Part shown: positions 1-43,148 of the stretch, piece by piece
Position numbering within the stretch: position 1 is the first letter of the stretch
Layout: each line of letters begins with the position of its first letter
Source of the DNA: an uncultured Rhodospirillaceae bacterium
GTDB lineage: Bacteria > Pseudomonadota > Alphaproteobacteria > MPNO01 > UBA2964
Direction of reading: 5' to 3'
Length of the DNA: 43,148 nucleotides
NCBI GenBank assembly: GCA_964477025.1
Contig: CAYZDH010000002.1
Location: forward strand, 1 to 43,148
The notes under the pieces: generated by a model
What the model was told of the DNA's origin: nothing
Seen by the model: the letters and a program-made list of their open reading frames with translations, nothing else
The model's database searches: none
Position numbers and translations under genes: made by a program

Positions 1-170
1 CAAAGGCAGTCGGGGAGCCTCCTCTAATGTTGGCCATTAGTGTTTGGCTTGCTCTTCGTGATGCTGTCGCGAGAGTTGGTGATTATAAGTTCCGACCAGA
101 ACTGAATGCGCCCGCAACACCAGAGGCAATTCTACTCGCCCTCGAAAAAATACAGGAAAATACAGGTTAA
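1..170 (+). CDS. 3' end of a xanthine-dehydrogenase-type molybdopterin-binding subunit (partial; start lies outside the window)
   Basis: Absent from the ORF track because it has no start in the window. The frame starting at nt 3 reads KAVGEPPLMLAISVWLALRDAVARVGDYKFRPELNAPATPEAILLALEKIQENTG, with stop TAA at 168-170. GEPPLML..S....A.RDA and PATPE.I are the conserved C-terminal motifs I recognise from XdhB/XDH Mo subunits. Confidence 0.6.
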   Translation, partial: KAVGEPPLMLAISVWLALRDAVARVGDYKFRPELNAPATPEAILLALEKIQENTG

Positions 171-189
171 AATGGGGCAATTCATTTAT

Positions 190-227
190 AATCAATGACT
201 TGAAATAAAAATTTTAAGTCATTGATT
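190..227. repeat. 38-nt near-perfect palindrome / long hairpin between the XDH-like stop and the next RBS
   Basis: The arms aatcaatgactt (190-201) and aagtcattgatt (216-227) are exact reverse complements. The 14-nt spacer gaaataaaaatttt also pairs (one G-U), giving about 17 bp with an AAAA loop. No T-tract follows; the AGGAG RBS of the 244 gene starts about 4 nt after it. Confidence 0.7.
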
Positions 228-243
228 CCAGGAGAAAAATTTT

Positions 244-1260
244 TTGAGTAAAAGTAACAGCCCAGCGATCCGAGTTTTGCGCGAGCATGACCTGAAAAAA
301 TTGCTCGATATTCCGACGGCAATTGAAATCATAGAAAAGACATATCGCAATTATGGCACCGGCGACAGCCATACACTGTCTAATCCAACATCTTTGTATG
401 GAGGCAGTGGGAGGAATGCCGCTGCTCGATACAAAGTAAAAGGCGCAACTCATCTAAGCGGGCAAGTCACCGGGATTAGATTAATTAGCGACCTTCCTGT
501 TAAACAAGGGTTTGATTCTTATCATTTGCTTTGGGTTTATGATGACAGAAGCGCCGCCCCGATTGGGTTGCTGGATGAAACATGGTTGCACCGCTTTAGA
601 ACGGCGTTGACTGGCGTTGTAGCGGCTAAATTTCTTGCTAGGCCTGAAGCCAAAATTGTTGCTCTGTTGGGGGCTGGAGAAATTGCTCGCCAGCTATTCC
701 CTGCGCTATCGGACAATTTTGAACTTGATGAAATTCGGGTCGTTGCACGCCGTTATGAAAGTGCTGAACGATTTTGTAAAATAATGGGAGATCAAATACA
801 GACTGATATGGTTGCTCATAAAAATGCCGACGCAGCGATAAGAGGAGCCGATATTATTATTGCGCTGACATTAGCGGATAAGCCCATTATTAGGTCCGGT
901 ATGTTGTCGCCGGGCAGTTTTCTATGTTCGATGGGAGAAACTGAAGAAGTCGAGATAAGTGTTCTTGCAGAAACGGATAAGTTTGTAGTTGATGAGTTCG
1001 AATATGCGACAGTTCTCGGTGATATGTCGCAATGGCTTAGTAAAGGGCTTATAGAACGGGAAATTTTGCAGGAAAAGGTTGACGCGCATATTGGGCAAAT
1101 TGTTGCAAATATAGTTCCGGGTCGGGAAAATTCGACGGAACGTATATTTGCAATCATTCAAGGAATGGCAATATGCGATCTTGCATTGGCTAACTATGCT
1201 CTAACCAAAGCTGCCGATCATAACGTGGGAGAGCTAATAAATATTTTTGACCAAAGGTAG
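244..1260 (+). CDS. ornithine cyclodeaminase / mu-crystallin family NAD(P)-dependent enzyme
   Basis: 338-aa ORF with a TTG start 8 nt after AGGAG. It has the family-typical HRFRTALTGVVAAKFLA segment followed by the Rossmann motif LLGAGEIARQ, and its length is typical for the OCD/mu-crystallin family. Confidence 0.85.
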   Translation: MSKSNSPAIRVLREHDLKKLLDIPTAIEIIEKTYRNYGTGDSHTLSNPTSLYGGSGRNAAARYKVKGATHLSGQVTGIRLISDLPVKQGFDSYHLLWVYDDRSAAPIGLLDETWLHRFRTALTGVVAAKFLARPEAKIVALLGAGEIARQLFPALSDNFELDEIRVVARRYESAERFCKIMGDQIQTDMVAHKNADAAIRGADIIIALTLADKPIIRSGMLSPGSFLCSMGETEEVEISVLAETDKFVVDEFEYATVLGDMSQWLSKGLIEREILQEKVDAHIGQIVANIVPGRENSTERIFAIIQGMAICDLALANYALTKAADHNVGELINIFDQR

Positions 1261-1267
1261 TTAGGGT

Positions 1268-2074
1268 TCACAGGTCTTCAAGCAACCGTCCGTATCCATA
1301 GATATCGTCAGTTAGCTGCAGGGTTCGTAAGCACTGCCAAAACAGAGCCTGATTACTTGTAATCACTGGCTTTCCTAATTTTTTTTCTAAGCTTTTGATA
1401 ACGTTTAGCGATGGAAGGTTGGTGCAGCTAATAAAAACGGCATCTGCTTCTGGGCAGTCGGCCTTTTCAGACAGTCTCTCTACAATTTTTGATGGAACAT
1501 GCCCTATACTGGCGCGCTCTGAAGCAGTAGAACCGAGTTGCAGGCTTTCTACAGAGACGACTTCAAATCCTTTGTCCATCAGCCATTCGGTTTCACGTTT
1601 GTTAACAAAATCAGTGCGAGGTGTTGCAAGAGCGACCCGAGTAGCTCCAACGGCATGGAGGGCTTTAACTACTGCGTCTGATGTCAAAAGAGCCGGGACC
1701 CCTTTGGCGTTATCCTTCATGATTTTTATCGTTTCGCTCGCCGGGGTAAAGTAGGAGCAAGACGTGCAGCCAAACGCTATAACGTCTACATCTGCTGAAC
1801 CAAGGTCGCGGCTCGCCATGGCTACGTTTTTAGCGATTTGTTTATAGAGCGCTGGGGCTTGCGGTCCATCCTGAAATGCACGTGCAACACAAATTCCAAC
1901 ACCATGGGGCGCCATCATGTGAAATTCTGGTTCTATACTTGTGTTAGTAGATGGACATATCAGTCCAATACGACCACGCAACGAATAAGGGCTACTGTTA
2001 AGCAAGCCCTTGATAGGGTTTGCTTTATTATTTTGCTTGTTAGTGGATGAGGTTAAGTCATGCTTATCACTCAT
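1268..2074 (-). CDS. Asp/Glu/hydantoin-racemase-superfamily enzyme, maleate isomerase / arylmalonate decarboxylase-like, with both catalytic-position cysteines
   Basis: I chose the internal ATG (Met25 of the tracked ORF, MSDKHD...) because it overlaps the upstream stop as ATGA (2071-2074). Motifs are IGLICPSTNTSIEPE, FGCTSCSY, ISCTNLPS and the C-terminal GYGRLLEDL, which resembles the AMDase C-terminus as I recall it. Confidence 0.8.
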   Translation of the reverse strand: MSDKHDLTSSTNKQNNKANPIKGLLNSSPYSLRGRIGLICPSTNTSIEPEFHMMAPHGVGICVARAFQDGPQAPALYKQIAKNVAMASRDLGSADVDVIAFGCTSCSYFTPASETIKIMKDNAKGVPALLTSDAVVKALHAVGATRVALATPRTDFVNKRETEWLMDKGFEVVSVESLQLGSTASERASIGHVPSKIVERLSEKADCPEADAVFISCTNLPSLNVIKSLEKKLGKPVITSNQALFWQCLRTLQLTDDIYGYGRLLEDL

Positions 2075-3156
2075 GGGGACTTTGTATCCACGATGCAGGC
2101 GCAAATTCCCCCTCCTGGGGGAGCTGGATGTTCTGTACCACCGCAAACAATAATGCGACCCGTACCAAGTAAAGATCCGACAACTCCACTGGCTGATGCC
2201 CGCATATGCTTGTCTGGGTCTAACTCACTTTGATAGACGGTTGTCCGCTCACCGCGAACGCGTCCATCCGGTGCAATTCCAGCTTTTAGTAGGACGGCCT
2301 GAAGAATTTCTTTACCCACCAACTCCCCAATTTCGTCTAGATTACAACCAGCCTCACAAAATAAAGCCTTGAGAGACCGGGTATCAAGAATATCGTTAAG
2401 TTGGCGAGAGTAAATTCGGGAAGTGCCATTTGCGCCCTGACGGTTACCAAGAACCAAAACTTCACAGTGTTTAACTTCTGTTCCAGAAAAGGTCATTGCC
2501 CGAGTTGCATATTTGTTAAAATCTTTTCCAATATGAATATCTTTTAAATGTTCTATTTCGAGTTCACCAAGGGCTATAGCTACACCTAAAGCCGCCGCCC
2601 CGCGGGATAAACCACTAATTCCAGCTCGTGACATAACTACCGGGTCGCCAGTCAGTGCCGCGTCGTTAGGTGTGAGAATCGGACTTTTCACTAAGACAAG
2701 GCTGGTCTGATCGGGCTTAAGGGCGGCCTCTTTCAATGCTGCGTTTACAGCTCCTGCTACTAATTTAATCTGAACATTCGTAGCTAACTCTTCGGCTGCC
2801 AATATTCTAGTTTGAGCACCCCCCATAGTAAGTTGGTATGGCCCGTTGGTTAAATTTTCTTCGTCTTTGATAGTGGCAAGTACATAAACAGATGGGCTGA
2901 GTATGCCTTCGCACCCGGTCGAAAAGATAATTGTAGAACGGCCAAGAAGTTCGTCGCCTCCAAAATGCCTAATCGAAGTTTGGACTGCCTCGACCGCTAG
3001 TTCGCGGGAGAAGTCATTTATTGTCGCCGTCCCTTCCGTTTTACCAATTAGGGCGAGGCGTTCGATTTTCTCAATAGGCAAGGCCGATAAGATTTGCTCT
3101 AATTTAGAAACATCACTTGGGTGATCAGTTGGGTAGCTGTCAACTATAACGCGCAT
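2071..3156 (-). CDS. ring-opening amidohydrolase of the cyanuric acid hydrolase / barbiturase (AtzD/TrzD) family
   Basis: 361 aa. Motifs are LIGKTEGTATINDFSRE, FSTGCEGILSP, LVKSPILTP, LSRGAAALGVAIALGE, LLKAGIAPDGRVRGERTT and C-terminal VCGGTEHPAPPGGG. These parallel the three Ser-Lys repeat units and the C-terminal loop of AtzD as I recall the sequence. Confidence 0.8.
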   Translation of the reverse strand: MRVIVDSYPTDHPSDVSKLEQILSALPIEKIERLALIGKTEGTATINDFSRELAVEAVQTSIRHFGGDELLGRSTIIFSTGCEGILSPSVYVLATIKDEENLTNGPYQLTMGGAQTRILAAEELATNVQIKLVAGAVNAALKEAALKPDQTSLVLVKSPILTPNDAALTGDPVVMSRAGISGLSRGAAALGVAIALGELEIEHLKDIHIGKDFNKYATRAMTFSGTEVKHCEVLVLGNRQGANGTSRIYSRQLNDILDTRSLKALFCEAGCNLDEIGELVGKEILQAVLLKAGIAPDGRVRGERTTVYQSELDPDKHMRASASGVVGSLLGTGRIIVCGGTEHPAPPGGGICACIVDTKSP

Positions 3157-3404
3157 TTCAAGTCCTTTCAGACTACGAATTTTCAGGTTAATTTAATCAA
3201 GGTTGTAAACCGTATCGAATTCTCCAAATTCAGGAGGAAAAATTATAGTTTGTGGATCGAGTCTATCTTTAGAGGATGAAACTCTGAACTAAATTATATC
3301 AGAGAGTTCTGCTATAAAATTCGGATATAGAAATTAATAAAGATTTTAATATTTTGACGATCAACACTAATAAGGTATCCCAAAAAATTTGATCGCGTTA
3401 AATT

Positions 3405-3430
3405 AAAAAGGGGGCAATTTGCCCCCTTTT
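3405..3430 (-). terminator. rho-independent (bidirectional-looking) terminator after the TAXI-TRAP operon
   Basis: The sequence is aaaaaGGGGGCAattTGCCCCCtttt: a 7-bp GC-rich stem with a 3-nt loop, an A5 run on one side and a T4 run on the other. It lies 17 nt downstream of the minus-strand stop at 3447. Confidence 0.75.
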
Positions 3431-3446
3431 GTAGTTTGATTAGCCT

Positions 3447-4415
3447 CTATTTTAGGCCAAGTTCTTTATATGCGCGTAAGGCACCGGGGTGCATTTTAAT
3501 TCCAGCATTTTTGAAATTAGCCATGCCCGGGGTTGGGTTCCAAGACTTATAGACCGTCTTCATATATTTTCTTGTTGAAGCCTTATAAGTGTATTTAATA
3601 ATTTTATAAATAACATCATCCGGAACACTTGCACGGGCCATGATGGTGCTGGGGACGCCATAAGATAGCGCATCTCCAACGACATTTTTTCCATAGGCAC
3701 TGCCTTTTATCACAAACGGTGCGAAGGCGGGATTTTTGCCCATAACGGCCTTAAGTTCTGACTTTTGTAGTGGAATAAGACGTAGCTTACGGGTTGCAGC
3801 TAAGGCAGTCACAACAGGAACAGGTACCGCTGAGGAAACCGCAAATGCATCAATATTACCATCACGCAAAGCATTACCAGCGGCACTAAAACCAAGGTAC
3901 TGTGCTTTGACATTATTGCGGACGCCAACAGTACGAAGTACGAGATCTGCGTTAGCCGCAGTTCCACTGCCAGCTTTGGCTAAAGAAACCCGTTTGCCTT
4001 TTAAATCTGCAAAGCTAGTGATGTTATGCTTTGCCAGAGTTACCCAATGAATCGGAGAAATTGTTAACGACATAAGTGCGCGAACATTTGTGATCGGTTT
4101 CTTACCTTTGAATTTTCCGGTTGCCGTAACAGCATTATAAACAGCACCAAGATTAGCCAAACCAAGGTCGATTCCGCCCTTTTTTTTGCCCAAAATACGC
4201 ATATTGGTGGTTGATCCAGCAGTCGTTCGTGTTGAGAGGTTAATTCCTTTTACGTCACGAGTAATCGCGGTTGATAGCCCACCGCCCATTAGGAAATAAC
4301 TACCACCTGGCGAACTAGTGCCAATAACAAAATTTTGTGCATTCACAGCGGTACTAAGAAGACCTAGTGCTCCTACACTTACGCAAATTGTATAAAGTTT
4401 TTTATTCATTTTCAT
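3447..4415 (-). CDS. TRAP transporter solute-binding protein, TAXI family
   Basis: 322 aa with the signal peptide MKMNKKLYTICVSVGALGLLSTAVNA and a GTSSPGGSYFLMGGGL motif typical of TAXI receptors. It sits directly downstream of a fused TRAP permease. Confidence 0.85.
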   Translation of the reverse strand: MKMNKKLYTICVSVGALGLLSTAVNAQNFVIGTSSPGGSYFLMGGGLSTAITRDVKGINLSTRTTAGSTTNMRILGKKKGGIDLGLANLGAVYNAVTATGKFKGKKPITNVRALMSLTISPIHWVTLAKHNITSFADLKGKRVSLAKAGSGTAANADLVLRTVGVRNNVKAQYLGFSAAGNALRDGNIDAFAVSSAVPVPVVTALAATRKLRLIPLQKSELKAVMGKNPAFAPFVIKGSAYGKNVVGDALSYGVPSTIMARASVPDDVIYKIIKYTYKASTRKYMKTVYKSWNPTPGMANFKNAGIKMHPGALRAYKELGLK

Positions 4416-4502
4416 ATTTTTTCTCCTTTTTTACGACCTGTTTTGGCCGCAAAATGTTGCCATCCCCCATTAAACAAATTTAATATTTTGAGCTCAGGAG
4501 AT

Positions 4503-6404
4503 TTAAAGCTCAGGTATTTTATTGTTTTTATTACGCTTCTCTTGGCGGATTTGCCAAATCCAGAAACAGACAAAAACTATTAGTGGCAAAACTGCAAAGA
4601 GGCCATGTACTAGAACTAAGCTGATCCCAATACAAATTGACAAAAACCGCATTTTTTTACTTAAATCAGTGTAAAAAAATCCTTCTATTCCAGCCGAAAG
4701 GGAGAGCCCACCAAGGGCCAGTGTCACCACGGTGAGAAAAACATTTATTGCGCCGCCCTCCAGCAGCAGACCCGGCTGGTATACAAACAATACCGGCAAA
4801 TAAAAGATCGCCATAGCCTTTACCATGGCAATATTGCATACCGGCCATAGTCGTTCTTTAGAGATCCCAGCTGCCATGTAGGCTGCCAACGCGACCGGCG
4901 GGGTAACATTCGATGCTTGTCCCCACCACAAAACCAGCAAATGGGCTGCCATAATTGGTATTCCGAGTTGGATGAGTGCTGGCGCTGCCAAGGTTGCCAG
5001 AATGACGTATGCTGGAATTACCGAAAGTCCCATCCCAAGTATGTAGCCAATGATGAAAATAAACATCACCGTGAAGGCGAGGTTACTCTGCGCTAAATCA
5101 ATAATAAGCCCGGTGACCCGTATGCCTGTACCTGGCAAAAGAACGGCGCCCGCGATAATGGAAACTGGCCCTGCAACTGCAATAATTGGCAGGGACTCTT
5201 TGGCCCCTTCTGCCAGAGCTTGAATAATTTTCCGTGGCCCCATTTTTTTATCGGTAAACCAGCTGGCGACTATCACACTGATGATCGCCAACAGACCAAC
5301 CCGACTAAGAGAATAGTCCATATAAACTAAAATGATGACTACAAAGATGGGAAGTAGATAAACCCACCCTTTTTTGAAGGTTCCAATGAAGGGCGGGCAA
5401 TCTGATGGAGGTAATCCCTTTAGGTTGTTTCGTCGTGCATAAAAATGGACCTGGAGATAGACATTAAGAAAATAGAGTAGAGCAGGGATGGTGGCGTAGA
5501 GAACAATTTGGCCATAGGAGAATCCGGTCAAGGCCACCATTATAAAAGCAGACGCCCCCATAACAGGCGGCATGACGGTTCCACCTGTTGAAGCGGCGGC
5601 TTCAATGCCGCCGGCGACCGCTGGCCGGTATCCAGTCCGGATCATCATAGGAATCGTAATATTGCCGGTTATTGCAACATTAGCTGATGCAGAGCCGGAG
5701 ATGCTTGCGGTAATGAAACTGGAACCCACAGCTGCCTTGGCACCGCCTCCCGCTCTTGTCCCAAGAAAGGAAAGGCACATGTCGGTAAAAAATTCGGATG
5801 CGCCCGAGCGGATAAGGAATACTCCAAACACCAAGAACAAAAATAAATTAGATGCTAATACATAGGTAATTGAGCCATAAAGCCCATCGGTCTGAGCATA
5901 AAGCGACGTGGCTATTTCTCTCATATTAAAGCCGCCATGCGTAAATGGCCAAGGGACGCTGGCTCCAAAATAGAGAAAAGCAAGAAATGCTCCAGAGATG
6001 ATTGCCATGGCAAGCCCTAAAGCCCGACGGCCTGCTTCGATTACCCCCAGGATCATTATCCAGCCCATTACCATATCAAAATTGCCGATATCGAAACCTT
6101 CATTTTCAGCAAAAATCAGATAATGTTCGTTAAAACGATAGGTAGCGATTGTTACAGCTACAAAAAAAACAACATCAAAAAGCCTTGCGGGAAGAGAGTT
6201 TGCGAGTGGAAAATAACAAATGGCAAGAGCTACACCAACGAATATAAAAAGGCTGCGATCGAGTGCGGGGCTAAAGGTTCCAAAAGCCCCGACGTACATA
6301 AAATAGAGAGTTGTCGTAAGGCCTATTAAAAAACCAAGCTTGTTCCAATTTCCGCAAAACTGATCTGCCGAAATAACCTGTGCATTAACTGGCTCGTTAG
6401 TCAT
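4503..6404 (-). CDS. TRAP transporter fused small/large permease (TAXI-associated type)
   Basis: 633-aa polytopic membrane protein. Its size and hydrophobic pattern match fused 4TM+12TM TRAP permeases, and it is adjacent to the TAXI binding protein. Confidence 0.85.
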   Translation of the reverse strand: MTNEPVNAQVISADQFCGNWNKLGFLIGLTTTLYFMYVGAFGTFSPALDRSLFIFVGVALAICYFPLANSLPARLFDVVFFVAVTIATYRFNEHYLIFAENEGFDIGNFDMVMGWIMILGVIEAGRRALGLAMAIISGAFLAFLYFGASVPWPFTHGGFNMREIATSLYAQTDGLYGSITYVLASNLFLFLVFGVFLIRSGASEFFTDMCLSFLGTRAGGGAKAAVGSSFITASISGSASANVAITGNITIPMMIRTGYRPAVAGGIEAAASTGGTVMPPVMGASAFIMVALTGFSYGQIVLYATIPALLYFLNVYLQVHFYARRNNLKGLPPSDCPPFIGTFKKGWVYLLPIFVVIILVYMDYSLSRVGLLAIISVIVASWFTDKKMGPRKIIQALAEGAKESLPIIAVAGPVSIIAGAVLLPGTGIRVTGLIIDLAQSNLAFTVMFIFIIGYILGMGLSVIPAYVILATLAAPALIQLGIPIMAAHLLVLWWGQASNVTPPVALAAYMAAGISKERLWPVCNIAMVKAMAIFYLPVLFVYQPGLLLEGGAINVFLTVVTLALGGLSLSAGIEGFFYTDLSKKMRFLSICIGISLVLVHGLFAVLPLIVFVCFWIWQIRQEKRNKNNKIPEL

Positions 6405-6846
6405 TGATTAATAAATCCCACTCTAACAAACGCAGTCAATTAAATACCCTTTCAGACCGCGTTTTAGGAATATGACAACAAATTAACTAAGGATAATAAA
6501 ACCTCAGAGTCAATGTTGGGAAAAAATATTTAAACGCGGAATAGCTCACTAAATGGTCAGGTGCATTCCCGTCCCTCACTCAATTATTTTCAATGACTTA
6601 GTTGCTAGTTGGCGCCTTACCCCCAAAAGATAATAGGATTTTAATGGGAGCCTTGTTACCAAATTGCGTAAGTTGGTCCTAAGCCTCCAGCTATTTACGG
6701 ACGCTATGTCTTTCATGGCATAGACTTACTTTTATTACGGAATTATTCTGGAACTCTTCAAGAAATGAAAAATTATAAAGTAAAAAATCATTACAGAATT
6801 TAACGCCGTATAGAGAAATGAGTAATGTCTATAACAGGAGGAGAAA

Positions 6847-7776
6847 ATGCTTAAGAAAAAATATAGCTGCGTTAAGGTTGATCAGCAAAAAGACGGGATC
6901 ACTTGGGTAATTTTCAATCGTCCCGAAAAACGAAACGCTATGAGCCCAACTTTCCACGCAGAAATGGTTGAAATCCTCGATCTTTTGGAAACCGACCCCG
7001 ACACCAAGCTTGTCATTCTAACGGGTGAAGGTGTCTCTTTCAGCGCTGGACAAGATTTGAAGGTTTTCTTTAGGGAAACTGATGGTCGCCCTGATCTTAA
7101 GGCTGCGGCCTACAATAATAGTAAATGGCGTAACGAAAAACTGTGGATGTACAACAAGCCGACTATTTCCATGGTTAACGGTTTTTGCGTTGGTGGTGCT
7201 TTTACACAGTGCATTTGTTCTGACTTCGCTATTTCTGCAAATAACGCGACCTTTTGCCTTTCGGAAATTAACTGGGGAATTTTACCTGGGGGTATGGTCT
7301 CAAAAATGGTGAGCGATCTATTTAATCAACGAGATGCGATGTTTTATGCCTGTACCGGCCGAACTTTCAATGGCAAAGAAGCTGCTAAAATGGGTATGGT
7401 TAACTACTCAGTGCCTAAGAAAGATCTTCGCAAGGAAACACTTAAACTAGCGAAAGAACTCCTGGAAAAGAATCCGAATGTCCTCCGGGGTACTAAACAC
7501 GCTATTCGTGCTACCCAAGATATGTCTTGGCGAGCCGCGGCGGATTATTTGGCTGCAAAGGGGGCCGAAATTAAAGTTCGTGATGCTGCGCGTGGACATG
7601 ACGCTTACGCTGAGGGGATCCGCCAATTCATCGACGAGAAAGCCTACCGGCCAGTATTTTCTCCTTATGTTGGCGCAGCAGATGGTATGACGACCGAGAA
7701 AGGCGGTAAGCCAAGAGCTTCGGCGGCGCGGAAAAGGAAGGCCTCGACAAAGAAAAGAGTTGGCAAGAAAAAATAG
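6847..7776 (+). CDS. crotonase-superfamily enzyme closest to hydroxycinnamoyl-CoA hydratase-lyase (HCHL/Ech), with a polybasic C-terminal tail
   Basis: GGAGGAG RBS. The segments WVIFNRPEKRNAMSP, TISMVNGFCVGGAF, SEINWGILPGG and LLEKNPNVLRGTKH closely mirror the Pseudomonas HCHL sequence as I remember it. The last ~24 aa are GGKPRASAARKRKASTKKRVGKKK. Confidence 0.8.
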   Translation: MLKKKYSCVKVDQQKDGITWVIFNRPEKRNAMSPTFHAEMVEILDLLETDPDTKLVILTGEGVSFSAGQDLKVFFRETDGRPDLKAAAYNNSKWRNEKLWMYNKPTISMVNGFCVGGAFTQCICSDFAISANNATFCLSEINWGILPGGMVSKMVSDLFNQRDAMFYACTGRTFNGKEAAKMGMVNYSVPKKDLRKETLKLAKELLEKNPNVLRGTKHAIRATQDMSWRAAADYLAAKGAEIKVRDAARGHDAYAEGIRQFIDEKAYRPVFSPYVGAADGMTTEKGGKPRASAARKRKASTKKRVGKKK

Positions 7777-7872
7777 GCGCTTTTTTGGGGCATGCTTTTC
7801 GTTTAGACATTTGGTATTAGATCATCGACCGTTTGATTATTTTCACTTGGATTTATAAAAGCGTGTAGTGTC

Positions 7873-9048
7873 TTGAAGATTTTGATTGCAGGAGCTGGGT
7901 TGGGCGGGCTATCAGCCGCTGCATGCCTTTTGCAAGAGGGGCATGACGTTCAGGTATTTGAACAAGCGCCCAAACTTGGCGAAATTGGTGCTGGCATTCA
8001 GCTTAGTGCGAACGCTATGCATGTCCTCAATCATATCAATATAGGTGAGGCTGTTTCGGCAATTTCTGTGAGACCCGGGGCCTACGTTTTTCGACTTTTT
8101 GATACTGCTGAAATAATTCAGGAGTTTTCTCTGGCAGAAGAGCATCTAGCCCTCCACAAGGCCCCCTACAATCAAATCCATCGTGCGGATTTTCATGACC
8201 TATTAGTTAAGAGGGTCAAGGAACTAAGACCAGATTGTATTCATCTTAATAAAAGGGCAGTCAGTTTCGATGAAACTGAAGATGGCGTCGGCCTTAAATT
8301 TGATGACGGTACAATAATAAGTGGCGATTTAGTAGTAGGTGCAGACGGTGTTAAATCGGCTATTCGTGATCAAATTTGTGGACCGGTTCAGGCTGTATAT
8401 ACGGGCGATGCGGCTTGGCGCGTGACAGTACCAACCTGTGAATTACCACCTAACTTTATTGATGAAGTAATGTCTGTATGGATGGGGCCAGGACGGCACG
8501 CCGTTTGTTATTATATACGCAGTGGTGAAATTCTAAATTTTGTTGGCGCCGTTGAAGCTAAAGATGAGCCGATTGAAAGCTGGACTGCTAAATTCCCATG
8601 GGAGAAATTTAAATCAGACTTTGAAGGTTGGAATGACAAAGTTCAAACTATCATTGACATGGTGGACCATGAAGCCTGCTACCGGTGGTCGATGTATAAG
8701 CGACCGCGCCTTGATTACTGGAGCACTAAAAGAGCCACGATACTTGGCGATGCTGCGCATGCAACAATTCCTTATTTAGCGCAAGGGGCTGCTATGGCGA
8801 TTGAAGATGGGGCTGTCTTAGCCCGTGCGTTGAAACAACATGAGAGCTTATCTCAAGCCTTAGCGCTTTATGAGAATAATCGGATAGATCGAACAGCGCG
8901 TGTAGTTGAGACGTCAGATGCGAATAAAAAGCTATTTCATCTTGATAGCGTTGAGGAGATCCGTCAGGCCTTTGCAGGCAGGGATGAAGGCGAAGATCGA
9001 AACGCTTGGTTATATTCCTATAATCCTTTGACCATAGATTTAGTCTAA
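7873..9048 (+). CDS. FAD-dependent aromatic-ring monooxygenase (salicylate hydroxylase / 6-hydroxynicotinate 3-monooxygenase-like)
   Basis: TTG start. It has the N-terminal GxGxxG motif (ILIAGAGLGGLSAA), the DLVVGADGVKSAIR motif and the LGDAAHATIPYLAQGAAMAIEDG motif typical of group A flavin monooxygenases. Confidence 0.85.
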   Translation: MKILIAGAGLGGLSAAACLLQEGHDVQVFEQAPKLGEIGAGIQLSANAMHVLNHINIGEAVSAISVRPGAYVFRLFDTAEIIQEFSLAEEHLALHKAPYNQIHRADFHDLLVKRVKELRPDCIHLNKRAVSFDETEDGVGLKFDDGTIISGDLVVGADGVKSAIRDQICGPVQAVYTGDAAWRVTVPTCELPPNFIDEVMSVWMGPGRHAVCYYIRSGEILNFVGAVEAKDEPIESWTAKFPWEKFKSDFEGWNDKVQTIIDMVDHEACYRWSMYKRPRLDYWSTKRATILGDAAHATIPYLAQGAAMAIEDGAVLARALKQHESLSQALALYENNRIDRTARVVETSDANKKLFHLDSVEEIRQAFAGRDEGEDRNAWLYSYNPLTIDLV

Positions 9049-9123
9049 CGAATAGAGGCTTCTGAAACCGTGCCGATTGGCTTCAAGCAGATTATACGAC
9101 TGGCCGCAAAACTTTTTAGATTC

Positions 9124-11448
9124 TCAATTCTGGGCTTGCTGAATAGTTCTCCATAGACGTTCCGGTGAAAGCGGCATATCTAGGTGTGTTACCCCAAGGG
9201 GATTTAGTGCGTTGATTACGGCATTCATAACTGCCGCTAGTCCACCAACATTACCAGCTTCGCCAGCCCCTTTAACACCTAAAGGATTTGTCTTTGTTGG
9301 CACGGGGTTGGCTTTGACTTCCATGTAACTTATGTGCTCGGCCCGCGGCATCGCATAGTCCATGAATGAGCCAGTGATAAGCTGGCCATCATCATCATAA
9401 ATAATTTCTTCGAGTAGGGCCTGTCCAACGCCCTGTGCTATACCGCCCTGGATTTGACCTTTTAGTAGCAACGGATTCATAACCGTGCCGACATCATCGA
9501 TGACGTTATAATTTAAAATCTCAACTATGCCTGTGTCCGGGTCGATCTCCACCTCACAGACGTGGCATCCATTCGGATAGTTCATGATTTCTGCTGTATA
9601 AGTTGCCTGCTCGTTTAGGCCGGGCTCCATACCATTAGGTACTTTGGTAGGTGAAATGGCAGCTTTAGCAATTGCCGCAAAATTGATTGTCTTATCTGTG
9701 CCGGCGACAGCGAATGTGCCCTCATGAAATTCGATATCTTCGATGGCCGCTTCAAGTTGGTGCGCGGCGATCTTTTTGGCTTTTTCGATGATCTTGTCAG
9801 TCGCCATTAAAACGGCGGAACCGCCAAGTGTCGCCGACCTAGATCCCCCGGCGCCGTGGCCGAACGCAACCTTGTCGGTATCTCCCCAGATATAGTTGAC
9901 GTCTTCTGGCTTCAATCCAAGCTTATCACAAACAATTTGTTTGTAGACTGTCTCGTGTCCCTGACCCTGTGTGCATGAGCCTGATAGGATTGTCACCGTA
10001 CCTGAACGATCAACACGAAGCTCTGCAGCCTCTATGCCGGGTGCTGCCGCCCTCTCGATTGTGTTGGAAATCCCAATTCCTCGAAGCTTACCAGCTTCTT
10101 TGGCTTGTTTTCGCCTAAGTTCAAAATTTGCGTAGTCTGACATTTCTAAAGCGAGGTCTAAATTTTTTTCGAACTCGCCAGAATCGTATGTAAACGTAAG
10201 ACCTGTTTTAAAGGGCATAGCTTCCGGAGGGATTGTGTTAATCCGTCGCATCTCAATCGGGTCCATTTCCATTTCGTTGGCCGCGAGGTCGATCATCCGC
10301 TCGATTATGTATGCGGCCTCCGGGCGACCAGCACCACGATAAGGGGTCATAGTATTAGTGTTTGATAAAACGCCGGTGACAGCAATATGGATCGCGGGGG
10401 TAGTATAGACACCGGCAATTGTCCCTAAGTTATTAATTGCAGGGTTTGGGGTCGCGCCCCCGATATAGGCGCCCAGGTTGGCTATACTGCTGGCGCGCAT
10501 TGCCAGAAATTTACCATCTTTATCTAAGGCCAGTTCGGCCTCCCAAAAATTATCGCGGCCACCATAATCCGAAAGAAAAGCTTCGCTGCGATCAGCGAGC
10601 CACTTTACAGGTCGGTTCAACTTCCGAGACGCTAGAAGACATAGGGGGTTTTCTGAATAGATCGGAGACTTCATCCCAAAACTACCGCCAACATCCTGCG
10701 CTATTACACGGACCTTACTCTCGGCAACTTTGAGAATTCGTTGAGCTAGCGTAGCGCGATATGGGTGAACGCCTTGCAATGTGGTGTATAGCGTATAAGA
10801 GTCGTCAAATGAGCTGTAGTGTCCGGTGCACCCACGAGGTTCCATTGTGGCGGCCATGACGCGCGTTATATCTAATTTCTGGCTAGTAATATGGTCCGCC
10901 TGTTCAAAGGCGGCATCCACTGCAGCTTTATCGCCAACTTCATGCAGAAAACAAATATTGTCGTGGCACTCGTCGTGGACGGCGGGGGCATCAGCCGCTA
11001 GAGCGGCTCTGCCTGAGGTAACCGATGGCAAGACTTCGTAGTCTATGTGGATTAACTCGCAGGCGTCCTTAGCCTGGTTTTCAGTTTCGGCAACGACCAT
11101 TGCGATGTAATCACCGACCCGCCTGACCCTCTTGTCCGTTACAATTGGTTTCATAGGCGGAACAAACATTGCTGAGCCATCGGGGCGCTTTCGTCCTGAG
11201 GCTACTGGCAAATCACCCCAACCGCTTTCTTTCCAATCTTCACCTGTAAGCACCAACAGAACGCCAGGTGCTGTTTTTGCCCCACTGATGTCGATGCTCT
11301 TCATATGAGCATGGGCAAATGGTGAACGAAGGATTGCGGCGTGCGCAGTATTTGGAAGCTGTGCATCGTCGACATATCGTCCGCCGCCACTTAATAGCCT
11401 TGGATCTTCTGAGCGTGGGATCGGCTGACCTAAAGCGAATTCGCCCAT
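9124..11448 (-). CDS. molybdopterin-binding large subunit of an XDH/CODH-family hydroxylase (form II CoxL-like)
   Basis: 774 aa with the N-terminus GQPIPRSEDPRLLSGGGRYVDD. The active-site loop is TPYRGAGRPE (the form II type, not AYxCSFR), and the C-terminal motif is GVKGAGEAG. No FeS or FAD subunit genes are adjacent. Confidence 0.9.
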   Translation of the reverse strand: MGEFALGQPIPRSEDPRLLSGGGRYVDDAQLPNTAHAAILRSPFAHAHMKSIDISGAKTAPGVLLVLTGEDWKESGWGDLPVASGRKRPDGSAMFVPPMKPIVTDKRVRRVGDYIAMVVAETENQAKDACELIHIDYEVLPSVTSGRAALAADAPAVHDECHDNICFLHEVGDKAAVDAAFEQADHITSQKLDITRVMAATMEPRGCTGHYSSFDDSYTLYTTLQGVHPYRATLAQRILKVAESKVRVIAQDVGGSFGMKSPIYSENPLCLLASRKLNRPVKWLADRSEAFLSDYGGRDNFWEAELALDKDGKFLAMRASSIANLGAYIGGATPNPAINNLGTIAGVYTTPAIHIAVTGVLSNTNTMTPYRGAGRPEAAYIIERMIDLAANEMEMDPIEMRRINTIPPEAMPFKTGLTFTYDSGEFEKNLDLALEMSDYANFELRRKQAKEAGKLRGIGISNTIERAAAPGIEAAELRVDRSGTVTILSGSCTQGQGHETVYKQIVCDKLGLKPEDVNYIWGDTDKVAFGHGAGGSRSATLGGSAVLMATDKIIEKAKKIAAHQLEAAIEDIEFHEGTFAVAGTDKTINFAAIAKAAISPTKVPNGMEPGLNEQATYTAEIMNYPNGCHVCEVEIDPDTGIVEILNYNVIDDVGTVMNPLLLKGQIQGGIAQGVGQALLEEIIYDDDGQLITGSFMDYAMPRAEHISYMEVKANPVPTKTNPLGVKGAGEAGNVGGLAAVMNAVINALNPLGVTHLDMPLSPERLWRTIQQAQN

Positions 11449-11547
11449 ATCATGGGTCTCCTTAAAGAAGTTCTGTTGCGATTTTAATCGAAAATCTTCT
11501 TTTAGGTAGGGTTAGCGTAATGCTTTTTCAAAGAAATTAGATGAATT

Positions 11548-11580
11548 TACCAAAAATAACATTTTCTGTTATTTTTGGTA
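11548..11580. promoter_or_regulatory. 13-bp perfect inverted repeat (candidate operator) in a divergent promoter region
   Basis: TACCAAAAATAAC-attttct-GTTATTTTTGGTA lies between the divergent starts of the Mo-hydroxylase (11448) and the MFS gene (11729). Confidence 0.5.
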
Positions 11581-11728
11581 ATAAGGGACGCGCAGAGAGT
11601 TATTATTATTTTTACTACTAAAACCTTGCTAAGTGGCCAAGGTCTTTAATCTTTTATAGATTATTCTTTGGATTAACTGGGTGTAGTTTTTACACAAGAA
11701 CCAGAGGGTTTTAAAAAGCTAATGCAAA

Positions 11729-13093
11729 ATGTCAATGAATTCAGACCCTTTGGGTGATCATCAGGTATCCCTTCGGATACAAAGTACTGTTTATGGCATA
11801 GGCCTATTTTGCACGTCCGTTTACTATATGATGGTCGTCATTGTGCCGGTGTTTGTCGCCTCGCTGGGTCTGTCCTATTTTTGGGCAGGCATAATACTTG
11901 GGTGTCGCCCGGTTTTATCCCTCTTTTTTTCAATTCATGCTGGCGCGCTAATGGATCGTATTGGTGGCCGCCGCGTAATGATATTTTTTGGCGCAGTGGG
12001 CGTAACCGCACCTTTACTTTATCCGCTTGCCCCCATAATGGATTGGATCTGGTTGCTAATAATTAGCCAAATGCTGGCGGGTATGGCCGATTCAATGGGA
12101 TGGCTCGGCGCGCAAACCCTTATTGGTCAGCACATGGAAGGGCGAACCAAATACACTGGCAGGCTAAGCGCAATTATTCGTCTGGGACATATAATTGCTC
12201 CAATTATGGTGGGGGTTGCGTGGGACCACTGGGGAGCCTGGGCTGCTTTTGGGCTGATGAGTCTCTGGAATGGTGGTTTCTTAATTTGCGCACTTTTGTT
12301 ACCCAAGAGTCATAAAATTACCGAGGATCCTAACGGAGAAACCGCTAACTCCAGGATAGGCGAGGAACGGATAAGATGGAGAGAGCTGTTACCTAATAAG
12401 TCTGATTATATAAGTGCTTTTAGATTACTCGCTATTCCTGCGGTAGCCGCGACTGTGATGATAGGAATGATGCCTCACGTTGGTAATTACGTTCAGAGCA
12501 CCTTCTACGTGATTTGGCTGGGACAAAATGGGATAACAGGGACTTTAATAGGGATCCTAATTTCAATTTTTTCAATTTCGGCAGCATGCGGCTCCTTATT
12601 GATGCCGAAATTGGCCCGAAAATTCTCTCCTTACTGGTTATTCCTCTTCGTTGTTTGGATTTCTATATTTATGATTTGTATAACTCCCATTGTTAGTTCT
12701 CAATTTGTAAAAGATTTTATGTACTTTCTGTTATCACCCTTAAATTCTATGCAAAATCTTGATGTGATTACGCCGCTTATTGCCCTTATCGTAGCATTCG
12801 GATTAGTGCTTGCCTTACGTGCCGTATTTCATGGGATCCAGCAGCCGCTGGTCATTTCACTCATTCTTAGCACTACAGAACCAGACGAGCAGGGAAAGGC
12901 AATTGGACTTCGCGCCACCGCCAACCGGATAACATCAATCGGCACGCCGATAGCCATGGGCGCTATTGCTGATTGGTTAGGCCTCGAGTATGCATTTTAT
13001 GCCATCGGTTTAATCGCTACATTAATGATCTTGCTGATGACCTTTTATATTGCTCGCCACCCAGAGGTGCATACCGCTAAATTTAATAATTAA
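11729..13093 (+). CDS. MFS transporter
   Basis: 454 aa with about 12 hydrophobic segments and a GALMDRIGGRRV loop (the MFS signature between TM2 and TM3). Confidence 0.8.
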   Translation: MSMNSDPLGDHQVSLRIQSTVYGIGLFCTSVYYMMVVIVPVFVASLGLSYFWAGIILGCRPVLSLFFSIHAGALMDRIGGRRVMIFFGAVGVTAPLLYPLAPIMDWIWLLIISQMLAGMADSMGWLGAQTLIGQHMEGRTKYTGRLSAIIRLGHIIAPIMVGVAWDHWGAWAAFGLMSLWNGGFLICALLLPKSHKITEDPNGETANSRIGEERIRWRELLPNKSDYISAFRLLAIPAVAATVMIGMMPHVGNYVQSTFYVIWLGQNGITGTLIGILISIFSISAACGSLLMPKLARKFSPYWLFLFVVWISIFMICITPIVSSQFVKDFMYFLLSPLNSMQNLDVITPLIALIVAFGLVLALRAVFHGIQQPLVISLILSTTEPDEQGKAIGLRATANRITSIGTPIAMGAIADWLGLEYAFYAIGLIATLMILLMTFYIARHPEVHTAKFNN

Positions 13094-13266
13094 TACAGCA
13101 AAAACAAATAGAAAAGAATAAACCCTTACTCAATACATTTAGAAAAATCATAGAAGAAAATTTAAGTTCTGTTTACCGTGGTCGCTCTCCATTGCGCGCC
13201 GCACAATTTTGTCCCACAATTCAAATTAGAAAAAATATAATTATTGAACGGAGAGGGAGTGTTTTC

Positions 13267-13974
13267 ATGGCTAAACCCGAAGAATTTGAGGAGCATTGTT
13301 GGAAAGACGTAATTCCACCGGAGGATATACAGACCTACGCTCCCTACGCACGCGAAACCTTTATTGGGAAAAACCCTGCGTTGCTGTGCATTGATCTCTA
13401 CAATCTTGTCTACAAAGGTGGCCCAGGGTTACCGCATGAACTTGATGCCGAATACCCGAACAGTTGCGGCGTGTATGCCCACAACGCAATTGAACCAACC
13501 AAAAGCCTTTTTACGGCCGCACGGGCGGCAGGCGTGCCGGTTTATTACGTAACGGCCCAGTTTAATCCGCATCGGGTAAATTCTACAAAGCGTGTTCACT
13601 TAAAAACGACAGCAGAGGATTGTGAGATACACGACGCGTTTGCGCCGCAACCTGAAGATGTTGTATTTCGTAAGGAGCGACCCAGTGCCTTTTTTGGTAC
13701 TCCGCTAATAGCACACCTCAATCAGAGACGAATAGACAGCCTAATCGTATGTGGTGAGAGCACCTCTGGTTGCGTGCGGGCCAGTGTGCTTGAGGCACAC
13801 ATGTTTGGATTGCACGTATCCGTTGTCGAAGAGTGTGTTTTCGATCGCTCTGAGACAATCCACAAAGTTAGCCTATTTGACATGCATCACAAATATGCTG
13901 ATGTCATGAAGGTCGACGAGGTAATCACGCATTTAAAAAATATTCCGACGCAAAACCCGGCTAGAGTTGCCTGA
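13267..13974 (+). CDS. isochorismatase-family cysteine amidohydrolase (N-carbamoylsarcosine amidase / maleamate amidohydrolase NicF-like)
   Basis: I chose the internal ATG (Met26) preceded by GGAGAGGGAG. The Asp (LLCIDLYN), Lys (FRKERPSAFF) and Cys (CGESTSGCVRAS) triad motifs are present, followed by VVEECVFDR. Confidence 0.85.
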   Translation: MAKPEEFEEHCWKDVIPPEDIQTYAPYARETFIGKNPALLCIDLYNLVYKGGPGLPHELDAEYPNSCGVYAHNAIEPTKSLFTAARAAGVPVYYVTAQFNPHRVNSTKRVHLKTTAEDCEIHDAFAPQPEDVVFRKERPSAFFGTPLIAHLNQRRIDSLIVCGESTSGCVRASVLEAHMFGLHVSVVEECVFDRSETIHKVSLFDMHHKYADVMKVDEVITHLKNIPTQNPARVA

Positions 13975-14028
13975 TAATTTAGAAATTCTAATTAATTCAT
14001 GTTACTATTAGAAACTGTAATATGGGAT

Positions 14029-14841
14029 TTACTTGCCGTGAAATTTTGGTGGCCTTTTTTCTAGCATGCTCGTAACGGCCTCGAGGTGATCATCCGTTGA
14101 ATGGCAAATCGCCTGAATTGACGCGCAGTTATCTAAAAAGTCGGTGAGGTGGGTATTCATTGATTGCCGGAATAGGGTTTTTAACATCCGCGCTGTTATA
14201 GGTGGTCGGGATGCTATTGTTTCGGCGAGTTCCATTGTACGGGTCATGAGCTGATCTGGTTCCACACATTCCAACGCTAGGCCTATCTCAGCTGCCTCCA
14301 CTCCTTCGACAATTCGTCCGGTAAAAGTGAGCTCCGCCGCCCGTTGAAGGCCTACGCGCCTTGGTAAAATCCATGCGCCGCCATCGCCAGGAATTATTCC
14401 AACATTAATGAAAGTTTCCCCAAATTTGGCTTTGGTAGAGCAGATCGTTATGTCGCAATAAAGGGCCAAGTCACATCCCGCTCCAATTGCGGGTCCCTGG
14501 ACCGCTGAAATAGAAGGGATATCGAGTGCGTAAAGGGCCTTCGGAATACGTTGGATGCCTTCAATATACCCGCGCCTGACGCCAGCAGAACCGCCACCAA
14601 AGATTCCCTTTTTTTCTTTCATATCTTTTATATTTCCACCAGCGGAGAAGGCGCTACCTTCCGCCGACATCACTAAAACTCTTGCCTTGGGGTGCACCTG
14701 AACTTTACCTAAGGCATCTAGAATTTCATCAGTAAAATCTCGTTCAGAGTAGGCGTTACGAATATCGTGTCGTGCTAGGATTAAATGGGCGATGCCATTC
14801 TCCAGCGTAAATTTAATATTCTTATATTGGTCTCCCGACAT
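14029..14841 (-). CDS. enoyl-CoA hydratase/isomerase family protein
   Basis: 270 aa with an AGGAGA RBS. It has the crotonase fold motifs SAEGSAFSAGGNIKDM and ISAVQGPAIGAGCDLAL. Confidence 0.85.
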   Translation of the reverse strand: MSGDQYKNIKFTLENGIAHLILARHDIRNAYSERDFTDEILDALGKVQVHPKARVLVMSAEGSAFSAGGNIKDMKEKKGIFGGGSAGVRRGYIEGIQRIPKALYALDIPSISAVQGPAIGAGCDLALYCDITICSTKAKFGETFINVGIIPGDGGAWILPRRVGLQRAAELTFTGRIVEGVEAAEIGLALECVEPDQLMTRTMELAETIASRPPITARMLKTLFRQSMNTHLTDFLDNCASIQAICHSTDDHLEAVTSMLEKRPPKFHGK

Positions 14842-14974
14842 TGAGTTCTCCTGATTAAGCGTTTTAGAAAATTGGGGGGCTAGAAATTCTTTCCGTTAAG
14901 CAAGTGTATAGAAATGGTATACGACTATTTCGCTCACGGTTTCTGAATAAAATGACAGGCGTTAGTATACATAG

Positions 14975-16474
14975 ATGACTGAAAAAAATAAGTCGCCTTT
15001 TTTTGCTGAAAATGGCCACGAGATTCTTACTACTGAACAAATGATTTCAGCAGATACTGAAATGAGTCTTAATGGAACCGCCGGCCATGTTTTGATGGGA
15101 AATGTTGGCCGAGCGGTTGTTGTTGAATTAACTAAAAGATGGCGCACCCAACCCACTAGGGTGCTTTGCGGTCCCGGAAACAATGGTGGAGATGGTTTTG
15201 TCATTGCGAGGCTTCTAAAGGAGAGAGGCTGGCCGGTAAAGCTTTCGCTTTTGGGCAATTTGAATTCACTTTCTGGGGACGCCTTGCGAATGGCAAAACG
15301 TTGGAAAGGAGAGACCGAAGCACTTGATATTTCTTGCCTTAATAATGAAACTCTTATCGTTGACGCCCTATTTGGCGCGGGTCTAACGCGGGAGGTGAAG
15401 GGTCCTGCGGCCGATATTGTTAATGAGATCAACGAGCGCAAACTCACGTGTGTTGCAGTTGATATTCCGAGTGGCGTTGCTGCGAATACAGGTGAAATAT
15501 TAGGTGTCGCACTCCAATGTGAACTAACCGTTACTTTTTTTCGAAAAAAGCCCGGTCATTTACTTTATCCGGGGAGAGGCTTGTGCGGCCAAATTAGCTT
15601 AGTAAATATTGGGATTTCTGAGAAAGTTCTAACGAATATAAAACCCAATACCGCGCAAAATGACCCTAAAATATGGTTGGCTCAATATCCATGGCCTCAA
15701 ATATCTAACCATAAATTTACCCGTGGAAGTGTTTTGATCGCGGCAGGGGCATTAATGACAGGTGCTACACGTTTGGCTGCTCGCGCTGCATCTCGGATCG
15801 GTGCAGGGGTGGTTACGATCGCCGGTTCCGAGGAGGTATCTAATGTATTTGCAGGTGATGACCCAAGTTTTTTAGTTAAAAGTTACGCTGGCGGTAAAGA
15901 ATTCGCCTCTTTATTGAAGGATGAACGTTTAAACACGTTATTGATCGGTCCGGGTGCCGGTATAAATTCCGAAACCGCAGAATTGGTGCTGCAGGCGTTG
16001 AAGACCAATAAGTCTGTCGTTTTAGATGCAGATGCGCTGACCGTTTTTCGGCAACGCCAAGAAGAATTTTTTAAAGCTATAGTGAAATCTAATGTTGTCC
16101 TTACTCCGCACGAAGGGGAATTTTCTCGTTTGTTTGATGTTTCGGGGGATAAGCTTGTAAGATCCCGAAAGGCGGCAGAAAAGAGTGGTGCGGTCGTTTT
16201 ACTTAAGGGACCAGATACAGTTGTTGCGGCACCCGATGGTCGCGCCACAATTAACTGCAATGCCCCTCCTACACTTGCCACCGCAGGGGCTGGAGATGTT
16301 TTAGCCGGATTAATAGCGGGTTTGCTAGCTCAAGGAATGGATCCCTTTTTGGCTGCTTCAGCAGCTTGCTGGGTTCACGGAAAAGCCGCCGTTGAGTATG
16401 GCCCTGGGCTTATCGCGAGTGATTTACCGGAATTTATTCCTAGGGTTTTGAGGGATTTGAAGGGCTACAATTAA
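14975..16474 (+). CDS. nnr: bifunctional NAD(P)H-hydrate repair enzyme (epimerase / ADP-dependent dehydratase)
   Basis: 499 aa. The YjeF N-domain motif is CGPGNNGGDGFV; the carbohydrate-kinase-like C-domain carries GAGDVLAG. Confidence 0.9.
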   Translation: MTEKNKSPFFAENGHEILTTEQMISADTEMSLNGTAGHVLMGNVGRAVVVELTKRWRTQPTRVLCGPGNNGGDGFVIARLLKERGWPVKLSLLGNLNSLSGDALRMAKRWKGETEALDISCLNNETLIVDALFGAGLTREVKGPAADIVNEINERKLTCVAVDIPSGVAANTGEILGVALQCELTVTFFRKKPGHLLYPGRGLCGQISLVNIGISEKVLTNIKPNTAQNDPKIWLAQYPWPQISNHKFTRGSVLIAAGALMTGATRLAARAASRIGAGVVTIAGSEEVSNVFAGDDPSFLVKSYAGGKEFASLLKDERLNTLLIGPGAGINSETAELVLQALKTNKSVVLDADALTVFRQRQEEFFKAIVKSNVVLTPHEGEFSRLFDVSGDKLVRSRKAAEKSGAVVLLKGPDTVVAAPDGRATINCNAPPTLATAGAGDVLAGLIAGLLAQGMDPFLAASAACWVHGKAAVEYGPGLIASDLPEFIPRVLRDLKGYN

Positions 16475-16654
16475 TATACCAAATGAAGAAATAGGCCATT
16501 TTTATAATAATTCTTAAGAAATCTTCAGAGGAAGTGGCAAAGTTTTAACTCAATAAGGAAATATTGTCTTAACACGTCTATATTTTCATCCGCCATAACT
16601 GTGTTATAAGGCACGCCGCTGCAAGTTTTTGGGTTAATAAAATTTTGGTTCATT

Positions 16655-16739
16655 GCGGGCGTGGTGGAAATGGTAGACACGCCAGATTTAGGTTCTGGTG
16701 GCGCAAGCCGTGGGGGTTCAAGTCCCTTCGCCCGCACCA
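16655..16739 (+). tRNA. tRNA-Leu: tRNA-Leu, anticodon UAG, long variable arm, CCA encoded
   Basis: GCGGGCG pairs with CGCCCGC in the acceptor stem. The anticodon stem-loop is CCAGA-TTTAGGT-TCTGG, the T loop is TTCAAGT, and the length is about 85 nt. It sits upstream of tig, as in many alphaproteobacteria. Confidence 0.9.
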
Positions 16740-16817
16740 AAATGAAACTCGAACTAATAGCAAGTTTTGACCTATGGCAGATGAAATTATATCTGCAGAA
16801 ATGATGCAAGGAAGTCG

Positions 16818-18242
16818 ATGCAAGTAACAGAAACGAGCGCTGAAGGCCTTCACCGAGAATTCACGGTAAAGGTGCCCGCAGATGATATTGAAAATAAACT
16901 CGTCTCACGACTGGGCGAGATTGGAACGACTGCAACGATCCCTGGGTTCAGGCCGGGCAAGGTGCCAGCCGCAATATTGCGTAAACGTTATGGCGAAGCC
17001 CTTCGAGGTGAAGTTCTAGATAAAACAATAAATGAAAGTTGGCAGCAGACCCTAAATGATAAGGAATTGCGCCCTGCCTCCGAGCCCAAGATCGAGATTG
17101 TTACCTTCGAGGAAGGAGCAGATTTAGAATACAAAGTTAATGTTGAGCTTATGCCGGTGATCGAACTAATCGATTTCTCAACCATCCAATTAGATCGTAA
17201 AATTGTAAGGGTTAGTGAAGATGAAATCGATAAGACCCTGCAACGTTTGTCAGAGAGCCAAAAAAACTTTGAGGCGATTAGCGGCAAACGTGCGTCAAAA
17301 AAAGGCGACCAAGTTGTTATTGATTTCAAGGGTACTGTTGATGGCGAAGAATTTGCCGGCGGTTCAATGACTGACTTTGAACTTGAGTTGGGCGCCAGCG
17401 GCTTCCTACCGGGATTTGAAGAAGAAATTTTAGGCATAAAGGCAAACGATAATAAAGAAGTGAAAGTAAATATGCCCGACGATCACCCTAATGAAGCGCT
17501 AAAGGGGAAGGAACTTGTCTTCGACGTGACCGTCAAGGAAATTAGAGAGGCTAAGTCAGTGTCTATCGGTGATGAACTCGCTAAAGCTAACGGGATGGAA
17601 AATTTAGACGCCTTGAAAGATGCTATTCGTGAACAGCTGGAAAATGAATATAACCAGTTGTCCCGTGCGCATCTCAAGCGAGGTCTCCTCGACAAGCTAT
17701 CTGATGCCCATAACTTTGAATTACCAGAGGGGATACTGACCGGTGAGGTTGATGCCATTTGGGAACAAGTCATGGACGCAAAAAAGAGAGGTGCGTTAGA
17801 GGAGGATGACAAGGAGCTGACCGAGGAAGAACTTAAGGAACGTTATCGGGAGATAGCGTCTCGCCGAGTAAGGCTTGGGCTAGTTGTTTCTGAGGTTGGT
17901 CAGTCCAATAATATCACTGTTACGCAAGATGACCTTAATAAGGCTATGCAGTCAGAAGCGGCTCGTCTACCCGGTCAGGAGGCTAGGGTTTTAGAGTACT
18001 ATCAAAAAAATCCAGAAGCCATGCAGCAACTTCAGGCGCCGATTTACGAAGATAAGGTCGTTGATTTTATTTTGGAGTTAGCCACGGTTACGAATATTGA
18101 GACAACAATTGAAGATCTTTCTAAAGACCCTGAGGAAATAACAAAGGAAACCGAAGGAAGAAAAAAGAAGCCTATATCAAAGAAGAAACCGAAATCTAAG
18201 GCTAAAAAGCGCCCACGCGCAAAGGCCGCTGATAAAAAGTGA
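16818..18242 (+). CDS. tig: trigger factor, with an extra poly-Lys/Arg C-terminal tail
   Basis: The N-terminus [20 protein letters not shown] and the GFRPGKVP ribosome-binding loop are present, and it lies upstream of clpP-clpX-lon. The tail is [28 protein letters not shown]. Confidence 0.95.
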
Positions 18243-18247
18243 GTATT

Positions 18248-18895
18248 ATGGACGAGTATAAATTGAATGCACCACGTATGAATGCCCTTGTGCCTATGGT
18301 GGTTGAACAGACCAACCGAGGGGAAAGGGCCTATGACATTTACTCTCGACTTCTCAAGGAGAGAATTATTTTTTTGACGGGCCCCGTTGATGATATGGTG
18401 TCTAGTCTGATATGTGCCCAACTTCTTTATTTAGAATCTGAAAACCCATCCAAAGATATTTCTTTCTATATTAACTCTCCGGGAGGGATCGTGACCGCTG
18501 GCCTCGCAATTTATGATACAATGAACTATGTCCGGCCAGATATTTCGACTGTTTGCTTTGGTCAAGCGGCGTCGATGGGCTCACTGCTACTCGCAGCTGG
18601 TTCAAAAGGGAAGCGGTATGGATTACCGCATTCAAGAATAATGATCCACCAACCCTCTGGCGGATTTCAGGGGCAAGCAGCTGATATTGATATTCATGCC
18701 CGCGAAATTTTAAGTCTTAGAGAACGCTTGAACCAGATTTATGCCGATCATACCGAGCAGCCAATTGACGTCATTGAAAAGCGAATGGATCGGGATAGTT
18801 TTTTGTCCCCGGAGGAAGCTAAAGAATTTGGGTTGATTGATGACGTCGTTGATTCCAGAAAAGATTTGGTTTCTGAGGTTTCTGACGATAAATAA
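18248..18895 (+). CDS. clpP: ATP-dependent Clp protease proteolytic subunit
   Basis: Contains [30 protein letters not shown] and the catalytic Ser motif GQAASMGS. The start is uncertain: ATG 18248 was chosen, but GTG 18239 and a later ATG are possible. Confidence 0.93.
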
Positions 18896-19031
18896 TTCAG
18901 GATCAACCGATTACTTCGGCTGTTTGATCTATCAGGGCTGCGAAGTACGTTTAGTATGGGAATCGCGTAAAGAGACCTGATTAAACTATAAAAAACCCTA
19001 GAAAATCAACGTTTTTTGCGGATGGACGCTT

Positions 19032-19060
19032 TTGAAATGCTCCGCTAACATGGGATAGTA
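19032..19060 (+). promoter_or_regulatory. candidate sigma70-type promoter for clpX
   Basis: TTGAAA-17 nt-ATAGTA lies about 25 nt upstream of the clpX ATG. This rests on a sequence match only. Confidence 0.3.
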
Positions 19061-19083
19061 AGGCCGAAATTAATGGAGTTTCG

Positions 19084-20349
19084 ATGACTAAGTCCGGTGA
19101 TGGAGATGCAAAGAACGTTCTTTATTGTTCGTTCTGTGGCAAAAGTCAGCACGAAGTTCGTAAGCTTATCGCAGGGCCGACGGTCTTTATCTGCGACGAG
19201 TGTGTTGAACTCTGTATGGATATTATCCGTGAAGAACACAAAACTACTCTTGTAAAAACGAGTGATGGCGTGCCTACACCAGCCGATATTTGTTCGGTTT
19301 TGGATGATTATGTCATCGGACAGTCCTATGCGAAACGGGTACTATCGGTCGCGGTGCATAATCATTACAAACGATTATCGCATAGCAGTAAACAAACTGA
19401 TGTGGAGTTGGCGAAATCTAATATTATTTTAATCGGGCCGACGGGTTGTGGTAAAACGTTACTAGCCCAAACACTTGCGCGTATTTTGGATGTTCCGTTT
19501 ACTATGGCTGACGCAACAACGCTCACTGAAGCTGGTTATGTGGGTGAGGACGTAGAAAATATCATTCTAAAATTACTTCAAGCCGCCGACTATAATGTTG
19601 AGCGGGCTCAGCGCGGGATTGTTTATATTGATGAGGTCGATAAAATTTCGCGTAAAGCTGATAATCCTTCTATCACACGGGACGTTTCAGGCGAAGGAGT
19701 GCAACAGGCACTGCTAAAAATTATGGAAGGGACTGTTGCCAGCGTTCCACCGCAGGGTGGCCGTAAGCACCCGCAACAGGAATTTCTTCAGGTCGATACA
19801 ACAAATATATTGTTTATTTGTGGCGGGGCGTTTTCTGGCCTTGAGAAAATTATTGCTTCTCGTGGCACGAGCAGCTCGATAGGTATAGGTGCAGACGTTC
19901 AGGGCTTGGATGAAAGGAAGACTGGAGAAATTCTTCGTGAAATTGAGCCAGAAGACCTCTTGAAATTTGGTCTTATCCCGGAATTTGTTGGTCGGCTGCC
20001 CGTAATCGCGACGCTTGAAGAGTTAGAGGAAAAAGCGCTAATAGAAATTTTAGTGAAGCCAAAGAATGCACTTGTTAAGCAATATTCTACTTTGTTTGAA
20101 ATGGAAAATGTTTCATTGACTTTTGCTGATGATGCCTTGCGCGCGATTGCAAAAAAAGCGGTCGAACGTAAGACTGGTGCTCGGGGGCTCCGTTCTATCC
20201 TCGAAGCAATATTACTTGATACAATGTATGAGTTGCCGGGGTTTGAAGGTATTGAAGAAGTTGCGATTAGTGGTGAAGTTGTAGAAGGGAGAGCTAAACC
20301 GCTCTACATTTATTCCGAAAGACGCGAGGATCTGGGAACAAGCGCTTGA
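19084..20349 (+). CDS. clpX: ATP-dependent Clp protease ATP-binding subunit ClpX
   Basis: Zinc finger [26 protein letters not shown], Walker A GPTGCGKT and Walker [10 protein letters not shown]. Confidence 0.97.
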
Positions 20350-20360
20350 TAGAAATGACG

Positions 20361-20390
20361 CTTGAATTTCTTTTCCTCCGTCCCCATCTA
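20361..20390 (+). promoter_or_regulatory. RpoH (sigma32)-type heat-shock promoter of lon
   Basis: CTTGAA-15 nt-CCCCATCTA is a near-perfect match to the sigma32 consensus (CTTGAA ... CCCCATnT). It lies about 65 nt upstream of the lon ATG. Confidence 0.6.
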
Positions 20391-20456
20391 ACTGTCATGT
20401 ATTAATTGATCGAAAGCCGGTTCTTTCATCGGCTTATAATTAGAGTAAGAGGTATT

Positions 20457-22859
20457 ATGTCGGAGTCGGACAAAAGTTCAATTTTCCCCGTTTTGCCATT
20501 ACGCGATATTGTGGTGTTTCCCCATATGATCGTGCCGCTTTTTGTTGGTAGAGAAAAATCTGTTCGCGCCCTTGAAGACGTCATGAAGGATGACAAACAA
20601 ATTCTTCTGATGACCCAGCGAAACCCTGGTGATGATGACCCCAAACCGGATGAAATGTATACCGTGGGAACTATCGGCACTGTCCTGCAGCTTTTAAAGC
20701 TGCCTGACGGGACGGTTAAAGTGTTGGTTGAAGGCACGCAAAGAGCTAAGGTTTCAGGATTTTCTGAAAATGCGGAGTTTTTCGAAGCGACAGCTGAACT
20801 CCTAGTGGATAAAGATGCTGACCCAGAAGAACATGACGCACTTGCGCGGTCAGTAATTTCTCAATTTGAAGAATACATTAAACTAAACAAGAAAATTCCG
20901 CCTGAGGTGTTGGTTTCCCTTAACCAGATAGAGGAACCCAGTAAACTTGCAGATACGGTGGCATCGCATCTAGCATTGAAAATTTCAGAAAAGCAGGAAC
21001 TTCTCGAACTCCAGACAATCACTGAGCGGCTTGAGCGAGCCTATTCACTAATGGAAGCTGAAATTGGTGTTTTGCAGGTTGAGAAGCGAATCCGTAATCG
21101 AGTTAAGCGCCAAATGGAAAAAACTCAGCGCGAATATTATCTAAATGAGCAAATGAAAGCCATTCAGAAAGAACTCGACGATGGTGAAGATGGGCGTGAC
21201 GAAGCCAGTGAACTTGAAGAGAAAATCAAAAAGACGAAATTGACTAAAGAGGCCAAGGAAAAGGCGACTGCTGAGTTAAAGAAATTTAAATCGATGAGCC
21301 CAATGTCTGCAGAAGCAACTGTGGTCAGAAATTATCTTGATTGGATTTTGGGGATACCATGGAAACAAAGAGGGCGCGTTAAAAAAGATATTAAATTTGC
21401 TGAAAATGTATTGAATAAAGATCATTGCGGTCTTGAGAAAGTTAAAGAACGAATTCTTGAGTATCTTGCGGTGCAACAACGCGTTGGAAAGGTTAGGGGG
21501 CCTATTCTGTGTCTTGTCGGGCCGCCTGGAGTTGGAAAGACGTCTTTAGGCAAATCTATTGCTTCTGCGACTGGCCGCAATTTTGTCAGAGTTTCACTTG
21601 GTGGTGTTCGTGATGAGGCGGAGATAAGGGGGCACCGGAGGACCTACATTGGATCCATGCCAGGTAAAATAATTCAGGGAATGAAGAAGGCCAAGAAGTC
21701 TAACCCCCTCTTCCTTCTTGATGAGATTGATAAGCTAGGCGCGGATTGGCGTGGAGACCCATCTTCAGCTCTGCTCGAGGTGTTGGATCCGGAACAAAAC
21801 AATACCTTTAATGATCACTACCTTGAGGTTGATTACGATTTGTCGGACGTATTGTTTGTAACGACTGCAAACACGCTTCGCATACCGGCGCCTTTACTTG
21901 ATCGTATGGAAGTTATTCGTATTTCTGGCTACACTGAAGACGAAAAACTGGAAATTGCCAAACAACATTTAATTCCAAAACAAGTCAAATCGCATGGTTT
22001 AAAAGAAGGGGAATGGTCAATTTCGGACGACGCTTTGCGTGATCTAATTCGGTATTACACCCGAGAAGCCGGCGTTCGAAATCTTGAGCGTGAGATAGCT
22101 AATCTATCGCGAAAAGCTGTTCGGCATGTACTGACTAATAAAGCGAAGAGTGTGCGCTTAACACGCCGTAATTTAGAAAAATTTGCGGGTGTTCAGCGAT
22201 ATCGTTTCGGGATGATTGAGGAGAATGATCTCGTTGGTGTAACGACAGGGCTCGCTTGGACAGAAGTAGGGGGTGAATTACTCTCTGTTGAAGCCGTTAT
22301 TATGCCGGGGAAGGGGAATGTCGCACATACCGGCACGCTTGGCGACGTTATGAAGGAATCTGTTCAGGCTGCGCGATCTTTTATTCGGTCTCGGTCGGTT
22401 GAATTTGGTATATCGCCTAAAGTATTTGAAAAGAACGATATACACGTTCACGTCCCTGAAGGTGCTACCCCGAAGGATGGACCATCAGCTGGTGTCGCAA
22501 TGTGCACGTCAATGGTTTCGGCACTCACTGGAGTTGAGGTCAATAAAAGTATTGCGATGACAGGAGAAATTACATTACGTGGTCGCGTTCTCCCCATCGG
22601 TGGTCTTAAAGAAAAGTTGTTGGCTGCATTGCGTGGCGGTATTCAGACTGTGCTAATTCCTAAAGATAACGAGAAAGACCTCGCGGAAATTCCAGAAAAT
22701 GTTAAGCGCGGGCTGGAGATTATACCAGTAACTACCGTTGATGAGGTTCTTGACCATGCTCTTGTACAAAAATTAGTGCCAATTGAGTGGCCTAATGTCG
22801 AGCCAGTTACCGTTTCCGAACCGCCGGAAAAAGATGTTGGTGGTGTGGTTACTCATTAG
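20457..22859 (+). CDS. lon: ATP-dependent Lon protease
   Basis: I chose the internal ATG (Met18, MSESDKSSIFPVLPLRD) preceded by AAGAGG. It has Walker A GPPGVGKT and the protease Ser motif PKDGPSAGV. Confidence 0.97.
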   Translation: MSESDKSSIFPVLPLRDIVVFPHMIVPLFVGREKSVRALEDVMKDDKQILLMTQRNPGDDDPKPDEMYTVGTIGTVLQLLKLPDGTVKVLVEGTQRAKVSGFSENAEFFEATAELLVDKDADPEEHDALARSVISQFEEYIKLNKKIPPEVLVSLNQIEEPSKLADTVASHLALKISEKQELLELQTITERLERAYSLMEAEIGVLQVEKRIRNRVKRQMEKTQREYYLNEQMKAIQKELDDGEDGRDEASELEEKIKKTKLTKEAKEKATAELKKFKSMSPMSAEATVVRNYLDWILGIPWKQRGRVKKDIKFAENVLNKDHCGLEKVKERILEYLAVQQRVGKVRGPILCLVGPPGVGKTSLGKSIASATGRNFVRVSLGGVRDEAEIRGHRRTYIGSMPGKIIQGMKKAKKSNPLFLLDEIDKLGADWRGDPSSALLEVLDPEQNNTFNDHYLEVDYDLSDVLFVTTANTLRIPAPLLDRMEVIRISGYTEDEKLEIAKQHLIPKQVKSHGLKEGEWSISDDALRDLIRYYTREAGVRNLEREIANLSRKAVRHVLTNKAKSVRLTRRNLEKFAGVQRYRFGMIEENDLVGVTTGLAWTEVGGELLSVEAVIMPGKGNVAHTGTLGDVMKESVQAARSFIRSRSVEFGISPKVFEKNDIHVHVPEGATPKDGPSAGVAMCTSMVSALTGVEVNKSIAMTGEITLRGRVLPIGGLKEKLLAALRGGIQTVLIPKDNEKDLAEIPENVKRGLEIIPVTTVDEVLDHALVQKLVPIEWPNVEPVTVSEPPEKDVGGVVTH

Positions 22860-22951
22860 AAAACCCTCGTCGTATCGTCCGGTTGGGGCGGGTGATTCGC
22901 TAAAACCCCTAAAAACTGCGGAATTCTGCTAAAAATAGGCGTTTTCTGCGA

Positions 22952-22981
22952 TTGACGGAGAAGAAAGTGAAGGCCTAGACT
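22952..22981 (+). promoter_or_regulatory. candidate sigma70-type promoter for hupB
   Basis: TTGACG-18 nt-TAGACT lies in the lon-hupB spacer. This rests on a sequence match only. Confidence 0.3.
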
Positions 22982-23074
22982 GTGTTCCTGTCGGGTAAAA
23001 AGTTTATACCTTCGGCATGGTGGTCTTAATAGTAAGGCCTTTTTCTTACCTTCCATCAGGAGAGGGGGCGTATA

Positions 23075-23347
23075 GTGAATAAGAATGATTTAGTTGCGAA
23101 TGTGGCTTCCAGCGCGGGACTTTCCAAAGCGGATGCTGCTAAAGCGTGCGCTGCAGTTTTTGACTCAATTACAGCGTCACTTAAGGGCGGAAATGAAGTT
23201 CGTCTTGTTGGGTTTGGTACTTTTGCCGTAACGCGTCGTCGTGCGTCTGAAGGTCGTAATCCACGGACCGGAGAGAAAATTCAAATCCCTGCCTCGAACC
23301 AACCCAAGTTTCGGGCCGGTAAGGGGCTTAAAGAAGCCGTTAATTAA
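23075..23347 (+). CDS. hupB: DNA-binding protein HU
   Basis: 90 aa with a GTG start after AGGAGAGGGGG. It contains MNKNDLV... and GFGTF....R.A..GRNP.TGE.I.I, the HU/IHF signature. Confidence 0.92.
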   Translation: MNKNDLVANVASSAGLSKADAAKACAAVFDSITASLKGGNEVRLVGFGTFAVTRRRASEGRNPRTGEKIQIPASNQPKFRAGKGLKEAVN

Positions 23348-23371
23348 TAAGGCTGGATTCTGGTATAAGTT

Positions 23372-23406
23372 AAAACCGGTCGTCTTAGGGCGGCCGGTTT
23401 TTATTT
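23372..23406 (+). terminator. rho-independent terminator of hupB
   Basis: AAAACCGGTCGTC-TTAG-GGCGGCCGGTTTT forms a 13-bp stem (two G-U pairs) followed by a T-run. Confidence 0.7.
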
Positions 23407-23463
23407 AAAAAGCTTTTCTTCCGACCATAGGGCTGTGCTATAGGGAGGGAGTTACTTAGGTGA

Positions 23464-23539
23464 GGGCGGTTAGCTCAGCTGGGAGAGCGCCACGTTTACA
23501 CCGTGGATGTCGGCGGTTCGATCCCGTCACCGCCCACCA
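23464..23539 (+). tRNA. tRNA-Val: tRNA-Val, anticodon UAC, CCA encoded
   Basis: The acceptor stem pairs GGGCGGT with ACCGCCC. It has the D arm TAGCTCAGCTGGGAGAGC, the anticodon stem-loop CCACG-TTTACAC-CGTGG and the T arm GGTTCGATCC. Confidence 0.93.
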
Positions 23540-23546
23540 CTTAATT

Positions 23547-23585
23547 AGCTATTGTTTCTAAGACTGCTTAATAACAGTAGCTTTT
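23547..23585 (+). terminator. candidate terminator hairpin after tRNA-Val
   Basis: AGCTATTGTT-16 nt-AACAGTAGCT forms a 10-bp stem (one G-U) followed by TTTT. Confidence 0.4.
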
Positions 23586-23964
23586 GGTTGTAAGCTTTGT
23601 TTCTTCCGTGAATTTTTTAACGCCCGTTTCTGATACTCGAAAAATTTGTAGATAAATTAATTTTTTCTGAGTTTTAAAATTAAAATATTATGGGTGGGCG
23701 TCCTGTAAAAATGGTTCGTTCTGAATTTCAAATCCCATCCCTTTATCTTTTGCGGGTCTGTAAACAATTCAAGCAGGTATATATTGGAGTCCGAGACTGC
23801 TTGAGGGGCCGTGTCTGATCCCGGAAGTAATGAACGTTCTAATCTAAAAACATGGCTTGAGAGTTGACGTCTCACAGAGTTTGTTGACTGGCAAACAAAA
23901 TTAGTATTTTCTCCGCCTCAGAGATTAGATTAACTTCCAAAAACCAAAACGGTCAATTATTCAA

Positions 23965-25323
23965 ATGGCTCAGGACTTCCTTTCATTTATTGAAAAGATT
24001 AAGTCAGAGAGACCTGACGAATTTGTGTCAGTTTCTGATAAAATCGACCCAGCACATTCAATTACTGCAACCGTTGTTAAGACAGAAGAAGAGGCCCGTA
24101 AACGGCCAGTTTTTGTTTTTGAGAATGTCAAGGGAACTGACTTTAAGGTTATGACCAATCTCCACGCTAGCCGACATCGTCTTGGTTTAGCGATGGGGGT
24201 TGGGCCTCGAGAAATGCAAAAACGATTTCTTGATGCCATGGAGAACCCCATTCCCCCTAAGGAGATAAATACTGGACCCTGCAAGGATATAATAATTAAA
24301 GGGAACGATATCGATATGCGGGCCCTGCCCCAAATTGTGCATCATGGGGACGACGGAGGCCCTTACATCACCGCAGCTATTTCATTCGCAAAAGATCCGG
24401 AAACCGGTATTTATAACTGTGCATATAACCGGCTCATGATTACCGGCAAAGACACGACGTCAATTCATCTGACACTGGGTAAGCAGCTGTGGGAATTCCA
24501 TAAGATGGCGGAAGCAAAGGGAGAACCATTACCTGTTGCGTTTGCTATAGGGGTGCATCCGGCAATCGCTTTGGGCGCGTTGTCTATTGGCTCTGTTGAT
24601 GAGGATGAGACGCATATTATGGGTGGGCTCTTTGAAGAACCCCTTGAAATGGTTCCTTGCGAGACCATTGATTTATCTGTTCCCGCTCACGCCGAGCTGG
24701 TTATTGAAGCGGAAATTATGCCTAATGAGTCGGTAGAAGAGGGACCGTTCGGTGAGTTTACCGGGTACAGTTTAGGCGCCCGAGAACGGGAAGTGGTCAA
24801 GGTAAAGGCGATAACTCACCGAAAGGGTGCATATTTTTATGACATGAATGTCGGCCATCTGGATCACATGTTGCTCTCGACAATCCCAATGGAGGCCAAT
24901 CTGTTTCGGGCGGTGAGAACAATGGTGCCCTCCGTAAGGGCAGTTCGTGTGCCTAGCCCCTTCACCTGCTTTGTTTCAATTGAGCAGCGGCTAAAGGGTC
25001 AAGGGAAGAATGCTATAATGGCTGTGTTTGGAGCGGATCTTTACATTAAGCGTGTCGTAGTTGTAGATCATGATGTCGATATTTATGATAATGGCCGAGT
25101 TAACTGGGCTATGGCGACAAGAAGTCAACCAGATCGTGATATCGTTGTTATAAGCAACGCTCGTGGTTCTGATCTTGACCCATCTACTGCCGGAGATGAT
25201 GGCTTCACCTCAAAATGGGGTGTCGATGCAACGGCGAAGCCACTGCTAAGTGAATTCACGCCTCGTCATAATTTTCCAGCAAATGTTTGGGATGCGGTCG
25301 ACGTTAAGTCAATTTTGTCGTGA
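23965..25323 (+). CDS. UbiD-family (prenylated-FMN-dependent) aromatic acid decarboxylase/carboxylase
   Basis: 452 aa containing the family motif EGPFGEFTGY together with ...AYNRLMITGKDTTSIHL... and ...VVVVDHDVDI... No ubiX-like gene is present in the window. Confidence 0.88.
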   Translation: MAQDFLSFIEKIKSERPDEFVSVSDKIDPAHSITATVVKTEEEARKRPVFVFENVKGTDFKVMTNLHASRHRLGLAMGVGPREMQKRFLDAMENPIPPKEINTGPCKDIIIKGNDIDMRALPQIVHHGDDGGPYITAAISFAKDPETGIYNCAYNRLMITGKDTTSIHLTLGKQLWEFHKMAEAKGEPLPVAFAIGVHPAIALGALSIGSVDEDETHIMGGLFEEPLEMVPCETIDLSVPAHAELVIEAEIMPNESVEEGPFGEFTGYSLGAREREVVKVKAITHRKGAYFYDMNVGHLDHMLLSTIPMEANLFRAVRTMVPSVRAVRVPSPFTCFVSIEQRLKGQGKNAIMAVFGADLYIKRVVVVDHDVDIYDNGRVNWAMATRSQPDRDIVVISNARGSDLDPSTAGDDGFTSKWGVDATAKPLLSEFTPRHNFPANVWDAVDVKSILS

Positions 25324-25327
25324 TGGA

Positions 25328-26728
25328 ATGACGGAAAATGTCGCTTATGGTTTCGATTTAGTTGCGGCAGAGAATGCCGATAAATTGGTTCTTATTGGAA
25401 ATGAACGTTCCTTAAGCTGGCGCGAAATAGACCGAAAAGCAGGAGCGGTCGCCTCAAATATTAAAGACGAGGGGCTTTGTCCCGGTGCCAGGTTAGCAAT
25501 ATGTTTTGATGACCCTATTGATACAATTATTGGAGTTTTTGGTGGTCTCAAGGCCGGGTGCGTAATTACCCCATTCAATGGACGTTTGAAATCCAAGGAG
25601 CGCGATCAAGTTTTATCATTACTTGGAAACCCATTCATAGTTGATAGTATCCCCAATGATGAAGTGGCGTTTCCAGCAGTCAATGTCGACCCAGAAGCCC
25701 CGGCTATCATATTGTTTACTTCAGGAAGTACCGGCGTTCCAAAAGGCGCTGTGCTTTCTCATCGTTCGGTAAATGCCGGGCTTGCCATGTGGAGCCATTC
25801 CGCACTTGCTCTTAAATCTGATGACATCGTTATTTCTGCTTTGCCACTTGCGCATTCCTATGGGCTTTTTGGAACCGTTATGGCACCTCTGCTGAAGGGT
25901 GCGAGTAGCGTTTTAGTCCCGCGGTTCGGTGTTGAGGAAGTAATCCGCGCTATTGTGGATAATCAGGCAACAATTTTTTGTGGTGTGGCCACAATGTTTC
26001 GACGAATTTTAGATTCCGAGCATTGTATTCCCGAGTTACTTTCTAGTCTTCGCTTTACGACGAGTGGTGCAGCGCCATGTCCCTGGGAGCTTGTGGAAGC
26101 CTGGCGAAAGAAGACTGGATTAAAAATTGTTCGTGGTTACGGAATGAGCGAACTCTTTCGGCCAGTCTGTTACACGCCGAATGATGATATTGAAACACCA
26201 GATGCCGTTGGGCATGCCGCAAAGGGTGTCAGGCTAAAGATTGTTGATGCCGACGGAAAGGAACTTGATGTTAAACAGGCTGGTGAACTGTGGATCAAAA
26301 CAGAATCCTGTATGACCGGTTACTTGAATTCCATTGAAGAAACAAATGCTGTTATGGAACGCGGGTGGTTTAAGACCGGAGATCTCGCCACGATAAGTCC
26401 CGAAGGGTTAGTGAGTATAGTCGGGCGCAAGAAAGAAGTTATTCTGCGTGGGGGGTATACAGTCTCAGCGGGTGAAGTTGAAGCTGTATTAAATTCTCAT
26501 CCCGAAGTTATTGAAGCGGCTGTAGTCCCGATGCCTGACAGTGATTTGGGTGAAGAAATTTGTGCCTTTGTTGTGTTAAAATCTTCGTCGGATTGTCTGG
26601 AACAGGATGTAATTGATTTTTGCAAGCTGCATATGGCTTCATATAAATATCCACGTAACGTTAATTTTATTCCAGAGTTACCGAAAGGGCCGACAGGAAA
26701 AGTAGAGAAAGCTAGGTTAATGCCCTGA
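25328..26728 (+). CDS. AMP-forming acyl/aryl-CoA ligase (adenylate-forming superfamily, short ~466-aa type)
   Basis: I chose the internal ATG (Met27), 4 nt after the UbiD stop. It has the AMP-binding motif FTSGSTGVPKGA, plus GYGMSE, KTGD and the C-terminal PKGPTGKV. Confidence 0.85.
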   Translation: MTENVAYGFDLVAAENADKLVLIGNERSLSWREIDRKAGAVASNIKDEGLCPGARLAICFDDPIDTIIGVFGGLKAGCVITPFNGRLKSKERDQVLSLLGNPFIVDSIPNDEVAFPAVNVDPEAPAIILFTSGSTGVPKGAVLSHRSVNAGLAMWSHSALALKSDDIVISALPLAHSYGLFGTVMAPLLKGASSVLVPRFGVEEVIRAIVDNQATIFCGVATMFRRILDSEHCIPELLSSLRFTTSGAAPCPWELVEAWRKKTGLKIVRGYGMSELFRPVCYTPNDDIETPDAVGHAAKGVRLKIVDADGKELDVKQAGELWIKTESCMTGYLNSIEETNAVMERGWFKTGDLATISPEGLVSIVGRKKEVILRGGYTVSAGEVEAVLNSHPEVIEAAVVPMPDSDLGEEICAFVVLKSSSDCLEQDVIDFCKLHMASYKYPRNVNFIPELPKGPTGKVEKARLMP

Positions 26729-26780
26729 AGTTTTAATTTATCCCTCCCTAAATCTTCCCTTTTCTTGAGAATTTATAACT

Positions 26781-27908
26781 ATGAAAATTAAAAACGTTCA
26801 AGCGACACCCCTGAAAATCCCTGTAAATTTTGAAGATCTGGGGGTTGATCACAAAAGCTTTAATAATGTGACTCACGTGGAGGTAGAGACAGATAACGGC
26901 TTATTGGGTTATGGATTAACGTCTATTACCCAATCTCGTCCGGTAGCCGAAGTTATTAACTCTGTGCTAGGTCCAGCTATAATTGGAATGGATCCAACCC
27001 TTCACGAACGTGTCTGGGATAGATTATATTGGACAGCTACACCATGGGGCCAGTCTGGCTACGCATCACATGCCATAAGCGCGATAGATTTGGCGCTTTG
27101 GGATATTAAAGGCAGACAACAGAATTTACCGGTTTGGAGGCTCCTCGGCGGAGCACATACGAATATACCAATTTATGCGACCTGTGGTTTTTCATTTATG
27201 TCAAATAGTGAAGTGATCGAGGTTGTGGGACGTGTGATTGAAAAAGGTTTTACGGGGGTTAAATTACAAGTCGGGAGGCCTGGCCTCGACTACAAGGGTA
27301 AGTCTCCAAGCCTAAACCAATTAATTAAAGATGATATTAAGAGGGTCAGAGATATAAGAGAAGCAGTCGGACCGGCTGTTGAAATTGCGGTGGATGCGGC
27401 TTGTCGCCTTGATTACGTTAGCGCGCTTAAGTTGTGTGAAGGACTTAAAGACCTAAATATAAGCTTCTTTGAAGAGCCAATAGCACAAAACGATGTAAAT
27501 TTGTTGGCGAAGTTAAGACAAAAGACTTCTATCCCTCTTTCCGCGGGGCAAAATGAAGGATTGTCCTATCGGTTTCGAGATTTTCTAGTGTCGCAGGCCG
27601 TTGATGTAATTCAGCCTAATTTAATTATAACGGGTGGAGTTACACAGTGCCTAAGGATCGCTGGGATGGCTTCTGCGTTTAATGTGCTAATTTCAAATGG
27701 CGGCGGTGCCCCATTACATAATGGTCATTTTCAGGCTGGGGTGACGAATGGTACAGCGGTCGAATATCAATACAATGCTGTTGCCGCCTGTGACGTTCTG
27801 TATGGCGTTAAACCAGTGCACGAAAATGGATGTATGGTATTAGGTGAGGACCCGGGATTTGGACTGCAGCCAAAGGAAGAAGTTATAAAATACGCTGCAG
27901 ACCTATAA
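26781..27908 (+). CDS. enolase-superfamily enzyme (mandelate racemase / muconate lactonizing enzyme family)
   Basis: 375 aa. It has the capping-domain motif AISAIDLALWDIKGR and the barrel motifs VDAACRLD, FFEEPI, AGQNEG and VDVIQPNLIITGG. Confidence 0.85.
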   Translation: MKIKNVQATPLKIPVNFEDLGVDHKSFNNVTHVEVETDNGLLGYGLTSITQSRPVAEVINSVLGPAIIGMDPTLHERVWDRLYWTATPWGQSGYASHAISAIDLALWDIKGRQQNLPVWRLLGGAHTNIPIYATCGFSFMSNSEVIEVVGRVIEKGFTGVKLQVGRPGLDYKGKSPSLNQLIKDDIKRVRDIREAVGPAVEIAVDAACRLDYVSALKLCEGLKDLNISFFEEPIAQNDVNLLAKLRQKTSIPLSAGQNEGLSYRFRDFLVSQAVDVIQPNLIITGGVTQCLRIAGMASAFNVLISNGGGAPLHNGHFQAGVTNGTAVEYQYNAVAACDVLYGVKPVHENGCMVLGEDPGFGLQPKEEVIKYAADL

Positions 27909-27942
27909 ATTTTAACTGGGGTGTCCTTCCGGCCTGTTTTTA

Positions 27943-28746
27943 TTAGTCCGTAACACCCAAGAAAACATTATCAAGGTCAGAAAGAAAATGTTTTGCGTAT
28001 GGTGCGGATTGAGTGAGCATCTCTAATCTTGCCTTCCCCTCAGGGCCAACGCCAACTCCCGGGGGGGTTAAATTCTGGTTTCGTTCAACCATGGCGGTAT
28101 AACTTTCTTTGAATTTCTCAATGCTTTCTACTTTGAAGACAAAGTGATCTGGTCCGGAACGAGAAATTCCAGTGTTTGCATACTTAGTGATATCCCATGG
28201 GGCCAATACGACGGTCATATGGCCGTCACTGACATAATAATTTTCGTCGCCTTCTTCTCGGTTGCCCATATTTAGGCCTAAAATATCACAATAAAATTCG
28301 GCACATTTTTCAGGGTTTAAAGTTCTAATTGCAAAGTGAGTAATTTGACGGTCTTGCGTCCATTCGCCGTCGGTATAGACGTCTTTTTTATTATTCTTGT
28401 CGGCATGAGATAAATCAAAAATATTACCATCCGGGTCATGAGTTGTAATTCCTGCAAATGGCCTGTTGCTGGGTCTTTTGAGGGCTTTTACCTTAGGAAA
28501 TTTTCTAGCCATACGGTCCAAAATGTCTCCAACATCATCCACCTCTACGCCGAAGTGATCTAACCCTCCCGGGCGTCCGGGACGTCTTGGATTGATATTT
28601 AAACCTACGTAGCCGTCTCCAACAGTGACGGCGCTTTCCGGACGTGACCTGGCTGCTGTTTTCATCCCAAATAAGACTTCATAAAACTTCCCCAACATAG
28701 CGTATTGGGTAGACATCATGGCTACGTGATTGATTTTTGTACTCAT
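27943..28746 (-). CDS. two-domain VOC (glyoxalase / extradiol dioxygenase) family protein
   Basis: I chose the ATG (Met11) 5 nt after GGAGA. Two beta-alpha-beta-beta-beta modules begin INHVAM... and ITHFAIRT..., each with a DHF motif (LDHFGVEV, PDHFVFKV). Confidence 0.8.
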   Translation of the reverse strand: MSTKINHVAMMSTQYAMLGKFYEVLFGMKTAARSRPESAVTVGDGYVGLNINPRRPGRPGGLDHFGVEVDDVGDILDRMARKFPKVKALKRPSNRPFAGITTHDPDGNIFDLSHADKNNKKDVYTDGEWTQDRQITHFAIRTLNPEKCAEFYCDILGLNMGNREEGDENYYVSDGHMTVVLAPWDITKYANTGISRSGPDHFVFKVESIEKFKESYTAMVERNQNLTPPGVGVGPEGKARLEMLTQSAPYAKHFLSDLDNVFLGVTD

Positions 28747-28877
28747 TAGGGTCTCCAAATTCTTATGAAAAAGCACACATTTTTTTTGCGTAAATTTAAA
28801 AATAGGTTAGGCTTCAATTAAATAAAAATCTAGAAAGATTTGTAAAAAAGAAATTTTCTAAAACAGGGGGAATAAAA

Positions 28878-30179
28878 GTGTATAGGAAACGATTAAAGTT
28901 ACTTCTTTGCGTTTTAATGGGCGTGGCCTTTTCGATAACAGGGGGCGGGAATACATCCGAGGCAGGTCCTAACTTTAAAGGTAAGAGGGTTCAGTTGATT
29001 ATTGCGTCCAGTCCCGGCGGTGGAACTGACAGGATAGGACGCCTTTTATCTTCATATATGGAGAAAATTTTAGAGGGTAATCCAACTATTGTTATAAAAA
29101 ACATGGGGTCCGGTGGAGGAAAAATAAGGGCGGCGAATTACCTGATGAAAAAGGCAAAACCCGACGGCCTGACCTTTATGCAAAGTGATACGACCGTCGT
29201 TTCGCCAACCACGTTAAGGCGTAAATCGGCGAGATACGACCCCACCAAATTTGAATTTATTGGTTCACTTAACCGTGGCGGAAGCATCTTTTTTATCAAT
29301 AAAAAAGCGCATAAGCGATTGTTGGATAAGTCTAAGAAACCTGTCATCGTTGCCGCTATATCCGGAACCCGTAATTGGCAGGCCATTCCGCTCTGGGGCG
29401 CTGAGTTTCTTGGCTGGAATGTTCGATGGATCCCTGGTTATCGTGGTGTCGGCCAGATGAGCAAGGCTCTCCGTCAGGGTGAGATTGATATGTTTGCAAC
29501 AAACAATGCATTCACAATCAAGCAGCTTCAAGACGATGGGGTTATAAAGCTGATTTCTCAAGTAGGGCAGGTTCTTGGCGGAAAGATATCGCGGAGGCTT
29601 TCATATAAAGACGTTCCTGTTTTTACCGAGATGCTGGAAAGTTCCGGAAAGAAAAAAATTCCTCTACTTGCTATGCAGGGGTACAGTTCGCTGACTACCC
29701 CATCTCAGGTGGACAAGTGGATGGGGATGCCGCCTGGGACTCCAAAAAGCTACTTGAAGGCTTTTCGTGAGGCTTACAAGTCGTCAGTTAACGATCCTGC
29801 TTTCTTGAAAATTGCGCGCAAACAATTTAGCAAGGAGATCAACTACATTGACGGGCAGACGGTTGCCAAGCTTGTCGCCGCGGTTCATAGAGCTCCCACT
29901 GAGGCCGTTGATTATGCGGAAGAGTTAAAGCAGAAATATGGTCTGACGGCGTTTAAGAACAAAGTTTATGTTTTTAAAGGTAAAATAACGAAGATAAAGA
30001 AAAAAGGTAAAAGCCTTAAATTTAAAGGTGGTGGCAAGAAGGGTAAGTTAAAGGTAGGGAAAAAGACCAAAATTAAAATCGGCGGAAAAACAGCTAAACG
30101 TAAAATGCTAAAAGTGGGTATGAGCTGTACCTTCAAGACAAAAGGCATCAAAAAAGCGACAAAGATCGACTGTAAATAG
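28878..30179 (+). CDS. TctC/Bug-family periplasmic binding protein of a tripartite tricarboxylate transporter, with a ~66-aa poly-Lys C-terminal module
   Basis: GTG start with a signal peptide. The core aligns by eye with TctC (IIASSPGGGTDRIGR, KNMGSGGG, KPDGLT, IPGYRG..Q...AL..GEIDM, MPPGTP). The tail is described in the findings. Confidence 0.8.
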   Translation: MYRKRLKLLLCVLMGVAFSITGGGNTSEAGPNFKGKRVQLIIASSPGGGTDRIGRLLSSYMEKILEGNPTIVIKNMGSGGGKIRAANYLMKKAKPDGLTFMQSDTTVVSPTTLRRKSARYDPTKFEFIGSLNRGGSIFFINKKAHKRLLDKSKKPVIVAAISGTRNWQAIPLWGAEFLGWNVRWIPGYRGVGQMSKALRQGEIDMFATNNAFTIKQLQDDGVIKLISQVGQVLGGKISRRLSYKDVPVFTEMLESSGKKKIPLLAMQGYSSLTTPSQVDKWMGMPPGTPKSYLKAFREAYKSSVNDPAFLKIARKQFSKEINYIDGQTVAKLVAAVHRAPTEAVDYAEELKQKYGLTAFKNKVYVFKGKITKIKKKGKSLKFKGGGKKGKLKVGKKTKIKIGGKTAKRKMLKVGMSCTFKTKGIKKATKIDCK

Positions 30180-30246
30180 ATAAAACCTATAACTACTGGT
30201 TGAGCGCCCGGCGAATTACATACTCGTCGGGCCTTCAAAATGATCC

Positions 30247-32229
30247 ATGATTGATGCTCTACTAATCGGAATTTCTGAAATCTTGAAACCTTGGCCATTG
30301 ACGCTGATGGCTTTAGGTATCCTTGGAAGTTCCTTCTTTGCTGCTCTCCCCGGTATTGGCGTCTTACTTTTGATCACGATCGTCTTGCCGTTTGCCATCA
30401 CGTTAGACCCCTATGCAGCGATAGCATTTCTTTTGGGAATTGGAGCAGTATCAAATACCGCCAACACCTTTCCCTCTGTCTTAATCGCTGTGCCCGGCAG
30501 TGCGGGTTCGCAGGCGACAATCGTCGATGGTTTCCCTATGGCTCAAAAGGGGGAGGCTAAGAGGGCGTTTGGCGCGGCATTTGTTGCGTCGCCCCTAGGC
30601 GGTATTTTTGGAGCTGCAGTGTTGCTTTTGAGTTTGCCTATTTTAAAGCCATTGGTTCTAAGTTTTGGCTCACCAGAGTTTCTAATGTTGGTTATTTGGG
30701 GTTTGAGTGCCGTGGGTGTGTTGAGTGGCACTGCCCCCATAAAGGGATTAATCGCTGCAATTATTGGTGTTTTCATTTCAACTATTGGGATGGATAACAA
30801 AACTGGCGGCGAAAGATTTTCTTTTGAAGGCGAGTACCTTGTTGATGGGATAAGCTTAATTTTAGTCGGTTTAGGCCTTTTTGCTGTTCCCGAAATGATC
30901 GCTTTAGCGAGAAGGCGTACGTCCATAGCTGAAACCGAAGGGTTAGGGCATGGGCTACTTGAGGGAATAAAAGATGTATTTCGTAACAAGTGGCTTGCAA
31001 TAAGATGCTCCGTGATAGGCGTATGGGTTGGCGTTTTGCCTGGTTTAGGTGCATCTGTTGCTGACTGGTTCGCCTATGCCCACGCGGTGCAAACTGAGAA
31101 AAACCCAGAAAAATTCGGCAAGGGGGATGTAAGAGGCGTAATTGCACCAGAGAGCGCAAATAATGCAAAGGAAGGTGGCGCGTTAATCCCGACAATTGCC
31201 TTTGGTATTCCCGGTTCAACCTCTCTCGCCCTTATTTTAATTGCTTTTATCTCGGTTGGTATTACTCCGGGTTCGGCCATGCTAACGGATCAACTGCCAT
31301 ACACTATGGCAATGATTTTTGTATTGGTTATCGCCAATATTTTCGCGGCGGGGCTGGCAATTGGGGCAGCGGGCCAATTTGCCAAATTAAGCTTAATGCC
31401 ATTTTATATCATTGTGCCTATGACATTGGTGCTATGCGTTTCCGCCGCCTACGCCGCCCATTTTGTGTGGTGGGATATTTTAACGTTTTTAGTATTTTCT
31501 GTGCTTGGCTACGTTATGAAGGTTTTGGATTGGCCGCGGCCTCCTCTTCTGGTGGCTGTTGTGCTGGGTGGTCAGCTAGAAACCTACCTTTGGCTTTCTA
31601 ATGCACGATATGGATGGGAATGGCTCACAGGGCCTGGCGTGATTGCTATCCTAATTCTAATCATACTGACGCTACTAATGCCTTTAATCCGAAGTATGAG
31701 GCAAAAGAAAAGTGCACCAGCTAGCGTTGATGGAGATGTGGTTCTCTCAAAAACTGATCGATTGTGGGATATTGGGTTTTTAATATTTGTGGGGTGCCTT
31801 TTAACGGCGGCGGCATACGTTAGCACCGACTGGGTGTTAAGAGGTGCCTTGGTAATTTATTTCCTCGCAGGGTTAGGGGTTCCCCTGGGTATCTTGCAGA
31901 TTTTGTTGCATTGGCGCTGGATAACTTCCTTCCATGCTAAAAATGATAAGCCAGTAATCACTGAGAGTTCTAAAGAGGGCGTAGTAAGGTCATTGCAGGC
32001 ATTTGCATGGTTATTTGCTCTTGCCGCCGGTGTGTGGTTCGTTGGGTTTCATATTGCTGCGGGTGCATTTGTTGTTCTTTTTATTAGGCATTACAAAGGT
32101 AAATGGATAGAGGCGCTAGTTATATTCGCTTTGTCAGAAATTTTTGTTGTCGCCGTATTCGATATTCTTTTAAATGTTTTCTGGCCTACACCCGCGTTAT
32201 TTGAACTTTTTGGTTTAACGTGGCTTTAA
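30247..32229 (+). CDS. TctA-family large permease fused to a C-terminal TctB-like four-helix domain
   Basis: 660 aa. Residues 1 to ~488 have the TctA pattern and length. Residues ~489-660 (nt ~31711-32226) add about four further hydrophobic helices. No separate tctB gene is present in the locus. Confidence 0.8.
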   Translation: MIDALLIGISEILKPWPLTLMALGILGSSFFAALPGIGVLLLITIVLPFAITLDPYAAIAFLLGIGAVSNTANTFPSVLIAVPGSAGSQATIVDGFPMAQKGEAKRAFGAAFVASPLGGIFGAAVLLLSLPILKPLVLSFGSPEFLMLVIWGLSAVGVLSGTAPIKGLIAAIIGVFISTIGMDNKTGGERFSFEGEYLVDGISLILVGLGLFAVPEMIALARRRTSIAETEGLGHGLLEGIKDVFRNKWLAIRCSVIGVWVGVLPGLGASVADWFAYAHAVQTEKNPEKFGKGDVRGVIAPESANNAKEGGALIPTIAFGIPGSTSLALILIAFISVGITPGSAMLTDQLPYTMAMIFVLVIANIFAAGLAIGAAGQFAKLSLMPFYIIVPMTLVLCVSAAYAAHFVWWDILTFLVFSVLGYVMKVLDWPRPPLLVAVVLGGQLETYLWLSNARYGWEWLTGPGVIAILILIILTLLMPLIRSMRQKKSAPASVDGDVVLSKTDRLWDIGFLIFVGCLLTAAAYVSTDWVLRGALVIYFLAGLGVPLGILQILLHWRWITSFHAKNDKPVITESSKEGVVRSLQAFAWLFALAAGVWFVGFHIAAGAFVVLFIRHYKGKWIEALVIFALSEIFVVAVFDILLNVFWPTPALFELFGLTWL

Positions 32230-32322
32230 CTTTTTAGTTGGTGTCACTTGACCATCAAAATCAGCGTGTAATACTTCCTTTTAAATACCAATAAAAAATT
32301 AAGGGGTATAGGGAGGGCTGAG

Positions 32323-33621
32323 ATGCAGACAATCAAATATGTTCTTTGTTTGGGACTATTTTCATTATTTCTTTTTAATTCCAAAGGCAGCTTCGCCGAG
32401 GCGCAAAGTTTAAAAAGCTTTTATAAAGGAAAAACCCTAACAGTTATGATTGGGTATGGTGCGGGCGGTGGATATGACATGTATTCCCGGACACTTGCTC
32501 GTTTTATTTCTAAACATATCCCTGGGAACCCTAAAGTCGTCGGTAAAAATATGCCGGGTGCTGGCTCCTTAAAGCTTGCTAACTGGATGTACTCAGTTGC
32601 CCCTAAAAATGGAACTGTTTTTGCGACTATAGCGCGTGGTGCGCCGGTGCATTCTCTTTTAGGTGGAAAGGGAGCACGTTTCGATGCTACCAAATTTAAT
32701 TGGCTTGGTAGTATGAATAACGAAGTTAGTGTTTGCGCTACAACCTTTAGGGCCCCTGCTAAAACTTTTGCGGATCTCCAGAAAAATGAAACTATAATCG
32801 GGGGCGGGGGAAAAAGCTCTGATAACGAAGTTTTTGCTATGTTTGTTCAAAACCTCCTCGGTGCAAAGTTTAAGTTAATATCTGGCTACCCGGGAATGAA
32901 GGTTATGTTCTTGGCTATGCAGCGCGGTGAAATTGACGGCGTGTGTGGATGGAGTTGGACTGGTGTAAAAAAACAAAAAGTGGCTGTAGATTGGTACAAT
33001 GCAAATAAATTGAATGTTGTGCTTCAATTCGCACTACAAAAACACCCAGAATAGCCAAAAGTCCCTTTAATCACTGATTTTGCAAAAACGGCAAGCGAGA
33101 AAGCTCAAATGGAGCTGATCTTTTCCAGGCAGACTATGGGTCGTCCTTATCTTTTTCCTCCGGGAGTAAAGCGGGAACGTGTGGAAATGATGCGGAAGGC
33201 ATTCATTGCAACTATGAAGGATCCAAATTTTAACGCTTTTGCTAAGCGAACTAAGATGGAAGTTAATTACGTTTCGGGCAGCGATGTTCAAATGTTGGTT
33301 AATAGAGTTTTGAACACGCCCAAAGAAACGGTGATGGCGGCAATATCAAACACTAGACACCGAGGAAAAATTGAGAAAGTAAAACTTAATTACGTAAAGG
33401 CTACCGGGATTGTCGTTGGAGTAAAAAAGAAAGGGCGGAAGCTCGTACTTAAAGTTAACGGTAAGAAAGTTAAAACAAAGGTCTCTGGTAAAAGGAGTAA
33501 GGTCTTAGTTAATGGGAAAAAGGTTAAAAGAGGGGCAGTTAAGAACGGCATGCGTTGTGAGTTGACTTGGCTTGGGTCTGGAACGGAGTCAAAAAAGGTT
33601 GATTGTCAAACCTCTAAATAG
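32323..33621 (+). pseudogene. second TctC/Bug-family binding protein gene, interrupted by a single in-frame TAG (33052-33054); same poly-Lys C-terminal module
   Basis: ORFs 32323..33054 and 33109..33621 are in the same frame. Translation reads ...LQKHPE*PKVPLITDFAKT..., which is continuous with the TctC alignment of the paralogue (..RRLSYKDVPVFTEM..). There are no other disruptions. Confidence 0.65.
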
Positions 33622-33702
33622 CTCGAAATGGTTAACCAATTCGGGATGCTCGAGCTAATAGATACCGGGAAGAGTTAGATAGTATTTTAAAAGGAAACCA
33701 GT

Positions 33703-35289
33703 GTGTTTGATCCAATTTCAAGTACAGAGGACGCTGAGCTTTATAGAGAAAAATTTGATGAAATTTTTGATGTTATTGTTGTCGGCTATGGGTTTGGTGG
33801 CGCGGTAGCCGCTATAGAAGCAGCTGATAATGGCGCTAAAGTGTTGTTATGTGAGAAAATGCCTCAGCCCGGAGGTGTGTCAATTTGTTCTGGAGGAGCG
33901 GTCAGGTGTGCTGAAGATGCGGATGACGCATTTAAATATTTAAAAGCGACAAATTCCGGTACTACGCCTGATGATGTTTTGAGGGTTCTAGCCGAGGGTA
34001 TGACTGAGGCTGAGGATTATGTAAAAAAGTTAATTGAGACGGTGGAGGGTGTTTCAATAAAAGATACGGAATTCTCCGGAAAAAGGGGGGGGAACTACCC
34101 GTTTCCTGGTTGGGAGACATTTTATCATACTCAGGTTGAGGTTCCGGACTCCTTCGACCGTTTGAAATACTTCCCGCACGTGCGAACTAGGCCGAGTTCT
34201 GGTGGTCCAGGGATGTTTTGGGTCTTGGACCACAATATTAAGGCCAGAAATATAACTGTTAAAGTTAACTCCCCTGTCAATAAACTTATCAAAAATAGCG
34301 ATGGAGAAGTTTGCGGATTAGCTATCTCTGTAAATGATAAAGATATGCGGGTGGGGTCGAGGCAGGGGGTTATCCTGGCATGCGGGGGTTTTGAGTATAA
34401 TGAAGAGATGAAATCCCAATACTGGGAGGGAAAGCCTGTTTTGACAGCATCTTCTAGAGGGAACACGGGAGACGGGATAAGGATGGCCCAATCAATGGGG
34501 GCGGACCTTTGGCACATGTGGCATTTTCATGGTTGTTACGCCTTTAAACATCCGGATCCAAAATTTCCATTTGCACTCCGTGTAAAAAGACTACCGGACT
34601 GGAATCCACTAAATAAAGATGAGGCAGATGTGAAAATGGTTTGGGTCGTTCTTGACCAGCTTGGCCGGCGTTATATGAACGAGTGCCCACCATATGCTCA
34701 AGATACATCCCACCGTCCTATGCATTTTATGGATAGTGAAACAATGAGTTATCCAAGAAATCCATCTTGGTTAATTACGGATCAAAATGGCTCTTCGACA
34801 TATCAAATTGGGGATATCCGCACTAATGATCCCGAGTATACCTATGACTGGAGTGAGGACAATTCGCAGGAATTACGATTAGGAATTTTAAAGGAAGCAA
34901 ATTCAATTGATACCCTGGCTGATCAGTTAGAGGTGGATCGTAAGGTTCTAAATTCAACAATAGATCGATGGAACGAACTCTGTGATTTGGGGGAAGATTT
35001 AGATTTCAAAAGACCACCGGGTACTATGGCGAAAATCGATACCCCACCTTTTATTTATGGCAAAGTTTGGCCGGCGGTATCAAACACGCAAGGTGGGCCT
35101 GTGCACAACGCAAAGCAACAAATTTTAAATACCGCAGGTGACCCGATCCCCAGGTTGTATGCTTCTGGCGAACTGGGCAGCAGTTTCGGTCATCTTTACC
35201 TGTCTGGTGGAAATATTGCTGAGTGTTTTGTGACCGGCTGGATTTCTGGCCGTGAGGTGTCTTCTCTTCAACCGCTAGATAATCTATAG
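33703..35289 (+). CDS. FAD-binding flavoprotein of the fumarate reductase / 3-ketosteroid dehydrogenase type
   Basis: GTG start. It has the N-terminal motif DVIVVGYGFGGAVAAIEAADNGAKVLLCEK and the C-terminal motif LYASGELGSSFGHLYLSGGNIAECFVTG. Confidence 0.85.
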   Translation: MFDPISSTEDAELYREKFDEIFDVIVVGYGFGGAVAAIEAADNGAKVLLCEKMPQPGGVSICSGGAVRCAEDADDAFKYLKATNSGTTPDDVLRVLAEGMTEAEDYVKKLIETVEGVSIKDTEFSGKRGGNYPFPGWETFYHTQVEVPDSFDRLKYFPHVRTRPSSGGPGMFWVLDHNIKARNITVKVNSPVNKLIKNSDGEVCGLAISVNDKDMRVGSRQGVILACGGFEYNEEMKSQYWEGKPVLTASSRGNTGDGIRMAQSMGADLWHMWHFHGCYAFKHPDPKFPFALRVKRLPDWNPLNKDEADVKMVWVVLDQLGRRYMNECPPYAQDTSHRPMHFMDSETMSYPRNPSWLITDQNGSSTYQIGDIRTNDPEYTYDWSEDNSQELRLGILKEANSIDTLADQLEVDRKVLNSTIDRWNELCDLGEDLDFKRPPGTMAKIDTPPFIYGKVWPAVSNTQGGPVHNAKQQILNTAGDPIPRLYASGELGSSFGHLYLSGGNIAECFVTGWISGREVSSLQPLDNL

Positions 35290-35483
35290 AAAATTTTGGA
35301 ATTAAAGCAGGGCAAAAGCTGTCTCCTGGGCGGAACCTTTGTTACAGCATGTGCTCCCCTGAGACGATATAAATAAGGTAATAGGTTCCTCGCTTTTGTT
35401 TCAGGCACTGGATCGGCAGTCCAGAGTATTAATGAATATAGAATGTTTTTATTTTGAAACTCTATTAGTCCCTGTGAAATAGG

Positions 35484-35711
35484 ATGGCAGGTATGAAATT
35501 CCTTGGTGTACTGCTAGGTGTAGGACTAATTTTTTTCTTCCTTATTCATCACAAAAAAAATCAACTAGAATTTGCCTCAGAAAAACTAATTTGTTTGAAA
35601 GCATTAAATTCAGGTTGGACTGATTGGGATTACGCATTTCTAGGTGGTATTCTGGTGAGAGAAGCAAAAGAAAAAGGTTTCACCATCGAGAAATGTCAGA
35701 GGCTGAGGTAA
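35484..35711 (+). CDS. hypothetical small membrane-anchored protein (doubtful)
   Basis: 75-aa ORF with one N-terminal hydrophobic helix (FLGVLLGVGLIFFFLI). It has no recognisable family and a weak RBS. Confidence 0.25.
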   Translation: MAGMKFLGVLLGVGLIFFFLIHHKKNQLEFASEKLICLKALNSGWTDWDYAFLGGILVREAKEKGFTIEKCQRLR

Positions 35712-35844
35712 TTTCTTTCTACTGAACCCGCCTGGACACAGGAGGCTTGTGAGTAAATAACAGGTTTGCTTTAAGGTACTTAAAAGCAGTGATACAGTTG
35801 ACTTCAGTGGGTTGGGTAGATTACACCAGCGCCACACCTACTGC

Positions 35845-35921
35845 GGGGGTGTAGCTCAGCTGGTTAGAGCGCTGGCCTGTCACGCCAGAGGTCGCGGGTT
35901 CGAGTCCCGTCACTCCCGCCA
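35845..35921 (+). tRNA. tRNA-Asp: tRNA-Asp, anticodon GUC, CCA encoded
   Basis: The acceptor stem pairs GGGGGTG with CACTCCC. It has the D arm TAGCTCAGCTGGTTAGAGC, the anticodon stem-loop CTGGC-CTGTCAC-GCCAG and the T arm GGTTCGAGTCC. Confidence 0.93.
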
Positions 35922-35971
35922 TTTTAGACTTAAGCTGTCATAGAAGTGCTGTCGAATTTGGTTGTTATCGT

Positions 35972-37096
35972 TTAGTTTCCCGCCCGAATTTTTTCTTCAT
36001 TAAAAATATCCCCCATTTCTGATCTAATTCCTTTGGACTCGATATCGTCCAGCCACATCTTGTGAATTTGTGGCATCTGGTTTTCGTATTCGATTTGAGC
36101 GCCCCCATCCTCGACCGATTTGTCTACATTACCACTCCAAATTTCTTTTTTAGCCCAGGTCATAGGATAGCGTACCGTTCCGAATTGTAACGCTAGGTAT
36201 CGAGATGGTGTTCTTCCGGTATTAAAGTGCTGATGGAACATCTGTTCCGGTGGTGTCACGACAACGCCGTGATCCCAGTCAACTCGGACGAGATCATCTT
36301 CTTCGCCTTCATACCATAGGAGAGAGTAGCCTTCCCCATCTATGGTGAAGACATTAGTACCACACATATGCCTATGTGCCTTTTTGTAGGTGCCGGTTAT
36401 AATTTGCGAGGTGTGACAGCCAATCGTGCCGTCTGATAAAATCCAGCGTAAGCTGGAAGATCCCTTTCCTCGCGCCGCCCAATCTTTGAGTTCAAAATTA
36501 GTAATGTCAGCTACAAAATTAGTTTCCCATTGATGGCTTCCGGGCCGCATTTCGATCATCTCCCCTTCACCCGTGAAGTAGCCGTTTGGCCCTAATCTTT
36601 CGGGAAAGGTCATGGGGTTGTTGAAAATGAAATCCTCGTTTCTGAATAGATTGATTAGGAATGAGAAATTGTGAACGGTTGCGAACCGAGCCGGTTCCTG
36701 CCCGGAACCGTTAAAATGTTGATATTTGGAGTTTACAGGGACAGCGAAGAGTGAATTTCTTCCCCATTCGAAGCTATGTTTCTGACCGTCAGGAGTTTCT
36801 ATAGTTGTGGACCCGCTACCCTCAATTATGTAGACCACTTCCTCATAAATGTGCTGCATCTGGTTTGAACTACTGCCGGGGGGTAATTCAAAGCAAAATA
36901 TCGAATTAAAGTCGTCGCGGCCCTTAAGTAAGCAGACTGCGCCATGCATGCCATATCGATCCCAAGGGGCAACATCAATCTTCATGAGATTGATTCCGAA
37001 ATCTTCGTGGACAGGGACGGGCTCCTTGTCGCACCAGTCGAGAAAGTTGTCGTGTAAGAATACGCGTGTTTGATTGTTAACAGCTTCGTCTGCCAT
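35972..37096 (-). CDS. bicupin protein, dioxygenase-like; function unknown
   Basis: I chose the ATG (Met6) 7 nt after GGAGGA. There are two cupin barrels. The C-terminal one has G.....HRH...N......G plus P.E...HQHFN. In the N-terminal one the first His is replaced (MQH). Confidence 0.7.
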   Translation of the reverse strand: MADEAVNNQTRVFLHDNFLDWCDKEPVPVHEDFGINLMKIDVAPWDRYGMHGAVCLLKGRDDFNSIFCFELPPGSSSNQMQHIYEEVVYIIEGSGSTTIETPDGQKHSFEWGRNSLFAVPVNSKYQHFNGSGQEPARFATVHNFSFLINLFRNEDFIFNNPMTFPERLGPNGYFTGEGEMIEMRPGSHQWETNFVADITNFELKDWAARGKGSSSLRWILSDGTIGCHTSQIITGTYKKAHRHMCGTNVFTIDGEGYSLLWYEGEEDDLVRVDWDHGVVVTPPEQMFHQHFNTGRTPSRYLALQFGTVRYPMTWAKKEIWSGNVDKSVEDGGAQIEYENQMPQIHKMWLDDIESKGIRSEMGDIFNEEKIRAGN

Positions 37097-37441
37097 CAAG
37101 CTTTCCTCCAAATTTATTCCTTATTATAGGCAATGTACGAACCTCCGATTGCGGGGTCAAATCCTCTGGGAAGAGGCTTAAAACTTTGAGCTAATATTCA
37201 GGCTAGAGGGGTTTGATCTTAATGGAAATTACTCGTATAAAATGATCAACTTTTGATTTGTAAGAGGGCACGCTAGAGGAAATTTCTGTATAACCTTGTG
37301 CGAAGGATTCATTAATGGTTATTAGAGATATCGATGGTAAAGCGTAAAACGTAAAAGGTTCTTTGGGTTGCTTTTAAGTAAAGTTTTGAGAGTTAGGGCG
37401 GTGCTTATTCCAAGTTCCGGTTTTATTAGGTAAGAGGTCCA

Positions 37442-37807
37442 ATGGACTCTTTGTTAAGAGAATATCTCCCGATTCTTATATTTTTAGGAATTGCTGTCGG
37501 GTTGGCTTTAGTAATAGTTACCGCCTCTTACATTGTTGCCAAACAAAAACCTGACTCGGAAAAGGAATCACCATACGAATGCGGGTTTGCCCCGTTTAAC
37601 GACGCTCGCCGCCAATTTGACGTTCGCTTTTATCTAGTCGCAATTTTATTCATTATCTTTGATTTAGAGGTTGCATTTTTATTTCCTTGGGCAATTTCGC
37701 TTGGGTCAATTGGCTTGCTTGGGTTTTGGTCGATGATGGTTTTTCTAGGAATTCTGACGATTGGTTTCATATATGAGTGGAAAAAGGGTGCGCTGGAATG
37801 GGAGTGA
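37442..37807 (+). CDS. nuoA: NADH-quinone oxidoreductase subunit A
   Basis: 121 aa containing [27 protein letters not shown]. It is the first gene of the nuo cluster. Confidence 0.93.
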
Positions 37808-38319
37808 TTGAACAAGGACAAAGTCAGGCGACTATTCTGAAAAATGTGACTGATGAAATTTCGGATAAGGGTTTCGTTGTCGCAAAGCTCGATAAACTCG
37901 TAAGTTGGGCGCAGTCTGGATCTCTTTGGCCTATGACATTTGGACTTGCATGTTGTGCGGTGGAAATGATGCACACCGCCGCAAGCCGTTACGACCTTGA
38001 CCGGTTTGGTGTAGTGTTTCGACCGAGCCCCCGTCAATCAGACGTAATGATTGTTGCCGGAACCTTAACCAACAAAATGGCGCCAGCTTTGCGTAAGGTT
38101 TATGATCAGATGGCAGAGCCCCGCTGGGTTATTTCTATGGGATCTTGTGCAAATGGGGGCGGTTATTACCATTATTCGTATTCTGTTGTTCGGGGTTGCG
38201 ACCGAATTGTTCCGGTGGACGTCTATGTGCCCGGGTGCCCCCCGACGGCTGAAGCGCTACTTTATGGCGTTTTGCAACTTCAGAAAAAAATCCGACGAAC
38301 TAGTACGATTGCTCGTTGA
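37798..38319 (+). CDS. nuoB: NADH-quinone oxidoreductase subunit B
   Basis: I chose the ATG (Met8 of the tracked ORF), which overlaps nuoA by 10 nt. Motifs are [18 protein letters not shown] and GCPP. Confidence 0.93.
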
Positions 38320-38340
38320 TCGACATTTGGCATAGGAATA

Positions 38341-38961
38341 ATGAACAAAAACCTCCAGGAACTCGGAGATTATTTAAAGAATGCGTTGCCGGGCGCAGTA
38401 GAAAAGATCTCCGAGGATCACGACCAGCTGATTGTAGTTTGTAAGCAGGGTGGTATTGCATCATTTCTGACGTTTTTGCGGGATGATTCAAACTGCTTGT
38501 TTAAGGTGCTCCTAGATATTTGTGGTGTTGATTACCCTGAAAGAGAAAAACGTTTTGAGGTTGTCTATCACCTTCAAAGCTTACGTTTAAACCAACGAAT
38601 TCGTGTAAAGGTGGAATGCAGCGACAGTGATATTATTCCCTCAGTCTCGGGCGTTTATAGCTCGGCAAATTGGTATGAAAGGGAAACGTACGATTTTTTT
38701 GGAATTATGTTTTCTGACCATCCAGACTTACGACGCTTGCTGACAGATTATGGGTTTGACGGGCACCCCCTCCGGAAAGATTTCCCTCTGACGGGGTATG
38801 TTGAGGTCAGGTACGATGAAGAACAAAAGCGTGTCGTCTATGAACCGGTAAAATTGACGCAGGCGTTCCGAAGCTTTGATTTTATGAGCCCCTGGGAAGG
38901 CGCTGAATATATTCTTCCCGGTGATGAGAAAGCGGACGATTCCGCTCAAGGGGACAACTGA
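38341..38961 (+). CDS. nuoC: NADH-quinone oxidoreductase subunit C
   Basis: 206 aa with the 30-kDa subunit motifs [22 protein letters not shown]. Confidence 0.93.
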
Positions 38962-40139
38962 TGGCTGTCGCTGAAATTAAAAATTTAACTATGAACTTTG
39001 GTCCGCAGCATCCTGCAGCGCATGGTGTGTTGCGGCTCGTGCTGGAGATGGATGGTGAAATCGTTGAACGCGCTGACCCTCATATAGGATTGCTACATCG
39101 TGGCACAGAAAAGCTAATCGAAAATAAAACTTATCTTCAGGCGGTCCCTTACTTCGACCGGCTAGATTACGTATCCCCCATGTGTCAGGAACATGCTTTT
39201 GCTCTCGCTATAGAAAATTTACTCGGCATAACTCCTCCGTTGCGGGGACAATATATTCGTGTGCTTTATTCAGAAATTACGCGAATTTTGAACCATCTTC
39301 TCAATATTTCAGCTTTTGCGTTGGATGTCGGGGCTATGACCCCACTGTTGTGGTGGTTTGAAGAACGTGAAGTCCTCATGGAGTTTTATGAAAGGGTTTC
39401 GGGTGCGCGTCTCCATTCAGCTTATTTTCGACCGGGTGGTGTTCACCGCGACATGCCCGAAGGGCTCGCAGACGATATCATGGCATTCGTTGACCGCTTT
39501 CCAAAGATGATCGATGACGTAGAACATCTTTTGACTGAAAATAGGATTTTTAAGCAGCGCACCGTTGATATTGGTATTGCGACGGCCGAAGAGGCAATGG
39601 ATTGGGGTTTTTCCGGGCCAATGCTTCGCGGTTCTGGGGTCGCGTGGGATCTACGTAAATCAGAGCCCTACGATGTTTATGGCAAGATGGATTTCGATAT
39701 TCCAGTTGGTAAAAACGGTGACTGTTATGATCGCTACCTTCTTAGACTTGAAGAGATGCGCCAGTCATTGCGGATCATGAGGCAATGCCTAGAAGAGATG
39801 CCTGGTGGGGCTGTACGTTCCAACGATCCAAAGATTTCGCCTCCAAGGCGTGCCGATATGAAAACTTCGATGGAAGCTTTAATACATCACTTTAAACTTT
39901 ATACCGAGGGATATCACGTGGAACCCGGCGAAACTTACACTGCCGTAGAGGCTCCCAAAGGTGAGTTTGGGGTATATGTGGTCTCTGACGGTAGTAACAA
40001 GCCGTATCGTTGCAAAATCAGGGCGCCGGGTTTTGCATTTTTGCAGGCGACCGATTTCTTGGGTCGAGGGTCCATGCTTGCGGATATCGTGGCTATTGTG
40101 GGTTCGATGGATATTGTTTTTGGCGAGATTGACAGATGA
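38961..40139 (+). CDS. nuoD: NADH-quinone oxidoreductase subunit D
   Basis: 392 aa containing [15 protein letters not shown] and [10 protein letters not shown]. Its start overlaps the nuoC stop (TGATG). Confidence 0.95.
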
Positions 40140-40744
40140 CGGCCAATAACGAGCAACCCAAAGAATTTAGTTTTGATAAAAGCCATGATGGTGAAGCTCG
40201 TAAAATAATTGGACGTTATCCGGAAGGTAGACAAGCGAGTGCAGTAATACCGCTCTTGGATTTGGCTCAACGCCAGTACGGAGGTTGGTTGCCAACGGCC
40301 GCAATGAACCACGTTGCTGATGTTTTGGAAATGCCGGCAATTCGGGTTTATGAAGTTGCTAGCTTTTACACGATGTACAACCTTGACCCTGTTGGTGAAA
40401 ACTTTGTTCAAGTATGCACCACTATACCCTGCGCATTGAAAGGGTGTGATATCGTTCTGGACTCCTGTCGAGATGAACTTGGTATCGATGTGGGTGAAAC
40501 GACATCAGATAATAAGTTCACTTTGAGAGAGGTGGAATGTTTAGGAGCTTGTGTGAATGCGCCGATGATGCAGATCGGTGATGATTACTACGAGGATCTG
40601 GATGCTGAAAAGACGAAAGTCGTTCTAAAGGCATTACGTAATGGGGAGACACCAAAGCCAGGGCCTCAAGGTAAACGGAAGGGTTCTGAACCTGCAGCGG
40701 GTTTGACTTCTCTAACTGAGCGCAACGACAATAAAGGGGCTTAG
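40136..40744 (+). CDS. nuoE: NADH-quinone oxidoreductase subunit E
   Basis: 202 aa with the 2Fe-2S Cys pattern (VCTTIPC ... ECLGAC). It overlaps nuoD by ATGA. Confidence 0.93.
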
Positions 40745-40754
40745 GTAAGTAATT

Positions 40755-42041
40755 ATGTTGAAGGACGCTGATCGAATATTTACTAACATATACGGTTTGG
40801 ATGACTGGCGCCTTGAAGGCGCGCGCCAGCGAGGGGATTGGGATGGTACCAAAGAGATTATGGCCAAGGGCCGGGATTGGATCGTCGAAGAAGTAAAATC
40901 TTCTGGGCTACGAGGGCGAGGCGGTGCTGGTTTCCCCAGTGGTCTAAAATGGTCATTTATGCCGAAGGAGCCGACTGGGCGGCCTCATTATCTCGTAGTT
41001 AATGCTGACGAAGGGGAGCCCGGAACTTGTAAGGATCGCGACATGATGCGTAACGATCCTCATAAGTTAGTTGAAGGTTGCTTGCTCGCTGGATTTGGGA
41101 TGGGGGCCGACGCTGCTTATATTTATATTCGAGGAGAATTCTATCGAGAGGCGGAGCACTTACAACATGCCATTGACGAGGCATATGAAGCCGGTTTGAT
41201 TGGTAAAGACGCTTGTGGTTCTGGCTACAACTTTGATGTTTATCTGCATAGGGGTGCGGGTGCCTATATTTGTGGAGAAGAAATGGCCCTCATCGAGAGC
41301 CTTGAGGGTAAAAAGGGAATGCCGCGTTTGAAGCCGCCCTTTCCTGCTGTTATGGGGCTTTATGGTTGCCCAACAACAGTAAATAATGTTGAGACTATAG
41401 CGGTCGTTGCAACAATATTGCGTCGGGGTGGCGACTGGTTTTCCTCTTTCGGTCGGGAAAATAATACTGGAACAAAGGTTTTCTGTATTTCTGGGCACGT
41501 TAATAACCCGTGTAATGTCGAAGAGGAAATGGGTATTCCATTGAAGGAGCTTATTGAAAAGCATGCAGGAGGTGTGGTTGGCGGCTGGGATAATTTGAAA
41601 GCGGTTATTCCAGGCGGTGCGTCTGTTCCGCTCTTACCTAAATCTGACTGTGATACCGTTTTGATGGATTACGATTCATTGAAAGAGGTTCGGTCGGGGC
41701 TGGGTACTGGGGCCGTTATCGTGATGGACAAATCAACAGACGTTATTGCAGCAATCGCGCGATTGTCAAAATTCTACAAACACGAAAGCTGCGGTCAGTG
41801 CACACCATGTCGGGAGGGAACCGGTTGGATGTGGCGTGTGATGGAGAGGCTGGTTGTCGGTGATGCAGAGATAGATGAAATAGATATTTTACTAGATGTT
41901 GCGAGTCAGGTTGAAGGCCATACGATTTGTGCGCTCGGTGACGCTGCCGCCTGGCCAATTCAGGGTTTAGTGCGGCATTTCCGCGACGAGATTGAGGACC
42001 GCATCAACAATCGTCAACAAAGTACCGAAGTGGCCGCCTGA
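40755..42041 (+). CDS. nuoF: NADH-quinone oxidoreductase subunit F
   Basis: 428 aa with the FMN/NADH motifs [10 protein letters not shown] and [10 protein letters not shown], and the 4Fe-4S motif [12 protein letters not shown]. Confidence 0.95.
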
Positions 42042-42054
42042 GTGGATTAGAAAA

Positions 42055-43148
42055 ATGCCAAAACTTACTATAGATGACGTGGAGATTGAAGTTCAGGACG
42101 GTATTACGGTTCTTCAGGCTTGTGAAATCGCTGGAGTGGAAATCCCAAGGTTTTGCTATCATGAGCGGCTTTCGGTTGCCGGCAATTGCCGAATGTGTCT
42201 GGTAGAGGTATCCCCTGGACCTCCTAAGCCGGCTGCATCCTGTGCATTGCCTGTTGGTGAGGGTATGATCGTTAAAACCAATTCCCCCATGGTTAAGAAG
42301 GCTCGAGAGGGGGTTATGGAGTTTCTGTTAATAAATCATCCGTTGGATTGTCCAATTTGTGACCAGGGCGGAGAGTGTGATTTACAGGATCAGGCTATGG
42401 CTTATGGGGCGGGTAATTCGCGTTATGAAGAGAATAAACGTGCGGTTCGCGACAAAGACCTTGGACCCTTGGTAAAAACGCAAATGACACGCTGCATTCA
42501 TTGTACGCGTTGTGTTCGTTTTGCAACCGAAGTTGCGGGTGTCCAGGAGCTAGGAGCGACCGGACGCGGCGAAAGCATGGAGGTTGGAACTTATATTGAA
42601 AAGGCTCTCACCTCAGAACTCTCTGCTAATATTATAGATCTTTGTCCTGTTGGCGCATTAACATCAAAACCTTACGCCTTTGTCGCGCGTCCCTGGGAGC
42701 TTGCCCGGACTGAAACGATTGATGTTTTAGATGCGGTCGGTAGCAATATTCGCGTTGACTCCCGCGGTTCAGAGGTTCTGCGTGTTCTCCCTGTTCTAAA
42801 CGAAGATATAAATGAAGAGTGGATCTCCGATAAGACACGTTACGCATGCGATGGTTTGAAGCGTCAGCGTCTAGATACCCCCTATGTTCGGCGTGATGGT
42901 TCTTTGCAGTCGGCTAGTTGGGATGAAGCATTTGCTGCAATAGCTGAAAACATTAAGGACAAAGAGGGTTCAAAGGTAGCTGCGATTGCCGGTGATCTTG
43001 TGGATTGTGAATCAGTCATGGCTTTAACCGATTTGATGGAGGGGCTGGGCTCCCCCCACACTGATTGCCGACAAGATGGAGCTAAATTAGATGCGACGGT
43101 GCGCGCGTCTTATATCTTTAATTCAAAAATTGTTGGCATTGAAGATGC
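42055..43148 (+). CDS. nuoG: NADH-quinone oxidoreductase subunit G (5' part; continues beyond the window)
   Basis: Absent from the ORF track because it has no stop in the window. From the ATG at ~42055 it reads [52 protein letters not shown]..., followed by [18 protein letters not shown]. Confidence 0.9.

What the first reader, a model, noticed from the sequence alone, without database searches (positions are those of the whole stretch)
1268..3156. AtzD/barbiturase-family ring-opening amidohydrolase translationally coupled to a two-cysteine maleate-isomerase/AMDase-like enzyme
Seen in sequence: the 361-aa product of 2071..3156(-) carries the three-repeat signature of the cyanuric acid hydrolase/barbiturase family (LIGKTEGTATINDFSRE; FSTGCEGILSP; LVKSPILTP; LSRGAAALGVAIALGE; LLKAGIAPDGRVRGERTT; C-terminal VCGGTEHPAPPGGG). 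The last motif deviates from the GGxEHQGPxGGGP form I remember for cyanuric acid hydrolases (Q to P, G to A). Its stop overlaps the start of the next gene (ATGA at 2071-2074). That next product belongs to the Asp/Glu/hydantoin racemase superfamily and most resembles maleate isomerase / arylmalonate decarboxylase (IGLICPSTNTSIEPE; FGCTSCSY; ISCTNLPS; GYGRLLEDL end). It keeps both catalytic-position cysteines, which implies racemase/isomerase chemistry; AMDase has Gly at the first position. Established knowledge: only cyanurate and barbiturate are known substrates of the amidohydrolase family, and part of the family is orphan. Racemase plus ring-opening hydrolase is the logic of hydantoin and allantoin utilisation. 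Inference: the coupled pair is flanked by a TAXI-TRAP importer (3447..6404), an OCD-family enzyme (244..1260) and the end of an XDH-type hydroxylase (1..170). This looks like an undescribed module for a chiral cyclic ureide/imide, possibly purine- or pyrimidine-derived, rather than s-triazine degradation. No atzE/F-like or biuret hydrolase genes are present here.
Basis: partly seen in the sequence, partly recalled or inferred. Interest (0 to 1): 0.75.

Follow-up and report, generated by a model that had tools for sequence, protein, structure and literature searches.

The report
Orphan ring-opening hydrolase catabolic gene module

Summary
ORF 2071..3156(-) is a full-length Toblerone-fold ring-opening amidohydrolase (CyAH). 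Its TGA overlaps the ATG (ATGA, 2074-2071) of a two-cysteine AMDase/maleate-isomerase-like protein (RAC, 1268..2074(-)).

CyAH fails the tests for a cyanuric acid hydrolase and for a barbiturase. It falls in a separate clade (56-96% identity) inside a large unstudied superclade. In that superclade the column of the proposed nucleophile Ser (AtzD Ser233) holds Phe.

The pair is part of a five-gene module: fused TRAP permease, TAXI binding protein, CyAH, RAC and an OCD/mu-crystallin enzyme. The module recurs in about a dozen distinct lineages, in two gene orders and with unrelated flanks.

More distant CyAH clades keep CyAH-OCD-TRAP/TAXI but carry an amidase instead of RAC. They often add Mo-hydroxylases, a TRZ/ATZ-type deaminase, or PyrD/PyrK, an OPRT-like protein and a carbamoylase-family protein.

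Best reading: an undescribed catabolic route for an anionic pyrimidine-like cyclic amide. Orotate or dihydroorotate is my leading guess, and it is untested.

No paper describing the module was found.

The parts
3..170 (+). 3' end of an xdhB-type xanthine dehydrogenase Mo subunit gene, co-directional with the OCD gene. This is lineage-specific context, not part of the conserved module.
   Evidence: Frame-3 translation is 91% identical to the last 55 aa of the L011 XdhB. L011 XdhB and XdhA pass NCBIfam equivalogs TIGR02965 (1105 bits, cutoff 849.5) and TIGR02963 (471.7 bits, cutoff 467). No XDH lies next to the module in L014-17, L001, L002, L006, L018 or L037.
244..1260 (+). OCD/mu-crystallin-family NAD(P) enzyme, 338 aa, convergent with CyAH-RAC. 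It is the most constant partner of this CyAH superclade.
   Evidence: PF02423, 120 bits. All NCBIfam equivalogs fall far below cutoff; the best are 'cyclodeaminase' PRK08291 (137 bits, cutoff 408) and EutC (130 bits, cutoff 472). Solved relatives score about 90 bits at most (SbnB, AlaDH, Pyr2C reductase). Homologues form a tight 51-99% identity clade, then drop to 46% or less. An OCD gene lies next to CyAH in all close-clade and nearly all outgroup loci.
1268..2074 (-). RAC: a two-cysteine member of the AMDase/maleate-isomerase branch of the Asp/Glu/hydantoin racemase superfamily, 268 aa. Its start overlaps the CyAH stop.
   Evidence: PF17645, 117.6 bits. EutA model 133 bits (cutoff 318) and AMDase equivalog 117.7 bits (cutoff 225). 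PDB: AMDase 75 bits, maleate isomerase 61 bits. C103 and C217 are invariant in 119 homologues. R153 sits where AMDase has Tyr in its TAY motif, in 95 of 119 homologues. RAC lies immediately downstream of CyAH in all close-clade loci.
2071..3156 (-). CyAH: Toblerone-fold ring-opening (cyclic amide) amidohydrolase, 361 aa, in an orphan clade.
   Evidence: PF09663, 257 bits; TIGR02714, 199.6 bits (cutoff 153.1); CAH equivalog NF052395, 257.9 bits (cutoff 360). AF2 model pLDDT 85, pTM 0.89. Foldseek TM 0.83-0.87 to barbiturase, CAHs and the Frankia enzyme. K39/K157/K291, R51/R185/R304 and S79 are conserved. F223 sits on the nucleophile-Ser column, with S224 next to it. C338 is private to this copy.
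3401..3430 (-). Terminator-like GC hairpin followed by a T-run, just after the TAXI stop. It separates the transporter genes from CyAH-RAC.
   Evidence: Read directly: aaaaGGGGGCaaattGCCCCCtttttaatt. The consensus scan did not list it. About 245 AT-rich bases follow before the CyAH start.
3447..4415 (-). TAXI-family TRAP solute-binding protein, 322 aa.
   Evidence: PF16868, 206 bits; TIGR02122, 200 bits (cutoff 84). It is 75-99% identical in the module copies of other loci. Nearest solved TAXI proteins score about 100 bits.
4503..6404 (-). Fused TRAP (DctQM-type) permease, 633 aa.
   Evidence: TIGR02123, 523 bits (cutoff 321); PF06808, 252 bits. It is 76-98% identical in the module copies of other loci.

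Best explanation
The five genes form a self-contained uptake-and-breakdown module for an anionic, probably six-membered, N-heterocyclic cyclic amide or ureide. That compound is neither cyanuric acid nor barbituric acid.

Proposed course:
1. The TAXI protein and fused TRAP permease import the carboxylate-bearing (or otherwise anionic) ring compound.
2. CyAH hydrolyses one ring amide bond, using the Lys/Arg/Ser active site of the Toblerone fold.
3. RAC, a two-thiol enzyme of the racemase/cis-trans-isomerase type, interconverts stereo- or geometric isomers. It acts either on the ring compound or on the ring-opened product.
4. The OCD-family enzyme uses NAD(P)(H) on the resulting alpha-amino/imino acid. 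It acts as an imine reductase or amino-acid dehydrogenase and yields an ordinary amino or keto acid.

What is shown: family memberships, conservation of the module, and non-membership in the CAH and barbiturase clades.

What is inferred: the order of steps and the substrate.

My leading substrate guess is orotate or dihydroorotate. One chemically coherent version runs as follows. CyAH removes the urea carbonyl as CO2, as CAH does with cyanurate. This gives aminomaleamate/2-iminosuccinamate. RAC isomerises it. The OCD enzyme reduces it to asparagine, as BhcD reduces iminosuccinate. In sister clades an amidase then gives aspartate. I put the orotate version alone at about 0.15-0.2.
For: Family and fold of CyAH.

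Separate clade:
- 56-96% identity within the clade, against about 31-37% to solved CAHs (alignment, Foldseek).
- In the NJ tree the clade is sister to the one holding all solved CAHs.
- It fails the CAH equivalog and the published CAH motif SGGxExQGPxGGGP (PMC9118981; alignment).

Module conservation: TRAP, TAXI, CyAH, RAC and OCD occur together in the window and in L001, L002, L006, L011-13, L014-17, L018 and L036-43.
- Two different gene orders occur.
- Flanks are unrelated: DNA-repair genes in the Tara contigs, mobile elements in L018.
- All three enzyme genes are under purifying selection against L011: 63/25, 43/29 and 50/20 synonymous/non-synonymous codon differences.

Outgroup CyAH clades (35-48% identity) keep CyAH-OCD-TRAP/TAXI. 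They carry an amidase-signature enzyme and never RAC.

Hints about the substrate class:
- All three carbonyl-binding Arg and all three Lys are kept, but a Phe replaces one ring-facing Ser. This fits a ring with two NH positions and one CH position.
- TRAP/TAXI systems take carboxylates (established knowledge).
- The Falsiroseomonas/Roseomonas clade places CyAH with a class-1B PyrD (341 bits, cutoff 269), a PyrK-like protein, an OPRT-like protein (207 bits, cutoff 245), a carbamoylase-family M20 protein and an amidase. L049 repeats the PyrD/PyrK link.
- Other outgroups add TRZ/ATZ-type heterocycle deaminases and Mo-hydroxylases.
- RAC and OCD score best against EutA and EutC/'cyclodeaminase'. 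Those two partner on a tetrahydropyrimidine-4-carboxylate, ectoine.
- RAC relatives at about 53% identity sit beside other cyclic-amide enzymes: a D-Glu-cyclase-like protein and a creatininase-family protein.
- The depositors titled the Frankia family member 5hy0 'orotic acid hydrolase'.
Against: - No biochemical datum exists for any member of this clade.
- The substrate is inferred only from context and residue patterns.
- The PyrD/PyrK/OPRT-like context is in a 43%-identical sister clade, not in this clade.
- The close clade lacks an amidase or carbamoylase, so the pathway end-product is unclear.
- Orotate is achiral, which leaves the two-thiol enzyme with only a cis-trans or tautomerase role.
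- As I recall the 2017 paper on the Frankia enzyme, no substrate was identified. I could not read that paper here.
- The OCD gene is in a separate, convergent transcription unit.
- This window's own CyAH carries three substitutions at clade-invariant positions (F336I, S338C, Q344P). Its activity could therefore be altered.
Confidence: 0.6

Rival explanations
1. It is simply a divergent cyanuric acid (or barbiturate) degradation module. CyAH opens cyanurate or barbiturate, and the neighbours are incidental or handle downstream ureides.
For: CyAH keeps the three Lys and the three Arg, including the two Arg (AtzD R194/R324 equivalents) said to distinguish CAHs from barbiturases. JGI pipelines label relatives 'cyanuric acid amidohydrolase'. 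The fold matches at TM 0.83-0.87.
Against: - The CAH equivalog score is 257.9, against a cutoff of 360.
- The published CAH motif fails at two positions clade-wide and at four in this copy.
- The column of the proposed nucleophile Ser holds Phe.
- The barbiturase signature (Asn/His/Lys/Val/Ser) is absent.
- No biuret hydrolase, allophanate hydrolase or AtzE/F gene lies in the window or in the close-clade loci.
- RAC and OCD are strictly co-inherited with it, which a cyanurate pathway does not need.
Confidence: 0.1
2. RAC is a maleate cis-trans isomerase of a nicotinate/picolinate-type pyridine pathway. That pathway would be served by the nearby Mo-hydroxylase (9124..11448), FAD monooxygenase (7873..9048) and isochorismatase-family hydrolase (13192..13974). 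CyAH would be an unrelated neighbour.
For: RAC has the two-Cys arrangement and the PSTNT..E.E N-terminal motif, and some pipelines call its relatives maleate isomerase. The window holds a 3-hydroxybenzoate-6-monooxygenase/HpxO-like flavoprotein and a Mo large subunit.
Against: - Similarity to solved maleate isomerases is only 61 bits, weaker than to AMDase.
- Arg replaces the Tyr that AMDase carries at this motif position (TAY) in 95 of 119 homologues.
- None of the ORFs of the window that I scanned looks like a 2,5-dihydroxypyridine dioxygenase or a deformylase.
- RAC stays glued to CyAH, OCD and TRAP in loci that lack any of these pyridine-pathway genes.
Confidence: 0.05
3. The module degrades a saturated chiral cyclic amino-acid-like solute, such as an ectoine-type tetrahydropyrimidine carboxylate, 6-oxopipecolate, a hydantoin/dihydropyrimidine carboxylate or a cyclic imide. 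RAC would be a true racemase of the ring compound. CyAH would act as the lactamase or ureidase. OCD would deaminate or cyclodeaminate the released amino acid.
For: - The best family hits of RAC and OCD are EutA and EutC/'cyclodeaminase'.
- RAC relatives pair with creatininase-like and D-Glu-cyclase-like enzymes plus carboxylate transporters. This is the racemase-plus-ring-hydrolase logic of hydantoin and allantoin use (established knowledge).
- OCD-family enzymes typically act on cyclic or linear alpha-amino/imino acids.
Against: - Scores to EutA and EutC are far below their cutoffs, and no eutB or doeABCD genes appear among the neighbours of the module in the window or the close-clade loci.
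- The CyAH active site keeps the planar, three-Arg, CAH-like arrangement. That arrangement suits a flat poly-oxo ring better than a saturated lactam.
- Sister clades replace RAC by an amidase and add deaminases and Mo-hydroxylases typical of aromatic N-heterocycle catabolism.
Confidence: 0.2

Closest known systems
Cyanuric acid hydrolases (AtzD, TrzD, Moorella and Azorhizobium CAH; PDB 4bvq, 5t13, 6bum, 4nq3)
   Same: Same Toblerone fold over the full length (TM 0.83-0.87) and same Pfam/TIGR subfamily. The three Lys, the three Arg and the domain-1 Ser are kept. The domain-3 Ser is kept in the clade, though it is Cys in this window's copy. The Gly-rich C-terminal metal-loop region is recognisable.
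   Different: - Only about 31-37% identity, below the equivalog cutoff.
- The diagnostic motif SGGxExQGPxGGGP is not met.
- Phe occupies the Ser233 (AtzD) / Ser226 (Azorhizobium) / Ser231 (Moorella) column.
- NGC becomes TAT after GKTEG, and SGGTEG becomes STGCEG.
- The partners are OCD, RAC and TAXI-TRAP rather than biuret and allophanate hydrolases.
Barbiturase (Rhodococcus Bar, PDB 5hwe) with ureidomalonase, in oxidative pyrimidine catabolism
   Same: Same fold. The logic of opening a pyrimidine-type trioxo ring, followed in sister clades by an amidase, resembles barbiturase plus ureidomalonase. Mo-hydroxylases nearby recall uracil dehydrogenase.
   Different: The Bar signature Asn195/His321/Lys325/Val345/Ser346 is absent; the window has R185, R299, R304, G339, G340. 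The score to Bar (135 bits) is lower than to CAHs. The window has no amidase, and Bar pathways need neither an OCD nor a RAC enzyme.
Frankia EuI1c class V cyclic amide hydrolase (PDB 5hy0, entry title 'orotic acid hydrolase')
   Same: It is also an orphan of the same fold, with no accepted substrate. Its depositor label points to the same substrate idea reached here independently from gene context.
   Different: It is the most distant solved relative (99 bits, about 26% identity). Class V lacks the Arg195 equivalent, whereas this clade keeps it. I found no paper showing orotate hydrolysis.
Arylmalonate decarboxylase and maleate cis-trans isomerase (NicE/MaiA), for RAC
   Same: Same Pfam family PF17645. 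The fold-level alignment covers the whole protein, and the CTS and SC(T/G) motifs sit at the two active-site positions.
   Different: AMDase has Gly at the first position; RAC has Cys. The equivalog score is 117.7, against a cutoff of 225. Maleate isomerases score only 61 bits. Arg153 replaces the Tyr that AMDase has at this position. The gene context is entirely different.
EutA/EutC of ectoine/hydroxyectoine utilisation
   Same: It is a racemase-superfamily protein paired with an OCD-family protein in a catabolic cluster for a six-membered 1,3-diazine carboxylate taken up by a TRAP system. These are the top NCBIfam hits for both RAC and OCD.
   Different: Scores are well below cutoffs (133 against 318; 130 against 472). 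There is no EutB, DoeA/B/C/D or EnuR in the module or its immediate neighbours. The transporter is TAXI-type rather than DctP-type. A Toblerone hydrolase is present instead of the M24 ectoine hydrolase.
Hydantoin/allantoin utilisation (racemase + cyclic amidohydrolase + carbamoylase)
   Same: It follows the same design principle: a two-thiol racemase-superfamily enzyme sits next to a ring-opening hydrolase, so that all isomers of a cyclic ureide can be used.
   Different: The hydrolase has a different fold (Toblerone, not amidohydrolase TIM barrel). There is no carbamoylase in this clade, and an obligatory OCD-family enzyme is added.

Membership tests
Toblerone-fold cyclic amide hydrolase family (PF09663 / TIGR02714) | Full-length match above the curated cutoffs | tested here: met
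   PF09663, 257.4 bits (cutoff 25), residues 7-357. TIGR02714, 199.6 bits (cutoff 153.1).
Toblerone-fold cyclic amide hydrolase family (PF09663 / TIGR02714) | Three-repeat Toblerone fold | tested here: met
   AF2 model pLDDT 85, pTM 0.89. Foldseek TM 0.83-0.87 to 5hwe, 6bum, 5t13, 4nq3, 4bvq and 5hy0.
Toblerone-fold cyclic amide hydrolase family (PF09663 / TIGR02714) | One Lys and one Arg contributed by each repeat | tested here: met
   K39/K157/K291 and R51/R185/R304 are invariant in the clade.
Toblerone-fold cyclic amide hydrolase family (PF09663 / TIGR02714) | One active-site Ser per repeat. The repeat-2 Ser (AtzD S233 / Azorhizobium S226) is reported as the only absolutely conserved Ser of the family. 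| tested here: not met
   Repeat 1: S79 is present. Repeat 3: Ser in the clade but Cys338 in this copy. Repeat 2: the column holds F223, with S224 at +1, by HMMER, MAFFT and hhalign. A one-residue register shift cannot be excluded without coordinates.
Cyanuric acid hydrolase (AtzD/TrzD type) | NCBIfam equivalog NF052395 score at or above 360 | tested here: not met
   257.9 bits.
Cyanuric acid hydrolase (AtzD/TrzD type) | C-terminal motif S-G-G-x-E-x-Q-G-P-x-G-G-G-P (PMC9118981) | tested here: not met
   The window has C-G-G-T-E-H-P-A-P-P-G-G-G-I. The clade has S-G-G-T-E-H-Q-A-P-P-G-G-G-L.
Cyanuric acid hydrolase (AtzD/TrzD type) | Arg at the AtzD 194/195 and 324/325 equivalents | tested here: met
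   R185 and R304.
Cyanuric acid hydrolase (AtzD/TrzD type) | Placement inside a clade with characterised CAHs | tested here: not met
   NJ tree: the clade with all solved CAHs is sister to the whole P0001-P0100 superclade.
Cyanuric acid hydrolase (AtzD/TrzD type) | Hydrolysis of cyanuric acid to carboxybiuret | not testable with these tools
   Needs an enzyme assay.
Barbiturase | Signature Asn195, His321, Lys325, Val345, Ser/Ala346 (AtzD numbering, PMC3758960) | tested here: not met
   The window has R185, R299, R304, G339, G340. The bona fide barbiturase-like P0109 has SNG...SVDAMH.
Arylmalonate decarboxylase | Gly at the first catalytic position with a single Cys (Cys188), and equivalog NF052327 score at or above 225 | tested here: not met
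   C103 and C217 are both present and invariant. Score 117.7 bits.
Maleate cis-trans isomerase (NicE/MaiA) | Two catalytic Cys | tested here: met
   C103 and C217.
Maleate cis-trans isomerase (NicE/MaiA) | Orthologue-level similarity to characterised enzymes, and a pyridine-ring-cleavage gene context | tested here: not met
   61 bits to 2xec and 59 bits to 4fq7. No nicX/nicD-type genes appear in the window ORFs scanned or in the related loci. R153 replaces the Tyr that AMDase has at this position.
Ectoine utilisation EutA / EutC | Scores above the TIGR02990 (318) and TIGR02992 (471.65) cutoffs, and co-location with eutB/doe genes | tested here: not met
   133.4 and 130.4 bits. No such genes lie next to the module in the window or the close-clade loci.
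Ornithine cyclodeaminase / mu-crystallin family | PF02423 match | tested here: met
   120.5 bits (cutoff 24). No equivalog (OCD, AlaDH, BhcD, LhpI, SbnB) is reached.
TAXI-type TRAP transporter | TAXI binding protein plus fused DctQM permease above subfamily cutoffs | tested here: met
   TIGR02122, 200.4 bits (cutoff 84.35). TIGR02123, 523.2 bits (cutoff 320.65).

The most novel reading that the evidence does not exclude
This superclade of Toblerone-fold enzymes starts a previously unknown hydrolytic route for orotate, or a closely related carboxy-pyrimidine or triazine.

Proposed steps:
1. The ring is imported by a TAXI-TRAP system.
2. CyAH opens it by excising the urea carbon as CO2. The nucleophile would not be the repeat-2 Ser thought to be universal in the family.
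3. The unsaturated imino/enamino acid product is isomerised by a maleate-isomerase-like two-thiol enzyme.
4. An OCD-family imine reductase then reduces it to asparagine or aspartate.

If so, a widespread marine and soil pathway would return pyrimidine-precursor nitrogen and carbon to central metabolism. It would also give the first function for the family's orphan classes.
Probability: 0.15. Interest if true: 0.8.

Novelty: new variant of a known kind. Interest (0 to 1): 0.62.

Why it matters
[quoted passage not shown] Several of its classes remain orphans, by the field's own account.

The work here defines a large further superclade, about a hundred 90%-identity clusters in one search. It has a fixed set of partners: an OCD enzyme, a TAXI-TRAP system, and either a RAC or an amidase. 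That turns 'orphan hydrolase' into a short list of testable substrates and a complete candidate pathway.

Phe sits at the column of the 'only absolutely conserved' catalytic Ser. This bears on the unresolved question of which Ser-Lys dyad is the nucleophile in this fold (AtzD Ser85 or Ser233).

The module occurs in Tara Oceans and Fram Strait assemblies. It could therefore matter for turnover of dissolved organic nitrogen in the sea.

It also warns against automatic 'cyanuric acid amidohydrolase' labels, which are used in surveys of s-triazine degradation potential.

Tried and rejected
1. Plain CAH or barbiturase. Rejected on equivalog score, motif, signature residues and tree.

2. NicE-type maleate isomerase tied to the window's own Mo-hydroxylase, flavin monooxygenase and isochorismatase genes. 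Rejected because RAC travels with CyAH, OCD and TRAP in loci lacking those genes, and is only remotely like solved isomerases.

3. The isochorismatase gene at 13192..13974 as a hidden biuret hydrolase. NCBIfam gave only a weak RutB-like hit.

4. The Ser-to-Cys and Gln-to-Pro changes as a clade-defining novelty. Rejected: they are private to this sequence. They sit in a locally hyper-divergent patch that also carries extra synonymous changes, so a sequencing error is unlikely.

5. Literature searches for the module, for PF09663/TIGR02714, for orotate catabolism and for 'orotic acid hydrolase' found nothing relevant. Three key papers could not be opened: Seffernick 2012, Peat 2017, and Seffernick and Wackett 2016.

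6. The consensus promoter/terminator scan was uninformative: 15 promoter-like sites against 12.5 expected.

7. The AF2 model could not settle whether F223 or S224 faces the active site, because coordinates are not returned. The strand registers hint at F223.

8. XDH as part of the module. It is adjacent only in the window, L011 and L013.

Full report
**1. Observation**

ORF 2071..3156(-) encodes 361 aa. The longest ORF of the next gene runs 1268..2146(-), but an in-frame ATG at 2074 gives a 268-aa product. On the minus strand the bases 2074-2071 read ATGA, so the hydrolase stop and the next start overlap.

The same 4-nt overlap is annotated in the 93%-identical relative L011. L018 has an 11-nt overlap. 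Other relatives have gaps of about 20-95 nt. Coupling is therefore frequent but not universal, whereas adjacency and order are universal.

**2. The hydrolase (CyAH)**

It matches Pfam PF09663 end to end (257 bits). It passes the NCBIfam subfamily model for ring-opening amidohydrolases (199.6 bits, cutoff 153.1). It fails the cyanuric acid amidohydrolase equivalog (257.9 bits, cutoff 360).

Its best solved relatives are:
- cyanuric acid hydrolases at about 150-159 bits;
- barbiturase at 135 bits;
- the Frankia orphan at 99 bits.

An AlphaFold2 model built on 18 clade sequences has pLDDT 85 and pTM 0.89. It superposes on all solved family members with TM 0.83-0.87.

Residues kept, from an alignment of 100 homologues, the pairwise HMMER alignments and a profile-profile alignment:
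- the three lysines K39, K157 and K291;
- the three carbonyl-binding arginines R51, R185 and R304;
- the repeat-1 serine S79.

Features that do not fit a cyanuric acid hydrolase:
- The published diagnostic motif S-G-G-x-E-x-Q-G-P-x-G-G-G-P (PMC9118981) reads SGGTEHQAPPGGGL in the clade and CGGTEHPAPPGGGI in this window.
- The barbiturase signature Asn/His/Lys/Val/Ser (PMC3758960) is absent.
- The repeat-2 serine is AtzD Ser233, Azorhizobium Ser226 and Moorella Ser231. The literature describes it as the only absolutely conserved serine and the likely nucleophile. All three aligners place Phe (F223) in this column, with a Ser at +1, in every one of about 90 superclade sequences.
- Either the strand register is shifted by one residue or another serine is the nucleophile. 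Peat et al. proposed the Ser85 equivalent, here S79. I could not decide this without coordinates.

**3. Phylogenetic position**

A search of 5.8 billion proteins gave a tight clade at 56-93% identity (P0001-P0040). Identity then steps down to 46% and to about 36-44%.

In a neighbour-joining tree that includes four solved enzymes, the window protein sits inside the P0001-P0040 clade. That clade lies inside a large superclade (P0045-P0100). The superclade is sister to the clade holding all solved cyanuric acid hydrolases. I rooted the tree on barbiturase.

The signatures do not match any of the six classes described in 2013. I could not read the later surveys.

**4. Private substitutions in this copy**

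The window's own gene differs from all 40 clade representatives at three invariant positions: F336I, S338C and Q344P. A 96%-identical metagenomic relative (L036) and an 82% one (L037) both have the consensus.

The gene as a whole is under purifying selection: 63 synonymous against 25 non-synonymous codon differences to L011. Codons 326-344 hold 9 of the 37 codons that differ from L036, and six of those nine are synonymous.

This looks like a real, locally hyper-divergent patch rather than a sequencing error. It is not a family trait, and it may alter activity in this organism.

**5. The partner (RAC)**

It belongs to Pfam Amdase/Asp_Glu_race. It reaches no NCBIfam equivalog: EutA 133 bits (cutoff 318) and AMDase 118 bits (cutoff 225). 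It is only remotely similar to solved AMDase (75 bits) and maleate isomerases (61 bits).

Both catalytic-position cysteines (C103, C217) are invariant in 119 homologues. Arg153 stands where AMDase has Tyr in its TAY motif, in 95 of the 119. It is therefore neither an AMDase nor a NicE orthologue.

Relatives at about 53% identity lie next to other cyclic-amide enzymes and carboxylate transporters:
- a D-glutamate-cyclase-like protein plus TctC in Pigmentiphaga;
- a creatininase-family protein plus TctC in Humitalea.

This supports a general role beside ring-opening hydrolases.

**6. The module**

I took the window's proteins as queries against 58 fetched loci from genomes and metagenomes. The same five genes occur together in every close-clade locus long enough to show them: fused TRAP permease, TAXI protein, CyAH, RAC and an OCD-family enzyme. 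The loci are L001, L002, L006, L011-13, L014-17, L018 and L036-43.

Two arrangements exist:
- TRAP-TAXI-CyAH-RAC with OCD convergent (window, L011-12, L014-17, L036-38);
- CyAH-RAC, OCD convergent, then TRAP-TAXI (L001, L002, L006, L018, L041, L042).

The flanks are unrelated: DNA-repair genes in the Tara Oceans contigs, transposases in L018. Retention through rearrangement, together with unrelated flanks, marks a self-contained functional unit.

The OCD protein forms a clade (51-99% identity, then 46% or less) that parallels the CyAH clade. It is remote from every characterised family member.

In the window, a GC hairpin with a T-run follows the TAXI stop. The transporter genes and CyAH-RAC are therefore probably separate transcripts. 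OCD is co-directional with a genuine xdhAB pair, but only in the window, L011 and L013.

**7. Sister clades**

CyAH relatives at 35-48% identity are followed directly by an OCD gene, then TRAP-TAXI, and usually an amidase-signature enzyme. They never have RAC (L003/19, L024, L026, L048, L050-52, L056-58). RAC and the amidase are therefore mutually exclusive third enzymes.

Many of these loci add a stand-alone Mo-hydroxylase large subunit (L024/25, L028-30, L048, L049, L051) or a TRZ/ATZ-type heterocycle deaminase.

In six Falsiroseomonas/Roseomonas-type genomes and MAGs the CyAH gene is preceded by an orotate-phosphoribosyltransferase-like gene (207 bits, cutoff 245) and a carbamoylase-family M20 hydrolase. 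Alongside them are an OCD gene, a class-1B dihydroorotate dehydrogenase (341 bits, cutoff 269), a PyrK-like subunit and an amidase. L049 shows PyrD/PyrK again.

**8. What it most likely does**

Shown: the family memberships, the conserved five-gene unit, and exclusion from the two characterised activities.

Inferred: the unit imports an anionic N-heterocyclic cyclic amide. CyAH opens the ring. RAC interconverts isomers of the substrate or product. The OCD enzyme carries out an NAD(P)-dependent step on the resulting alpha-amino/imino acid.

Clues to the substrate class:
- The three Arg are retained, which suits three oxo or anionic substituents on a flat six-membered ring.
- A Phe replaces one ring-facing Ser, which suits one CH instead of NH in the ring. 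Barbiturase similarly has a hydrophobic Val facing C5.
- The transporter is of a carboxylate type.
- The sister-clade contexts are pyrimidine-flavoured.
- The best hits of RAC and OCD are EutA and EutC, which are thought to act on a tetrahydropyrimidine-4-carboxylate.

Orotate or dihydroorotate fits all of these. Independently, the depositors titled the Frankia structure 5hy0 'orotic acid hydrolase'. I found no paper showing that activity. As I recall the publication on that structure, no substrate was identified; this rests on my own memory.

A chemically coherent scheme is:
1. CAH-type excision of C2 as CO2, giving aminomaleamate/2-iminosuccinamate.
2. Isomerisation by RAC.
3. BhcD-type reduction by OCD to asparagine.
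4. In sister clades, conversion to aspartate by the amidase.

This is speculation, and I give it about 0.15-0.2. I give the general statement about 0.6.

**9. Rivals**

- A divergent cyanurate/barbiturate pathway (0.1).
- A saturated chiral cyclic amino-acid-like solute of the ectoine, lactam or hydantoin type (0.2).
- A nicotinate-type pathway with RAC as maleate isomerase (0.05).

Evidence and refuting results for each are in the structured fields.

**10. Novelty and verdict**

All five protein families are known, and so is the racemase-plus-ring-hydrolase design. New here are:
- a large, uncharacterised Toblerone-fold superclade with an altered repeat-2 catalytic motif;
- its obligatory pairing with an OCD-family enzyme and a TAXI-TRAP system;
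- in this clade, a two-thiol isomerase-like enzyme.

Nine literature searches found no description of it (with failing on syntax).

I rate it a new variant of a known kind, of moderate to high interest. It gives the family's orphans a testable pathway and bears on the debate about the nucleophile. The function remains unproven.

Noticed in passing
window 2071..3156(-), codons 326-344 (about window 2125..2181): This copy of CyAH carries F336I, S338C and Q344P at positions invariant in 40 clade representatives. The patch holds 9 of the 37 codons that differ from a 96%-identical relative, six of them synonymous. It may be a small recombination tract or local adaptation, and the enzyme's activity may be altered.
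   Followed up: partly
window 2071..3156(-), residues F223/S224 (window 2485..2490); all of P0001-P0100: The column of the 'absolutely conserved' repeat-2 nucleophile Ser of the CAH/barbiturase family holds Phe in the whole superclade, with Ser at +1. This holds for HMMER, MAFFT and hhalign. It bears on the unresolved question of which Ser-Lys dyad is catalytic.
   Followed up: partly
L004, L005, L007, L008, L009, L020, L021 (about 5100..12250 in each); L049 3330..11318: In six Falsiroseomonas/Roseomonas-type genomes and MAGs a 43%-identical CyAH sits in a conserved cluster. The cluster holds a class-1B dihydroorotate dehydrogenase, a PyrK-like subunit, an OCD-like enzyme, a carbamoylase-family M20 hydrolase, an OPRT-like protein and an amidase. 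This looks like an orotate/dihydroorotate-related catabolic cluster. A soil contig (L049) repeats the PyrD/PyrK link.
   Followed up: partly
PDB entry 5hy0 (Foldseek output): The Frankia class V family member is titled 'orotic acid hydrolase' in the PDB, while its molecule name is only 'ring-opening amidohydrolase'. No paper with that activity was found.
   Followed up: partly
L031-L034 (about 5938..8801) and L035 (5248..8801): RAC relatives at about 53% identity lie in small clusters with TctC binding proteins and another cyclic-amide enzyme: a D-glutamate-cyclase-like PF14336 protein in Pigmentiphaga and a creatininase-family protein in Humitalea. This suggests a wider family of 'ring hydrolase + two-thiol isomerase' pairs.
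   Followed up: no
window 9124..11448(-); L024 7577..9844, L028 15067..17358, L029 1773..4061: A Mo-hydroxylase large subunit has no FAD or Fe-S subunit gene beside it. The window's copy is 37-45% identical to the similarly solitary Mo subunits next to CyAH genes in sister-clade loci. It lies about 2.7 kb from the module's permease gene, beyond an HCHL-like hydratase (6847..7776) and a 3-hydroxybenzoate-6-monooxygenase/HpxO-like flavoprotein (7873..9048).
   Followed up: no
window 3..170(+) and 244..1260(+); L011 6221..11010: In this sub-lineage only, the OCD gene lies directly downstream of, and co-directional with, a bona fide xdhA-xdhB pair. That is the place where xdhC usually sits.
   Followed up: partly
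L028 8924..11026; L026 4504..5565 and 10001..10996; L029 1318..1749, 10001..11062, 18479..19510: Sister-clade loci often carry two or three paralogous CyAH genes within 10-20 kb, sometimes in tandem.
   Followed up: no
window 23965..32229: A second, unrelated catabolic-looking block holds a UbiD-family decarboxylase, an acyl-CoA ligase, an enolase-superfamily (MR/MLE) enzyme, a glyoxalase-fold protein and a TctC-like/TctA-TctB-fused tripartite tricarboxylate transporter.
   Followed up: no
window 16818..22859 and 37777..42041: The tig-clpP-clpX-lon genes and the start of a nuo (complex I) operon are present. The window is therefore chromosomal rather than a mobile island.
   Followed up: no
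P0043: A 359-aa database protein joins an acyl-CoA-binding (PF00887) part to the C-terminal half of a 91%-identical CyAH. It is probably a chimeric or mis-assembled metagenomic ORF.
   Followed up: no

Follow-up and report, generated by a model that had tools for sequence, protein, structure and literature searches.

A translationally coupled UbiD–acyl-CoA ligase gene pair beside a variable enolase–VOC–transporter module in an uncultured Rhodospirillaceae bacterium

The UbiD-family gene in the stretch of DNA analysed here (the window, 43,148 nucleotides from an uncultured Rhodospirillaceae bacterium) and the short acyl-CoA ligase gene behind it form a closely coupled and so far uncharacterised pair, found repeatedly in uncultured members of several phyla. 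On a modest balance of probability, we favour a locus of two side-by-side modules, in the first of which the UbiD protein and the ligase act in sequence on one carboxylate. A preliminary description had read the two genes and a following enolase-superfamily gene as an operon that, with the neighbouring transporter, might take up, CoA-activate and decarboxylate an aromatic or heteroaromatic dicarboxylate, and as a whole that interpretation is partly supported. Its account of the layout was accurate: the open reading frames are co-directional, with gaps of 4 and 52 nt, and the open reading frames and Pfam matches place a two-domain VOC gene, convergent with the enolase gene, and a TTT transporter next door. 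Its UbiD is indeed a non-housekeeping, HmfF-like protein paired with a dedicated CoA-ligase-type enzyme, and ubiX is unlinked, a tblastn search of the window with E. coli UbiX having found nothing.

We surveyed 82 loci, and 74 of them had enough downstream sequence for a test of the pairing. In 68 of these 74, the ligase gene lies directly downstream of the UbiD gene on the same strand, separated from it by about 7 nt (median). The tested loci, all of them MAGs, belong to Alphaproteobacteria, Methylomirabilota/Rokubacteria, Binatia, Verrucomicrobia, Acidobacteria and Limnocylindria, and the association also holds in reverse, a 452-aa UbiD standing upstream of three out of three ligase homologues at about 50% identity. 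The next commonest neighbours follow far behind (CoxL-type Mo hydroxylases, 19 loci; a TPP enzyme, 17), and acyl-CoA-processing genes are not consistently found near the pair. Carboxylate importers recur nearby, TAXI-TRAP in 11 loci and TctA in 7, which fits an imported carboxylate as substrate.

The UbiD gene (23965..25323, + strand) encodes a predicted prFMN-type (de)carboxylase of 452 aa, with Pfam UbiD_N, UbiD and UbiD_C domains and a TIGR00148 match of 326 bits (cut-off 245). Its best PDB match is PtHmfF (6H6V/6H6X; 303 bits, 42% identity), and HmfF is the closest characterised enzyme, the three genuine HmfFs being 36–42% identical to the window's protein. Members of its subfamily share at least 63% identity across phyla, the nearest full-length outsiders reach 41–44%, and relatives occur in only 224 of 185,579 species representatives; judged by sequence, this is a discrete, uncharacterised, HmfF-related subfamily. 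In an alignment to HmfF, residues N151, R156, H198, E244, E259 and E264 are retained, and the catalytic Glu-Arg-Glu and the cofactor and metal ligands are kept. Two arginines conserved in the three genuine HmfFs are lost, M309 standing in place of R304 and the CRYH loop being deleted. In HmfF, this arginine pair reportedly holds the distal carboxylate of FDCA, and without it a simple dicarboxylate bound in the HmfF manner becomes less likely. The protein does keep the His equivalent to HmfF H296/H297, which is said to govern furan-type specificity (PMC7976604). In the marine clade, the conservation of UbiD roughly matches that of Lon (90% against 90–91%, and 82–83% against 83–87%), and the ligase diverges faster (70%, then 52–63%).

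The ligase gene (25328..26728, + strand) begins with an in-frame ATG at 25328, 4 nt past the UbiD TGA, and is translationally coupled to the UbiD gene. Its 466-aa product is a short ANL-superfamily acyl-CoA ligase (Pfam AMP-binding and AMP-binding_C), with the core motifs TSGSTGVPKG, YGMSE, TGD, GRKKE and PKGPTGK all intact in the translation.

In the window's marine clade, the pair is flanked by tRNA-Val and tRNA-Asp and lies in the lon–hupB/nuoA region; at least 14 related MAGs share this syntenic position. In the window, the inserted block is bounded on the left by tRNA-Val(TAC) (23464..23539, + strand; ARAGORN and Rfam) and on the right by tRNA-Asp(GTC) (35845..35921, + strand; ARAGORN). 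The tRNA-Val gene also precedes UbiD in loci L006–L019, and in L006, L012, L016 and L019 the order tRNA-Val–UbiD–ligase–tRNA-Asp is found without cargo. In other organisms from the same samples, the two tRNA genes are directly adjacent (the equivalent of joining 23539 to 35845), which marks the pair as an insertion. About 55–85 nt upstream of the UbiD ATG lies a conserved element (23879..23911, + strand; GTTTGTTGACT..CAAAC..AAATTAGTATTTT) that is kept while its flanks diverge in an alignment of the window with L006–L008, L010, L012, L013 and L014. The element may serve as a promoter or operator; it was not among the calls of a simple scan for sigma-70 sites. Transcription in situ is seen in marine metatranscriptome contigs, which cover UbiD and bridge the UbiD–ligase junction (X25, 25255-25508; X26, 25173-25344), at low depth and with DNA carry-over possible; none of the RNA contigs bridges the ligase–enolase junction. 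DNA contigs of four independent marine metagenomes span the putative promoter, UbiD, ligase and enolase (e.g., X1, 23834-27532), and the JGI contig L098 shows 98–100% protein identity over UbiD–ligase–enolase–VOC; the gene arrangement is thus not an assembly artefact.

The enolase–VOC–TTT genes between the ligase and tRNA-Asp are variable cargo, a separate movable module. The first cargo gene, 52 nt after the ligase stop, encodes a 375-aa enolase-superfamily, MR-subgroup-like enzyme (26781..27908, + strand; Pfam MR_MLE_N and MR_MLE_C), all of whose NCBIfam matches fall below cut-off. Its residues K161, Q163, D205, E231, E259, N306 and H316 are invariant, Gln163 taking the place of the second Lys of KxK and Asn306 that of the strand-7 His. 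The preliminary description treated the three genes as one operon, but they are not conserved together, an outcome that it had itself named as refuting its reading. Enolase accompanies the pair only in the window and in L098, L099, L010, L039 and L100, and is absent from about 95% of pair-bearing loci and from nearly all of the 82 surveyed. Beyond the window, it adjoins the ligase only in L098 and L099, the closest relatives; four unrelated genes part the two in L010 and L039, and in L006 and L012, relatives at 90% identity, tRNA-Asp follows the ligase directly. Homologues that share 64% identity or less with the enolase occur in unrelated gene contexts.

What the enolase travels with is the VOC gene (27943..28746, − strand; Pfam Glyoxalase and Glyoxalase_6), which encodes a two-domain protein of the glyoxalase/dioxygenase fold, its ATG start supported by orthologue alignment. 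The VOC protein is a conserved partner of the enolase, with 66% identity to the L092 VOC, itself convergent with an enolase orthologue, and 89–98% in L098–L100. The enolase–VOC pair is conserved independently and travels with TctC-type binding proteins. In relatives, it lies 9 nt downstream of a different paralogue, UbiD504, in one operon (enolase 65–69%, VOC 66–68% identity). In this other form, as UbiD504–enolase–VOC, an enolase link to UbiD-type genes does recur, which speaks for the preliminary description. A terminator-like hairpin, called by consensus scan only, separates the convergent enolase and VOC genes (27916..27932, + strand), and the scan gave no terminator-like site between ligase and enolase. 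Together with the junction being kept in L099, this terminator-free 52-nt gap makes co-transcription or a functional link possible in this lineage.

The remaining cargo genes all lie on the + strand. A long TctC-like periplasmic binding protein (28878..30179; 433 aa; Pfam TctC 33.5 bits, cut-off 27) has orthologues in L010, L039 and L100, and is followed by a TctA large membrane subunit (30247..32229; 660 aa; Pfam TctA 389 bits) with a C-terminal TctB-like region, where the TctB match of 20.5 bits is below cut-off. A second long TctC-like binding-protein gene (32323..33621) is broken by a TAG stop in frame (33052-33054). Its read-through aligns full-length with the 433-aa binding protein and with an orthologue in L099 that is intact and carries Leu at this position, and metagenome contigs carry T at 33053, giving TTG instead of TAG. 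The last cargo gene encodes an FAD_binding_2 flavoprotein oxidoreductase (33703..35289; 528 aa; Pfam 132 bits) whose NCBIfam matches (KstD, flavocytochrome c, TcuA-like) are all below cut-off. In other loci the cargo is heterogeneous, with GST, VOC, ferritin, MBL, TauD, rhodanese and Sel1 genes.

In the explanation that we favour, module 1 (23879-26728) would stand alone as a bicistron behind its own conserved element, encoding a prFMN-dependent UbiD (de)carboxylase and its dedicated short ANL acyl-CoA ligase. Both enzymes would share as substrate a small unsaturated or heteroaromatic carboxylic acid, and a UbiX encoded elsewhere would supply the prFMN. One carboxyl would be lost as CO2, and the remaining or only carboxyl would be converted to a CoA thioester at the expense of ATP, the acceptor probably being CoA rather than another thiol or an amine. 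The decarboxylase may precede the ligase, or the ligase may act first and the free carboxyl of the mono-CoA ester then be removed, as in phthaloyl-CoA decarboxylase systems. Module 2 (26781-35289), with the enolase, the convergent VOC protein, TctC-type binding proteins, TctA/B and the flavoprotein, would be lineage-specific cargo inserted in the variable slot from the ligase to tRNA-Asp and would serve the uptake and conversion of another carboxylate.

The same two enzymes might instead form a carboxylation machine, UbiD adding CO2 to a C–H of a neutral (hetero)aromatic or alkene and the ligase trapping the acid as a CoA thioester and so pulling an unfavourable equilibrium. Such a couple would need just what is observed, an obligatory pairing, the UbiD-then-ligase order and translational coupling, and the lost HmfF arginine pair fits a monocarboxylate product. 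This is how the carboxylases of anaerobic benzene, naphthalene and phenanthrene degradation have been proposed to work with their aryl-CoA ligases; clusters of UbiD-like carboxylases and CoA ligases have precedent (reviewed in PMC12016498 and PMC11497795), and a reversible UbiD can be coupled to an acid-consuming step (PMC8988006). We nevertheless consider it unlikely: the hosts look aerobic, with nuo and oxygenase/hydroxylase genes in the window, the subfamily is nearest to the decarboxylating HmfF and not of AbcA/Ppc type (phenylphosphate carboxylase models give 133–141 bits), carboxylate-specific importers recur nearby, and no candidate neutral substrate is evident. It is likewise rather improbable that a pathway of three or more genes operates in this lineage, with the enolase making or consuming the substrate of UbiD and the ligase (dehydration of a hydroxy-acid to an alpha,beta-unsaturated or aromatic acid, which UbiD would decarboxylate, being one option) and the VOC and TTT proteins on the same route. 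The rarity of the enolase beside the pair, its absence from 90%-identical relatives, the intervening genes in L010 and L039, the unrelated contexts of its homologues and the unbridged ligase–enolase junction all count against this, and since enolase-superfamily genes are common in these taxa, some chance co-occurrence is expected. What speaks for it is the gap with a hairpin only after the enolase, the junction kept in L098 and L099, the UbiD504 operons and a distant MR/MLE gene directly upstream of the pair in L037. In one Paraburkholderia genome, moreover, a 51% enolase homologue stands with FMN-dependent dehydrogenase and TPP enzyme genes, read as mandelate-pathway-like, and in Rokubacteria the pair repeatedly has TPP enzymes and 2-hydroxyacid dehydrogenases as neighbours.

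An orthodox furan pathway, with HmfF as 2,5-furandicarboxylate decarboxylase and HmfD as 2-furoyl-CoA synthetase, seems very unlikely, even though HmfF is the closest characterised relative, JGI labels some subfamily members '2,5-furandicarboxylate decarboxylase 1', the H296/H297-equivalent His is retained and CoxL-type Mo hydroxylases recur near the pair. Identity to the genuine HmfFs is modest and their arginines are missing, the ligase shares just 24% identity with HmfD homologues, and compared with a bona fide cluster (L088) the locus is without hmfG/ubiX, hmfH, hmfB and hmfE, its HmfA-like matches reaching 30–34% identity. The HmfF/HmfD and phthaloyl-CoA analogies of the preliminary description were the right comparisons, but the locus is neither an hmf nor a phthalate system, with no hmfABCDE orthologues nearby. 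A housekeeping ubiquinone UbiD or a MenE/MenC-like quinone pathway is scarcely credible. What suggests it is the position between lon–hupB and nuo, conserved in relatives as in one of the refuting cases that the preliminary description set out, and a sequence conservation comparable to that of Lon, but the model for 4-hydroxy-3-polyprenylbenzoate decarboxylase gives 149 bits (cut-off 788), relatives are rare among species representatives, and the pair is an insertion between tRNA genes. To our knowledge, the ubiquinone decarboxylation step has no role for a CoA ligase. The earlier doubt about MenE/MenC was well founded, the menE model giving 225 bits on the ligase (cut-off 330) and the OSBS model 42 bits on the enolase (cut-off 288). 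Model scores, the HmfF arginines, HmfD identity and the neighbours lead us to reject an hmf, phthaloyl-CoA, ubiquinone or men locus.

Among known systems, the enolase resembles those of the mandelate racemase subgroup (acid-sugar dehydratases, the 3,6-anhydro-L-galactonate cycloisomerase 5XD9 and the unknown-function 3TJ4/3BJS) in its two-domain MR_MLE architecture, acidic metal ligands D205, E231 and E259 and first Lys K161; it differs in Gln163 and Asn306 and in scoring far below cut-off on all functional NCBIfam models, and the classical P. putida mandelate racemase is absent among the matches listed. MatB malonyl-/methylmalonyl-CoA synthetase (3NYQ, 4FUT), also a relatively short ANL enzyme, includes the nearest solved structure to the ligase (3NYQ, 209 bits, full-length alignment 17-463), but the NCBIfam malonyl-CoA synthase model gives 293 bits against a cut-off of 558, and mat genes are absent. 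Phthaloyl- and isophthaloyl-CoA systems, which occur in anaerobes and have a UbiX-like gene nearby, likewise combine a UbiD-family decarboxylase with a CoA ligase or transferase, the free carboxyl of the mono-CoA ester being removed to give aryl-CoA; their sequences are very distant (62 bits, E 5e-16 to PDB 8OZ5/8PMK). The anaerobic benzene, naphthalene and phenanthrene carboxylases share with the pair a UbiD-type enzyme co-encoded with an ATP-dependent CoA ligase that consumes the acid, but they are multi-subunit enzymes of other UbiD clades in strict anaerobes, whereas here a single 452-aa protein occurs in apparently aerobic marine and soil lineages. Closest are the HmfF systems (PtHmfF, G. 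kaustophilus pHTA426 and the Cupriavidus hmfFG-hmfABCDE cluster), which share the UbiD fold, a similar short length (448–452 aa), the top structural-sequence match, the catalytic Glu-Arg-Glu and the equivalent His, and whose pathway likewise hands the decarboxylated product to an ANL CoA ligase. They differ in the 'IPREA' Arg, which is Met here, in the 'CRYH' loop and in 'EFPKYY', which reads 'EFTGYSLG', and the pair has neither an adjacent UbiX/HmfG nor HmfABCE; in the hmf cluster the ligase lies beyond hmfABC, whereas here a ligase that is not HmfD-like is the immediate, coupled neighbour of UbiD.

The preliminary description had noted three co-directional genes with spacings of 4 and 52 nt, and the open reading frames bear this out. 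On the + strand, a gene for a UbiD-family protein of 452 aa (UbiD452; 23965-25323) is followed, 4 nt past its stop codon, by the in-frame ATG (25328) of a 466-aa ligase of the ANL superfamily and, 52 nt beyond the ligase, by the gene for a 375-aa enolase-superfamily protein (26781-27908); downstream of the enolase lies a convergent gene for a two-domain VOC protein (27943-28746). DNA contigs from four independent marine metagenomes run from the promoter region through UbiD and the ligase into the enolase, and a JGI contig has 98-100% protein identity across all three products; the arrangement is thus real. The window has a GC content of about 45%. Its left flank runs through tig, clpP, clpX, lon and hupB to a tRNA-Val gene (23464-23539), left of UbiD, and its right flank from a tRNA-Asp gene (35845-35921) through a bicupin gene to nuoA-F.

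What is shared with other genomes, however, is the first two genes and not all three. We surveyed 80 loci of species-representative genomes and the contigs of individual homologues by tblastn and a per-locus codon-usage gene caller. The ligase lies directly downstream of UbiD, on the same strand and at a median gap of about 7 nt, in 68 of the 74 loci with at least 700 nt of downstream sequence, and 2-5.5 kb off in two further loci of the 74. The reverse check agrees, with a 452-aa UbiD upstream of all three ligase homologues at ~50% identity. The pair occurs in Alphaproteobacteria (marine Rhodospirillales and Defluviicoccus-like), Methylomirabilota/Rokubacteria, Binatia, Verrucomicrobiia, Acidobacteria and Limnocylindria, all of them represented by MAGs. 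No neighbouring family comes near the frequency of the ligase beside UbiD: the next commonest are Mo hydroxylases of the CoxL/quinoline-oxidoreductase type (19 loci) and the PRK08327 TPP enzyme (17), then small VOC proteins (~15), Amidohydro_2 and TAXI-TRAP (~11 each). The enolase adjoins the pair only in the window and two loci of its lineage (L098, L099); in three others (L010, L039, L100) it is present with four other genes in between. The preliminary description had proposed a three-gene operon and made it depend on co-conservation in other genomes. The three genes are not co-conserved, so the triple falls as a unit and the pair stands, a two-gene module beside a cargo module.

Some lineages have richer surroundings. 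In Rokubacteria and some Rhodospirillaceae (L049-L053, L058, L063, L064, L071-L076), the pair closes a longer co-directional cluster in the order Asp/Glu-racemase-like gene (PRK07475), TAXI-TRAP, TPP enzyme (PRK08327), sometimes a 2-hydroxyacid dehydrogenase, Amidohydro_2, UbiD and ligase; the families of this cluster are all uncharacterised, and some loci add a second UbiD. Immediately upstream of UbiD and co-directional with it, Defluviicoccus-like alphaproteobacteria and one 'Deltaproteobacteria' MAG (L001, L024-L035, L057, L089-L091) encode a one-domain VOC protein of ~150 aa, and GST genes recur near the pair (L010, L013, L014, L039, L090, L091). Since the Mo hydroxylases, small VOC proteins, GSTs and the TPP/Amidohydro_2/TAXI-TRAP set are recurrent in particular lineages, none being universal, and belong to uncharacterised families, no substrate can be deduced from the neighbours. 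Cluster look-ups of family members gave no informative names, a PLSDB search for plasmid-borne members returned nothing above 60% identity (the best hits being HmfF-type genes at 33-40%), and full-text literature searches found no paper on the UbiD-ligase pair or on a UbiD/enolase-superfamily cluster.

The genomic site gives the same picture of a pair with exchangeable company. The nearest relatives of the window are marine alphaproteobacterial/Rhodospirillales MAGs, and in at least 14 of them the same site holds the pair. The exact order tRNA-Val, UbiD, ligase, tRNA-Asp is found in four (L006, L012, L016, L019), with only ~80 nt from ligase to tRNA-Asp in L006 and L012. Between ligase and tRNA-Asp is a variable slot, empty in some genomes and filled in other relatives with GST/VOC/ferritin/MBL, TauD/rhodanese, a Sel1 protein or Mo-hydroxylase genes; in the window it holds the enolase, the VOC, two TctC-like genes, TctA/B and a FAD_binding_2 flavoprotein. 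This cargo (26781-35289) is unrelated or loosely related to the pair, and its enolase, VOC and TTT genes should be kept separate from the pair's conserved operon. In metagenome contigs of three runs (X1-X3), tRNA-Val is joined directly onto tRNA-Asp (23539 to 35845, skipping 12.3 kb); these contigs probably derive from other taxa with the two tRNA genes adjacent and, with such organisms in the same samples, the whole 12.3-kb block can be read as an insertion between two tRNA genes. A second joint in X2 and X3 links position 26164, within the ligase, to 35667 and carries 8 additional letters; it may represent a variant that is cargo-less or has suffered a deletion, or else an artefact of assembly.

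Two further features of the flanks deserve mention. The 379-aa bicupin protein between tRNA-Asp and nuoA (35972-37111, - strand), for which a weak hit to 5-aminosalicylate 1,2-dioxygenase is the sole NCBIfam match, occupies the same site across marine-clade relatives (78-94% identity) and was found in no other surveyed locus. Upstream of tig, 244-16474 holds a gene set whose content resembles a pathway for breaking down N-heterocycles or amides: ornithine-cyclodeaminase-like, arylmalonate-decarboxylase/maleate-isomerase-like, AtzD/TrzD ring-opening amidohydrolase, TAXI-TRAP, enoyl-CoA hydratase, FAD monooxygenase, MFS and isochorismatase-like genes, together with a Mo subunit of the CoxL/quinoline-oxidoreductase type that has no adjoining small-subunit genes.

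Marine metatranscriptome assemblies contain low-depth contigs on UbiD, on the ligase and on the enolase-VOC region. The UbiD stop and ligase start are bridged by two RNA contigs; across the ligase-enolase gap (26728-26781) no RNA contig was found in eight metatranscriptomes, the contigs being of low depth. A terminator-like hairpin is present after the enolase and none between ligase and enolase, so read-through from ligase into enolase is possible in this genome. Upstream of UbiD, the block 23879-23911 (GTTTGTTGACT...AAATTAGTATTTT) is kept in relatives whose flanks have diverged, a pattern of conservation that suggests that the pair has a promoter or operator of its own there. A riboswitch or other known RNA upstream of UbiD was considered and rejected, as no Rfam family matches the block; in the search of the upstream region, tRNAs alone reached the gathering threshold and everything else was sub-threshold noise with E up to 1. 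Between tRNA-Val and the conserved element, the window has ~340 nt of extra AT-rich spacer (23540-23878), the total in relatives being ~110-160 nt; RNA contigs X31 and X32 map to the spacer, which has no Rfam match.

UbiD452 has the complete three-domain architecture of its family, with PF20695, PF01977 and PF20696 all above their gathering thresholds, and exceeds the UbiD family model (TIGR00148, 326.2 bits vs. a cut-off of 244.85) while staying below every functional NCBIfam equivalog. Its best solved structure is the HmfF of P. thermopropionicum (PtHmfF; 303 bits, 42% identity over 394 residues), followed by AnInD (172 bits), AroY (168), VdcC (163), E. coli UbiD (~135-136) and Fdc1 (128). 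The Glu-Arg-Glu network is retained as E259, R156 and E264 in the alignment with PtHmfF, in which N151, H198 and E244 match the cofactor and metal ligands, and all six residues are invariant in 16 members of the UbiD452 family; the E(D)-R-E catalytic network of UbiD enzymes has been described (PMC8988006). Also invariant is H301, the equivalent of HmfF His296/297, which is key to furan-type specificity (PMC7976604). Members from different phyla share at least 63-70% identity and the nearest full-length outsiders, in a library clustered at 50% identity, 41-44%, which makes the family a discrete subfamily. Within the marine clade, UbiD is about as conserved as Lon, and the ligase evolves faster. 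Overall, UbiD452 is a new, widely distributed and uncharacterised UbiD subfamily that forms a two-gene module with its ligase.

The preliminary description had taken this UbiD for a non-housekeeping enzyme, rightly, as the equivalog for ubiquinone-biosynthesis UbiD gives 149 bits vs. a cut-off of 788 (NF008175). Assignment to VdcC/BsdC, subunit C of phenolic acid decarboxylase, likewise fails (NF041204, 283.5 bits vs. 650), with no B (UbiX-type) gene to accompany it, and the equivalogs for MqnL-type enzymes, phenylphosphate carboxylase and BagN score far below their cut-offs. The reported lack of ubiX was confirmed by tblastn with E. coli UbiX, which found none in the window; among 85 related loci, UbiX lies within 10 kb of the pair in a single one (L037).

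That the UbiD gene is paired with a gene of CoA-ligase type, as had been proposed, is supported by its adjacency in the survey and by the protein itself: PF00501 (227.9 bits) and PF13193 (72.6 bits) match, and the ANL core motifs A3, A5, A7, A8 and A10 can all be read in the translation (TSGSTGVPKG, YGMSE, TGD, GRKKE and PKGPTGK). We infer CoA to be the acceptor. The ligase is below every NCBIfam cut-off, and its nearest solved structure is the malonyl-CoA synthetase MatB. A resemblance to MenE and MenC without other men genes had also been remarked upon; there are indeed no men genes in the window, and both assignments can be discarded, as the ligase reaches 224.8 bits against the MenE cut-off of 330.15 (TIGR01923) and the enolase 42.5 vs. 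288 (NF002782) and 24.9 vs. 200.65 (TIGR01928) in the MenC/OSB synthase models. The name 'long-chain acyl-CoA synthetase' and others like it in the source records are generic, and this label is unsupported for the ligase, as is 'FDCA decarboxylase', after 2,5-furandicarboxylate (FDCA), for the UbiD452 family; together with the separation of enolase, VOC and TTT from the pair's operon, these labels are the annotation that our analysis corrects.

Of the features of the mandelate racemase subgroup, the enolase has both MR_MLE domains (PF13378, 153.6 bits; PF02746, 63.5 bits) and three invariant acidic metal ligands (D205, E231, E259). All functional models are far below cut-off. The subgroup's KxK motif is altered to K161-L-Q163, Gln163 replacing the second Lys, and the strand-7 His of the His-Asp dyad is absent, with Asn306/Gly307 at the position aligned with the His of 3BJS and 2QQ6; beyond it, H316 is invariant. 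The constant partner of the enolase is the convergent two-domain VOC, at 66-98% identity in every case in which the enolase itself reaches 65% or more; enolase homologues of 64% identity and below stand in unrelated contexts. One of these is in Paraburkholderia, beside genes for an FMN-dependent dehydrogenase, a TPP enzyme, an MFS and a LysR protein, a set that we read as mandelate-pathway-like. In the MAG of L006, itself a carrier of the cargo-less pair, and on four other contigs, the enolase-VOC pair is found 9 nt downstream of another UbiD, UbiD504 (504 aa, 28% identical to the window UbiD, best PDB match 7PDA). The arrangement is seen in L092 (4478-7932; also L101-L104 and L129), where UbiD504 is followed by orthologues of the enolase (65-69%) and the convergent VOC (66-68%). 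In L037, which alone among the loci has a UbiX nearby, a distant MR/MLE gene immediately precedes the pair. A functional link between enolase and UbiD may exist but is unproven.

The transporter genes belong to a tripartite tricarboxylate transporter (TTT): TctA scores 389.5 bits and a TctC-like protein 33.5 vs. a cut-off of 27, and TctB is represented only by a C-terminal stretch of TctA that stays below threshold (20.5 vs. 29.1). Two ORFs without Pfam matches at 32323-33621 (243 and 170 aa) are one 433-codon TctC-like gene split by an in-frame TAG (33052-33054). The 92% identical orthologue in L099 has Leu at the stop, and contigs of three metagenomes have T at 33053, giving TTG, so the TAG is either a nonsense mutation peculiar to this strain or an error in the sequence. 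Both TctC-like proteins (28878-30179 and 32323-33621) exceed the 274-position Pfam TctC model by ~100 aa, and the second has a Lys-rich C-terminal extension of ~90 aa that recurs in a homologue in L097. Long TctC-like binding proteins also occur beside more distant enolase homologues (L097, L123).

Only a handful of UbiD enzymes have been characterised so far (PMC8988006), and here is a subfamily that is unusually conserved, spread over several hard-to-culture phyla and equipped with an ATP-dependent ligase of its own. The best-supported reading is that UbiD452 and the ligase are successive enzymes, in either order, for a single small carboxylic acid of unsaturated or heteroaromatic type; this would yield a decarboxylated acyl-CoA, with the prFMN for UbiD supplied in trans. 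It keeps the earlier interpretation of a non-housekeeping UbiD working with a CoA ligase and gives up the triple as its unit. The opposite direction, in which UbiD would carboxylate and the ligase would trap the product as a thioester, is viable; the carboxylate importers that recur near the pair, however, favour an imported acid over a neutral substrate.

Should the genes encode either a decarboxylase-ligase or a carboxylase-ligase couple, it would define a new step by which aromatic or unsaturated acids enter CoA-dependent catabolism, with a part in ocean and soil carbon turnover, and would offer two enzymes already co-evolved with which to drive prFMN-dependent CO2 fixation, so far driven by artificial coupling. 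A more sweeping idea, which we offer as speculation and think improbable, is that the pair might be a portable device for C-H carboxylation or carboxyl editing in aerobic marine and soil bacteria: CO2 would be exchanged reversibly on a heteroaromatic or acrylic scaffold, the co-evolved ligase would make the step irreversible by thioesterification, and an atypical dehydratase/isomerase of the enolase superfamily, without the usual Lys and His bases, would in addition feed both UbiD452 and UbiD504, in a dehydrate-then-decarboxylate sequence. Elsewhere, such a sequence is known from the archaeal anhydromevalonate-phosphate route.

As to known systems, none of the hmf, phthaloyl-CoA, ubiquinone and men assignments survives the testing of its defining features. 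Phthaloyl-CoA decarboxylase (8OZ5/8PMK) is the weakest of the UbiD structures matched (61.7 bits, E 5e-16), without orthologue-level similarity. For the hmf pathway, the locus was compared with L088, which holds a bona fide hmfFG-hmfABCDE cluster, and with L087, from the G. kaustophilus plasmid. With the L088 proteins as tblastn queries, neither the window nor the 85 loci contain orthologues of hmfG (ubiX), hmfH or hmfABCDE, and the ligase is 24% identical to both the C. oxalaticus hmf-cluster ligase and the G. kaustophilus plasmid ligase, too little for an orthologue of the 2-furoyl-CoA synthetase HmfD. The missing partners, the distant ligase and the absence of a pair of HmfF arginines together reject this pathway. 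An Arg in 'IPREA' and the 'CRYH' loop are common to three genuine HmfFs, from P. thermopropionicum, from G. kaustophilus pHTA426 and from the hmfFG-hmfABCDE cluster of Cupriavidus oxalaticus; in the window UbiD, Pt R304 is replaced by M309, nearly invariant in the UbiD452 family, Pt R331 falls in the four-residue 'CRYH' loop that is deleted, and other active-site motifs differ too, whereas H301 matches the specificity residue His296/297. In HmfF the two arginines are reported to hold the distal carboxylate of FDCA, and their loss together with the loop could equally point to a monocarboxylate, a second carboxylate held differently or room for a CoA ester.

Follow-up and report, generated by a model that had tools for sequence, protein, structure and literature searches.

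A conserved CusF/OB-type beta-barrel at the C-terminus of TctC-type binding proteins and its possible role as an electrostatic tether in an uncultured Rhodospirillaceae bacterium

Few binding-protein-dependent uptake systems are as poorly understood as the TTT transporters. In our literature search, most of the many TTT binding proteins had no assigned substrate, and no structure of the TTT membrane components was found. The DNA analyzed here, a stretch of 43,148 nucleotides from an uncultured Rhodospirillaceae bacterium (hereafter the window), encodes a TctC-type periplasmic binding protein, SBP1, next to a fused TctA-TctB membrane component and a second TctC-type gene, SBP2. The product of SBP1 ends in a lysine-rich tail, and a related tail closes SBP2. 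This locus raises the questions of whether the tail is a genuine part of the protein, what kind of module it is, how widely it occurs, and what it might do for a soluble binding protein. The features discussed below are listed in Table 1.

Table 1. Coordinates of the features of the SBP1-tctAB-SBP2 locus within the window
Feature	Position	Strand	Evidence
SBP1 gene, TctC-type periplasmic binding protein, 433 aa	28878..30179	+	ORF and translation
SBP1 C-terminal beta-barrel domain, residues 361-433, net charge +28	29958..30176	+	alignment A1, AlphaFold, Foldseek
Cys417 codon (family column C58), first Cys of the conserved pair	30126..30128	+	sequence
Cys432 codon (family column C74), second Cys of the conserved pair, penultimate residue	30171..30173	+	sequence
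Stem-loop without U-tract, between SBP1 stop and tctAB start codon	30202..30236	+	RNA fold
Fused TctA-TctB membrane component, 660 aa	30247..32229	+	Pfam
SBP2, second TctC-type binding-protein gene, interrupted by an in-frame stop	32323..33621	+	same-frame ORFs 32323..33054 and 33109..33621
In-frame TAG inside SBP2; Leu in relatives	33052..33054	+	orthologue comparison
SBP2 C-terminal beta-barrel, canonical family version, net charge +19	33391..33609	+	profile search

According to its translation and structural model, SBP1 begins with a signal peptide, continues with a Venus-flytrap core, and ends in a barrel, which a short linker joins to the core. The protein scored above the gathering threshold of Pfam PF03401 (33.5 bits, cutoff 27, E = 4e-8), although the match was weak and partial, covering residues 265-334 only; SBP1 is therefore assigned to a divergent TctC subfamily. 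The AlphaFold model of the full-length protein (pLDDT 91.4) showed the two-lobe Venus-flytrap fold plus the barrel. Its top 17 Foldseek matches in the PDB were all TTT binding proteins (E 3e-16 to 4e-12) of 288-302 residues, in line with the statement of the first-pass annotation that canonical TctC/Bug proteins lack such an extension. SBP1 shares with TctC/Bug proteins (PF03401) the two-lobe flytrap in its first ~360 residues and the linkage to tctA-tctB. However, the solved TTT binding proteins found, such as BugD (2f5x), BugE (2dvz), Bug27 (2qpq), TphC (7ndr), AdpC (5oei), and MatC (6hke), end after the flytrap, whereas SBP1 departs from this canonical layout of signal peptide plus flytrap (~300 mature residues) by adding a barrel of ~70 residues after the last flytrap helix. 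Neither a lipobox nor a lipid modification was found in the SBP1 sequence.

The tctAB gene starts 68 bp downstream of SBP1, and the gene order is the same in L005-L008. The fusion contained a TctA domain at residues 18-435 (Pfam E = 2e-116) and a TctB domain at residues 538-647, the latter with a score (20.5 bits, E = 6e-4) below the Pfam cutoff of 29.1. The stem-loop in the intergenic region had a folding energy of -21.2 kcal/mol (z = -3.2), and GC-rich hairpins occupied the equivalent position in L009-L012. The portions of the 2018 TTT review accessible to us (PMC5812351) describe TctAB fusions as rare and mention no extra TctC domain. Additionally, a full-text literature search found no paper on an extra C-terminal domain of TctC.

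On recount, the last 66 residues of SBP1 contained the 26 Lys, 1 Arg, and single acidic residue (1 Asp, 0 Glu) originally reported, as well as 11 Gly and 2 Cys spaced 15 residues apart. Lys accounted for 39% of the tail versus 11% of the remainder of the protein. While this sequence had been read correctly, its proposed start at 29979 did not hold; the alignment and the models place the beginning of the fold ~5-7 residues upstream, near 29958-29964. The probability that the tail is an artefact, whether through mistranslation or frameshift of an A-rich, low-complexity stretch or because the extension is not translated, is practically nil, and for the SBP1 tail this reading is already refuted. 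The copy in SBP2 does lie behind an in-frame TAG, and some metagenomic representatives of the barrel family look chimeric. Against this, no A-run in either tail was longer than 6 nt, and the Lys codons were mixed (19 AAA and 9 AAG in the SBP1 tail). Comparison of the SBP1 tail with its orthologues in two MAGs yielded a pN of 0.06, a pS of ~0.7, and a dN/dS of ~0.03-0.04, indicating strong purifying selection. A-run length, codon mix, and dN/dS together rule out an origin by frameshift or by homopolymer slippage, the latter as the first-pass annotation had argued. Moreover, the reading frame was kept across independent assemblies (64-99% identity), the structure was predicted with confidence, and relatives carry an intact second copy. 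The two tails were only 42% identical at the protein level and 51% at the DNA level over 66 aligned codons, and are therefore old paralogues, which also upholds the view that they did not arise by a fresh duplication.

When modelled alone with AlphaFold, the SBP1 tail formed five strands (pLDDT 89.3, pTM 0.73), and these strands recurred in the full-length model. The best Foldseek matches of the tail were the CusF entries 2vb2, 3e6z, 1zeq, and 2qcp (TM 0.72-0.74, rmsd 2.4-2.6 A), followed by generic OB folds; the S-layer self-assembly domain 9fs9 was also among the structural matches (TM 0.71). The five-stranded model and the purifying selection agree with the earlier description of the tail as a conserved, beta-structured protein module, and structure prediction with structural search gave a confident barrel, not disorder. 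The fold itself, which had been left unrecognised, is a barrel of the CusF/OB type, with relatives among DUF5666/CusF_Ec-type repeats. Using hhalign, the tail family aligned with the repeats of DUF5666/CusF_Ec-positive proteins at a probability of 97.8% (E = 8e-13, 69 columns) and with independently cut repeats of P0161 at 93.3% (E = 3e-7, 38 columns), and these scores support relatedness to DUF5666-type repeats at the level of the superfamily, not family membership.

No named sequence model matched the tail in searches of Pfam, NCBIfam, and PDB sequences. The window tails gave no significant match in Pfam, and none to CusF_Ec, DUF5666, or DUF1344 even at E<=10; the CusF_Ec model also missed all 30 tails in alignment A1 at E<=1; and a PDB sequence search with the 30-sequence tail profile returned nothing significant, the hits to the fragilysin pro-domain and Sac7d (E ~0.8) being treated as chance. 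A literature search on DUF5666, on periplasmic binding proteins with lysine-rich tails, and on tethers of polybasic type in the periplasm likewise yielded nothing relevant. We consider it very probable that the tail is an autonomous five-stranded OB-type barrel of ~70 residues, of the CusF/DUF5666 kind, and that it represents a conserved family; this family was missed by the curated libraries scanned and is absent from the literature searched.

CusF is a periplasmic Cu(I)/Ag(I) chaperone that carries a His/Met/Met/Trp metal site on strands 2-3. The tail and CusF (PF11604, CusF_Ec) are both small periplasmic five-stranded OB-type barrels, but they share only 12-13% sequence identity, and the tail family does not conserve the metal site. 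Unlike CusF, members of the tail family carry a conserved pair of Cys, and the domain forms part of a transporter binding protein. DUF5666 (PF18914) and DUF1344 (PF07076) share the motif layout of the tail (G-x-I/V-x-x-V ... V-T/S-x-x-T-x-I ... G ... L-K-x-G-M-x-V/C-x-x-x-Y), whereas the tail family is distinguished by its own signature (GR, VSGSRT, R49, K53, and C58/C74) and its own context at the C-terminus of TctC. Multi-repeat proteins matched by the tail profile also scored on CusF_Ec, and the DUF5666 model matched only these proteins, not the tails. We know of no function for DUF5666.

The tail is not confined to the two proteins in which it was noticed. A profile search with the tail retrieved 508 cluster representatives at E<=1e-3, identifying it as a widespread accessory domain, and most of the representatives with a recognisable architecture were C-termini of TctC-type binding proteins. 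The scan of the genome collection was run with the full-length protein as the query. Tandem copies of the barrel were found in P0100, P0121, P0122, and P0170, and one locus of 13 kb held four barrel-bearing tctC genes. A few family members were stand-alone secreted proteins, including P0285 (101 aa), whose gene lies within a tctA-tctB-tctC operon and is flanked by a tctB-like gene and a tctC gene that bears the barrel; some of the others lay outside tct operons. A word-indexed search with the tail profile gave 19 short proteins, with little new beyond the P0285 family. The domain ended within one residue of the protein C-terminus in 153 of 184 cases. A role as a sorting signal, of the kind played by the C-terminal domain of T9SS substrates, was rejected, because the first copy of the tandem proteins is internal and stand-alone secreted versions exist.

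The conservation of the Cys pair proposed by the first-pass annotation was confirmed in 172 non-redundant domains (99% Cys at C58 and 100% at C74), and 178 of 184 barrel domains had exactly two Cys. The conserved residues between columns 20 and 45 of the same non-redundant set were G26, V33, S34, S36, R37, T38, and G44, and the polar signature of the family was retained even in acidic barrel variants. The SBP1 barrel agrees with the family at 16 of its 20 best-conserved columns and keeps the motif residues G17, G26, V33, T38, G44, R49, K53, G55-M56-x-C58, A69, and C74; R18, S34, S36, and R37 are replaced by Lys or deleted. C58 and C74 appear to lie on the last two strands, on the same face of the sheet. 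Conservation periodicity suggests a strand register in which I60/I72 and C58/C74 share one face, an arrangement that would allow a cross-strand disulfide. The two Cys most likely form a disulfide in the periplasm, which would fasten the C-terminal strand to the rest of the barrel.

The second tail, first reported at 33406..33618, is confirmed in sequence and homology, with its Cys 16 residues apart, but not as part of an intact binding-protein gene, which the TAG splits into products of 243 aa and 170 aa. As sequenced, the SBP2 tail is therefore not carried on a secreted full-length binding protein. The SBP2 orthologue of L006 is intact (429 aa) and has TTA (Leu) at the TAG codon, and P0288 (432 aa), which is 98% identical to SBP2, also has Leu at this position; the TAG needs checking before the gene is called functional. 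The SBP2 barrel itself matched the A1 profile strongly (iE 4e-24, hmmsearch of six-frame ORFs) and retains G17-R18, V33-S34-G35, R37, G44, R49, K53, and G55-M56-x-C58...C74. The barrel was present in 86 of the 120 best homologues of SBP2. Members of the SBP2 clade without a barrel had no poly-K tracts, which counts against the reading of the tail as a cationic anchor.

The polycationic character that drew attention to the tail is not a property of the family. Net charge ranged from -7 to +28 and was <=+2 in 16% of the non-redundant domains, so that neutral and acidic tails exist, and tail charge followed that of the binding-protein core (Spearman 0.82 between tail and core charge density, n = 59). 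With about half of its variable columns occupied by Lys or Arg and +28 in 73 residues, the SBP1 barrel belongs to the top 1% of the family by charge. The cores of these binding proteins had net charges of +20 to +43, and across the family the mean charge density per residue was 0.200 in the tail versus 0.057 in the core, a ~3.5-fold difference. In addition, a TAXI binding protein in the window without a tail had a pI of 10.4 and a net charge of +34, compared with a pI of 5-6 for cytoplasmic proteins. The charge correlation and this basic tail-less protein suggest that the lysine coat may in part reflect a lineage-wide periplasmic trend.

High positive charge was consistent only within the SBP1 clade, in which the barrel and poly-K forms are both strongly cationic. 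Thirty orthologues of this clade without the barrel ended in a short K/R-rich tract, with 7-13 K/R among the final 16 residues, and the closest of them had tracts of 10-14 basic residues. The tract is represented by KKKRKKKKKKKAKGS, and one such C-terminus reads ...AFKKKRKKKKKKKAKGS. The tracts were encoded mostly by AAG, in MAGs of higher GC content. Only ~70 bp lie between the tract and tctAB, leaving no hidden tail behind it. On the core tree of the SBP1 clade, barrel and poly-K forms interleaved, implying at least three switches, and this pattern favours a selected cationic C-terminus in the clade. The barrel did not go along with the TctA-TctB fusion, an association that the first-pass annotation had asked about: barrel-less orthologues adjoined equally similar fusions, and barrel-bearing proteins were also found beside separate tctA and tctB genes. 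Both neighbourhood patterns exclude an obligatory coupling of the barrel to the fusion.

We propose that, in the SBP1 clade, the polar signature of the family would have been partly overwritten with Lys, turning the barrel into a compact polycationic anchor. Such an anchor may hold SBP1 at anionic periplasmic surfaces, for example the inner-membrane outer leaflet or the side of TctAB that faces the periplasm, and tethering would raise the local concentration of SBP1 near the transporter and hence the encounter rate. Close SBP1 orthologues could attain the same end via the bare poly-Lys/Arg tract. The ancestral role would be independent of charge and may be that of a specific docking or binding site formed by R18, S34-x-S36-R37-T38, R49, and K53. 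Lipid-anchored or otherwise tethered binding proteins and the polybasic C-terminus of K-Ras offer a functional analogy only, that of a protein held at an anionic membrane so that it meets a membrane partner sooner. The proposed outcome for SBP1 would be alike, with a folded barrel or poly-K as the cationic element. The tether is plausible for the SBP1 clade because its barrel-less orthologues end in a poly-Lys/Arg tract. However, the family as a whole does not conserve positive charge and tail charge tracks the core, and an electrostatic hold would, by our reasoning, be weak at the ionic strength of seawater. We give the statement as a whole, barrel identity together with the polycationic-anchor mechanism, a probability of roughly 0.4, and the tether mechanism for the SBP1 barrel taken separately is equally tentative or slightly more so.

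Among the alternatives, it is rather unlikely that the barrel serves as a specific protein-protein docking or oligomerisation module, using the polar patch R18, S34, S36, R37, T38, R49, and K53 to bind a defined partner (TctA, TctB, a second barrel, or a sensor), with an incidental lysine coat. The survival of the polar signature in acidic variants, the resemblance to the 9fs9 domain, and the tracking of core charge by tail charge all favour docking, and the tandem copies and the separate gene beside a barrel-bearing tctC would fit barrel-barrel or barrel-transporter contacts. Yet the SBP1 tail is without part of this signature, and the repeated exchange of the barrel for a featureless poly-K tract in its clade is hard to square with a stereospecific interface. 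The pairing of barrel-less orthologues with equally similar TctAB fusions and the occurrence of some stand-alone barrels outside tct operons also speak against docking.

The lysine coat and the poly-K tracts might instead reflect a lineage-wide drive to basic periplasmic proteins, and the barrel might be an appendage that stabilises or solubilises the protein and lacks a dedicated partner. The already basic cores, the tail-less TAXI protein, and the correlation of tail and core charge are consistent with this explanation. We regard it as improbable, since the low dN/dS and the near-invariant motif residues argue for specific constraint, the charge density of the tail is well above that of the core, and the conserved, AAG-encoded poly-K tracts of GC-richer genomes point to selection for C-terminal Lys itself. 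Even less probable is a CusF-like chaperone that passes a metal ion or an anionic substrate to the flytrap or the transporter. CusF is indeed the best structural match, Met56, Cys58, and Cys74 are conserved and would in principle be suitable ligands for a soft metal, and a carboxylate might be bound by the Arg, Ser, and Thr that are conserved. However, there was no Pfam CusF_Ec match and no conserved His, Met, or Trp in the strand 2-3 region, and a CusF-type metal site is excluded because its residues are not conserved in the 172 non-redundant domains. Met56 also occurs frequently in DUF5666-type repeats that lack cysteine and is probably a core residue, and the Cys pair is more simply explained as a periplasmic disulfide.

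For the cationic-anchor reading, the alternation of the barrel and poly-K among close orthologues offers a natural experiment on the electrostatic-tether idea. Longer TctC proteins (~410-470 aa) could be marked by annotation pipelines as a distinct architecture. The occurrence of the barrel across hundreds of clusters of binding proteins, and in one tct operon as the product of a gene of its own, points to an unstudied step by which the binding protein finds or engages its transporter. As a generalization, it is unlikely that cationic appendages, whether lysine-coated barrels or poly-Lys, hold soluble binding proteins at the anionic membrane beside the transporter in Gram-negative marine Alphaproteobacteria, with the barrel family then serving many TTT systems as a fourth component dedicated to them. 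If true, these appendages would amount to a non-covalent equivalent, unrecognised until now, of the lipid anchors carried by binding proteins in Gram-positive bacteria.

The SBP1 gene, encoding a TctC-type periplasmic binding protein, ends in a lysine-rich C-terminal domain (tail 1), and its translation returned exactly the last 66 residues quoted in the first-pass annotation (29979-30176), although the start of the folded unit lies about 5-7 residues before the one assigned there. This segment contains 26 Lys, 1 Arg, 1 Asp, no Glu, and 11 Gly, with two Cys spaced 15 residues apart, and Lys accounts for 39% of it versus 11% of the remainder of SBP1. Neither homopolymer slippage nor fresh duplication accounts for the tail, as previously argued: the longest A-run is at most 6 nt, Lys codons are mixed, and comparison with orthologues in two marine MAGs gave a pN of 0.06 and a pS of ~0.7 (dN/dS ~0.03-0.04), a constraint equal to that on the Venus-flytrap core. 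Additionally, tail 1 and the homologous tail of the second TctC-type gene, SBP2 (tail 2, 33406..33618, also as quoted), are old paralogues, because they share only 42% protein and 51% DNA identity. Taken together, these codon, divergence, and constraint data indicate that the tail is real and translated.

Tail 2 is a canonical member of the domain family by comparison with the family profile. The gene bearing it is broken in the window by an in-frame TAG, so that, as sequenced, tail 2 is not joined to a full-length binding protein. The orthologue in another genome (L006) is intact (429 aa) with TTA (Leu) at this codon, and P0288, a 432-aa homologue 98% identical to SBP2, also has Leu there. 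The TAG could mark a pseudogene or a strain variant, or could stem from an error in sequencing.

Coordinates of features in the window and in loci of other genomes (L numbers)
Feature	Location	Strand	Description
TAXI-TRAP system	3447..6404	-	upstream of tct genes; NMT1_3-type binding protein (322 aa) and fused DctQM-like protein (633 aa)
SBP1 ORF	28878..30179	+	433 residues (translation)
Stem-loop without U-tract	30202-30236		between SBP1 stop and tctAB start; -21.2 kcal/mol, z = -3.2
TctA-TctB fusion	30247..32229	+	660 aa, between SBP1 and SBP2 genes
In-frame TAG in SBP2	33052-33054 (within 32323..33621)	+	yields 243-aa and 170-aa ORFs
Poly-K SBP1 orthologues	L009-L013 (e.g. L010 10948-11023)		proteins P0011-P0036; no barrel, 10-14 residue poly-Lys/Arg end
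P0285, stand-alone barrel	L017 7001-7306 (also L018-L021)		secreted, 101 aa, 4 Cys
Four barrel-bearing tctC genes	L030 4517-13237		within one 13-kb locus

The Pfam TctC match of SBP1 barely exceeded the cutoff, and the predicted full-length AlphaFold model (pLDDT 91.4, pTM 0.79) had as its 17 top PDB matches only tripartite tricarboxylate transporter (TTT) binding proteins, among them TphC, TBP, BugD, BugE, Bug27, TctC, MatC, and AdpC. All were of 288-302 residues and none of the 17 had an extra domain, in agreement with the earlier statement that canonical TctC/Bug proteins lack such an extension. Alignments of SBP1 with homologues at just 35-41% identity still ran on through the tail, with the common pattern V..V..GGR.l.F...G....kVS(G/S)SRTkV.I.GkkakR..LK.GM.C.I.Y.G...A..I.C, and many of these tails were not Lys-rich.

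A profile of 30 tails (A1), searched against 1.84 billion cluster representatives, matched 508 proteins at E<=1e-3, of which 253 reached E<=1e-10. Among the best 150 of the 508, a TctC core was recognisable upstream of the tail in 68, the tail stood alone in 22, and a short N-terminal stretch preceded it in 49, most of which look like C-terminal fragments; about eight were small proteins comprising a signal peptide and the domain, and five were multi-repeat proteins. The domain was present in 86 of the 120 best SBP2 homologues, occurred as tandem copies in P0100, P0121, P0122, and P0170, and ended within one residue of the protein C-terminus in 153 of 184 cases. The most conserved family columns among 172 non-redundant domains were G17, R18, G26, V33, S34, S36, R37, T38, G44, R49, K53, G55, M56, C58, Y62, A69, and C74, with the proposed Cys pair kept in 99% (C58) and 100% (C74). 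The profile matches, shared motif columns, and low dN/dS thus establish the tail as a conserved protein module, as had been claimed. In five representatives (P0152, P0160, P0194, P0240, and P0259), the domain follows N-terminal segments of unrelated proteins, cytoplasmic or membrane-bound, including SecY-like, glycosyltransferase-like, and alcohol-dehydrogenase-like fragments; these five are probably chimeric assemblies. In P0137 (114 aa), the domain directly follows a signal peptide plus the initial ~12 TctC-core residues, an arrangement that looks like a natural flytrap deletion leaving a secreted barrel.

The β-structure expected for the tail was reproduced by AlphaFold on A1, which predicted five strands (pLDDT 89.3). 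CusF ranked first in Foldseek (TM 0.72-0.74, E ~2e-3), followed by generic OB folds (IF1, RPA, and proteasomal ATPase OB domains) and an S-layer self-assembly domain, while no Pfam, NCBIfam, or PDB sequence model reached the tails, consistent with the absence of a named domain. The multi-repeat proteins are named DUF5666, CusF_Ec, or DUF1344 by Pfam, and hhalign matched A1 to their repeats with 97.8% probability (E = 8e-13, 69 columns), a test that is partly circular because the repeats were picked with A1. In a more independent check, repeats of the strongly DUF5666-positive P0161, cut by periodicity alone, gave 93.3% (E = 3e-7, 38 columns). Therefore, the tail belongs to the CusF/DUF5666 small-barrel superfamily, as a divergent member that has not been curated. 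Conservation periodicity placed M56, C58, I60, and Y62 of strand 4 on one face and I72 and C74 of strand 5 on the same face, which is compatible with a cross-strand C58-C74 disulfide.

Barrel-bearing genes lay beside fused TctAB in the window, L001, L005-L008, and L028, and beside separate tctA and tctB in L017, L029, and L030; no tctA was found within 8 kb in L002. A fused TctAB was the sole tctA/tctB nearby in 7 of 11 distinct contexts, four of the seven being orthologous to the window and hence not independent. Since barrel-less SBP1 orthologues (73-75% identical) adjoin fusions 75-78% identical to that of the window, a co-occurrence with TctA-TctB fusion, raised earlier as a question, was not upheld. 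Such fusions are called rare in a 2018 TTT review (PMC5812351), whose consulted passages mention no extra domain on TctC. The P0285 gene sits between a tctB-like gene and a barrel-ending tctC gene, both lying directly downstream of tctA, and further stand-alone barrels are encoded outside tct operons. The four tctC genes of L030 adjoin a canonical tctC-tctA-tctB set and a UbiD gene. The intergenic stem-loop of the window may stabilise the mRNA or act in attenuation, and so set the binding protein/permease ratio; GC-rich hairpins occupy the equivalent position in L009-L012. The window also encodes catabolic neighbours (a UbiD decarboxylase, CoA ligase, MR/MLE enzyme, glyoxalase-type protein, flavoprotein, and cupin). 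The UbiD-like ORF (23965..25323) and the CoA-ligase ORF (GTG at 25250) share 74 nt (25250..25323), and the true CoA-ligase start probably lies downstream of this GTG. The nearest genomes are marine alphaproteobacterial MAGs, one being an uncultured Rhodospirillaceae bacterium (85% identity).

The identity of the feature seems secure: it is a CusF/DUF5666-like barrel, probably of the disulfide type, that TTT binding proteins carry as an appendage. The architecture is new and the family uncurated, although the feature is not categorically new. Full-text literature searches turned up no account of either a C-terminal TctC/Bug domain or Lys-rich tails of periplasmic binding proteins.

In the SBP1 clade, the cationic C-terminus would tether the binding protein electrostatically to anionic surfaces of the periplasm or to a transporter face. 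Competing explanations are a module for specific docking, a merely compositional charge, a metal or ligand chaperone, and an artefact, the last at odds with the low dN/dS. The chaperone reading draws on the resemblance to CusF, whose site is His/Met/Met/Trp; in contrast to CusF, the 172 non-redundant domains lack this conserved site. As for mere composition, the "strongly cationic" character holds for tail 1 (+28, top 1%) but not family-wide, where net charge ranges from -7 to +28. Within a protein, the charge densities of tail and flytrap core are correlated (Spearman 0.82, n=59), acidic tails accompany acidic cores (P0170: core -12, tail -12), and positive charge is not the point across the whole family. 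Very basic periplasmic binding proteins are also a lineage trait, because the tail-less TAXI binding protein has a pI of 10.4 (net +34) versus 5-6 for cytoplasmic proteins of this organism.

Within the SBP1 clade, 30 supposedly tail-less orthologues end in a short tract with 7-13 Lys/Arg in the last 16 residues, the closest having 10-14 basic residues (e.g., ...KYGLAAFKKKRKKKKKKKAKGS), written mainly with AAG codons in GC-richer MAGs. The ~70 bp between this tract and tctAB, which include a GC hairpin, leave no room for a barrel in another frame. The two forms interleave on a neighbour-joining tree of flytrap cores, on which P0008 clusters with P0011 and P0015 while P0009 and P0010 fall inside a poly-K group, indicating at least three switches; none of 34 barrel-less SBP2-clade members carries such a tract. 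Because a Lys-coated barrel is interchangeable with a bare poly-K tract, this pattern in the SBP1 clade is best explained by selection for dense C-terminal positive charge, and the tether idea is testable with few constructs. Of the 20 most conserved columns, tail 1 itself retains 16, but its R18, S36, and R37 have become Lys and S34 is lost. In the wider family, the conserved polar signature persists in acidic variants as well, which implies an older, more specific role of the barrel that may be that of a docking or binding site.
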